NCBI GenBank assembly: GCA_044446225.1
Contig: JBIOER010000001.1
Coordinates: forward strand, 1 to 38,037
DNA: 38,037 nucleotides
Source: Rickettsiales bacterium
GTDB taxonomy: Bacteria; Pseudomonadota; Alphaproteobacteria; Rickettsiales; Midichloriaceae
Direction of reading: 5' to 3'
Part shown: one piece after another, positions 1-38,037 of the stretch
How positions within the stretch are numbered: the stretch's first letter is position 1
Layout of the letters: each line of letters begins with the position of its first letter
Notes under the pieces: generated by a model
The model's database searches: none
Told to the model about the DNA's origin: nothing
What the model saw: the letters and a program-made list of their open reading frames with translations, nothing else
Made by a program: the position numbers and the translations under genes

Positions 1-36
1 CTCCTTAACGGCGCGCTAGATTTCAAATTATACCAT
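1..36 (-). promoter_or_regulatory. Extended -10 promoter and Shine-Dalgarno of a minus-strand gene that starts beyond the left edge
   Basis: The reverse complement of 27..35 reads TGGTATAAT (TGnTATAAT extended -10). The reverse complement of 1..6 reads AAGGAG and points out of the window. No start codon is visible inside the window. Confidence 0.35.
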
Positions 37-216
37 CTCTTAAGTCATCAATTGTGGTTGCTGTAGACTATAAAACATATACAGGGGAATCTTTGTTTAC
101 CTGCAGCGGCAGGTATCCAGGTTTTGGGCGGGTTGCAAGGCTTACCCACGCCTGCTAGATGAGCTGAAAAACTATTTGCGAGTAGCCAAGAAGGCAAATC
201 CTCAAGTTTTGTCATG

Positions 217-238
217 TACTTTAATATTACTTTAATAT
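217..238. repeat. Perfect tandem 11-mer (TACTTTAATAT x2) upstream of ORF 275..1120
   Basis: Read directly: 217..227 and 228..238 are identical. The repeat lies about 40 nt upstream of the GAGGA ribosome-binding site of the downstream ORF. Its function is unknown. Confidence 0.9.
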
Positions 239-274
239 TTATCTGCTATACTCCACGTTTTAAATTGTGAGGAA

Positions 275-1120
275 TTGATGAAAATCAAGGTTGATTTTGA
301 AGGATTATATGATTGCTTAAAAGGAGAAGGACTTAAAGGTAACTTCAAAGAAGTAGTCAGAATGTTAAATGGCGTTCGTTCGTGGGGTCTAGACGACACT
401 GATGATTTCGATCAAAATGACTTTCTTTACATCAAGAAAATCCACGACCTCTCTTTTAATTTACTGTCTACCGTTGCCAGCGGTAACTGCAGCAAGAATG
501 AAACATTAACGCACTGGGAAATGACGTTTGCACTTGCGGTTAGCAAAACCTCACCCGTGCTGGATGAAAAAGCACTATTTGAAAGCGTGAACCACTGCAA
601 ATATGATTTGACGAGAAAAATTCTTAAACAACTTCCCCTCGATGGCAACCCAGCCATTAATGAGGTCTACACCATTTTGGAAGCGCGGATGAAAAAAATT
701 CGTCTTGCCCTATATATATTGGCAGTAGTTCCAAATGGAACAGCTCTAAGCAACAAGTTGTACGAGCATCTTGATAAAGTAGAAGCCGTGTTTAAAAACA
801 CGCATACAGAAGCGGTTAATTCATCGCCCACACAGGTTAGAACAACTTTTATTCCAAAAGAAAAAGTGCATTTTTCAAATGTAGTAACTGCCTCTATTTT
901 TTATGAGTCAGGTTTACCATTTAATATTACAGACAGTTTGCGCCCGGATATTTCCGAAATGCCGGCTCATCCTGGATACGTTTACACTTCAAGGTATCAT
1001 TGCACTAGTAATCAAATTATCAAAAGCGACCCCACGTTGTATAGTAGAGCTAACAAAAATTACTGGGTAGAAAAGGCCACTAAAAAACTTTTTGACGAAC
1101 TTCCCTTTCGAGAAATATAG
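275..1120 (+). CDS. Hypothetical protein (281 aa), no recognisable domain
   Basis: Long uninterrupted ORF. GAGGA lies 4-5 nt before the ATG at 278, so the TTG at 275 is probably not the real start. There is no signal peptide or TM segment, and I recognise no motif. Confidence 0.6.
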   Translation: MMKIKVDFEGLYDCLKGEGLKGNFKEVVRMLNGVRSWGLDDTDDFDQNDFLYIKKIHDLSFNLLSTVASGNCSKNETLTHWEMTFALAVSKTSPVLDEKALFESVNHCKYDLTRKILKQLPLDGNPAINEVYTILEARMKKIRLALYILAVVPNGTALSNKLYEHLDKVEAVFKNTHTEAVNSSPTQVRTTFIPKEKVHFSNVVTASIFYESGLPFNITDSLRPDISEMPAHPGYVYTSRYHCTSNQIIKSDPTLYSRANKNYWVEKATKKLFDELPFREI

Positions 1121-1165
1121 CAACCTTTTAAGAATGATAGCAAATTCAGTTTTTAAATTGGCCTT

Positions 1166-1333
1166 AAAAGGGTAAACCAATGAAGCCGTCGGATCTTGTC
1201 ACTACAGGCCCCTTTTATGTAAAGGTGGGCGCCATATTACTAGCCCAATGGGTCTAGTGAGGGACAGCACCCTGATGTAGTTTTGTAGGCCCCGATGATC
1301 ATAAGTCCTTGCTCGCGCTCCCGAGCTTACCCT
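1166..1333 (-). ncRNA. Candidate structured small RNA, rod-like fold, possibly 6S (ssrS)-like
   Basis: This GC-richer intergenic block has its own promoter (see 1339..1367). The 5' AGGGUAAGCU pairs with the 3' GGUUUACCCU (10 bp) and is followed directly by UUUU. Further cross-arm helices are GGACUU/AAGAUCC and ACUACA/UGUAGU, with an apical hairpin CUAGACCC-AUU-GGGCUAG. There is no credible ORF on this strand. Confidence 0.35.
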
Positions 1334-1338
1334 GCAAC

Positions 1339-1367
1339 ATTATACCGTGTTTATGCCAACAAGGCAA
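1339..1367 (-). promoter_or_regulatory. Sigma70-type promoter TTGCCT-N17-TATAAT for the candidate sRNA
   Basis: On the minus strand the -35 TTGCCT lies at 1362..1367 and the -10 TATAAT at 1339..1344, with a 17-nt spacer. The predicted start (A1333/G1332) is the first base of the closing stem. Confidence 0.4.
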
Positions 1368-1649
1368 TCAGTTGATTTTATTCGCAGCGTGGAGCACCTG
1401 AAGGATCCCCGCTACAGCAGCATAGGCCTCAAAAGGAATGTAGTCGTCGACCTCAAGGATCGATAGAATTGCCGTCAGATCTTCGTCTTTAACAATTGAT
1501 ATGTTGTTTTTTTCAGCGATTTTGATGATTTGCTCAGCGACGGTCCCTTGCCCCTTAGCGGCGATTTTCGGCGCAGGGTTCTCCCGCTTATACTTAAGCG
1601 CCACCGCAATTATTTTTTTTAGCTTAACCTGCCGATCATTCACGTTCAT
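1368..1649 (-). CDS. Stand-alone FlhB C-terminal-domain-like protein (EscU/YscU/HrcU family, YlqH-like), 93 aa
   Basis: AVALKYKRENPAPKIAAKGQGTVAEQIIKIAEKNNISIVKDEDL matches the post-cleavage cytoplasmic domain of FlhB/YscU. The protein has no TM region and no NPTH site. Its start overlaps the iscX stop by 14 nt. Confidence 0.75.
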   Translation of the reverse strand: MNVNDRQVKLKKIIAVALKYKRENPAPKIAAKGQGTVAEQIIKIAEKNNISIVKDEDLTAILSILEVDDYIPFEAYAAVAGILQVLHAANKIN

Positions 1650-1830
1650 CTATCCATGTACTTTGTATAGCTTCTAAGATCTTTTCATTGCAGCGTTTAG
1701 GATCATCATTAAAGCCATCCAGGCCAAGTACCCAAGCTTGCAAATCAGTAAACCTTAGATTTACTATGTCTATATCAGGATATTTTTCTTCTAACGCAAT
1801 TGCAATATCTATAACATCAGTCCAGCGCAT
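1636..1830 (-). CDS. iscX: Fe-S cluster assembly protein IscX (YfhJ)
   Basis: MRWTD...[48 protein letters not shown] is colinear with E. coli IscX (KWTD..YPDLDP..VRFTD...[16 protein letters not shown]). Confidence 0.85.
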
Positions 1831-2815
1831 TTCCGCCCTTTATTTCCTTAAACAAATGTTTCACTATCTTATCTATACCGTCGGTAGTCGCACCAGAGCA
1901 CGTAAAAACCTTGTTTTTACAAACTTTTTTAAGCGCTTTCAATTTCGCTTTAAGCTCGTCCTCACTTAGTAAATCCGTCTTGTTTAAACAAACGATTTCA
2001 AGCTTATCTTTAAGCTTAGCACTGAAGGTTTCCAACTCTTTACGAATAAGTGTATAGCTGGCAGCAACGTCACTATTACCATCGATAAGGTGGAGAAGAA
2101 TTTTGCACCGCTCAATGTGCTTAAGGAATTTATCCCCCAAACCGTGCCCTTCACTCGCCCCTTCAATTAGTCCAGGCAGATCTGCAATCACTAAGTCCTG
2201 ATGACCAAGTAGCACGACGCCAAGTTGCGGTTTAATGGTAGTAAACGGGTAATCGGCAATTTTGGGTTTTGCTGAAGACACAATCGATAAGAACGTTGAT
2301 TTGCCAGCGTTAGGCAGCCCAACCAATCCCACATCCGACAATAATTTTAGCTTCAACCATACCCACAGCTCATCGCCAGGATATCCAGGAGTTGCCCGGC
2401 GTGGCGCTTGATTAACCGAGCTTTTATAGTTGATATTACCACGCCCGCCATTGCCACCACGCGCCATAAGGTACTCTTTGCGCGGATCATCGACGTCAAA
2501 TAACAATGTTTGACCGTCTTCGGAGAAAATCTGCGTGCCCACCGGGACGATGATGTACATATCCTCGCCTGAGGCTCCAGTGCAATTGCGACCTCTGCCG
2601 CCAACGCCTTTATCCGCTTTAAAATGCTGTTTATAACGAAAATCAATTAACGTGTTGAGGTTAGGATCGGCCTTAAAAATGATGTTACCGCCCCTGCCTC
2701 CGTTGCCGCCATCTGGGCCACCTTGCTCCACAAACTTCTCCCGGTGGAAGCTGATACAGCCTTTCCCGCCGTCGCCAGCTTTTAGATAAATCTTTGCCTC
2801 ATCAATAAAGTGCAT
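1817..2815 (-). CDS. obg: GTPase Obg/CgtA
   Basis: The N-terminal Obg fold reads [45 protein letters not shown]. The G motifs are [18 protein letters not shown] and NKTD. GAGGG precedes the start. Confidence 0.97.
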
Positions 2816-2832
2816 ACACCCTCAAAACGGCT

Positions 2833-2838
2833 ATTATA
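2833..2838 (-). promoter_or_regulatory. Possible -10 box (TATAAT) for obg
   Basis: The reverse complement of 2833..2838 is TATAAT, about 18 nt upstream of the obg ATG (GAGGG-tgt-ATG). The -35 (CTATTA) is poor. Confidence 0.25.
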
Positions 2839-2864
2839 GCAGAGTTTATTTAAAATAATAGGAA

Positions 2865-2993
2865 TTAGTCGTTATAGGCATCACCCGTACGATTTACGAC
2901 TGGGCGCTTGCCTTTTTCAACTTCAAAATTGCCTTGGGAACAACTAGTGAGTGCAAAAGCTAGGAAAAATGCTAGTATAAATCTACGTACCAT
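2865..2993 (-). CDS. Small putative lipoprotein (42 aa), below the ORF-track threshold
   Basis: My translation is MVRRFILAFFLAFALTSCSQGNFEVEKGKRPVVNRTGDAYND. It has a positively charged N-terminus, a hydrophobic core and the lipobox-like L-T-S-C. GAGG lies 5 nt before the ATG. Confidence 0.45.
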   Translation of the reverse strand: MVRRFILAFFLAFALTSCSQGNFEVEKGKRPVVNRTGDAYND

Positions 2994-3004
2994 GGATACC
3001 TCGT

Positions 3005-4231
3005 ATGGATAAAATATATAGCAAATTACTTACTCTAATCAAGCCAAAAAATTACAGCTTAAAGGATTACTTCTTTACCAGCGAGTCCGTTGCTGAAGGC
3101 CATCCAGACAAAGTGTGCGATCAAATATCGGACTTAATTCTTGATGAATATCTTGCCAATGATCCCACCGCCAGAGTAGCGGTAGAGACATTAGCTGCAC
3201 CCAATAACTTAGTCATTGCTGGGGAGATCAAGTCCGTCTATAAGCCCGAGGCAGGTAGGATCGAGCAGCTCGCGCGGGAACACGTCCAATCTTTGGGGTA
3301 CGACCAGAACCCCTTCCACTTTCAAAATATCAATATTCAAAATCTACTGCATGAACAGTCGCCTGAAATAGCTATGGGTGTAGATGGCAGCCATGGCAAA
3401 GAGGAGGGAGCCGGTGATCAAGGAATTATGTTTGGCTATGCTTGCCATGAAACCGAGGAGCTGATGCCCGCCCCAATTTTATACGCCCACCGGCTGATTA
3501 GAAGCCTAATGGAGGCCGTAAAAGCTAAAAAACTGGTTGGCTTAGGCCCGGATGGCAAATGTCAGATTACCTTGGAATATGGCGCTAATAAGCTGCCCTT
3601 TAGGGCCGATACGGTGGTAGTTTCAATTCAGCACTCTCCCCATATCTCTTTAGAAGAGGTGCGCGATATGATTACTCCCTATGTGCTGGAAGTACTCCCC
3701 AGCGGCTGGTTCACCGATGCGACCAAGCTCTATGTGAACCCCACAGGAGCGTTTACAATTGGCGGGCCAAATAGCGATACTGGGCTCACTGGCAGAAAAA
3801 TCATCGTTGATACTTACGGCGGTGCAGCTCCCCATGGCGGAGGAGCATTTTCTGGCAAAGACCCCTCCAAAGTAGATCGCTCCGCAGCTTACGCCGCGCG
3901 CTATATTGCCAAAAACATTGTTGCAGCAGGATTTGCCGACAAATGCCTAATTCAAATCTCTTATGCCATTGGCATGGCGCATCCCCTATCGATTTATGTC
4001 AACACTTTCCGCACTGCCATAGTTAAGGAAGAGCGCCTTGTTAAAGTGGTTTCCAAAGCAATGGACTTGACTCCCAGAGGGATTCGCAATCATTTAAAAC
4101 TCGACCGAGCCATCTATTTACCAACTGCGACCTACGGACATTTCGGCCGTCAACCCACCCCCAAAGGGCATTTTTCGTGGGAAAAAATCGACCTCATCGA
4201 CTCGATTAAGTCTTTGATTAGAACTGTGTAG
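3005..4231 (+). CDS. metK: S-adenosylmethionine synthetase
   Basis: FTSESVAEGHPDKVCDQISD, GAGDQGIMFGYA and GGGAFSGKDPSKVDRSAAY are all present. The protein has a roughly 20-aa N-terminal extension, and no Shine-Dalgarno sequence is visible before 3005. Confidence 0.96.
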   Translation: MDKIYSKLLTLIKPKNYSLKDYFFTSESVAEGHPDKVCDQISDLILDEYLANDPTARVAVETLAAPNNLVIAGEIKSVYKPEAGRIEQLAREHVQSLGYDQNPFHFQNINIQNLLHEQSPEIAMGVDGSHGKEEGAGDQGIMFGYACHETEELMPAPILYAHRLIRSLMEAVKAKKLVGLGPDGKCQITLEYGANKLPFRADTVVVSIQHSPHISLEEVRDMITPYVLEVLPSGWFTDATKLYVNPTGAFTIGGPNSDTGLTGRKIIVDTYGGAAPHGGGAFSGKDPSKVDRSAAYAARYIAKNIVAAGFADKCLIQISYAIGMAHPLSIYVNTFRTAIVKEERLVKVVSKAMDLTPRGIRNHLKLDRAIYLPTATYGHFGRQPTPKGHFSWEKIDLIDSIKSLIRTV

Positions 4232-4354
4232 TCGGCCTCTATAGAGCGATCCCGCAGTGGGATGTTTATAACTCTATATGACAATAATTTATTTTTTGCT
4301 GTTAATTATGTATTGATGTAGTTTGATTCCATATGATATGCAAGGGGGTGTTTA

Positions 4355-7300
4355 GTGGTCGTTGGCAAGTACGTTGAAGACAATAAAAATGAAAATATTG
4401 TTAAGCTAATAAAAAGTAGAATTGAAAATTTAAGACCTAAATTATTAGATCTTACGCGTCGCAACCCACTATTATCAGTTAAATATTCTGACAGATCCAA
4501 TTCTTACATAAGGGTTGTAGATGAGGTTCTGAGTGCTTTATTTGCTAGATTGAGCTCCGGAGAAATAAAAATTGTTCCTTTGCCGGCTCTAGAAGAAGAT
4601 CCAAAAGATGAATTATCGCGAGAATTTTTGGACGCCTTAGCAGAGGCAAGGCTTACTGATCTACTGTACTTAAAGGCGTTAGATGAAATTAATCAAGATG
4701 ACAAAGATTCAGCAAATTTATTATCCCTTACTGATCGCGGCTTGAAAGACCGGCTAAGAGAGCAGTTGACTATGCCACCTAGACAAACCAAAGCTAATAC
4801 TTCAGTACAGCAGCATGCTTTGAACCATAAAATCAACCCCAGTTATGATCTTTTAAAGATACCTGAGGGAGATCATCATAATGACGAAGAAATTCAAACA
4901 CTTTTGCTTCCTGATCTGCTGGAAAGAAGAGTTAATGCTCTGTACACCAAAGAGAAAACATGGGTAGATGAAACTGGAATTAGCGTTCTCCATGCAGCCT
5001 TTGGTTTCTTAGAGTGGCAAGAAAACAATACATCCCAACCATCTTACGCTCCACTTATTCTACTACCTGTTGTGTTAGAAAAAAAACGCTCTTCTTCTGG
5101 CCAAGTATTCTTATTAAATGGCAGTGAAGATGCCCCTCTGGGAAATACAGTTCTAGCTGAAAAATTGCGGCTTGAGTTTAATATTATCATTCCTGAATAT
5201 ACTTCTGAGCAGCCTATAGATGAATATTTAGAGTTAATAGCTAAGCAAATTCCCAAAAGCTTACCTTGGAAGGTGCGACCATGGGTAACAATAGGAGTAT
5301 TTCCTTCGGCTCGTTTAGCCATGTATTACGATTTAAATACAAAATTAAGCACTAGCTGGGATTTTGCTAGTCATCCAGTTATTTCAGCTCTGCTTGGAGG
5401 TTCTGAAACAGGAAACGATAACACCCCATTTGGAGATGAATATGAGGTAGACGACCCTGAAATTGAAGCCAAAGTTCCATTATTAGTGACCGATGCAGAT
5501 TCTTCTCAGTTTAGTGTTATTGCCGATATATCCGACGGCAAGAATTTAGCTGTTGAAGGCCCCCCTGGCACGGGTAAATCTCAAACAATTGTAAATACAA
5601 TAGCCGCCATGTTGGCTAAAGGTAAGAAAATTCTATTTGTAGCGGAAAAAGTAGCCGCTCTTGAAGTGGTTAGGACAAGACTTGAAGCGTTTAGCTTGGG
5701 GGAATATATTTTATCTTTGCAGGCGACACGCTCATCTAAAACTCAGGTTATAGCTTCAATTCGCGAACGCATAGAAATGGAGTCCTGTACAGAACCAAAG
5801 GAGTTAGAAAACAAAATTTCTCAATTTAAGAAAGCTCGCCAAGAGATTAAATCATATATTGATGTATTGAAAACGCCCTTTTTAGAGACAGGGCTTAACA
5901 CGTATCAAATTCTAGGCCGCAGCATTAACTTAAGAAAAAGTACCGATTCACTTCCTAACTCTCTAAAGAATTATAGTTTCTCAGACTTACAAATCATGAC
6001 TACAGCTAAAGTAGATGAAATTATTTCAATTTGCCAAAACCTTGAACAAGCTTGGTTAGACACCAAACAACATCCTGATTGGTGGAAGGGAATAACCGTT
6101 ACCAATTTAGCCCCATTTATAACATCTGACATATTAAAACAAGTAAATGAAGCTGCTATCACTTATACCAAATTAGTTGCTATTAGAGAGACGCTTCATG
6201 CGTTTGGGATTGATAAGGAAAAGCAGATAGAAAAATTAACAATATTTGGCTTAGGGATAAGTAGCCTGCTAGGTACTGTCAAAAGCAATCATGTGCCATT
6301 AGCGCTCACATGTAATTCTCAAGAGGTGATTAAACGAGTTCAATCATTTGTTGATGCAGCAAGTAAATTACAAGAGGAACGTGAGGAACTAGAAACGCAT
6401 ATTATAAATATATTTGAACCAGGTGTTTTAGAAAACGTTACTCGAATCACAGAACTTGTAGTTCGTTATAATATAGGCGATATAGCTGATGTAACTCTAG
6501 ACAAATTAATTGATGAAAGATTAGTCCATATTTCAAAGCTTACAGAGGCAATATCTTTTTTATATAGCGCATCATTTATTTCACCAGCTTTTCGTCAGCT
6601 GCCGATTAAAAGCATTCTTGCTGCCTGTGAATTAGTAAGAAAATTACCCAGAGACGCCCTAATGCTGCGAAGTAAAGAGTTAATGACTTCTGATTCTAAA
6701 ATCATCATAGAAAAAGCAAAAAAACGAACTGAGAATTTATGCTTACAACAAGCGAGTCTGATAAATAAATTTCAACTTACACCTCTACCCGATCAAAATC
6801 TATTGATGCACCACCTAGGTATACTTGCGAACTCAAATATATTTTCTTTCTTCACACCGAGTTATCATAAAGCTAAAAAATTTTATATCGGGCTCTCTAA
6901 GAACGTCACTTTTAACAAGGAGACTGCAATATCAGGGTTGAAGGAGTTCCATAAGTGGCTATCTGACACTAACGAATTATTCTCAGATAAAAACATGCTA
7001 AATATTCTTGGTTTGAGATTTAACAAATTAGAAACGAACTTTGAACCATATATCGAGCTATTTAATTATTTCGCTGAAATCGACCGAAGTTTTTCAGAAC
7101 TAGAAGCTATGCCTCTTAAAGAGTTTTTGCGTTTAGGTGATAATGATAGCCTGCTTTCACTGCCTCAACCCCCTATAGATCATCCTGTGAGATTATTCCA
7201 AAGCGATACTTTAGCATCTGTTGAAGAACAGCTTAGGAAATTCGAAGATGAGTTACTTCAGGTTAAAGCTGCTATAGAAGATATTAAAAAGGCAACTAAG

Positions 7301-9463
7301 CATTTCCATAAAAACGAAGGGTGGAACTCCGATAAGCTTCTGAAGATTTCTAACCAATTAGAAAAATTCCTAACTGAATATAATAAACACTCAACTGATC
7401 AGGAGTTAGAAAAGCTCAGTGGTATCAAATTTGATGAAGTACTTTCTAAAAAACGAGATATAGAGAATTCATTACAACTAGCCATTTTTGCCTTAGGATT
7501 AGATAAGGATTTGAAAAGTGCTCTGATACAGACTCTGCAACATGATGAACTTGATAAACTTACGTCTCTTTCAGATTCAATTATAGTCGTTGATACTGCA
7601 GCTAATGAGTCATTAGATAAAATAGCAATACTGACTGGACTAGATATTAAGACCTGGTTGCTTGGTACTCATGCCGAAAATGCACATCATCTTAGCCAAG
7701 CGGCAAATGACAAACAAGGACTTATATCTTATGCACGTTTAAATGGTTTAATAGGTGAGTTTTCTGAAAAAGGCCATATTCATTTTATAAAAGAACTTTT
7801 GGAAAATTATGATTTACCGATGGATGTATCCAACGCTTTTATGGCAGTATATACCCAAGCATTGGCACGCGAAGTATATAAGCAATTTAATGCTGTTTTG
7901 TCCAGGTTTGATGGGGTGAAGCTATCCTCTTTACGCAGACAACTTGCTGATCTAGACAAGCAAATAATTCATCTATCAAGAGAACGCTTGCGAGCACAGT
8001 TATACCACAGTGCAAACCCGCCCCGTGGCAAGGGTATTGGCAAGAAAAGTGAGCTTACAGAAATGGCGCTTCTAAAAAATGAAACTGCTAAAAAACAGCG
8101 CTACACTCCTGTAAGGGATCTAACGGAAAGAGCTGGTAAGTCCTTAATTGAATTAAAGCCTTGCTGGATGATGTCTCCATTAGCTGTCGCCCAATATATT
8201 CCTCAAGGAACAATTACATTTGATTTAGCAATAATTGATGAAGCTTCTCAGATGACACCAGAGAATGCAATTGGCGCGCTAATTCGTGCAAAACAAGTAA
8301 TGGTTGTGGGAGATACTAATCAGTTGCCACCTACTGATTTTTTTAGAAAAGTTTTAGAAGATGAGGAGGCGGATGAGGATGAGGCAGTTACGGAGGAGTC
8401 AATTCTTGAGATGGCTAATGCAACATTTAAACCCGCAAGAAGATTGCGCTGGCATTATCGCTCTCTTCACTCGGGCCTAATAGCTTTTTCAAACATGCAT
8501 GTTTATGAAAACGATTTGGTTATATTCCCTTCAGCATCTGAAAATCATTCTTACATGGGCGTTCACTACAAGCTTGTTGAGAATGGGCTCTACTCTTCTG
8601 GGACAAACCCAGTTGAAGCAAAAGCTATGGTTGATGCAGCTATAGATTTTATGATTAATCACTCAGACTTATCTTTGGGGATCGTAACCTTAAATCAAAA
8701 GCAAAGAGATTTACTACTAGATGAAATGAATTATGCGTTTGAGCATAATAGCCAGGCTGTAAAATACAAAGAGCGATGGGAGAGAGAAAAATATGGCTTA
8801 GAACCGTTTTTTATCAAGAATTTAGAAAACGTTCAAGGGGATGAGCGAGACGTTATATTTATTGGCACAGTTTATGGCGCGGAAAAACCAGGAGCTCCTG
8901 TGATGCAGAGATTTGGCCCAATAAATGGGGTCGCCGGCAAAAGAAGGTTAAATGTACTTTTCTCTAGAGCGAAAAGGCGCATAGTGACTTTTTCTTCGAT
9001 GCGGGCTACTGATATTAAAGCTGAGCAAGATAGCAATCCTGGCGTCTATATGCTGAAATGCTGGTTAGAGTATAGCGCTAGCAAAATGATAGAGAGGGGC
9101 ACTGCAATAGAGAGGGAGCCTGATTCTGATTTTGAGCGGCATGTGATTCAGCAGATTAAATCAATTGGCTTTGAGGCAATTCCTCAAATTGGTGTCTCAG
9201 GCTATTTTATTGATATAGGAGTCCGTCACCCTTCATGGCCTCATGGCTTTATTATGGGTGTTGAATGTGATGGGGCAGCATATCACTCATCCAAATCTGC
9301 TCGTGATAGAGACAGGTTGCGACAGGAAGTTCTAGAGGGACGCGGGTGGTATTTATACCGAATTTGGTCAACTGATTGGTTTGAAGATCCCGCACGAGAA
9401 ACACAAAAGCTTAAAAGAGTGATTGAAGAACGGTTGAAGCAGATGAAAATGCAGATTGGCTAA
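4355..9463 (+). CDS. Giant DUF4011-type Upf1-like SF1 helicase fused to a C-terminal Vsr/DUF559-like (REase) endonuclease domain, 1702 aa
   Basis: GTG start with AAGGGGG 6 nt upstream. The N-terminal RPKLLDLTRRNPLLS motif is DUF4011-like. Helicase motifs are Walker A GPPGTGKSQT (5558..), motif II IIDEASQM (8231..), VVGDTNQLPPT, VQGDERDVIFI and RRLNVLFSRAKRR. The C-terminus reads GVECDGAAYHSSKSARDRDRLRQEVLEGRGWYLYRIWSTDWF. Confidence 0.88.
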   Translation: MVVGKYVEDNKNENIVKLIKSRIENLRPKLLDLTRRNPLLSVKYSDRSNSYIRVVDEVLSALFARLSSGEIKIVPLPALEEDPKDELSREFLDALAEARLTDLLYLKALDEINQDDKDSANLLSLTDRGLKDRLREQLTMPPRQTKANTSVQQHALNHKINPSYDLLKIPEGDHHNDEEIQTLLLPDLLERRVNALYTKEKTWVDETGISVLHAAFGFLEWQENNTSQPSYAPLILLPVVLEKKRSSSGQVFLLNGSEDAPLGNTVLAEKLRLEFNIIIPEYTSEQPIDEYLELIAKQIPKSLPWKVRPWVTIGVFPSARLAMYYDLNTKLSTSWDFASHPVISALLGGSETGNDNTPFGDEYEVDDPEIEAKVPLLVTDADSSQFSVIADISDGKNLAVEGPPGTGKSQTIVNTIAAMLAKGKKILFVAEKVAALEVVRTRLEAFSLGEYILSLQATRSSKTQVIASIRERIEMESCTEPKELENKISQFKKARQEIKSYIDVLKTPFLETGLNTYQILGRSINLRKSTDSLPNSLKNYSFSDLQIMTTAKVDEIISICQNLEQAWLDTKQHPDWWKGITVTNLAPFITSDILKQVNEAAITYTKLVAIRETLHAFGIDKEKQIEKLTIFGLGISSLLGTVKSNHVPLALTCNSQEVIKRVQSFVDAASKLQEEREELETHIINIFEPGVLENVTRITELVVRYNIGDIADVTLDKLIDERLVHISKLTEAISFLYSASFISPAFRQLPIKSILAACELVRKLPRDALMLRSKELMTSDSKIIIEKAKKRTENLCLQQASLINKFQLTPLPDQNLLMHHLGILANSNIFSFFTPSYHKAKKFYIGLSKNVTFNKETAISGLKEFHKWLSDTNELFSDKNMLNILGLRFNKLETNFEPYIELFNYFAEIDRSFSELEAMPLKEFLRLGDNDSLLSLPQPPIDHPVRLFQSDTLASVEEQLRKFEDELLQVKAAIEDIKKATKHFHKNEGWNSDKLLKISNQLEKFLTEYNKHSTDQELEKLSGIKFDEVLSKKRDIENSLQLAIFALGLDKDLKSALIQTLQHDELDKLTSLSDSIIVVDTAANESLDKIAILTGLDIKTWLLGTHAENAHHLSQAANDKQGLISYARLNGLIGEFSEKGHIHFIKELLENYDLPMDVSNAFMAVYTQALAREVYKQFNAVLSRFDGVKLSSLRRQLADLDKQIIHLSRERLRAQLYHSANPPRGKGIGKKSELTEMALLKNETAKKQRYTPVRDLTERAGKSLIELKPCWMMSPLAVAQYIPQGTITFDLAIIDEASQMTPENAIGALIRAKQVMVVGDTNQLPPTDFFRKVLEDEEADEDEAVTEESILEMANATFKPARRLRWHYRSLHSGLIAFSNMHVYENDLVIFPSASENHSYMGVHYKLVENGLYSSGTNPVEAKAMVDAAIDFMINHSDLSLGIVTLNQKQRDLLLDEMNYAFEHNSQAVKYKERWEREKYGLEPFFIKNLENVQGDERDVIFIGTVYGAEKPGAPVMQRFGPINGVAGKRRLNVLFSRAKRRIVTFSSMRATDIKAEQDSNPGVYMLKCWLEYSASKMIERGTAIEREPDSDFERHVIQQIKSIGFEAIPQIGVSGYFIDIGVRHPSWPHGFIMGVECDGAAYHSSKSARDRDRLRQEVLEGRGWYLYRIWSTDWFEDPARETQKLKRVIEERLKQMKMQIG

Positions 9464-9576
9464 AGCTATAAGCGACAATTTTCTCTTATCTTTTGGCTCA
9501 ATTTTCTGGAGCTATATCAATTTTTCGACTACTAAAGCAAAATTTTTATGGGCATAGTCAACTTAACACTAATGTC

Positions 9577-10368
9577 TCAACCAGCAAGCATAACCGCAGA
9601 CATTTGACAGCCGAATATCGCTTTCTTTTCATGCGTGCTTCTGCGGAAGCTGAAGTACTTTTCAGGCTGCGAATACGTGTCCTCACCTACGTCAGAAATG
9701 TTAAGCAATCCCGAAGTTGCAAGCCTTCGCGCGCAATAACCGGGAAGGTCAAACATGTAACGACCCTCATTGACTGAATCGATAAAAAGACTAGCGTTGG
9801 CAGGAGATTGGTCTAAAAACTGATCGCGAAAGTTTGCATCCACTTCGTATGATTTTTGGCCAATTGTTGGGCCAATCGTCGCGTGAATGTTCTTTTTGTC
9901 CGCTCCCAACACTACCATTGCCGCAATAGTATTTTCAATAATCCCGGCAATCGCTCCTTTCCAACCCGCATGGCACGCACCAATTACTTTGGCGTGATTG
10001 TCCTCAAATACTATCGGGCAACAGTCCCCTGTAATAACTCCCAGCACAATATTTGGTAAAGTTGTAACTAGACCATCAGCTTCTATTTCATCGGTTATCA
10101 TATCCGCCGCAGTAATATGCACCACCTTATTAGTGTGGTTTTGATCAAGGTGTTTTACTGGCAATCGCTGATCGCCAAAATGCGCGGCCACTATCCGTAA
10201 GTTTTGCTGGTAGTCTTCAAAATTATCGCCCAATCCTTTCTTTCTCATAAAGGCTAAACTTGCGTACTCACCTTTGCTCACGCCGCCATTTCTAGTAAAG
10301 AAGTTTTTCTTAATTTGCATATAAACCATTTTACCAGAGATTATACTATCTCTTCTTCTCATTTTCAA
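9577..10368 (-). CDS. pgeF: Peptidoglycan editing factor PgeF / YfiH (laccase-domain, DUF152) protein
   Basis: Motifs HTNKVVHIT, ADGLVT, GVITGDCCPIVF and GACHAGWKG are present. The real start is more likely the ATG at 10329 or 10320 (MVYMQIKK / MQIKK), which would avoid a 23-nt overlap with the upstream gene. Confidence 0.88.
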   Translation of the reverse strand: MKMRRRDSIISGKMVYMQIKKNFFTRNGGVSKGEYASLAFMRKKGLGDNFEDYQQNLRIVAAHFGDQRLPVKHLDQNHTNKVVHITAADMITDEIEADGLVTTLPNIVLGVITGDCCPIVFEDNHAKVIGACHAGWKGAIAGIIENTIAAMVVLGADKKNIHATIGPTIGQKSYEVDANFRDQFLDQSPANASLFIDSVNEGRYMFDLPGYCARRLATSGLLNISDVGEDTYSQPEKYFSFRRSTHEKKAIFGCQMSAVMLAG

Positions 10369-12631
10369 TCACAGCTTTTTTGGCCTCTTCTTCTAACTCT
10401 CTCTTCACTTTGTCAAGCTGTTGAAGCGCACTACCACTAGTGCTAATGTGCGACTCATCTCCCTCCATCATCGCGCTTCCTGCCTGAGCAATCCCTTGTG
10501 CAGTTTTAGTCACCGTATCCAGCCCAGATTTCTTCAACGCATCATAGCCAGTTCCAATAAAGTTCACCCGCTTCATCGCGGTCGCGAAACGTCCGCCAGA
10601 TGCATAATCTGCAGTGTGAGAACCTAAATCAGCGGCTGCAGATACCGTTCCTCTAGCCTGATATGCCGAATCAATTAAAGCTTTATACGCACCACTTGCC
10701 ATACCTGATACCGGCCTAAATTGCGATTTGCTTAACGCATCAATGATTGGTGGAATTTCCGTCATCACCATTTCAAAGATGAGGGAAACAATTAGAAATC
10801 CTACGACATTGGCAACATTTATCGTGCTTTCCAAAGCTCCTAAGTCGTACGGATACCAAAAATTAAAATCCCAAAAATTGAATACATTAGGGGCCGGTGC
10901 AAAGAATGAGAATATGTATTCCCAGCATACTTGGTAAGAGAATAGGTTTTCAATTTGATTTAATAGCAAAGTTACCATTAGCGCCAATAACGCATTGACG
11001 GATATAATCATCATACCGCTGGCAATTAACAGATTCATCCAATTCTCAAATAGTTTTTTGGTGAATTGGAAAAGTATCATAATGATAAATAGAGGAGCAA
11101 TCACAATCAGCAGCGCGAGCAACATAATTGATGTCAGGTAAATCAACAAAGCTCTTAACATCCCTAAGAAAATCAACCCCATACACACCCAAAAAATTGG
11201 TATGAGATAAAAATACTTTGTAAACAATAGCCCAATAACTTTGGCGTTGAGCTGAGTCGAAATTAACAGATTTAAAATCACATCAAATACCGCCAACGCA
11301 TTAGAATTCGGTGGCAATGCAAATAGTGGTGAATTAGGATCACCACCATAAAAAAGTGTGGCGTTAAGAATAACCGTTCCAATATACTGCGCTCCAGGAC
11401 CAACGAAACTAAAAAGGTACGTATTAAAAAAAGTAAAGCTGCTGGGCGATATCACTATTAGGACAATAGAAATTTTAAAGAGCCGAGTAATAAGCTCCCC
11501 TTGGGTAATATTTAGGTTACCCATCATAAACATAAGCGCAGTCATCACTATATATAGAAGCACTGTTGCTCTAACTATATTTATAAAACCAAACTGCTGA
11601 GTGATGTTCACATATAGAGCTTGCGTTACGCTTTCTAGCTGTGATTGGAAAGCCTCCACCGTACGTTCAATCATTCCCATTCCAGTATAGGAACCCGAGG
11701 TTATGGTAATATTATACCCTCCAGTATTATCTTGATAATACGAATCAAGGATTTTAAAATATAATATTCCCTGAGGCACATATGGCTGGCCAGACGCATC
11801 TGTATCCGTGATGCAAGTAAAGCCAGTTGCCCCAGCAGATTGGTCTACATAACATTGTTGGGTAGATGCTATTTGAGCAGAGCACGTCCCATCCGCGTTC
11901 TGTGTGAGAGGCACGTTAAATGTTCTAAAATCTATAGACGGTGGAAACATTGAGGTCTGTGCATTTGCGTTGGGGTCAGCAAACGTTCCATTGTTGTTTA
12001 GCGCAATTAATCCGTACAAACCGTATCCATTACAAGGATTTGAGCAAGCCGCACCTAGCTGAGCATTTGATGCGCAACCTGCTGAAATTTTACACGGAAG
12101 ATTGGTCAAATTAGTACCACCAACATTTAAAGTTAGCCCCTGACCGGACATACACGCCGAATTGTTCGCCAGAGGATCCGAGTTAGGTTGGCAAGCTTGA
12201 AATATACATTCTTTGTAGGAGCTAATTGAATCTGAAGTGGTAGTGCCGGAAGTCAACTGCTGTATACTAGACTCCGAAAAAATTTGTAAAGGCGCCCATG
12301 CACCGGAAACAGTAAGTGTTAGTACGTTTCGCAGTGGCGTGCAGTTTGTTGCACCACTTGGGCAAACCTGAGTTTGTCCGGCACCATAGGTATGGATATT
12401 GGTGTTCAGCCACTTTACTACCTGACTTTGAAAAGGGGTACTCTGCATTAAAGAATTTGTCGGCATCTGGTTCGGATTAGAACATACTGTGACCGATCCA
12501 ACATAGCCAAAAGCGTCTGACGCAATACAGTTATTTGAATCAGCTGGCGTACAGCTGGTTGGACTGACAGCGTAACTTACTACAGGCCAACTAGATAACA
12601 ATAGTACTAATAATATTTTCTTTAACATCAC
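10346..12631 (-). CDS. virB6: VirB6-like T4SS inner-membrane protein, paralog 5 (761 aa) with a roughly 340-aa N-terminal Cys-rich domain
   Basis: Last gene of the virB3-virB4 operon. Signal peptide MMLKKILLVLLLSSWPVVSYA. The polytopic hydrophobic block starts at IVRATVLLYIVMTALMF and contains FFNTYLFSF, which is shared with 12628..15390. The ATG at 12628 overlaps the upstream stop (TGATG). Confidence 0.72.
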   Translation of the reverse strand: MMLKKILLVLLLSSWPVVSYAVSPTSCTPADSNNCIASDAFGYVGSVTVCSNPNQMPTNSLMQSTPFQSQVVKWLNTNIHTYGAGQTQVCPSGATNCTPLRNVLTLTVSGAWAPLQIFSESSIQQLTSGTTTSDSISSYKECIFQACQPNSDPLANNSACMSGQGLTLNVGGTNLTNLPCKISAGCASNAQLGAACSNPCNGYGLYGLIALNNNGTFADPNANAQTSMFPPSIDFRTFNVPLTQNADGTCSAQIASTQQCYVDQSAGATGFTCITDTDASGQPYVPQGILYFKILDSYYQDNTGGYNITITSGSYTGMGMIERTVEAFQSQLESVTQALYVNITQQFGFINIVRATVLLYIVMTALMFMMGNLNITQGELITRLFKISIVLIVISPSSFTFFNTYLFSFVGPGAQYIGTVILNATLFYGGDPNSPLFALPPNSNALAVFDVILNLLISTQLNAKVIGLLFTKYFYLIPIFWVCMGLIFLGMLRALLIYLTSIMLLALLIVIAPLFIIMILFQFTKKLFENWMNLLIASGMMIISVNALLALMVTLLLNQIENLFSYQVCWEYIFSFFAPAPNVFNFWDFNFWYPYDLGALESTINVANVVGFLIVSLIFEMVMTEIPPIIDALSKSQFRPVSGMASGAYKALIDSAYQARGTVSAAADLGSHTADYASGGRFATAMKRVNFIGTGYDALKKSGLDTVTKTAQGIAQAGSAMMEGDESHISTSGSALQQLDKVKRELEEEAKKAVIENEKKR

Positions 12632-15390
12632 GGTTTCAGGTTCCTCGCTTTTCTCTTATCTTGTGCATTTTTCTCCCACTTACCTTCTGTCGCTTGAGAT
12701 ATAAACATAGAGTCTTTCATCGCCCGAGAATGCTGCTGGACCTCTTTGGATCTGCCAGTAACAAAGCCGGCGGTATCAGATAGTCCGGTTAGTGGTTTTG
12801 CATAGCTACTGATATTACCAAAAGCACCTAAGTCAACACCACTGTTAAACCCAAATCCAATCAGTTGGTTAGTAAGTGAAATCATAAACGGAACAAAAAC
12901 GTACATTGCTTGTGAAATAATCAAAAGATAGAAAACTGAAGCATAGGTGAATAATGGACCAACTATAGCTCCATCTGTCCCCACTGGCAAATGCAGTGAA
13001 TACAAAGTTTGGAACAGCGAGAGCACACATAAATTTATTATCGGTGGGACATATAGTTTTATATAGCACGCATTGCAAACAGTAAACCCTAATACTATTT
13101 CTAAGCCCAAGAGTAATAAAGACGCAAACATACCAACTGCCAAAACTATGAACACCGGTTGCAAAGCAACCGTAACCAATTGCTCGAGCCAACTAATAAA
13201 TAACTTGCGCGTATAATCAAACAACGCAAAAGAAATAAATATCGGCGCCAGCAACAATAAGAACCCCATAATAACTAGAGACATCGTGTAGATAAGCATC
13301 GCCTTGAATATCGTGTAAGCGTAGGTGACACCTGAAATAAATATCGCAATCGCGATAAAATACCCCATGTAAGTGGAAACGCAAAGCGCCAGGAGTTTTA
13401 TCCAAGTAACCTTTGAAAAGATCATTGTTAACGGCGCAGCAAAGACATTAAAGACCATATCCGGCGTAGCTAGAATTGCTGCTTCCTGAGTCGAACTAAC
13501 ATTAAACTGGGTGTAATTTACCATTTTGGCCATTAAATCCACCCCTCCTTGTATATAAAACGAGAATAAATAGGTGTTAAAAAATGCCCAACTATTGGGC
13601 GAAAGCAATGCTATGACTATACCAATAAAGAAGATTCTCTTTAAGCCATCTTTTTGTGTAATCTGTGCGATACCCATGACATAACTAAGACCGGTAAACG
13701 CAATGTATAAAGTCAAAAGCGCTCTTACTATTTTCATAAAGTTACTATCGGCAACCAGCGAATTAAACAAATTCTGTACCACTCCAGGATTAGTGCCACT
13801 ACCATAGAAATAAGTTCTTACCACGCCAATTTCTGTTGTAATTGGGGTAAATAAATTACTACCTTGTGCCGGGAGCTTTGTAACTTGGAGCGTATATGCA
13901 CCTCCTTGATTACCAATTCCATAGATATTTTTTACATTCGCCACACTTGAAGCGCAAATAGGATCAAGTGGGTTACATGTAGGCAGCACATTGCCAGGAG
14001 TAGTGAGCGGCGCATTAACCCTCATAAAAACTACGCCGGCACTTTGCGCCGTAACTTGAGCAACATTCTGTAACTGCTGGGTGCTTATGTCTATCCAATC
14101 GGAAGCTTTAGGAACAGCACCAGGAGCAGCAATTGCATATTGCAAAAATTCCCCATTATAATATGGGCATCCGTATCGAGTAATTGATACTATCGCCCCA
14201 CCTAAATTATCCGCCCAATTAGTTGCAGGACCAAGATCGTAATGGGTAATACCTAGTCGAGTAAAATTACTTGGCGCAAACCCATTTAATATCCCAGCGA
14301 ATGTAACACTTTTTTTACCAATCACATCACAAGTATTGGAAGGGTCATATTCAGTTGCAGCCGTTCCGTTCAAGCCATTCCACGTAATACTTGCATTAGC
14401 CGCTTGAGCTGCTTGAATAGTAACAACTGCGTCAGTGTTACAAACTGTTGTACCTTGAGAGTTTTTAAATGGAGATCCATTCACCTCAATGGTTGGAAAT
14501 TGCAATTGATCTCCCGGCAAATAAGACTGTGAATTATTATAGGATGAAAGATTACCCCAAATGCTATAATTAGCTGGGTAAATTATTAACCTGGGATCTT
14601 GAGTTCCGTAAGGTGGAGAAGATGGTATCGGAGTATATGGAGCGCTAATTAAATCCGTCACATAACTAATACTAAGAAAATCTCCATCTTTAACATCGAT
14701 ACTAGTATCAGTGGGCAAATAATTTCTCGCACTCCAAGACCCGCTACTAGAGTTCATCGCGTGCCATGAATTATTACCTGACCAAGCAGCGTTATTTTCA
14801 CCTGCAAAAACTGGATAGATAGTAACGCTATTATAGCCGCATGTATAAATAACTCCTTGACCTACCCCGCTAACGCTATTGCTACTAAAATTATTAAAGG
14901 TAAGCGAATCCCCTACTGCTACTGAAAGTGATGTCTCATAGGCATTATAAACAGCGGCTGATGAATTGGTGGGGTCTGTAGAGCATGCAATTTGTATCGG
15001 CCCTGGTGAATTAGCAGTTGTGACTGACCCACCTGAAGAACCTATATTAATGCTGCTTGGGTTGTAAAGCTGCCCCTGCTCACAAGCTCTGGTACAAGCC
15101 GAAATAATTGGCGCATTAAGTTCAAAACCCGCTGTTACTCCTGAAAGCCTAGAGTACTGTCCACACTCGTTGGTACAAATTTGCGTACACTGCTTACCTA
15201 CTGGACCAATGTTGAAACTATCTTGATCTAGATCCCCCAGCTGATAACCGTAAATGCATTCTGTATATAAGCCAATCGGAGAATACTGAGTGCCACCCGA
15301 TTGCGCTGCCGCTACCATTTGCGCTTGCGCTTGCGAAGCAAAAAACACCGCTAATACCAATACACCAGTGATAAGGATTTTCTTCATCAC
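12628..15390 (-). CDS. virB6: VirB6-like T4SS inner-membrane protein, paralog 4 (920 aa) with a roughly 550-aa N-terminal Cys-rich domain
   Basis: Signal peptide MMKKILITGVLVLAVFFASQAQA. The N-domain is paralogous to that of 23698..26775. The polytopic block runs IVRALLTLYIAFTGLSY...FFNTYLFSF... The start is coupled to the upstream stop (GGGGGTGATG). Confidence 0.75.
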   Translation of the reverse strand: MMKKILITGVLVLAVFFASQAQAQMVAAAQSGGTQYSPIGLYTECIYGYQLGDLDQDSFNIGPVGKQCTQICTNECGQYSRLSGVTAGFELNAPIISACTRACEQGQLYNPSSINIGSSGGSVTTANSPGPIQIACSTDPTNSSAAVYNAYETSLSVAVGDSLTFNNFSSNSVSGVGQGVIYTCGYNSVTIYPVFAGENNAAWSGNNSWHAMNSSSGSWSARNYLPTDTSIDVKDGDFLSISYVTDLISAPYTPIPSSPPYGTQDPRLIIYPANYSIWGNLSSYNNSQSYLPGDQLQFPTIEVNGSPFKNSQGTTVCNTDAVVTIQAAQAANASITWNGLNGTAATEYDPSNTCDVIGKKSVTFAGILNGFAPSNFTRLGITHYDLGPATNWADNLGGAIVSITRYGCPYYNGEFLQYAIAAPGAVPKASDWIDISTQQLQNVAQVTAQSAGVVFMRVNAPLTTPGNVLPTCNPLDPICASSVANVKNIYGIGNQGGAYTLQVTKLPAQGSNLFTPITTEIGVVRTYFYGSGTNPGVVQNLFNSLVADSNFMKIVRALLTLYIAFTGLSYVMGIAQITQKDGLKRIFFIGIVIALLSPNSWAFFNTYLFSFYIQGGVDLMAKMVNYTQFNVSSTQEAAILATPDMVFNVFAAPLTMIFSKVTWIKLLALCVSTYMGYFIAIAIFISGVTYAYTIFKAMLIYTMSLVIMGFLLLLAPIFISFALFDYTRKLFISWLEQLVTVALQPVFIVLAVGMFASLLLLGLEIVLGFTVCNACYIKLYVPPIINLCVLSLFQTLYSLHLPVGTDGAIVGPLFTYASVFYLLIISQAMYVFVPFMISLTNQLIGFGFNSGVDLGAFGNISSYAKPLTGLSDTAGFVTGRSKEVQQHSRAMKDSMFISQATEGKWEKNAQDKRKARNLKP

Positions 15391-18068
15391 CCCCTCACCA
15401 TATTAGCAGCAGCTTTACCTGCCGTAGCGGCAGCACTAGCGGCAGTACTAGCAGCCACTTTAGTAGCTGAAATCGCTGAAGATGCAGTAGCCGATGAGCC
15501 AGCACCCAACATGCCACCGAAGCTTGAACTAATATTTCCCAAATCTTTCACACCAACTAACTGCGACATAAACGTTATTATTTTATCTAAAAATAAGTAG
15601 AAAAGAAATGCAAACAACATTATCTGTAACATCGGCAGCCACAAGGCGTTTGCCGCCGTGTTGATTAAATAAGGCACTGAAAATAAGCCCCCTATGTCTA
15701 AATATGCTATAAAGCTAGTCGTTAAATTTGATACGGCAGTGGTACAAGGATTGACAAAATTTGTGCCACCTACGCTATACAATGATGAAACGGTGCAAAA
15801 CATTGAATTGCTGCCTTGGCATATGGTCGACAATTGGTTAAGCGCCCCAGTATCGTTAAGCTTGAGACTCGAAAGGCTCATACTGCCATAGTAAATAGCA
15901 TCAAATGTTGAAAGCATCAGCGTAATAAAAGCAAAAAGTAGTCCTGGCAATAGTATATATCCCAGCAACATTCTACACCACTCATTAAACATTTGCTTGG
16001 TCGGTTCAAATAACCAGAGAACAAAAAATATTGGCGATATAAAGACCATTATAGTAATTGCAAACAACACCAGGATAAACACATTGGTATATCTAAAGAA
16101 AGTGATCAAGATAAACATCGTGTAAATTATACAACAAACTCCAAAAATTATCCCTGTACCTCCGCTCCATAAAGACGCCAGGGGCATCCAAATGGCAAAC
16201 ATGCCGGTAATAGAAAAATTACAAGTACCAAAATTCAAATAGTTGGCAATTTTACAATCAATTAAATCCCATACCGTTACCAGTATATTAGTGTTAGGTG
16301 TTCCTATAGTTACGGTTGGCACCAGCGGTGAAGCTGCCGGGATTTGTTGATCGGTAAAGATATTGGCATTGTTATATTCATACTGACAGAATTGGAATGG
16401 ATCGTTAATGTTTTGCGCTTGCACAAACAGACTGACAATTTCTTGGCTTGCTGCAATTAATGCTGGATACATACCCGATGGCTGCCCTGCGACTGTGTTA
16501 TACCATGCGTTGCCAAGCGTGAAGTAACTTACGATACCAAACTTAACTGCATACATTATCCATTCGTGGCGTTTTGGCGGCTCAGCCGAAGTAATAATTT
16601 TCATCCCTACTAACGCTATGTATAGTGTAAGCGCGGCTAAAATAGCTTGCTTTAAATTCTGCTGAATATTTTCAAAGAAGGTGGTGGTTTGACCAGTCAT
16701 CGGTTGCATGAAAATTTTGTTTAGCATGTCTTCAATGCACCCGACGATGGTTGAAGTGAAATGCATGTCACTTAACAAAAACTTTACAACTGGAGCATTG
16801 GGCGATTTAAAAGAATTACCCAGCGATGCTAAATCTGTTCGCGGCTGTGTAATATATATACAACGCGTATTTTGCACAAATGCTAATAAGAATGGATCAA
16901 TAGCTACTATACTTGTTGGAGCAGCAACTGTGGTGCAACCTAAGAGTACTGGAAGCAATGTAAATGGTTGCGCAGCACACAATTGAATTTGTCCATTCGC
17001 AGGATCTTGCCGGTAATAAGCATAAGCATCTATCGCCCCCCAAGGACCATTGGCATGCACATATTCGCCGGGATATAGAGTGATATCGGCATACCTATTA
17101 AACTCACACGTCTTCGGTGCCGTCGGATAAGCACTACTTATCTGGAGATTAGTTAAGATTGAACCTATAAACTGCGTTCCGGCGAGCATATCCCTTAGAT
17201 ATTGCGACATATACCCTATTTCAATCGTCGCGACATTACACTCCAAATAGCCCTGTAAGCCCGTAGCCGTACTCCCGCACCAGCCTTGGCTAGCATTATT
17301 ACCTGTAGTGCTTGCCGCACCAGGATTACTTGTCGCCTGAGTGGCAGCGAGCGCAACCATATTCTGGCATGGCTCAGTATTAGCTCCCATATAGCCCCAA
17401 GTATAACCGAAATATGAACTTGTTTGATCAACTTCTGCTCCCCACCACCCACTAGTTTGATAAGTGGGATCCCAACCTGGATCGCAGTGGAAAATCCATG
17501 GCACAGTATTACTGGTCAGTACATTGGTATTAAGGTTGCAAGTTGAATTAGACAAGGTTCCGTAGGTTAAGGTGCCATTAGAATTACAGCACGCTGATCC
17601 ATCCCCTTGTATATACCCCAAATATTTACTGACGCGCTCTGCGGCCGTATAGGCAAAAGCACCGCTGCAATAATCTACCATTGTTGCATATTCAGCAGCA
17701 GCATAAACCACTGCACCAATACCAAATGTAAATGCTCCGATTAAACCAGCTGCCATCGCATTATCAATTTGAACCAATACAATCTCAGGCACCAACATAC
17801 CTGTGTAGTTAACGTTGGCGTTAGCTCCTTTTCCTAACGTTGGTGGAATACTGGTGTTATTAAAGTCTAGGTAGTTGGCAATTTTGCCCGTAGTAAAACA
17901 GTTGTCGTAACCGCTATTGGTGCCCAAATGATTTTGCTCATATTGCAACAGCGAATTCGTAGATCCTGTGGAAGTTGCCGCATCAGAGTTATTAGCGTAA
18001 GCAAACAACAGGCAAATCCCTACTACCAGATAAACAAAAGGATATTTCTGTTTATACGCTTGCTTCAC
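15387..18068 (-). CDS. virB6: VirB6-like T4SS inner-membrane protein, paralog 3 (893 aa)
   Basis: Full-length paralog of 18068..20926 (YEQNHLG..YDNCF, AEYATMVDYCSGAFAYTAAERV, PPKRHEWIMYAVKF, LWLFEPTKQMFNEW). It has a signal peptide, a polytopic C-terminal half and an Ala/Ser-rich tail. The GTG start overlaps the upstream TAG by 1 nt, after GGAGGAAGG. Confidence 0.75.
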   Translation of the reverse strand: MKQAYKQKYPFVYLVVGICLLFAYANNSDAATSTGSTNSLLQYEQNHLGTNSGYDNCFTTGKIANYLDFNNTSIPPTLGKGANANVNYTGMLVPEIVLVQIDNAMAAGLIGAFTFGIGAVVYAAAEYATMVDYCSGAFAYTAAERVSKYLGYIQGDGSACCNSNGTLTYGTLSNSTCNLNTNVLTSNTVPWIFHCDPGWDPTYQTSGWWGAEVDQTSSYFGYTWGYMGANTEPCQNMVALAATQATSNPGAASTTGNNASQGWCGSTATGLQGYLECNVATIEIGYMSQYLRDMLAGTQFIGSILTNLQISSAYPTAPKTCEFNRYADITLYPGEYVHANGPWGAIDAYAYYRQDPANGQIQLCAAQPFTLLPVLLGCTTVAAPTSIVAIDPFLLAFVQNTRCIYITQPRTDLASLGNSFKSPNAPVVKFLLSDMHFTSTIVGCIEDMLNKIFMQPMTGQTTTFFENIQQNLKQAILAALTLYIALVGMKIITSAEPPKRHEWIMYAVKFGIVSYFTLGNAWYNTVAGQPSGMYPALIAASQEIVSLFVQAQNINDPFQFCQYEYNNANIFTDQQIPAASPLVPTVTIGTPNTNILVTVWDLIDCKIANYLNFGTCNFSITGMFAIWMPLASLWSGGTGIIFGVCCIIYTMFILITFFRYTNVFILVLFAITIMVFISPIFFVLWLFEPTKQMFNEWCRMLLGYILLPGLLFAFITLMLSTFDAIYYGSMSLSSLKLNDTGALNQLSTICQGSNSMFCTVSSLYSVGGTNFVNPCTTAVSNLTTSFIAYLDIGGLFSVPYLINTAANALWLPMLQIMLFAFLFYLFLDKIITFMSQLVGVKDLGNISSSFGGMLGAGSSATASSAISATKVAASTAASAAATAGKAAANMVRG

Positions 18069-20926
18069 TATACCTTCCTCCCAATATAACTTGCTGCTGC
18101 ACCTACAGCTTGCCCGGTGCCCCTCATCGTCATCCCTGCGCTTTGCATGCCCATTTTTGTTCCCAGTTTAGCCCCACCCTTAGCTGCTGTCGCAGCTGCC
18201 TTAGGCGCTGCCATGATAGCTCCAATACCTTTACTCATTGAACCTACATTTGAGACGCTAGTTAATATGCTCATAAACTCGGTGATTTTGTCTAAGAATA
18301 GATAGAACAGGAATGAAAACAACATCAACTTCAACATCTCCATCCACAATAAGTTAGTAACACTTTGATTAAGAACTCTTATACTGAATAACTTACCTAT
18401 TGGCTGCTTGGTCGTTATATTGTCAATGAGCATGCCAATTGGCGTGGCACAAGTGTTGACAAAGTTGTTGTGCACGCTTTGAATCGCACAGTATATCGAA
18501 TCCACACCCTTACAAAGTTGGGCGAGTTGTCCGGATGCCCCACTAACTGAAGTCAAGCTAGCATAATCTACCACTCCAGTGGTAGCACCTGCTGGAATGT
18601 TAAGATAGCCATAAAATATTGAATCAAAAGTCGCCAGCATAATGGCAACGAAAGCAAATAGGAGCCCGGGCATTAATATGTATCCCAAAATCATTTGCGC
18701 CCATTTTTGGAACATCTGCTTGGTCGGCTCAAACAACCAAAAGGCAAAGAATAAAGGTGATAGCAATACTAATAGCGTGATGGTAAACATCGCCAGAATA
18801 AATATGTGCGTGTACCTTACAACTGTAATCAAAGTAAAGAACACATATATTAATGTTGATATAGCAAATACTGCACCGAATGCTCCGCTAAATAATGCCG
18901 CAAAAGGCAGCCAAACTCCAAGCATTCCCGATACGGAATAATTGCATGACCCAAGATTCAAATAATTAATTAGTTTGCAATCAACCAGGTCCCATACCGT
19001 TACAACCACACCTTGTGCTCCAATTGTATTGGTCAATGTCCCTGCTGAAGAATATATCCGATCTGCAAATATATCGTTTCCTTGATAGAGATAAGAGCAA
19101 AACTGTAATGGGTCATTTACATTTTGTGCTTCCATAAACAAACTCGCCATCTCTTGGCTAGCGCTGATAAGCCCTGGATACAACCCAGTCACCACTCCTG
19201 CATTAACACTATACCACCCTTGACCAACGGCAAAATAGATTACTACTGCAAATTTCACCGCATACATTACCCACTCATGGCGCTTGGGCGGCTCAGGCGA
19301 ACTCATTATTTTAATACCAATTAATGCTATAGCTAGCGTCATCGCAGCCATTAGCATCTGATTTAAATTCTGCTGAATTTCTTGAAAGAATGGCGTTGGT
19401 CCAAACCCGGTAGGGTTTACGAACAACTGCAACAACATATCTTGAATACAACCAACTACAGTCGACGTTAAATGCATTTCACTTTTTAAAAATTTCGCAA
19501 CCGGGTGGAAAGCACCGGCGGTCTGGCTCAGGGAATTGCCTAAAGACTGGAGATCCGTTCTTTCGCTCATTAGATATTCACACCGGGTATTCGCAACAAA
19601 GGTGAGAAGATACGCATCAATATTTGCAATATCTCGCGGCGGCGCAATACTCGTACATCCTAGTATTACCGGCATTAAGGTAAGGGGGTTAGCGGCGCAA
19701 AGTTGCGTGTTCCCAGACGTCGGGTCAATTCGGTAATAAGCATAAGCGGCTATTGGCCCGCAAGTTCCTCCACCAACTACTAAATCTCCTGGGTGGAGAA
19801 CTACATCCGAGTATTGGCTAAACTCACATAATTTTGGAGGAGCCGTCCCAGTCGCCGTTGTAATAGAACCTAGGTCAATACCCTTAAGACCAGCCGCCAA
19901 ACTGTCCAAACCCACCCTCAGTGTTTGTGAATAATAACCAATCTCAATAGTTGCCGTGTTACATTCTAAGTAACCTAACAACCCTTTATCAGGCGCTCCC
20001 GAGCAAGACGCAAAACTTGAAGCATTACTATAACAGCCGCCGTATTGAGGCTCACCTGCATAAGCGCTATATTGCATCATGGTTTGGCAATACTCAGAAT
20101 TTTCTCCCATATAGCCCCAAGTAAATCCTATTAGTGACGCATTATTGGTCATAGCGCCCCAATTTGCACCACCAACCACTACCCCTGCACCTCCTGTATA
20201 GCTAGTTCCCACACCAATTGCTGCACCGCCACCCCCACTATCACCGCCACCAGCAGAGCCACCACCCCCTGCACTACTGCTGCCGCCAGTTGTACCACTT
20301 GCAGAACCTGAGCCACTCGCACTTCCAGATGCAGAGCTTCCGTCAACAGAAATGTTTCCACTTGCAGAGCCACCAGCACCTACACCTGCGCTTTCTCCAC
20401 CACCCTGAAATGTTGGATCCCACGCAGGATTGCAGTGCCCGATCCAAGGCACATCGGTATCTCCAAGCAGAGGTACCGAAGTAGCAGCATTTACATATTG
20501 CACCCCACCAATATTTTGACAAGTACCGCCATTACCTTGGAGCAACCCTAAATATTTATTTACACGTTCGGAAGCGGAATAGGCGAACGAACCGCTACAA
20601 TAGTCCACCATTGCTGCATACTCAGCGGCAAGGTAGAGCGGCATTACAACCACGAGCACTGACTGCGCAACTATCGCGGCCACTGCGCTTGCAACTGCAG
20701 GAGCGGCTGTTACAGCTTGATTAGCTCCAATTGTTCCCGATAACGCAGTATTGTTAAAATCGGAAATTACAGCAATTTTATTGGTCGAGAAACAATCATC
20801 ATAGCCTGCACCTATCCCGCCTAAGTGAGCTTGTTCATAAGTTTTCAAAGAGTTCGCAGTAGCCGCATAGACGTCACTACTATACGCGCATATTGATAAC
20901 AAAACTGCAAAGATAAGGCGGATCAT
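18068..20926 (-). CDS. virB6: VirB6-like T4SS inner-membrane protein, paralog 2 (952 aa) with a Gly/Ser-rich insertion
   Basis: ATGA overlap with the virB4 stop. Signal peptide MIRLIFAVLLSICAYSSDVYA. A Cys-rich region is followed by a polytopic block (PPKRHEWVMYAVKF, FWLFEPTKQMFQKW). Confidence 0.75.
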   Translation of the reverse strand: MIRLIFAVLLSICAYSSDVYAATANSLKTYEQAHLGGIGAGYDDCFSTNKIAVISDFNNTALSGTIGANQAVTAAPAVASAVAAIVAQSVLVVVMPLYLAAEYAAMVDYCSGSFAYSASERVNKYLGLLQGNGGTCQNIGGVQYVNAATSVPLLGDTDVPWIGHCNPAWDPTFQGGGESAGVGAGGSASGNISVDGSSASGSASGSGSASGTTGGSSSAGGGGSAGGGDSGGGGAAIGVGTSYTGGAGVVVGGANWGAMTNNASLIGFTWGYMGENSEYCQTMMQYSAYAGEPQYGGCYSNASSFASCSGAPDKGLLGYLECNTATIEIGYYSQTLRVGLDSLAAGLKGIDLGSITTATGTAPPKLCEFSQYSDVVLHPGDLVVGGGTCGPIAAYAYYRIDPTSGNTQLCAANPLTLMPVILGCTSIAPPRDIANIDAYLLTFVANTRCEYLMSERTDLQSLGNSLSQTAGAFHPVAKFLKSEMHLTSTVVGCIQDMLLQLFVNPTGFGPTPFFQEIQQNLNQMLMAAMTLAIALIGIKIMSSPEPPKRHEWVMYAVKFAVVIYFAVGQGWYSVNAGVVTGLYPGLISASQEMASLFMEAQNVNDPLQFCSYLYQGNDIFADRIYSSAGTLTNTIGAQGVVVTVWDLVDCKLINYLNLGSCNYSVSGMLGVWLPFAALFSGAFGAVFAISTLIYVFFTLITVVRYTHIFILAMFTITLLVLLSPLFFAFWLFEPTKQMFQKWAQMILGYILMPGLLFAFVAIMLATFDSIFYGYLNIPAGATTGVVDYASLTSVSGASGQLAQLCKGVDSIYCAIQSVHNNFVNTCATPIGMLIDNITTKQPIGKLFSIRVLNQSVTNLLWMEMLKLMLFSFLFYLFLDKITEFMSILTSVSNVGSMSKGIGAIMAAPKAAATAAKGGAKLGTKMGMQSAGMTMRGTGQAVGAAASYIGRKV
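20168..20404 (-). repeat. Low-complexity Gly/Ser/Ala-coding tract inside VirB6-like paralog 2
   Basis: Encodes GGGESAGVGAGGSASGNISVDGSSASGSASGSGSASGTTGGSSSAGGGGSAGGGDSGGGGAAIGVG... (aa ~175-253). It is absent from the paralog at 15387..18068, which has 16 aa between WDPT.Q and G(Y/F)TWGYMG. Confidence 0.9.
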
Positions 20927-23340
20927 TGCTCTTGCATCTCCTGAACTTTTTTATGGAAAATTGGAATCCACACATTGGGATCTTCGCCATGCGTTTTGCG
21001 GATTTCATCAAGCACACCCACTGTATCTGCTCTACCGGAAAGAATGCTGATTACGTCTGACATACCTCTTAAATCAACCCGCGCAATGACCGAGTCGTTC
21101 CCTTGTTTAACCAAGAAGAACCTGGTGCTGGGATCGGTACTCTTAATCAAGTCGAACTCTCTTTGGCTAAGCATAAAAGTTGTCCTATAAACACTGGTTG
21201 CCTTAAGATTGGGCAAGAAAATTTGCGTTGCTGTTTGTTGGATTAATGTATCACTGATGGAGCTTTTACTCGCATCCTCCACACTTTGGGTAGCGAAGAT
21301 AACAAAGGTATTTAACTTTCTTAATACCTTTAACCAATCTTTGATTTTTGGTGCAAATATTGGATTATCAATCAGCGCCCATGCTTCGTCGAGTACGATC
21401 ATCGTTGGCGTCCCATCCAACGAAATGTTAATTTTATGGAAGATGTAAGACAATACTGGCCCAAGTGCGGCGCTATCCTTTAAAAGCTCTGCCATCTCAA
21501 ATCCAAAAATATTTGAGTTACCGAAATCGATAACATCTTTCTCATTATCGAATACTTTGCCATGCGAACCTTTACCAACCCACATACCAATTCTTCCCGC
21601 CAAGCTGCCCGGTCCACCTAGACCCAAGAATGGCGCAATATTGCTTAACCGGCGATCTTTAGGATCTAACTTGTAGTTACCACTTAGCGCGTTTGATAAG
21701 TAATGTACATCCTCAGATGATACCGTTTCACCGTTGGTACTCACTAATTGCTTTAACCAATCCATTAAGAATGTGCGGTTCTCACCAGTGTCCTCAAGAG
21801 TTAACGGATTGAATCCGCAAACCGAGCCCGGATCGATCAAAGTATAGCTACCACCCAGTGCTCTGATGAAAATTTCTGCGCCGCGATCTTTATCAAAGAA
21901 GAAAAGGCGGCATTTATATTTTTGTGCTTGGGCGCATAAAAAGTTCATTAGCACGGTTTTACCAGCACCGGTTGGTCCGATGATCGTCGTATGTCCGACA
22001 TCACGCACGTGAAAATTAAAATAAAAAGGCGTTCCAGAAGTGGTATCAAGAACTGTTACAGCATCACCCCAGTGATTATTTTTTTGTTTTCCTACTGGGT
22101 AATTATGAAAAGAATTAAGCGAAGCTAAATTCAAAGTATTGATGGTTGATTTTCTGACAATGAATTCATTATTTCCAGGAACCTGAGCCCAAAATGCCGG
22201 CTCCATATTAACCTTCTCGCGTACCGCAACCCCACCGGTATTTGTAAGTTCAACTGCAATTATTGATAATACGTTCTCCAGCGTTTTTGGATCTTCAGCC
22301 ATACATAACGCAGTTAGGTGGTGAAGCCCAAAACCAATTCCTCCGCTCATTGCCATATCAAGCGCGACGTTAATTTCTTCAATTTGCGATACCGCCTTAT
22401 CACCCGCCTGAATCATTCGATTTTGCTGTAACTGCATCTGGCCAATTGCCCGCTGCCGATTCGCAAAAGTAAAGGACTGGGAAATTATAAATTCGAAAGG
22501 CAGCTGTAGTAAAGAATCTAGCATGCTTACCCAAGTTTTAGGGCCGTATTCTTTTATACTGACAACTCCGGCATACTTTGACTCACCCGTAGGCAACTTA
22601 ACTTCGATTGACCGTTTGCCAAAATACAACCGATGCGAAGAAATTTGACTAGAAAGGTTACTGGTTGAAAGTGGGAATTTGGATATCTCTCCGCAGTTAA
22701 CAATCCTACCTAAGTATTCAGCAATTTGAGAATACGCTACGCCATTCTCGCTTTCTACACCCAACTCCTCCGGGCTGTAATCTTTAAGTGAATTGATTAC
22801 CCGACTTGCACCTTCCTCAAGCTCTTCGAGAGCTTCTCGCATACTTAATTCGTAATCTGAGTTTTGATTGTTCTTACTTATCATGCTAATGATTGTATCC
22901 AACCCGGACATGATATTGAGATTTTTTGCTTTTTTGATAAGCGAAATATAAAGTTCATTAACATAGGCATCCACATTCCTATGCTTATCTACCCATTTTT
23001 TATCCAAGTACAAAGCAAAGCCTTCTGGCATATCCACACTAGCATAATCATCCGGATAAATTTTTTGCTTACGTCGCATGATATTAAACGAAAAACTAAT
23101 ATCGGAAGTTGCCATCCCCTTATAGAGTAAGTTCCTAATATTTTTACGCGCATCCAAATCTTCATCATCAGCAGTTTCAAATGAAAAGCCGCCAATACGA
23201 ATTACTTTCATCAAACGGTTGCCCGTCAATAAAACGGTGTTTTCATTCCAATGCGAGATGTACGGCAAAAAGCCTGCCTGCTTATATTCTCGCTTGGCAA
23301 CCTTCTCTCGATTTGCAAATGTTCTAAGTAACTTTAACAT
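20923..23340 (-). CDS. virB4: Type IV secretion ATPase VirB4 (CagE/TrbE family)
   Basis: 805 aa, with Walker A GPTGAGKTVLMNFL and Walker B MIVLDEAW. It lies 6 nt downstream of virB3. Confidence 0.95.
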   Translation of the reverse strand: MLKLLRTFANREKVAKREYKQAGFLPYISHWNENTVLLTGNRLMKVIRIGGFSFETADDEDLDARKNIRNLLYKGMATSDISFSFNIMRRKQKIYPDDYASVDMPEGFALYLDKKWVDKHRNVDAYVNELYISLIKKAKNLNIMSGLDTIISMISKNNQNSDYELSMREALEELEEGASRVINSLKDYSPEELGVESENGVAYSQIAEYLGRIVNCGEISKFPLSTSNLSSQISSHRLYFGKRSIEVKLPTGESKYAGVVSIKEYGPKTWVSMLDSLLQLPFEFIISQSFTFANRQRAIGQMQLQQNRMIQAGDKAVSQIEEINVALDMAMSGGIGFGLHHLTALCMAEDPKTLENVLSIIAVELTNTGGVAVREKVNMEPAFWAQVPGNNEFIVRKSTINTLNLASLNSFHNYPVGKQKNNHWGDAVTVLDTTSGTPFYFNFHVRDVGHTTIIGPTGAGKTVLMNFLCAQAQKYKCRLFFFDKDRGAEIFIRALGGSYTLIDPGSVCGFNPLTLEDTGENRTFLMDWLKQLVSTNGETVSSEDVHYLSNALSGNYKLDPKDRRLSNIAPFLGLGGPGSLAGRIGMWVGKGSHGKVFDNEKDVIDFGNSNIFGFEMAELLKDSAALGPVLSYIFHKINISLDGTPTMIVLDEAWALIDNPIFAPKIKDWLKVLRKLNTFVIFATQSVEDASKSSISDTLIQQTATQIFLPNLKATSVYRTTFMLSQREFDLIKSTDPSTRFFLVKQGNDSVIARVDLRGMSDVISILSGRADTVGVLDEIRKTHGEDPNVWIPIFHKKVQEMQEQ

Positions 23341-23346
23341 TTATAC

Positions 23347-23640
23347 CTAATAGGGGTCATATGAGTTAGCCCCGTGAAATATTTTATTAGCCGATCTATT
23401 GCACAGCTGATTTCTAATCATAAACAACTCTATAAACAGCGGTTCTTTTGAGCAAAGATAATATCCAAAAAAATGGATTGGAACCCCTAGAGCAAGATAT
23501 GAGAATTTACTCGTCATAATATAGGCAATAAAGCATGCCATGGTATTGATCATGAAATAAGGCATACTAACCCCAAATAACAACGCTGGCCTTGTCAACC
23601 CTACGAATAATGGATCAGCTCCTACTTGTCCTTCTGCCAT
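23347..23640 (-). CDS. virB3: Type IV secretion protein VirB3
   Basis: 97 aa with DPLFVGLTRPALLFGVSMPYFMINTMACFIAY, followed by a second TM segment. GGAG lies 7 nt before the ATG. The gene sits immediately upstream of virB4. Confidence 0.9.
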   Translation of the reverse strand: MAEGQVGADPLFVGLTRPALLFGVSMPYFMINTMACFIAYIMTSKFSYLALGVPIHFFGYYLCSKEPLFIELFMIRNQLCNRSANKIFHGANSYDPY

Positions 23641-23697
23641 ATTTTATCTCCTGCCTTTAAAGTTTATATCTAGCATATTATATTCCACAAGCTTTAA

Positions 23698-26600
23698 TTA
23701 AACTCTTGTTTTCCCTGTTATTCCTTTCTTAAACGGCTTATACGCTGTTTGATATGCAAGCCTTGGCGCATACATCACAGCACCTACAGGTTTGACAGCC
23801 CCGACGCGTACTGTATTTGCTACCCCGCCAATTGCGGTAGACCTTGCAGCCGATCCATAATTGGCGATGCTCATGGTTCTGGCCGTTAAGTCACCCGTTA
23901 CTATTCCAGTTATCATACCTGGTATATAATCTACAAATTCACTCGCCGCATGGGCAACCATCAGCAATATTACGGAAAGGAAAATCATGCTAACAGCTGT
24001 AAATGGAGCGCTATAGGACACATCCACGCCAACTGGCATATTCATATTTTGTAGGAAAGTGAAACCCTGCAAAATACACTGATTAATCACCCCAGGAATT
24101 GCGATATCTACCAAGCAAACTTCGCAGGCGCTAAATGCAAGCGCCTCGATCAGAATTAAGCTGAATAACAAACTAAAAATCACCACACCTAAAAATACAG
24201 CGACTGGTTGGATAGCAAAGCTAATTAAATTTTTCCACCAAGAATCAAATAAATACTTAGTCTGTTTATAGAGTGCGAAAGGTATAAAGATCGGCGATAC
24301 AACCATCAGCATGGCAATAATAATCATCGACATAAGATACATAAGAACCGCCTTAGTTATAGCCCACGCAAAAAAGCCCGTTGCAATGAGGATGACAATC
24401 GCTAACCATGCTCCAAAAACACCGCTGAAAAACAATGTGGCGATTTTAATCCAGAACGGTGCGCTCGCTAATTGAGCGACTGCCGCATCAAAAACTGAGA
24501 AAATAAGGGTTGGGTCTTGCTGAAGTTGCGCTTCAGTAAAGCCCGTCGCGTTATTCATAGAAACCGAACCCGAAACAAAGTCCGCAATCAACGTCGTTAC
24601 TCCGGTGGTAAAGAATGGGAAGAAATATGTGTTAATTAAAGTCCAACTCTGATCAGATATCAGCGCCACGACAGCCCCAACCGTTAAAGCTCTCATAACC
24701 GCTTCATGTTGGGTCATATGTATTGCACCTGTCATAAACCCAAGCCCTAAGAATGCAAAATACAGTGCCAAGAAAGCTCTGATTATGTTTTTAACATAGG
24801 ACTCCTCAATAAAACTAACATAGAGAACTTGGACAATCCCTTGCTGCGCTTGGATATTCGACGCGGTTGGATTACCAAATAGAACTTGCTCCACATATCT
24901 TACGAGCTCTCTAAACGGACCATTCTCAACTAAAAAGGCCGACTGGGTATTGTCGTTAACCGCAACTACATACTGACCATATTGATTTCCCGGCGCATAC
25001 AAAGCCGCAAGATTTGGATCTGAGCTTCCAGAAGGCACCGTATAATTAGACGCGATTCTAAACAATAGCATCCCTCCGGGAGCGGGAATATTTAGTGTAG
25101 TTGACTGGTTCAAAACAGCTACCGGGACAGCAGCCCAAGTTAGAGTTGCCGCTTGTATTGCAGTAAACCTATTGGCGGGTGAATCGCTGGAATTATCATA
25201 ATTGGGCAGTACAGCATATTGCAAACCTGAATTGGCATTTGTAGTATTAAGTGTTTGCGGGCACCCACCATAGTAAATAGCGACGGTATATCCCCCTAAA
25301 TTATCTGACCAGTATTTAATATCGGTTGCTATATCACTGGTCGAAACGTCCCAATGCCTGATTGCCAAAGGCGTTTTCGTGCTTGAAAAACCACTTAAAG
25401 CCCCGGTAAAAGTATATGACCCAAGACCGGGATTACTTACGGAATTACAAGTGTTAAAATTCATTGCTTGCTTAGTTGGCGTGTTACAACTTGAAGACGT
25501 TGTATTCGTTGTGTAAACTATATTCAGGTCTTGAAAACTCCCTGCTAATCCATAAATACTATAGGCCGGCGTTGCCGACGGTGTGGGCGGAGTTACCTGT
25601 AATCCCAAATTTTTAATGGTGTATGGCGCTACTCGCGCATCTTCACCATAGATTGTTTTCGGCAACGCATTAGTACCATACGGATCATTAGAATCACCTG
25701 GGGCAAGCAATTGCAAACCACTGTTTTGCCGCCACCAATTGGTGGCAGTTGCTATATCCGCCGCCGCATTACTTGGGTTCATTAGAAAATTAAAAGCAAA
25801 GGCTCTATCGGTGCCCGGTGGATTAACAATCGGCGTTGTTCCCAAAAGCGACCACGGAAAAGCCGCGTTTGAACCTTCCCAGGCAAAATCTCCACTCCAT
25901 GAGATCGAAAGCTCATCCCCATCTTGTATATAGATCCCAGTGTTTGTGAATTGAGGATTTCTTGAATTCCACATGCACAGACTATCCATGGGAAATAAGG
26001 TATTGGTAGTAAAATCAGTTATTAGTGGACCAGTAAGGTTTTGCAATTGCGCATAACTTAAGCCGGCATAGTTCCATAATTGCTGATTTGAGAGGCCTTG
26101 GACTTGCGTTTGCGACAATGGATTGTTTGCCAGCAAACACGAATGCTGGCCTGGTTGCCATAATGTTTGTGGCGCTGTTTGGTTAGTCCAGTCATTTGTG
26201 TTTATGCTAGAAATCAATGGCACCATTTCCAGAAATTTTTGTCCACACATATAAACAGTACTATCTAATCCATTCCCAATTGGGTATATGGAAACTTGAT
26301 CTCCAGTCTGCGTAGTTATTCCAGTCCATATGGCATTATAGTTGGCGGAATCTTGTGTTTGGCCAGTGTTGGGGTCACAGCTCACCGTATTTATTATCGG
26401 CCCGACAAAGAGGATGTCAGACGTGGTACTCCCAGCGGGGGCTTGATCCTGCCTTACATAGTAAGACATATTGTTACTTCCGGTTTGGCAATCAGATAAA
26501 CACTGCAAAATAACGTCCGCATTGAGCTCGGTGCCATTGGCAACAGTTGTGCGTGATAGCCCAACATTTGGCTGGAATTGCGTAGCGGTAATCTGAATGC

Positions 26601-26775
26601 CGCATTGTTGTGCACATAACTGCTGGCATGATGATCCTATGGGGGTGACGGTCACTGCAGTTCTGGTATTGCCCGACCAATCGGTGCTGAGGATACAGTT
26701 AGAATAAGGATTCCACCCAAAAGCTGGGTTTGAAAAAAGCAACATCACTAGAAGGACTAAAGCCCTTACCATCAC
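23698..26775 (-). CDS. virB6: VirB6-like T4SS inner-membrane protein, paralog 1 (1025 aa) with a roughly 660-aa N-terminal Cys-rich domain, located upstream of virB3
   Basis: Signal peptide MMVRALVLLVMLLFSNPAFG. The N-domain is paralogous to 12628..15390. The polytopic block runs IIRAFLALYFAFLGLGF...LINTYFFPFF... Start is the GTG at 26775 or the ATG at 26772. Confidence 0.72.
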   Translation of the reverse strand: MMVRALVLLVMLLFSNPAFGWNPYSNCILSTDWSGNTRTAVTVTPIGSSCQQLCAQQCGIQITATQFQPNVGLSRTTVANGTELNADVILQCLSDCQTGSNNMSYYVRQDQAPAGSTTSDILFVGPIINTVSCDPNTGQTQDSANYNAIWTGITTQTGDQVSIYPIGNGLDSTVYMCGQKFLEMVPLISSINTNDWTNQTAPQTLWQPGQHSCLLANNPLSQTQVQGLSNQQLWNYAGLSYAQLQNLTGPLITDFTTNTLFPMDSLCMWNSRNPQFTNTGIYIQDGDELSISWSGDFAWEGSNAAFPWSLLGTTPIVNPPGTDRAFAFNFLMNPSNAAADIATATNWWRQNSGLQLLAPGDSNDPYGTNALPKTIYGEDARVAPYTIKNLGLQVTPPTPSATPAYSIYGLAGSFQDLNIVYTTNTTSSSCNTPTKQAMNFNTCNSVSNPGLGSYTFTGALSGFSSTKTPLAIRHWDVSTSDIATDIKYWSDNLGGYTVAIYYGGCPQTLNTTNANSGLQYAVLPNYDNSSDSPANRFTAIQAATLTWAAVPVAVLNQSTTLNIPAPGGMLLFRIASNYTVPSGSSDPNLAALYAPGNQYGQYVVAVNDNTQSAFLVENGPFRELVRYVEQVLFGNPTASNIQAQQGIVQVLYVSFIEESYVKNIIRAFLALYFAFLGLGFMTGAIHMTQHEAVMRALTVGAVVALISDQSWTLINTYFFPFFTTGVTTLIADFVSGSVSMNNATGFTEAQLQQDPTLIFSVFDAAVAQLASAPFWIKIATLFFSGVFGAWLAIVILIATGFFAWAITKAVLMYLMSMIIIAMLMVVSPIFIPFALYKQTKYLFDSWWKNLISFAIQPVAVFLGVVIFSLLFSLILIEALAFSACEVCLVDIAIPGVINQCILQGFTFLQNMNMPVGVDVSYSAPFTAVSMIFLSVILLMVAHAASEFVDYIPGMITGIVTGDLTARTMSIANYGSAARSTAIGGVANTVRVGAVKPVGAVMYAPRLAYQTAYKPFKKGITGKTRV

Positions 26776-26878
26776 AGTACTTTGAAAAGTTATGGTTATG
26801 AGATTAAATTGTATTGCCTAAATTACAACGACTTTCCTAGTGGTATGTAATAATTTAGTTATTTTCACTTAAGGGAAT

Positions 26879-26969
26879 GAGACTGACTAAAACCCGCCTG
26901 AATTCGTTGTGGCTGCTTCCTTTCGAACCTGACCAATTTGGCAAACTAGAAACGCCTTCAGCCAATCTC
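26879..26969 (-). ncRNA. ffs: Signal recognition particle RNA (4.5S RNA, small bacterial type)
   Basis: The minus strand reads GGUCAGGUUCGAAAGGAAGCAGCCAC. This matches the conserved domain IV of E. coli 4.5S (GGUCAGGUCCGGAAGGAAGCAGCCAA), with a GNRA tetraloop closed by UUC/GGA. The 5' GAGAUUGGCUGA pairs with the 3' UUAGUCAGUCUC (12 bp, 3 G-U pairs). Confidence 0.85.
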
Positions 26970-26975
26970 AGAAAT

Positions 26976-27004
26976 ATTCTAACCGAACTTCCGGTAATTA
27001 GCAA
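26976..27004 (-). promoter_or_regulatory. Sigma70-type promoter TTGCTA-N17-TAGAAT for ffs
   Basis: On the minus strand the -35 TTGCTA lies at 26999..27004 (overlapping the trpS stop) and the -10 TAGAAT at 26976..26981. The first G of the closing helix follows 6 nt later. Confidence 0.45.
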
Positions 27005-27999
27005 GTTAGCCCAACAATTTCTCGTACTTCTTTAATAGTTTTTAGGGCGATCTCACTGGCTTTTTCAGCACCTCTTTCAGCGATTTTGTGAATCTGGGTG
27101 CGATCACTTAACAAAACTTTTAGATTATCTTGCATTGGTTTTAGTCCGTCGATAATCGCCTGCGCCACCTCCTCTTTGAACTTAGAGGTTTGGTAATCCC
27201 GGAACCGAGATACGGCTGACTCTACTGTATCTCCTGCGAATGCACAGTAAATATTGAGCAAATTCGCAATCTCAGGGCGCGCTTGCGGGTCATGGTTGAC
27301 ACCTGTAATTGCGTCGGTCTTGGCTTTGCGGATTTTTTGCATAATCAAATCTGCATCATCAGCAAGGTTAATCCGAGAAAAATCTGATTCATCAGATTTA
27401 CTCATTTTCTTGGTGCCATCACGCAAGCTCATAATCCGCGCGCCAAATTCACTAGGAATCATTTCCGGCTCTTTGAAGTAATCCACAGCAAAACTACGGT
27501 TAAACGCGCCCGCCACATCCCGAGTTAACTCAAGGTGCTGGGTTTGGTCGTCACCCACCGGCACGTGTGTTGCGTGGTATAAAAGGATATCCGCGGCCAT
27601 CAAAACAGGGTAGGCATAGAGCCCTAATCCCGCTTGTTCCTTATGTTTGCCCGCTTTATCCTTGAATTGCGTCATGCGATTCAACCACCCCATGGGAGTG
27701 ATGCAGCCAAAAATCCAACTCAATTCCGCATGATAAGACACCGCGGATTGGGTAAAAAGTATAGATTTATCAGGATCTAAGCCCGCTGCGATGTAGGTAG
27801 CCATATTAACGGTGCAGCTCTCTCTGAGGGCTTTGGGATCCTGCGGCATGGTAATTGCGTGCAAATCAACAATGCAAAAAATGGTCTGATCATGCTCATT
27901 TTGCATCTTCACCCAGTTCTTCATCGCCCCCAAATAGTTACCAATTGTTAATTTACCCGTTGGTTGGATACCAGAAAAAACCGTTGCCATAATCACCAT
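26998..27999 (-). CDS. trpS: Tryptophan--tRNA ligase
   Basis: FSGIQPTGKLTIGNYLGA is followed by the HIGH-region equivalent, the KMSKS motif (KKMSKSD) and a class I Rossmann layout. The real start is probably the ATG at 27990 (MATVFSGIQ). Confidence 0.95.
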   Translation of the reverse strand: MVIMATVFSGIQPTGKLTIGNYLGAMKNWVKMQNEHDQTIFCIVDLHAITMPQDPKALRESCTVNMATYIAAGLDPDKSILFTQSAVSYHAELSWIFGCITPMGWLNRMTQFKDKAGKHKEQAGLGLYAYPVLMAADILLYHATHVPVGDDQTQHLELTRDVAGAFNRSFAVDYFKEPEMIPSEFGARIMSLRDGTKKMSKSDESDFSRINLADDADLIMQKIRKAKTDAITGVNHDPQARPEIANLLNIYCAFAGDTVESAVSRFRDYQTSKFKEEVAQAIIDGLKPMQDNLKVLLSDRTQIHKIAERGAEKASEIALKTIKEVREIVGLTC

Positions 28000-28003
28000 A
28001 AAC

Positions 28004-28025
28004 TATAATATATATGGCAATTATA
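28004..28025. promoter_or_regulatory. Back-to-back -10 hexamers in the 33-nt trpS/murF divergent spacer
   Basis: TATAAT lies on the plus strand at 28004..28009, facing murF. TATAAT lies on the minus strand at 28020..28025, facing trpS. The -35 elements would fall inside the opposing genes. Confidence 0.3.
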
Positions 28026-28032
28026 GGGTTCT

Positions 28033-31438
<3,406 letters not shown>

Positions 31439-31439
31439 T

Positions 31440-31925
31440 ATGACTAATGAATGGGATGAAACTATTAGGGGGGTCAAGAAGCTAAACAAAAACATCGCTA
31501 AAGCTCCGCTGCCTAAAAAAGAGATTGTTATCTCCAAAGAGTTTGAAGGCATCGCCTTAACGAGTAAAAATTATGATGATTTAGTCGCAAGCGATACCTC
31601 GGGTATCGACCGCAAAACTGCCCAAAAAATGGACCGAGGTGAGCTGCGCCCCGACATTGAAATCGACTTACATGGTCTCACTCGCGAAGATGCATTTAGT
31701 CGCGTTAAAAATGTGATTTCGCAAGCTTTTGTCGCAGGAAAAAGAATGGTTTTAATCATCACCGGTAAGGGCGTTAAAACCGAATATAAGAGTGTCCTGC
31801 GTGATGAGCTACCAGCATGGCTTAATCATGAATCAATTAGACCAATGATTGTCCGCTACTCGCAAGCTGCGATTAAAGATGGTGGCAGTGGCGCGTTCTA
31901 CGTTTTAATCCGGAGGCAAAGATGA
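31440..31925 (+). CDS. Smr (MutS2-related) domain protein
   Basis: The Smr pattern is IDLHGLTREDAFSRVKNVISQAFVAGKRMVLIITGKG. The gene starts 1 nt after the ligA stop. Confidence 0.8.
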   Translation: MTNEWDETIRGVKKLNKNIAKAPLPKKEIVISKEFEGIALTSKNYDDLVASDTSGIDRKTAQKMDRGELRPDIEIDLHGLTREDAFSRVKNVISQAFVAGKRMVLIITGKGVKTEYKSVLRDELPAWLNHESIRPMIVRYSQAAIKDGGSGAFYVLIRRQR

Positions 31926-32530
31926 TCCTTATCACCCGCCCCGTAAAACAAGCAGAAAAAACCAAAAAGTTGCTTGCAACAATGGGTTATGCTTGTAAAA
32001 TTTTCCCGCTGCTAAAAATCGAATATCTATGGGATGCGTTAACTGGTGTGGGTGAGTATCCTAATGTTATCGTCACCAGCGTTCACGCAGCAAAAGTTAT
32101 TATTAAGGCAAAGCGATTTGTTACTGCTAATTTCTATGTCGTTGGGCAAAAAGTTGCCGACCTCCTCACTAGCAATAACTATACTATTACAAGGCTTGCT
32201 TTACGCGCCTGCGAACTAAACATCGCCGATTCTAATGTGGTTTATATTTCAGGCGATCACATAGCTACGGATTTCGCGTGCCCGAGGATTGTTGTGTATA
32301 ACAGTATTGCCGCAACTGCATTGCCTAGCGATCTCCTTATTGGTATCACCACCATCTTATTTTATTCACCCAGAACCGCTAAAGTTTTTCGCAATCTTCA
32401 ACCGGCGCTAAAAAACATCAAGGCAATTTGCATTAGCTTTAATACCGCAATTATGCTTAAAGACTTAAATTTTCACAAAATACTTATTGCTGAAAATCCT
32501 ACTGAAAAATCGATGCTCAAATTATTATAG
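31922..32530 (+). CDS. hemD: Uroporphyrinogen-III synthase-like protein (short HemD family)
   Basis: MILITRPVKQAEKTKKLLATMGYACKIFPLLKIEY parallels the E. coli HemD N-terminus (ILVTRP...L...G......PLIEF). It is only 202 aa. ATGA overlap with the smr gene. Confidence 0.6.
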   Translation: MILITRPVKQAEKTKKLLATMGYACKIFPLLKIEYLWDALTGVGEYPNVIVTSVHAAKVIIKAKRFVTANFYVVGQKVADLLTSNNYTITRLALRACELNIADSNVVYISGDHIATDFACPRIVVYNSIAATALPSDLLIGITTILFYSPRTAKVFRNLQPALKNIKAICISFNTAIMLKDLNFHKILIAENPTEKSMLKLL

Positions 32531-32850
32531 CAATTCCAGCTTTTAAATTAACCGAGGCGATGTTATATTTTTACAAGCTTATCATACAATTTGAAGACGT
32601 TTACTATATGTAAGCGACTGAAAGTTATGTAAAAAGATAGCAAAAAGAAAACGAGCATGTGTTAACTTTAAAAATGGCATTGGTATTATACCAAATCCAG
32701 TTTTTAAATTAACCGAAGCGATGTTATATTTTTACAAGCTTATCATGCAATTTGAAGACGTTTACTATATGTAAGCAACTGAAAATTACGTGAAAAGATT
32801 GTAAAAAGAGAACGAGCATGTGTTAACTTTAAAAATGGAATTGGTATTAG
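32531..32850. repeat. Tandem direct duplication (2 x ~160 bp, period 161) filling the whole hemD-like/miaA spacer
   Basis: Copy 1 (32531..32690) and copy 2 (32692..32850) align base for base with scattered substitutions, roughly 90% identical by eye. Each copy starts CCAG(C/T)TTTTAAATTAAC and ends GTTAACTTTAAAAATGG. Copy 2 abuts the miaA ATG. Confidence 0.92.
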
Positions 32851-33696
32851 ATGCGCAATAAAATCAATATCATTTATGGCACCACCGCGTCAGGCAAAAC
32901 CAAACTCGGTATTGAGCTGGCTAAAAAACTTAATGGGGTGGTCATCAATTGTGATTCCATGCAAATTTATAAAGAGATCCCCATCCTTTCTGCCCAACCC
33001 ACTGCTGCGGAAAAAGATGGGGTTGAGCACCGCCTTTTTGGTTACGTTAGCCTCAGTGATAAATATGATGTGGGTAAATGGCTCGATGACGCAGTAGCAG
33101 AAATTAAAAATGTTTTAGCAGCCAAGGCCACGCCGATATTGGTGGGCGGTACTGGACTTTATATTAAAAGTTTGGTTGATGGCATTGCTAAAATGCCCCC
33201 CATATCGCTTCCCACTAAAAGCAAAGTTGCTGCACTACCGCACTTATTCGAAGAGCTACAGAAGTTAGATCCCCCTATGGCTGCAAAACTCAAACCTAAC
33301 GATGTGCAACGCACTATCCGTGCTTTGGAAATTTTTATCGAAACTGGTAAGTCGATTCTTTATTGGCAAAGCCAACCTCATCAATTGTTTTTCCCGCGCC
33401 AGGATTTTTATTTAATTCAGTTACTAAAAGACCGCGCGCAGAATTACCGCGATATCGAGCTGAGGTTTCTGCAAATGATTGAAGCGGGCGCAATTGAAGA
33501 AGTGCGCCAAGTTTACCAAACTTTTGGCGATATTGAGTATCCCAAAGCGCATGGCATCCCTGAGCTAATTTCCTATATCAAGGGCGAGGTAACTCTCGAA
33601 GAATGCATTCCCAAAATCCAGCAAAATTCCCGCAACTACGCCAAGCGCCAGCTCACCTGGGGTAGACACCAATTGGTGTTTGATCAGGTGCAATAA
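32851..33696 (+). CDS. miaA: tRNA dimethylallyltransferase
   Basis: P-loop GTTASGKT, then INCDSMQIYKEIPILSAQPT, LVGGTGLY and the QRTIRALE pattern. Confidence 0.93.
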   Translation: MRNKINIIYGTTASGKTKLGIELAKKLNGVVINCDSMQIYKEIPILSAQPTAAEKDGVEHRLFGYVSLSDKYDVGKWLDDAVAEIKNVLAAKATPILVGGTGLYIKSLVDGIAKMPPISLPTKSKVAALPHLFEELQKLDPPMAAKLKPNDVQRTIRALEIFIETGKSILYWQSQPHQLFFPRQDFYLIQLLKDRAQNYRDIELRFLQMIEAGAIEEVRQVYQTFGDIEYPKAHGIPELISYIKGEVTLEECIPKIQQNSRNYAKRQLTWGRHQLVFDQVQ

Positions 33697-34980
33697 TTAT
33701 TTATTCGACAAAATCTCGCGGGCTTTGACTTTTATAAGTTCTACCCCCGGTTGGTCAAAAGGATTAACCTTCATTAAATAGCACAGCGTAACTACTTCAA
33801 TGGCTGAATGCATCATTAATGCGCCCAGGCATTTCTCATCATAGTTTTTGAGAATAATTTCACGCAGGGGGTTTTTGTTATGCGCAACTGCATGTACCGA
33901 GGCGCTATACTCAGCATCGTTAATCTCTTGCAAGGTATTCGCTTGTAAATAGCTTGGCTGAGTTTGCTTAGCAAGTTTAATATTGCTTAGCTCTTTAGTG
34001 TGATTTTGAATTTTGAAGAAGGTATAAATTTTATCCTGTGGGCCATCCAAGTAAAGTTGCATCATACTATGTTGATCCATAGGCCCTACTCCACGTATGG
34101 GAGTTATCCCTAAACCATTCTTACCGGTACTTTCAGAAATGATTTGGCTATACCATTCTAGGTATGGATTAAAGGCATCCGAATAGGCTAGTGAAATGCA
34201 AATTGGCTTTTGCGCAAGGCAAAGTGCCAGCGCGCCGCGAATAGGCGCAGCTTCATTCCTTTCTTGCCAAAAGTTTGCGCTAACTGAATTTGCGCCACCT
34301 AAAAACTCATGCATATTCAGGCCTGCAACCAACCCGGGTAAAACACCGACCGCTGAAAAGCCCGAATACCTTCCACCAATACCCATATCATGACTATGGA
34401 TGGTTCCGCCAAGTTCCGTTGCCATGTTGCGGATGGGGTTATCTCCTTCGCCAACAACAAAGAAAAAGTGATTATGGATGTTGGGGACTCCGACTTCTTG
34501 ATAAGCATGTAGGAATGCACTAAACATTGCTATCGTTTCCGTCGTACCGCCAGAATTACTTGAAACTAAAATGGCGGTTTTATGTAAGTCTACACTTTCC
34601 AAAATAGTGCGAAATTTGAAGGGATCGGTAGTAAGTGCAAATTGAATTCGCGGCCCACGATTATGCCTTCTTACCGAAATTATAGTCTGCGGATTGAGCG
34701 TGGCACCACCCATTGCAACGATAATAAGATCATCAAAATTCTCACGAATTTTGGTGGCAGTTGGGGATAGATGGTTAATAAGGCCATCAATATCAAATGG
34801 GTGAAGGACTTTTAGATAATCGGTCGTTGCGTCGCTCTTGGCATAGATGTTGTTGAAGATGTCATTGAGTTGCCCTTGATAAGCTTCAATTTTGCTTTGG
34901 CTAATATTGGTTCTGTCAATAAACTCGTACATACTAGAAATATTCTGCGTTAAATAGTTTTTTGTGTTCTTCAATTGCAT
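33697..34980 (-). CDS. pgi: Glucose-6-phosphate isomerase (short form)
   Basis: SSNSGGTTET, GIGGRYSGFSAVG (PGI signature 1) and NPFDQPGVELIKVK (signature 2) are present. An alternative start at 34932 (MYEFIDR) lies 1 nt after the dgt stop. Confidence 0.9.
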   Translation of the reverse strand: MQLKNTKNYLTQNISSMYEFIDRTNISQSKIEAYQGQLNDIFNNIYAKSDATTDYLKVLHPFDIDGLINHLSPTATKIRENFDDLIIVAMGGATLNPQTIISVRRHNRGPRIQFALTTDPFKFRTILESVDLHKTAILVSSNSGGTTETIAMFSAFLHAYQEVGVPNIHNHFFFVVGEGDNPIRNMATELGGTIHSHDMGIGGRYSGFSAVGVLPGLVAGLNMHEFLGGANSVSANFWQERNEAAPIRGALALCLAQKPICISLAYSDAFNPYLEWYSQIISESTGKNGLGITPIRGVGPMDQHSMMQLYLDGPQDKIYTFFKIQNHTKELSNIKLAKQTQPSYLQANTLQEINDAEYSASVHAVAHNKNPLREIILKNYDEKCLGALMMHSAIEVVTLCYLMKVNPFDQPGVELIKVKAREILSNK

Positions 34981-36088
34981 AGCGATCCGTCATTCCTGAA
35001 ATGTAATCTAATATTACCCTGGCTTTTGCATGATCATCAAGACTTTTTAATTGCCCTTGCCAAGAATTAGGTAAACACCCCGGAGATTCTAGGAATCTCT
35101 TGAACAAATCTTTAAGAATCATCTGCCCCTTGAGGGTCATGCGATTTACTTGATAATGCCGATAGAAATTATTCATTAAAAACTCTTTAATCCCTAAACG
35201 TACTTTTTCCACTTCAGGGGAGAACACCGCTAATTGAGATTTGTGTTTACGCACATCTAACACGGTTTTGATTTTATGGAAATCTAAGCCTCTGCGCGTC
35301 TCAAAAACTAAATCTGCCGTCATATGCTTAATCAGCCGACGAATTGTTTCGCTACGGATTTTGGTCTCAGAAATATTAGGGAAAGCAGCTTTAACGCTTT
35401 CCACTAATTTATTTACAAGCGGGATTTCTTGGAGTTGTTCTAAAGTAAAGAAGCCTGCTCTTATGCCATCATCAATATCGTGGTTAATATAGGCAATGTC
35501 GTCGGCTAGGCTTGCAACTTGAGCTTCGAGTGAGGCATAACTATCAAGGTGCAAATTATATTCCGCTGAAAAATCAAAAATATATTGGCTAGATTCTTTA
35601 TTGCTTTTGAAAGGACCATTATGTTTAACAATACCTTCGAGGGATTCCCAAGATAGATTCAGTCCATCGAATTCGGCGTATCTTTGCTCTAATTTAGTGA
35701 CGGTTTTTAATGTTTGAACGTTATGGTCAAATCCCCCCCATGCTGCAGCTGCTTCATTTAAGCCATCTTCACCGGCGTGTCCAAATGGAGGATGACCAAT
35801 ATCATGAGCAAGGGCAATTAGTTCCGCCAGGTCTTCATTTAGCTGAAGGTCTCTAGCGATTGCGCGGCTGATTTGCGCGACTTCCAATGAATGCGTCAGC
35901 CTAGTGCGATAGTGATCGCCCACGTGATTGACGAAAACCTGGGTTTTATATTCCAAACGGCGGAAAGCAACCGAATGAATAATCCTCTCGCGGTCCTTCA
36001 AAAAAGGCTCGCGATTACTTTCGTATAGTTCTCTATACTTCCTTCCTGCAGAGCCAACAGGATCTACAGCAAATGTTGCTAGTTTCAT
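34934..36088 (-). CDS. dgt: Deoxyguanosinetriphosphate triphosphohydrolase-like HD-domain protein
   Basis: RTRLTHSLEVAQISRAIA and LAHDIGHPPFGHAGE form the HD motif. Length is 384 aa. AGGAGG lies 5 nt before the ATG. Confidence 0.9.
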   Translation of the reverse strand: MKLATFAVDPVGSAGRKYRELYESNREPFLKDRERIIHSVAFRRLEYKTQVFVNHVGDHYRTRLTHSLEVAQISRAIARDLQLNEDLAELIALAHDIGHPPFGHAGEDGLNEAAAAWGGFDHNVQTLKTVTKLEQRYAEFDGLNLSWESLEGIVKHNGPFKSNKESSQYIFDFSAEYNLHLDSYASLEAQVASLADDIAYINHDIDDGIRAGFFTLEQLQEIPLVNKLVESVKAAFPNISETKIRSETIRRLIKHMTADLVFETRRGLDFHKIKTVLDVRKHKSQLAVFSPEVEKVRLGIKEFLMNNFYRHYQVNRMTLKGQMILKDLFKRFLESPGCLPNSWQGQLKSLDDHAKARVILDYISGMTDRYAIEEHKKLFNAEYF

Positions 36089-36160
36089 ACCAGCCTCCTG
36101 TTTGTATAGTATTTGGGAATGGATATAAAATAAAGAGGGAATTTATCAATCCAGCTCGTT

Positions 36161-37414
36161 TTAGTTTATTGGACTAAACCCACTTAAATCAATCTCCGCT
36201 TTACCTTTAGTAATGAGGTCGGCTATGGCTTTGCTACTACCAGCGGCGGCTGTCCAACCCAAAAACCCGTGGCCGGTGTTAAGGTATAAATTGCTATATT
36301 TGGTTTTGCCAATGAGTGGGGTGTAAAAAGGAGTTAGAGGCCTTAGACACGCCCATGGCGTGGCATTTTCATAATCACAAGCGTGAGGGAAAAAGTGTTT
36401 TGCTGCGTGAATAAGTGGCGATACCCTTTCTTCGCGAATAGTGTGGTCAAATCCACCAAATTCTGCGGTACCAGCGAGCCTAAATGTTTTGCCAATTTTA
36501 GTCAGCACAAATTTGCGCTTGTGGTCGTAGATACTGGCGCTGGGAATCTCGCTATCGTTAATTATTGGGCAGGAAACGCTATAACCTTTAACTGGATAAA
36601 TCGGCAACTTAATGTCAATTTTATTAAGTAATTGATTAGAGTAGGCACCTAAGCAATTAACAAAAACATCTGCCTCGATCTCACCTTTGCTGGTAATAAG
36701 GCGGGTTAGCTTTTTGCCCTGCTTGACGAAATCATGAATGTCACAATTATATAAAAACTTTACCCCCAACTGTTGAGCGTGTTTTTCTAATTCAACTGTA
36801 AATTTGTGCGCATCACCCACTTCGTCCGTTTTACAATTGATGGCGCCGCCCTGTTTCTCACTTAAGTATAATTTAAGCGATGGTTCTTTTTGGGTAATCT
36901 CAGCTCCTTTGAGAATTTCGTAATCAACTTTCTGGAACTGCGAAGCATAATCTAAAATCTTTTTTTCAGCTTCACGTTCTCGCGCAGTTTCAAAAAGATG
37001 GATGATGCCATCCTGATGAAAATCATATTTAAGTTTTAAACTGTCATTGAGTTTATGGATTTGCTGACGCGAGTAGTAGTTAAGCAGTAAATAATTAATC
37101 GTACGTTTTTCAAACTGACTTGCTCTACACTCACTGAGAAATTTGAACAACCAAATGTAGAGGTCAGGGTCAAAGCTAAAGCGCATTAAAAGTGGAGCGT
37201 TCTTTTTGCCCAACCATTTTAGGCCTTGCAATACGTTGCCCCAAGTTGCTAATGGGTCAGCATCTGAATAAGAAAGTTGCGCCCCATTTGCAAAACTACA
37301 TTCATTGGCAGCTCCGCTTGATTTATCAATAATGGTCACTTTGCACCCCGCTTTACTTAGGTAATAAGCGGTACTGATTCCTATGACTCCAGCTCCTAAT
37401 ACTGCAACATGCAT
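36161..37414 (-). CDS. dadA: D-amino acid dehydrogenase (FAD-dependent oxidoreductase, DadA family)
   Basis: The N-terminal dinucleotide fold is MHVAVLGAGVIGISTAYYLSKAGCKVTIIDK. The protein is 417 aa and ends GHGFLGWTAAAGS, as in DadA. Confidence 0.85.
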   Translation of the reverse strand: MHVAVLGAGVIGISTAYYLSKAGCKVTIIDKSSGAANECSFANGAQLSYSDADPLATWGNVLQGLKWLGKKNAPLLMRFSFDPDLYIWLFKFLSECRASQFEKRTINYLLLNYYSRQQIHKLNDSLKLKYDFHQDGIIHLFETAREREAEKKILDYASQFQKVDYEILKGAEITQKEPSLKLYLSEKQGGAINCKTDEVGDAHKFTVELEKHAQQLGVKFLYNCDIHDFVKQGKKLTRLITSKGEIEADVFVNCLGAYSNQLLNKIDIKLPIYPVKGYSVSCPIINDSEIPSASIYDHKRKFVLTKIGKTFRLAGTAEFGGFDHTIREERVSPLIHAAKHFFPHACDYENATPWACLRPLTPFYTPLIGKTKYSNLYLNTGHGFLGWTAAAGSSKAIADLITKGKAEIDLSGFSPIN

Positions 37415-37425
37415 AATTATTAAGT

Positions 37426-38037
37426 CTACTTTAAAATTTTTAAAAGTTCATCCATATCTTTTGGAAGTGGCGCCTCAAAGATTAGAGTTTCTTTCGTGGT
37501 CGGGTGAATAAAGCTAATTTTTCTAGCATGCAGCGCCTGACGAGGAAAATTTTCAACCGCCTGTTGCACATTTTTAGGAAGCATCACTAAATGATGATTC
37601 ATCGATTTGCCATAAATTGGATCACCAATTATTGGCGTGCGTTTATGCTCCATATGCACGCGAATCTGATGCGTCCTACCTGTTTCAAGCTCTAATTCCA
37701 GCAATGAAAAACGATCATAAAAAGTCTCTACGGTTTTATAATGAGTAGTGGCGATGCGGCCAAGTGACTTCTTAATTACCATCCGCCTTTTTTCGCCGTC
37801 TTTAGCTACATGAGTAGTAATGGTGCCAATGGGTGGCACCAGCATGTTATAAGTTAGGGCAAAATAAGTGCGCTTTAGCGTCCGGATCTCTAATTGCTTT
37901 GAAAGTGAGTGATGGGCTTTATTGTTCTTTGCAACCAACATCAACCCACTAGTATCCTTATCAAGGCGGTGCACAATCCCGATGCGCTCTTCACCCGCAA
38001 GGTCAGAGAGGTTTTTACCATAGCGCGCATATAGCAC
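37426..38037 (-). CDS. RluA-family 23S rRNA pseudouridine synthase (RluD/RluC-like), 5' end truncated by the window edge
   Basis: Catalytic HRLDKDTSGLMLVAKN and GRTHQIRVHM are present. The ORF runs off the right edge, so the N-terminus is not visible. Confidence 0.9.
   Translation of the reverse strand: MLYARYGKNLSDLAGEERIGIVHRLDKDTSGLMLVAKNNKAHHSLSKQLEIRTLKRTYFALTYNMLVPPIGTITTHVAKDGEKRRMVIKKSLGRIATTHYKTVETFYDRFSLLELELETGRTHQIRVHMEHKRTPIIGDPIYGKSMNHHLVMLPKNVQQAVENFPRQALHARKISFIHPTTKETLIFEAPLPKDMDELLKILK

Follow-up and report, generated by a model that had tools for sequence, protein, structure and literature searches.

The gene at positions 4355..9463 (+ strand) of the 38,037-nucleotide stretch of DNA analysed here (the window), which comes from a Rickettsiales-like bacterium, is probably a stand-alone, horizontally acquired defence helicase-nuclease of the DUF4011 / SF1B / MTES_1575 superfamily, of which Hhe is the experimentally studied member. 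This supports the preliminary description, which had read it as a single-gene candidate defence gene of foreign origin. The architecture is that of a known and widespread family, and the gene is a new member of it, not a new kind of system. It adds a divergent, intact Hhe-like gene to the few defence-type genes of Rickettsiales-like bacteria, and its place, exactly at the junction of two conserved gene blocks, makes it a clean example of what is most likely a lineage-specific gain. By itself the gene opens no new question, in a superfamily of thousands of 50%-identity clusters of which only the hhe of Escherichia coli has been tested.

The coordinates and length first proposed for the gene match the ORF listing: the frame opens with GTG and encodes 1702 aa, and the listing and the translation reveal no frameshift or internal stop. 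An in-frame TAG (4352-4354) abuts the 5' side of the GTG and sets the 5' limit of the ORF, while a Shine-Dalgarno-like AAGGGGG read from the sequence (4342..4348, +) lies 6 nt 5' of the start. The ORF is complete and has PADLOC and NCBIfam profile matches as an Hhe-like gene. The three parts attributed to the protein, DUF4011, an Upf1-like SF1 helicase, and a Vsr/DUF559-like nuclease, are each backed by Pfam, and the motifs quoted for them were all found. The additional DUF3320, whose profile had been proposed for a search, is absent from the window protein in Pfam and present in longer homologues. The DUF4011 domain covers residues 29-271 (4439..5167, +; Pfam PF13195, E=2.9e-31, full profile 1-158), with the motif LLDLTRRNPLLS at residues 30-41, and the N-terminal folded region extends over approximately residues 9-350 as an alpha/beta structure in the AlphaFold2 model (mean pLDDT 82.9). 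Residues L31 D32, N37, R53-V55-D56, E206, G217-F218, and W221 are invariant in a 33-sequence alignment. The fold search with this model returned no significant PDB match; the marginal ones were to the PD-(D/E)xK enzymes BbvCI (E=0.085) and EndoMS (E=0.39), which at most hints at a degenerate nuclease-like fold for DUF4011. We would assign to this domain a sensor or regulatory role.

The helicase is interrupted by a long insertion. The first part of RecA1 (5507..5737, +; residues 385-461; Pfam AAA_19/AAA_30 at 385-444) carries the Walker A/motif I GPPGTGKSQT at residues 402-411 and the motif Ia FVAEK at 428-432, with G402-T411, F428, and A430-K432 invariant in the alignment. Between motifs Ia and II, the secondary structure of the AlphaFold2 model delimits an all-alpha-helical insertion of ~760 aa (5738..8011, +; residues ~462-1219; pLDDT mostly 80-90), which is the least conserved part of the gene in the 33-sequence consensus and the most A+T-rich (GC 0.35). 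The second part of RecA1 (8060..8374, +; residues ~1236-1340; Pfam AAA_11 at 1288-1327), where the model has strands, includes IIDEASQM at residues 1293-1300 and VVGDTNQLPPT at 1317-1327, and RecA2 (8396..8992, +; residues 1348-1546; Pfam AAA_12) includes VQGDERDVIFI at 1493-1503 and RRLNVLFSRAKRR at 1530-1542. The corresponding motifs II (DEASQ, 1295-1299), III (GDTNQLPP, 1319-1326), V (QGDERD, 1494-1499), and VI (RRLNVLFSR, 1530-1538) are invariant columns in the 33 sequences. The C-terminal module is a MTES_1575 / Vsr-DUF559-like PD-(D/E)xK-type endonuclease (9131..9421, +; residues 1593-1689). The preliminary description would have taken the lack of a nuclease-family match or the loss of catalytic residues as evidence against its reading; the match is strong (Pfam PF18741, E=7.5e-35, 95/96 profile positions), and D1620, E1637, D1639, and H1644 are invariant in the 33 sequences. 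The motif that it had proposed is present as ECDG (1637-1640), H1644, RDRDR (1650-1654), GW (1664-1665), W1671, and DW (1674-1675). The helicase motifs and the nuclease residues are all intact in the 1702-aa protein.

The best PDB matches of the AlphaFold2 helicase model (mean pLDDT 82.6) are Dna2, Senataxin/Sen1, Upf1, IGHMBP2, Aquarius, and nsp13, the first four of which align with the RecA1/RecA2 core in Foldseek with E 6e-10 to 1e-7. The PDB fold matches extend over 290-500 residues, with a TM-score normalised by query length of at most 0.21, and since all of them are Upf1-like helicase cores, the insertion is covered by none. The four named helicases are only 13-22% identical to the window protein in sequence, have neither DUF4011 nor a Vsr-like domain, and offer no counterpart of the helical insertion. 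Upf1-like helicases carry an accessory domain, 1C, between motifs Ia and II, where the insertion sits here. Dna2 is also a nuclease-helicase fusion, but its nuclease is N-terminal and of another type. Searching the PDB with the whole protein produced weak matches to IGHMBP2 and Sen1 only, the nuclease alone had no match there, and the nuclease profile met only eukaryotic RAP-domain proteins, marginally (E=0.03). The structural neighbours of the core serve cellular nucleic-acid metabolism, and Vsr-like nucleases include a true repair enzyme, both of which would suit a helicase-nuclease for housekeeping or genome maintenance whose substrate is DNA or RNA of the cell itself (in repair, or in the processing of recombination intermediates or of R-loops). 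The position amid housekeeping genes and the good ribosome-binding site point the same way. We nevertheless regard such a role as unlikely; among other points, the nearest named families are anti-phage proteins.

Among these families, Hhe is represented by the models NF042953 of NCBIfam (Hhe_antiphage), PDLC02194 of PADLOC, and Gao_Hhe of DefenseFinder, under the names hhe/HheA; it was reportedly described by Gao et al. 2020 as a single-gene anti-phage system. The window protein scores 1146 bits on the NCBIfam model over residues 144-1698, under the equivalog cut-off of 2000 bits, and is therefore a superfamily relative and not an Hhe equivalog; its clade-mates score 1120-1280 bits on the same model and a PGAP-named Hhe 2735 bits. 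The similarity to NF058533 ('anti-phage protein ProA') is full-length (945 bits over residues 13-1698) and also falls under the equivalog cut-off, here 1500 bits; this profile has ~340 N-terminal positions more than the window protein, and a literature search on ProA retrieved nothing usable. In PADLOC the best model is PDC-S37, a single-gene phage-defence candidate, with 1085 bits, followed at 779 bits by Hhe. The match to PDC-S37 comes in 3 stretches that make up only part of the 1550-position profile, and two clade-mates of the window protein (P0006 and P0029) score similarly (1021-1057 bits). Because canonical Hhe outscores the window protein on this very model (1266 vs 1085 bits), the score probably reflects superfamily similarity and not membership. 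No publication on PDC-S37 was found in the literature search.

The comparison with a PGAP-named Hhe from Klebsiella is the most direct. First, the two proteins are colinear end to end in BLASTP, with 47% identity over residues 1163-1679 (helicase C-terminal part and nuclease) and 27% over the N-terminal ~1000 residues (aligned from residue 12 to about 880); the overall identity is 31-34%. Second, both are encoded by a single gene and have the same order of DUF4011, SF1 helicase interrupted by a long insertion, and C-terminal Vsr/MTES_1575 nuclease; the Klebsiella protein has its Walker A at about residue 440 and its motif II at about residue 1385. Third, both have a nuclease motif of the IECDGxxYHS type, GVECDG in the window protein and GIECDG in the Klebsiella Hhe, with E1637 of the former aligned to E1727 of the latter. 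The window protein is also shorter, 1702 aa against 1911 aa for Hhe, and does not have the tail of ~130 residues that Hhe carries after its nuclease. Since Hhe already has this architecture, the novelty that had been implied for the type of nuclease and its C-terminal position is gone. Nhi and Mokosh, which had been offered as the comparison, likewise combine Upf1-like/COG1112-type SF1 helicase motifs with a defence role, but lack DUF4011 and have a different nuclease, and Mokosh also involves other partners. There is no Nhi model among the PADLOC profile matches, and those to MkoA (80 bits) and MkoC (71 bits) are local and cover the helicase motifs only, so that Hhe is the right comparison.

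Experiments have been made on the E. coli hhe. It protects against lambda, T3, T7, and PhiV-1, and the nuclease-site mutation E1731A abolishes defence (10.1101/2022.06.16.496414); by numbering and alignment, E1731 would be the ECDG glutamate. Genes that behave as its triggers are the class II DNA-metabolism genes of T7 and g40 of Bas63, the latter being toxic only in cells with hhe, and phages have counter-genes (10.1101/2024.10.10.617714; 10.1101/2024.04.14.589459). One study suggests that Hhe is tied to depletion of NAD+ or adenine and not to simple DNA cleavage (10.1101/2024.10.10.617714). The Hachiman system HamAB, in which a helicase sensor controls a nuclease effector and the trigger is a change in the state of DNA with no specific phage protein involved (PMC12278908), parallels the multi-gene trigger pattern of hhe. 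This is an analogy of mechanism with no claim of homology, for HamAB consists of two proteins, its helicase being an unrelated one of SF2 and its nuclease of another kind. In the window protein, the Upf1-like motor, the DUF4011 domain, and the ~760-aa insertion would together monitor either nucleic acid or a condition of DNA metabolism that results from invasion by a phage or another mobile element. Translocation driven by ATP, or a conformational change, would then license the C-terminal Vsr-like endonuclease to cut DNA, which would halt replication of the invader, possibly with loss of the infected cell. The protein probably works on its own: neither it nor its homologues have a conserved partner gene alongside, the neighbours being metK and pgeF in the window and varying between loci for the homologues. 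In P. aeruginosa, a large DUF4011 gene is core and conserved (10.1101/2022.11.11.516204), which counts in favour of a housekeeping role and means that family membership alone is no proof of a role in defence.

The genetic context argues for a gain in one lineage. As had been observed, the gene stands alone on short spacers (123 and 113 nt) between metK (3005..4231, +; TIGR01034, 489 bits) and pgeF (9577..10368, -; TIGR00726, 173 bits). The former is the last gene of a conserved obgE-metK block and the left edge of the junction, the latter the last gene of a conserved virB4-virB6-pgeF block and its right edge, so that the Hhe-like gene lies where the two blocks meet in the window. An orthologue at the same locus in related genomes, which the preliminary description would have counted against itself, was not encountered beside metK or beside pgeF in the closest relatives found. 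The closest of all, from sample SRR23086385 (VirB4 90%, ObgE 87%, and MetK 81% identical), has the two blocks on separate contigs; phaC comes after obgE-metK, SH3/coaD/mnmG come after virB4-virB6-pgeF, and the gene is at neither site. On the metK side, the relatives L088 and L089 have lpxC or phaC next, and on the pgeF side, the relative L093 has SH3, coaD, and mnmG genes, all without an Hhe-like gene. Absence from the syntenic position is seen in two relatives only (samples SRR23086385 and SRR15458571), whose assemblies are fragmentary, and a copy elsewhere in their genomes is thus possible. The gene was most likely acquired horizontally by one lineage of this Rickettsiales-like bacterium, and its lack at the corresponding sites in the closest relatives speaks against a housekeeping function. 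A GTDB genome scan for the locus based on MetK had yielded only relatives of at most 60% identity without synteny; the closer relatives came via the protein database. The presence of chemotaxis, Kdp, and PhaC genes in these relatives means that reduction in the lineage is not extreme. The earlier remark that the gene is unusual cargo for an endosymbiont-like genome was overstated also in view of a 48%-identical homologue on a plasmid of Ca. Megaera (Rickettsiaceae).

Composition gives a weak signal. Among the 22 genes of the window, this one is lowest in both GC (0.382, z = -2.1) and GC3 (0.304, z = -2.35), and the impression that it is A+T-richer than metK (GC 0.478, GC3 0.494) and pgeF (0.436, 0.424) holds as far as the direction goes. 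The difference is modest, and because no other gene of the window reaches the GC of metK, the contrast perceived by eye was exaggerated. The codon-usage chi-square of the whole gene (4.89) seemed to make it a strong outlier, but this is an artefact of length; at 250 codons the deviation is 1.52, inside the range of host genes (metK 2.06). The compositional argument for foreign origin is weak. The enrichment in A+T, strongest in the poorly conserved insertion, and a branch in the family tree at least as long as the neighbouring ones are what one might also see in a non-functional remnant under decay. We find this very unlikely, since a frame of 1702 codons is uninterrupted in DNA of 38% GC, the catalytic motifs are all invariant, and both AlphaFold2 models are confident.

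The homologues indicate where such genes travel. The best ones are scattered over unrelated phyla, and none exceeds ~50% identity among 5.8 billion proteins, which again fits poorly with a housekeeping gene, as does the occurrence of homologues on plasmids and within islands of a mobile or toxin-antitoxin kind. The window protein belongs to a separate 'short form' clade of ~1700 aa whose nearest members, only ~50% identical, are found in Legionella, in Marinamargulisbacteria, and on the Ca. Megaera plasmid; as a rule they are part of mobile or toxin-antitoxin islands. The Legionella gene is within a transposase/toxin-antitoxin island, and the plasmid one is near RecT, reverse-transcriptase, and transposase genes. 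Close homologues also directly adjoin excisionase-like HTH_17 genes (loci L086 and L091) or stand next to the primase-associated DUF927/DUF3631 genes, and the Klebsiella Hhe is on a conjugative plasmid, where a type I R-M system and DUF262 genes are its neighbours. Such neighbours, together with the lowest GC3 in the window and the position at a rearrangement junction, could mean that the gene is cargo of an eroded mobile element and serves that element, by excluding competing plasmids, phages, or ICEs or by addiction, perhaps as a recent arrival that is not under selection. Yet no integrase, transposase, tRNA, or other element gene is left in the window, and the direct or inverted repeats flanking the gene are 12-17-mers at chance level. 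That all motifs are intact in an ORF of 5.1 kb points to continuing selection. Element cargo, which overlaps in mechanism with a stand-alone defence gene, seems to us a rather improbable explanation. Scans for promoters and terminators gave counts not above those of shuffled controls. A defence island was considered and rejected, as the neighbours are housekeeping and T4SS genes; PADLOC matches just one other gene of the window, of dGTPase type and at a distance of 25 kb. With matches in the phage collection limited to 3 partial ones, the gene does not count as typical cargo of phages.

The neighbourhood of an rvh-type type IV secretion system raises one more alternative, that the protein is a substrate of this system and acts on nucleic acids of the eukaryotic host. 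Of the five virB6 paralogues, the last is 0.9 kb from the gene; its helicase belongs to the Upf1-like class, which is largely eukaryotic, the marginal match of the nuclease profile is to eukaryotic proteins, and its closest relatives occur in bacteria associated with protists, such as Legionella and Megaera. It is conceivable, albeit very unlikely, that the clade without the C-terminal tail (this gene and those of Legionella and the Ca. Megaera plasmid, with members in unrelated lineages as well) is a functionally distinct branch exchanged among protist-dwelling bacteria. In a Rickettsiales-like cell, such a branch might police incoming conjugative or T4SS-borne DNA or, more speculatively, be exported by the neighbouring rvh system and target host nucleic acids, instead of working as a classical anti-phage protein. 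For the window protein, we judge secretion into the host extremely unlikely. The adjacency to the T4SS is not conserved, as the relative L093 lacks the gene after pgeF, and the Legionella homologue sits in its island of transposase and toxin-antitoxin genes. Furthermore, the family, which counts 5443 cluster representatives with a DUF4011 domain (50%-identity clusters) and has a relative on 494 plasmid records, is common both among free-living bacteria and on plasmids of enterobacteria.

The uninterrupted 1702-aa ORF of the preliminary description lies exactly where it was placed (4355-9463, forward strand), begins with GTG, and contains all the motifs quoted from it. An in-frame TAG immediately 5' of the start codon and a ribosome-binding site (AAGGGGG) 6 nt 5' of it support this start and indicate that the gene is a separate cistron; its spacers are 123 nt from the end of metK and 113 nt to the convergent pgeF. 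The proposal of a helicase-nuclease of the defence or foreign kind is correct in its core, and the finding is real. A Upf1-like helicase joined to a Vsr-type nuclease at its C-terminus had been regarded as an unusual pairing, but it is what defines Hhe, a described single-gene anti-phage system of Escherichia coli. The NCBIfam model "DUF4011 domain-containing anti-phage protein Hhe" matches residues 144-1698 with 1146 bits, below its equivalog cut-off of 2000, and the model "anti-phage protein ProA" gives 945 bits, below its cut-off of 1500. With PADLOC, the protein scores 1085 bits on PDC-S37 and 779 bits on Hhe; the suggested likeness to Mokosh fails, as these models score just 71-80 bits, confined to the helicase motifs. 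A true Hhe reaches 2735 bits on the NCBIfam Hhe model, against 1146 for the window protein, and still obtains 1266 bits on PDC-S37, so the 1085 bits of the window protein reflect superfamily similarity, not membership.

A tblastn search matched 494 plasmid records, the majority Klebsiella plasmids on which PGAP names the gene hhe; on the conjugative plasmid pKP048 it adjoins a type I R-M system and two DUF262 genes. The pKP048 Hhe has the same Pfam architecture as the window protein and is colinear with it; the two are 47% identical at residues 1163-1679 and 27% identical from residue 12 to about residue 880. A neighbour-joining tree (33 sequences) has the Klebsiella Hhe as an outgroup, far removed, and puts the window protein on a long branch within a clade of short forms of ~1700 aa that stop directly after the nuclease, with no C-terminal tail. 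Relatives of ~1830 aa have a GreA/GreB-C-like domain in addition, and those of ~2010-2080 aa have both this domain and DUF3320, which a Pfam search did not find in the window protein. Given the missed cut-offs, the PDC-S37 scores, and this tree, we place the protein within the Hhe-like DUF4011/SF1B/MTES_1575 superfamily, as a new member, and not as an Hhe equivalog. Its kind is already described; the gene adds a divergent member from an uncommon host rather than a new system. Across the family, the part that follows the nuclease varies in modular fashion (homologues P0021, P0022, P0069, P0039, P0053, and P0058), and a topoisomerase-type zinc finger (PF01396) can also be present, in proteins of ~1840 aa.

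Pfam places DUF4011 at residues 29-271 (E=2.9e-31), AAA_19/AAA_30 with the Walker A at 385-444, AAA_11 at 1288-1327, AAA_12 at 1348-1546, and the restriction-endonuclease-like MTES_1575 at 1593-1689 (E=7.5e-35). In the 33-sequence alignment, the invariant columns comprise the Walker A (G402-T411) and motifs Ia (F428, A430-K432), II (D1295, E1296, S1298, Q1299), III (G1319, D1320, Q1323, L1324, P1326), V (Q1494-D1499), and VI (R1530-L1535, R1538). They also include the nuclease residues D1620, E1637-G1640, Y1643-S1645, R1650-R1654, W1665, W1671, and D1674-W1675. The predicted ATPase/helicase and nuclease are thus both intact at the sequence level, in one stand-alone gene; that it is a decaying remnant seems very improbable.

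AlphaFold2 models residues 386-1585 with a mean pLDDT of 82.6, and a pTM of 0.44 makes the domain packing uncertain. In this model, ~760 residues of long alpha-helices separate motif Ia from motif II and so split RecA1. Among PDB structures, those that resemble the helicase core are Dna2, Senataxin/Sen1, Upf1, IGHMBP2, Aquarius, and nsp13 (E from 6e-10 to 1e-6), which confirms the SF1B/Upf1-like class. The nuclease domain has no close relative among solved structures; its profile has RAP-domain proteins as its sole, marginal match (E=0.03), which is probably why UniRef calls the Legionella homologues "RAP domain-containing protein". Residues 1-385 form an alpha/beta domain modelled confidently (mean pLDDT 82.9). 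A PDB fold search with it gave no significant match, the best being the PD-(D/E)xK enzymes BbvCI (E=0.085) and EndoMS (E=0.39), a mere hint that DUF4011 may be a degenerate second nuclease-like domain. The model has an alpha-beta-beta-beta-alpha-beta core at residues 186-315 (nt ~4910-5299), where the invariant E206 ends a helix and E-K-K at 242-244 is semi-conserved.

The distribution of the Hhe-like gene is accessory and mobile. Top database matches are only 45-50% identical and come from unrelated lineages: Legionella quinlivanii, L. steelei, Marinamargulisbacteria, a plasmid of Ca. Megaera polyxenophila, Ca. Jettenia, Terasakiella, and Bradyrhizobium. A search with DUF4011 alone matched 5443 representatives of 50%-identity clusters (E<=1e-3); among the best 150, the domain occupies or adjoins the N-terminus in nearly all cases, and proteins mostly have 1.7-2.0 thousand residues. 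Many of the shorter ones may owe their length to a contig end. The closest homologues sit in mobile surroundings: the Megaera plasmid encodes RecT, a Tad2-like gene, a YafQ toxin, reverse transcriptases, and a transposase, and the Legionella copy is surrounded by transposases, RelB, Gp49/HTH_37, and DUF927 genes. One homologue lies directly 3' of a DUF3631 gene. Two of the closest homologues have an upstream 64-aa gene of the HTH_17 type (excisionase/AlpA-like) that runs into the start of their coding sequence (387-581 of L086, a Marinamargulisbacteria MAG; 307-501 of L091, a Logan contig) and could be a regulator or mark an integrative element; the window has no such gene. Carriage by phage genomes is rare, with three partial matches that include Liberibacter type-3 prophages. 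These prophages (KY661963.1 and PQ160474.1, matches H32 and H33) have split "DNA helicase-like" genes matching the helicase-C and nuclease part (query residues 1162-1686, 34% identity).

GTDB species representatives have MetK at most 60% identical and no synteny with the window; closer MetK relatives are present in the larger protein collection. In contig L089 (MetK 81%, ObgE 87% identical), the divergent obgE-metK pair is retained, and phaC follows it; in L088 (83% and 94%), lpxC comes next. Contig L093 (VirB4 90%, PgeF 69% identical), from the same sample as L089 (SRR23086385), keeps virB4-virB6x3-pgeF, with SH3, coaD, and mnmG genes beyond. The window has these two conserved blocks side by side, separated by the Hhe-like gene alone. 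This positional evidence, from relatives with fragmentary assemblies, argues for lineage-specific acquisition at a rearrangement junction; alternatively, the relative may have lost the gene or carry it elsewhere in its genome. The window shows no tRNA, integrase, or meaningful flanking repeats as marks of a mobile element, and we deem it unlikely that the gene is cargo serving a now-eroded one. Of the 22 window genes, this one is lowest in GC (0.382) and GC3 (0.304), the others averaging 0.431 and 0.416 (z = -2.1 and -2.35), and the helical insertion is its lowest-GC part (0.35). The A+T contrast noticed by eye is real; it was inflated because metK is the highest-GC gene in the window. Composition is compatible with a foreign origin, without proving it. 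An apparent codon-usage outlier (chi2/df 4.89) was rejected as a length effect: at 250 sampled codons the value is 1.52, below the 2.06 of metK.

In E. coli, hhe protects against lambda, T3, T7, and PhiV-1, and the nuclease mutant E1731A loses protection (10.1101/2022.06.16.496414). Its triggers, judged by behaviour, are several T7 class II DNA-metabolism genes and Bas63 g40, whose toxicity needs hhe; phage NAD+-synthesis genes and gp130 counter it (10.1101/2024.10.10.617714), and phage ORF65 inhibits it (10.1101/2024.04.14.589459). For the window protein, we consider it probable that the motor, DUF4011, and helical insertion would sense that an invader has made the state of DNA or of replication abnormal and would then license the Vsr-like nuclease, possibly with an abortive outcome for the cell. 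Among the reservations are the missed equivalog cut-offs, and a DUF4011 gene that is core in Pseudomonas aeruginosa (10.1101/2022.11.11.516204). A housekeeping role, as a repair or RNA-DNA helicase-nuclease, has a small chance of being right.

The reverse strand at 10346-26775 encodes virB3, virB4, and five large VirB6/TrbL paralogues, an arrangement of the rvh type, which is typical of the T4SS of Rickettsiales. They are a VirB6/TrbL-like protein (1024 aa, 23698-26775), a virB3-like ORF (97 aa, 23347-23640), virB4 (804 aa, 20923-23340), and four further tandem VirB6-like paralogues of 951, 892, 919, and 760 aa. That the Hhe-like protein is an effector exported by this T4SS is scarcely credible. 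L093 has just three VirB6-like paralogues after virB4, and these proteins are 46-51% identical between the two genomes, against 90% for VirB4. The 281-aa ORF at 275-1120 (forward strand) has no match in Pfam, NCBIfam, or PADLOC. The match of a 93-aa ORF (1368-1649, reverse strand) to FlhB/YscU is confined to the C-terminal part (Bac_export_2 positions 261-334); the ORF may encode an FlhB-C-like protein that stands alone, or be a remnant. The only second defence-library match among the window proteins tested is an HD/HD_assoc dGTP-triphosphohydrolase-like gene (34934-36088, reverse strand; PADLOC "dGTPase" model, 359 bits), which may simply be a housekeeping dgt. The T4SS block and trpS have a bacterial small SRP RNA between them (Rfam RF00169; 26875-26966, reverse strand), with 40.1 bits at a gathering score of 40.

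Follow-up and report, generated by a model that had tools for sequence, protein, structure and literature searches.

VirB6 paralogues vary more than any other component of rvh (Rickettsiales-type) type IV secretion systems (T4SS) (PMC2653234). In Rickettsia (RvhB6a-e) and in Anaplasma, Ehrlichia and Wolbachia (VirB6-1 to VirB6-4) several divergent paralogues are found in tandem after virB3-virB4, and it is known in general terms that RvhB6 is flanked by large extensions. Extended VirB6 proteins were reported to be surface exposed in Anaplasma and other Rickettsiales, for C-terminal extensions or repeats (PMC7648143). Rickettsial VirB6 carries a loop motif, P-x7-[FY]-x2-T-x6-W, with an essential Trp (PMC10732058, PMC2653234). 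It is acknowledged as an open question what the multiple oversized VirB6 paralogues do in the T4SS shared by Rickettsia, Anaplasma, Wolbachia and related bacteria, and how these machines assemble a stalk or pilus without VirB5; rvh systems lack VirB5, and assembly of the Wolbachia pili was described as unresolved (bioRxiv 10.1101/2025.08.29.673095). Extra periplasmic collar and wing densities of the Wolbachia rvh machines were attributed to gene-family expansions, and VirB1 and VirB7 homologues are missing from some rvh systems (bioRxiv 10.1101/2025.08.29.673095).

In R388 VirB6 (TrwI), helices alpha1 and alpha2 alone lie in the membrane and the rest forms a periplasmic pentamer beneath VirB5 (PMC9259494; PMC12857230). 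Minimal VirB6 proteins (R388 TrwI, A. tumefaciens VirB6) have a short periplasmic N-terminus, with a separate VirB5 pentamer on top (PMC9259494). Extended VirB6 proteins were defined by at least five hydrophobic helices and a large central or C-proximal hydrophilic domain (PMC12857230). DotA, the VirB6 homologue of the Legionella Dot/Icm system, combines a signal peptide and TM1/TM2 with an extended domain of 530 residues, which contains five disulfides and adopts a unique fold; in the periplasm, this domain builds the pentameric protochannel that locks onto IcmX (bioRxiv 10.1101/2025.06.23.660953).

The rvh operon and its VirB6 paralogues

The window (the whole stretch of 38,037 nt that was analysed) contains, on its minus strand, a chromosomal rvh operon of a Midichloriaceae-like intracellular bacterium, flanked by housekeeping genes, in the order VirB6(1025 aa)-VirB3-VirB4-VirB6(952)-VirB6(893)-VirB6(920)-VirB6(761) (Table 1). 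The 1025-aa VirB6 gene is the first of the operon, with virB3 57 nt downstream. Tandem divergent VirB6 genes thus surround virB3-virB4 in the rvh manner, four downstream and one upstream, with gene overlaps of 1-4 nt. VirB4 is 64-70% identical to its Midichloriaceae/Jidaibacter homologues and at most 44% identical to non-Rickettsiales matches; its nearest sequences place the origin of the operon in the Rickettsiales. No second VirB4 and no VirB8, VirB9 or VirB5 gene lies within the 38-kb window, which covers only part of the genome, and no promoter or terminator signal rose above the shuffled background around the 1025-aa VirB6 gene.

Table 1. Features of the rvh operon and of its VirB6 proteins, in window coordinates
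Feature	Coordinates	Strand	Basis
Family I clade B VirB6 of the extended RvhB6 type, 1025 aa	23698..26775	-	ORF, Pfam TrbL 61.3 bits, NJ tree
Signal-peptide-like leader, aa 1-20 (MMVRALVLLVMLLFSNPAFG↓W)	26716..26775	-	predicted from sequence features
Cysteine-stapled helical hairpin, aa 27-99	26479..26697	-	Cys conservation and AF2 helices
First beta-sandwich D1, aa 100-190, invariant C133 and C177	26206..26478	-	AF2 strands 103-184, pLDDT 83-94
Variable, partly helical insertion, aa 191-268	25972..26205	-	gap in the alignment row of the 920-aa paralogue
Central beta-sandwich, aa 269-508, split by a helical insertion of ~100 aa	25252..25971	-	column frequencies and Foldseek span
Distal beta region (aa 509-656, including a pair of linker helices) ahead of VirB6 helix alpha1	24808..25251	-	AF2 model
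VirB6/TrbL core, aa 657-960	23896..24807	-	Pfam TrbL over residues 670-875 and Foldseek
C-terminal tail, short and basic, aa 961-1025, with the stop codon	23698..23895	-	sequence; pLDDT <50 at 987-1025
VirB3, 97 aa	23347..23640	-	Pfam VirB3, 81.7 bits
VirB4 ATPase, 805 aa	20923..23340	-	Pfam CagE_TrbE_VirB, 175 bits
Tandem pair of family II VirB6 paralogues (952 aa, 893 aa)	15387..20926	-	Pfam, gene order
Family I clade A VirB6, 920 aa	12628..15390	-	354 bits to family HMM, alignment, NJ tree
N-domain of the 920-aa VirB6, aa 24-548	13747..15321	-	alignment with the 1025-aa protein
Family III VirB6, 761 aa	10346..12631	-	Pfam TrbL/VirB6 51.8 bits
15-Cys N-region (~325 aa) of the 761-aa VirB6	11597..12568	-	sequence

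Three of the ORFs (1025, 920 and 761 aa) had been singled out in the original prediction as VirB6-like, and all three exceed the gathering cutoff (25.9 bits) of Pfam PF04610 (TrbL/VirB6; 60.5 bits for the 920-aa protein, the other two in Table 1). The estimate of roughly 660, 550 and 340 aa ahead of the VirB6 block was close, its first hydrophobic helix beginning at residues 664, 554 and 352, respectively. The tails after the last hydrophobic segment are short (84, 80 and 137 aa) and the extensions are N-terminal, as proposed. At 760-1025 aa, the proteins are 3-4 times the size of A. tumefaciens VirB6. They share with RvhB6 the large hydrophilic regions beside the VirB6 block, the conserved alpha1 motif and the P-x7-[FY]-x2-T-x6-W loop, but differ in that the extension is almost wholly N-terminal, whereas Anaplasma VirB6-3 and VirB6-4 have huge C-terminal repeats (PMC7648143).

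The core of the 1025-aa protein comprises alpha1/alpha2, long hydrophobic helices, a beta-hairpin (residues 883-907) bearing the conserved C884, C887 and C900, and the motif P828-x7-Y-x2-T839-x6-W846. Across 65 sequences, P828, T839 and W846 do not vary, and at least 90% of them have F at position 836, where the 1025-aa protein has Y. The full-length AlphaFold (AF2) model (pLDDT 82.5, pTM 0.71) was matched by Foldseek to R388 TrwI/VirB6 (7o3v_G, 8rtd_L, 8rt9_F) with E 6e-5 to 3e-4, probability 1.00 and TM 0.59-0.61 on target. The core fold and the position beside VirB3/VirB4 are shared with R388 TrwI and A. tumefaciens VirB6.

Within the rvh-type VirB6 subunits, the 1025- and 920-aa proteins form an old pair of paralogues. 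Common to both are a signal peptide-like leader and an N-domain of 530-640 aa directly ahead of the VirB6 helices. Their N-domains align end to end (BLASTP 1e-67 over residues 269-951, 2e-11 over residues 24-197), with the four motif pairs by which the paralogy was first recognised in register. The 920-aa gene is the conserved "second gene after VirB4" copy, and Midichloriaceae genomes keep the order VirB4 - family II - family I - family III; in a departure from the RvhB6 layout, one family I copy lies upstream of virB3 or, in other genomes, is a solo gene. The family II pair is 50% identical and has an N-region different from that of family I; a relationship between the two was rejected (profile-profile probability 7%, from the signal peptide only). 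The 761-aa protein had been described as carrying a shorter version of the family I domain, which was not upheld: BLASTP with this protein recovered the VirB6 block only, the family I HMM scored 12 bits, at the DNxGGY strand, and profile-profile comparison of its N-region with family I gave a probability of 45-65%, which is only suggestive of a relationship.

A domain family at the N-terminus of VirB6

An N-domain-only profile, used in an exhaustive HMMER search of 1.84 billion proteins, retrieved 158 representatives at E≤1e-3, 70 of them at E≤1e-30, and the likeness is therefore far beyond chance. Among the 150 best of these 158 matches, the VirB6 block follows directly after the N-domain in 127, and the remaining 23 are short fragments (134-606 aa). 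Wherever the sequence is complete, the N-domain is fused to the N-terminal end of VirB6 helix alpha1. The names among 30 matches looked up were of Midichloriaceae or unclassified Rickettsiales only, and the domain was not detected (<7 bits) in Xenolissoclinum, the sole Anaplasmataceae locus compared. To speak of a module "grafted" onto the channel subunit, as was done at the outset, is misleading, since the N-domain is old and vertically conserved in two Midichloriaceae-type VirB6 paralogue lineages. A word-indexed protein search, whether with the N-domain, its 20-sequence profile or the VirB6 core, yielded no more than the query, a single homologue or a single fragment; these results are false negatives because the exhaustive search finds the family. 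Likewise, when 185,579 species genomes were scanned by pattern for the N-domain, no match came up, a failure of the method, because VirB4-anchored loci in the same genomes encode the domain.

No Pfam or NCBIfam entry matched the N-domain, PDB sequence and profile searches gave no match of significance, and Foldseek against PDB and viral structures gave nothing at E≤0.001. The initial statement that no known fold is recognisable stood after the AlphaFold and Foldseek check, with no strong match to a described domain, and no result placed these regions in the cytoplasm. While the protein is of a known kind, the domain family that it carries is undescribed. A weak PDB sequence match to the VirB7 N0 domain of Xanthomonas (E 0.5-0.8) disappeared with a deeper profile and was dismissed as chance; double-jelly-roll capsids (PRD1, Sputnik, mavirus) reached a Foldseek probability of at most 0.06, a generic beta-sandwich likeness only.

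The fold of the N-domain in AlphaFold models is confident and mostly beta (pLDDT 76.1 and pTM 0.77 when modelled alone). The leader of the 1025-aa protein has a best 10-residue hydrophobic window of KD 3.39, with an Arg ahead of it. In the hairpin that follows, the cysteines are C27, C50-x3-C54-x3-C58 (helix 48-59) and, within helix 86-98, C92-x3-C96, conserved in 98-100% of 65 sequences; both helices are taken from the AF2 model. The insertion between the two beta-sandwiches is without counterpart in the 920-aa paralogue, has low pLDDT at 240-260 and bears an optional Cys pair (C213/C267), both present in about 47% of sequences. The most conserved motifs of the central sandwich are W269-A-R-N273, T279-G, D285-G-D287-E-L-S-I, H474-x-D476, D491-N492-x-G494-G495 and G504-C505. 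In the distal region, AF2 strands span 518-608 and helices 620-633 and 647-656, and the conserved residues are W547, G568, R573, G600, Y602 and G646. An internal duplication of two beta regions was rejected (hhalign probability <1%).

Predicted location and lectin likeness

The N-termini of all three proteins look like signal peptides, as originally predicted: a basic n-region is followed by a hydrophobic h-region, and positions -3/-1 are occupied by small residues (AFG↓W, AQA↓Q, SYA↓V). A hydrophobic h-region lies upstream of the CX3CX3C motif in 57/65 homologues. From these features, and for export also from the known topology of VirB6, cleavage of the leader and export of the N-domain would be expected. 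The long N-domains had been called Cys-rich; their Cys content is modest (13 residues, about 2%), but nine of the 13 are invariant or nearly so in 65 homologues, including the CX3CX3C...CX3C helix pair, and the conserved cysteines are probably paired in disulfides. The N-domain is acidic (39 D+E versus 20 K+R). Because of the conserved cysteines (in the N-domain and in the VirB6 hairpin), this acidity and the attachment to alpha1, the N-end of which is periplasmic in R388 VirB6, the N-domains almost certainly lie on the periplasmic side.

The N-domain is tethered to an inner-membrane helix about 5 residues past the last linker helix, and would therefore be found at the inner-membrane face unless cleaved. 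Cleavage from the VirB6 core, giving a separate periplasmic or secreted protein such as a VirB5 stand-in at the base or tip of the pilus, would suit the building of pili by Wolbachia without VirB5 (bioRxiv 10.1101/2025.08.29.673095), and pLDDT dips to about 74-79 over residues 631-660, in the linker that joins alpha1 to the last beta strand. It is nevertheless very doubtful: no stand-alone N-domain was found, the 23 matches without a VirB6 block among the best 150 of 158 being fragments; no protease-site-like motif is conserved except the LFG/GVVQ linker, which is helical in the model; and the fold is beta-rich, whereas VirB5 is helical. Just as doubtful is an anchor to the cell wall or envelope, in which the beta-sandwich modules, by binding peptidoglycan or a different glycan of the periplasm, would hold the inner-membrane complex in place or at a distance within the envelope. 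The jelly-roll/lectin-like fold, the probable location at the inner-membrane face and the lack of VirB1 and VirB7 homologues in some rvh systems (bioRxiv 10.1101/2025.08.29.673095) agree with such an anchor, but the argument is purely inferential and no match to known peptidoglycan-binding domains (LysM, SPOR, OmpA-like, SLT) was obtained in Pfam or PDB.

The best structural match of the N-domain (Foldseek, PDB) was to the EclA-N/PllA lectin (E 0.065, probability 0.91, TM 0.61 on target), over 233 aligned columns fitting the aa 269-508 span. PA-IL/LecA lectins are also small beta-sandwiches, and their T-x-I-x-x-x-G-D-x-I-x-I and D-N-S-G-x-F-x-V-x-V motifs are resembled by T-G-I-x-x-x-D-G-D-x-L-x-I and D-N-x-G-G-Y-x-V-x-I in the N-domain. 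The match needs a 100-residue insertion, its E of 0.065 is not significant, and the Ca/sugar ligands are partly conserved: at the positions aligned, weakly, to LecA D100, N107 and N108, D476 is D in 57% of 65 sequences, 491 is D in 51% and N in 18%, and N492 is conserved in 74%. Comparison with the LecA family by hhalign gave a probability of 40-50%, collinear after removal of the insertion. In a control, the lectin profile scored as well on D1 (51%, E 1.5e-4) as on the central region (50%, E 1.7e-4), and the reversed control was low; since D1 is an unrelated sub-domain, the sequence-profile signal was considered unspecific and was not counted. Pfam PA-IL (PF07828) did not match the N-domain at E≤10, nor did LecA-family chains appear in PDB profile searches at E≤10. 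On the model, the central beta-sandwich (aa 269-508) is tentatively described as LecA/PA-IL-like.

This lectin match (E 0.065, with an unspecific motif) is the sole adhesin-like hint for the host-facing modules first envisaged, in which the N-domain would reach the surface, for instance on a growing stalk or pilus, and bind host glycans or proteins. A PA-IL/LecA-type galactose lectin (EclA-N, PllA) as nearest structural neighbour speaks for this proposal, as do the residues aligned with Ca/sugar ligands (D476, D/N491, N492; 57-74% of 65 sequences), the fast evolution of the VirB6 paralogues (43-58% identity between the window and L001, versus 89% for VirB4) and the reported presence of extended VirB6 on the surface of Anaplasma and other Rickettsiales (PMC7648143). 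However, the 65-kDa domain, already folded and disulfide-bonded, would need to pass the outer membrane while tethered within a few residues to alpha1. Between the window and L001, divergence of the VirB6 core is nearly as fast as that of the N-domain, and fast evolution is therefore not specific to an exposed part; the published surface-exposure data concern C-terminal repeats; and the lectin match is weakened by the D1 control and the Pfam result. A host-facing role is thus regarded as unlikely, and with the inner-membrane tether the early suggestion was not sustained.

Candidate roles and meaning for rvh machines

We consider it somewhat better than even (probability about 0.55) that the N-domain is a Sec-exported, disulfide-stabilised periplasmic add-on to the pentameric VirB6 stalk. 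After export, the N-domain would fold and be oxidised in the periplasm and be held at the inner membrane via alpha1/alpha2, with the VirB6 pentamer, its bulk periplasmic, sitting at the stalk base of the T4SS. The N-domain, in five copies, would surround or cap this pentamer and create a larger stalk or protochannel, in the manner of the disulfide-rich extended domain of DotA. In a system without VirB5, the N-domain may provide contacts to pilin, VirB9/VirB10 or the cell wall that come elsewhere from VirB5 or other parts, and the differing N-domains of co-transcribed paralogues might give alternative or mixed stalks.

DotA shares with these proteins a signal peptide, VirB6-like TM1/TM2 and hydrophobic helices, and a hydrophilic periplasmic domain of about 530 residues with several disulfides (location and disulfides predicted here) and no known fold. 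It differs in that its domain is inserted after TM2, between hydrophobic helices, whereas the family I N-domain precedes alpha1, and in that the partner of DotA is the VirB5-like IcmX, while VirB5 is missing from rvh systems. No sequence likeness to the DotA extended domain was detected; full-length Foldseek gave 9ngy_FP1 at E 0.75 and probability 0.14, and this entry was absent from the N-domain search. The position of the DotA domain after TM2, this lack of fold likeness and the surface exposure of extended VirB6 elsewhere (PMC7648143) count against the periplasmic add-on; five 65-kDa N-domains may also clash with the VirB8 arches of R388. The layout is not that of the extended VirB6 definition, the hydrophilic domain being N-proximal and the C-tails 80-137 aa, and the resemblance is one of kind. 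The same applies to F-plasmid TraG-type proteins, which likewise combine a VirB6-like polytopic region with a large hydrophilic domain of unknown role, but in a central or C-proximal position (PMC12857230), and to which no similarity was found.

So far, the domain has been met in no bacteria other than those of Midichloriaceae type, which live as symbionts of hosts such as protists and ticks, and it is not known in pathogens. One VirB6 extension is now defined as a domain family that is discrete and foldable; with its boundaries and invariant residues set out and a confident model, it is a concrete object for pentamer modelling, the assignment of cryo-ET densities and tests by domain deletion or binding. 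A bolder and improbable version of the add-on has a pentamer of N-domains capping the VirB6 stalk in the role of the missing VirB5 (pilus nucleation or protochannel), possibly with a Ca-dependent glycan site at the host interface. If true, such a VirB5-replacing pentameric cap would explain how rvh T4SS work without VirB5 and why several VirB6 paralogues are retained.

Operon organization and chromosomal setting

Oversized RvhB6 paralogues are a hallmark of the rvh (Rickettsiales vir homolog) type IV secretion system (T4SS). The minus strand of the window from 10346 to 26775 was occupied by a single tightly packed set of genes (see the table), which overlapped their neighbours by 1-4 nt from virB4 on; all five large proteins passed the Pfam TrbL/VirB6 gathering score. 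The genes flanking the operon were ordinary chromosomal ones (Obg, MetK, TrpRS, Mur ligase, LigA, MiaA and others). Among 185,579 species genomes, the closest VirB4 sequences were those of Midichloriaceae/Jidaibacter (64-70% identity), and matches outside the Rickettsiales reached at most 44%. From the gene set, the housekeeping flanks and the nearest VirB4 sequences, the operon is chromosomal, of rvh type, and belongs to a Midichloriaceae-like bacterium.

VirB4-anchored loci of Midichloriaceae genomes repeated the arrangement VirB4 - family II - family I - family III. Family I comprises the 1025-aa and 920-aa proteins, which share a large N-domain (the region between the leader and VirB6 helix alpha1), family II the 952-aa and 893-aa paralogues, and family III the 761-aa protein. 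The family II genes (15387-20926, minus strand) lie in tandem and their products are 50% identical; a single copy was present in the related contig L001 and in most Midichloriaceae loci, and two in the locus L013. Family II has its own N-region of about 450-520 aa, unrelated to that of family I, and an additional hydrophobic segment around residue 80-120; a Gly/Ser-rich low-complexity insert (about aa 177-255) of the 952-aa copy is missing from the 893-aa copy.

The last VirB6 gene shares its final 23 nt with a same-strand Cu-oxidase_4 (YfiH/PgeF-like) gene (9577-10368, minus strand), which may therefore belong to one transcript with the T4SS genes. Beside the operon, where the GC content of the window is lowest (0.35-0.39), a 1702-aa protein (4355-9463, plus strand) combines DUF4011 and an Upf1-like helicase (AAA_11/AAA_12) with a MTES_1575 nuclease-like domain at its C-terminus. 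Among the candidate defence families of PADLOC, it matched PDC-S37 at 1085 bits and Hhe at 779 bits; the host of this protein and of the T4SS operon looks like an intracellular bacterium. A 281-aa ORF (275-1120, plus strand) had no match in Pfam or PADLOC.

Features of the VirB6 operon and of the 1025-aa family I protein
Feature	Window position (nt)	Strand	Residues (1025-aa protein)	Basis
VirB6-like gene, 1025 aa	23698-26775	-		Pfam TrbL/VirB6
VirB3	23347-23640	-		
VirB4	20923-23340	-		
Four further VirB6-like genes (952, 893, 920, 761 aa)		-		Pfam TrbL/VirB6
Beta-hairpin stretch, family I VirB6 core	23896-24162		872-960	
Helical hairpin with CX3C motifs			48-98	AlphaFold2 model
First beta-sandwich (D1)			100-190	AlphaFold2 model
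Variable insertion, missing in clade A			191-268	AlphaFold2 model
Second beta-sandwich, broken by about 100 helical residues			269-508	AlphaFold2 model
Additional strands			509-610	AlphaFold2 model
Two linker helices leading straight into VirB6 helix alpha1 (660-682)				AlphaFold2 model

Architecture and cysteines of the N-domain

As the original prediction had it, the extensions are N-terminal and the C-terminal tails short: the hydrophobic helices of the VirB6 block begin at residue 664, 554 and 352 of the 1025-, 920- and 761-aa proteins, and 84, 80 and 137 aa follow the last hydrophobic segment. All three proteins begin with what resembles a signal peptide (a basic residue, then a strongly hydrophobic stretch with small residues at -3/-1). 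In the public gene call for the 1025-aa protein (P0001, 1015 aa), the start lies 10 codons further downstream than the GTG/ATG adopted here (26745-26775, minus strand), which would halve the hydrophobic leader; because its homologue P0002 keeps the full leader, the longer start appears more likely.

The two long N-domains are paralogous: their alignment begins at the first conserved Cys and extends as far as the pre-membrane linker, at about 29-32% identity (BLASTP E 1e-67 and 2e-11, two segments), with all four motif pairs quoted for them present and in register. That the 761-aa protein carries a shorter version of this domain is unproven: profile-profile comparison gave a probability of 45-65%, resting on a C-x3-DFG motif after the leader and on the final strand with its linker, and the family I HMM scored 12 bits at the DNxGGY strand, but BLASTP matched the VirB6 block only.

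Conservation was counted in a 65-sequence alignment. C27, C50, C54, C58, C92, C96, C133, C177 and C505 (numbering of the 1025-aa protein) were 98-100% conserved, and W269, N273, D287, G494/G495, G504 and several other residues were also conserved. The CX3CX3C motif was found in 65/65 sequences, with a hydrophobic leader upstream of it in 57, and the Cys pairs 213/267 and 430/443 were each gained or lost together. Three further, nearly invariant cysteines of the VirB6 block (C884, C887 and C900) lie in a beta-hairpin (aa 883-907) between two long helices. Both counts, nine and three, are odd, so the N-domain could be joined to the hairpin loop by a disulfide; the 761-aa protein, which has only a single Cys at the corresponding place and lacks the GGC505 cysteine, fits such a bond without proving it.

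An AlphaFold2 model of the whole 1025-aa protein was obtained from the same alignment (pLDDT 82.5, pTM 0.71); a model of the N-domain alone reached pLDDT 76.1 and pTM 0.77. The modelled fold of the N-domain is confident, beta-rich and apparently new.

Distribution and comparison with known folds

A word-indexed protein search returned one homologue, P0002 (38% identity), whose source contig L001 has the same operon order. The N-domain profile alone was then run exhaustively with HMMER against 1.84 billion cluster representatives and matched 158 proteins at E<=1e-3, of which 70 reached E<=1e-30; the majority measured 850-1200 aa. The VirB6 block directly followed the N-domain in 127 of the 150 best matches, the other 23 being short fragments. 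Release of the N-domain by cleavage finds no support in these data and is improbable, as no stand-alone copies were seen among the best 150 of the 158 matches. Some family I members (P0078, P0086, P0094, P0095, P0105, P0113, P0060 and P0088) reach 1250-1700 aa; in these, insertions of 300-700 residues separate the Cys-hairpin/D1 part from the central sandwich, or sub-domains occur in duplicate. P0088, a single protein, matched the VirB6 core twice. Insertion hot spots seem to lie at the junctions near aa 190 and 300.

In a neighbour-joining tree of 65 full-length proteins, family I fell into two old clades, A (the in-operon copy, including the 920-aa protein) and B (the second copy, including the 1025-aa protein). 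The clade B gene stands alone among housekeeping genes in a complete Midichloriaceae MAG and in GCA_000815465.1, which we take to be Jidaibacter acanthamoeba; among the loci compared, it adjoins virB3 only in the window and L001. Named matches among 30 looked up were Lyticum, Cyrtobacter and a Peranema endosymbiont, with one more in GCA_000815465.1. The three VirB6 proteins of Xenolissoclinum (Anaplasmataceae) scored <7 bits with each of the three N-domain profiles, which is no match. Family I proteins are annotated in public genomes merely as TrbL/VirB6 family proteins, and no description was found in the literature searched of the N-domain as a family in its own right, with a framework of conserved cysteines and a confidently modelled, apparently new beta-rich fold, of its restriction so far to Midichloriaceae-type lineages, or of its split into two old paralogue clades.

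The VirB6 block matched R388 TrwI/VirB6 with a Foldseek probability of 1.0. The absence of a recognizable fold in the N-domain was borne out: there was no match in Pfam and NCBIfam or in PDB sequence-profile searches, and nothing at E<=0.001 by Foldseek against the PDB and viral models. An early VirB7 match (PDB profile, E 0.5) disappeared with a deeper profile. A role as cell-wall anchor is improbable, having no domain-level support.

The top PDB neighbour was the PA-IL/LecA-type lectin domain of EclA and PllA (E 0.065, probability 0.91), with a TM-score of 0.61 on the 119-residue target and 233 aligned columns, consistent with aa 269-508 including the insertion. A lectin profile, made from PDB sequences checked against the LecA sequence, aligned with the WxARN...DGDELSI strands; with the insertion taken out, the alignment was collinear across the whole lectin ('DNxGGYxVxI' vs 'DNSGxFxVxV', probability 40-50%). 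The unrelated D1 sandwich scored as well as the central one (51%; reversed control, 1%), so the sequence signal was rejected as a generic strand-GD-strand motif. What suggests a lectin-like aa 269-508 is thus the non-significant fold match of the model.

Proposed role in the secretion channel

Between the window and L001, VirB4 was 89% identical and each VirB6 paralogue 43-58% (10346-23340), N-domain and membrane core alike; the VirB6 set as a whole evolves several times faster than the VirB4 ATPase. Such fast-evolving paralogues, the weak lectin hint and the surface-exposed C-terminal extensions reported in Anaplasma (PMC7648143) would suit a host-facing adhesin at the cell surface. This is unlikely, if somewhat less so than cleavage or wall anchoring: the VirB6 core diverges nearly as fast as the N-domain, which is tethered to the inner membrane.

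In R388, alpha1 and alpha2 are the only parts of VirB6 that lie in the membrane, alpha1 being a candidate pilin-recruitment helix, and the remainder forms a periplasmic pentamer carrying the VirB5 pentamer (PMC9259494; PMC12857230). The Legionella VirB6 homologue DotA combines a signal peptide and TM1/TM2 with an extended domain of 530 residues, which has a unique fold and five disulfides and forms a periplasmic protochannel beneath IcmX (bioRxiv 10.1101/2025.06.23.660953). The rvh systems lack VirB5, the purpose of their VirB6 expansions has been termed a mystery, and Wolbachia rvh machines show additional periplasmic collar and wing densities (bioRxiv 10.1101/2025.08.29.673095). Taken together, these systems favour, with a probability of about 0.55, the family I N-domain as an oxidised addition to the VirB6 pentamer on the periplasmic side, by which the stalk would be enlarged or capped. 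The N-domain would be exported to the periplasm, where its disulfides would form, and be arranged as a pentamer with VirB6; it might also play a VirB5-like role. Paralogue-specific versions of the N-domain may then give rise to alternative or mixed assemblies.
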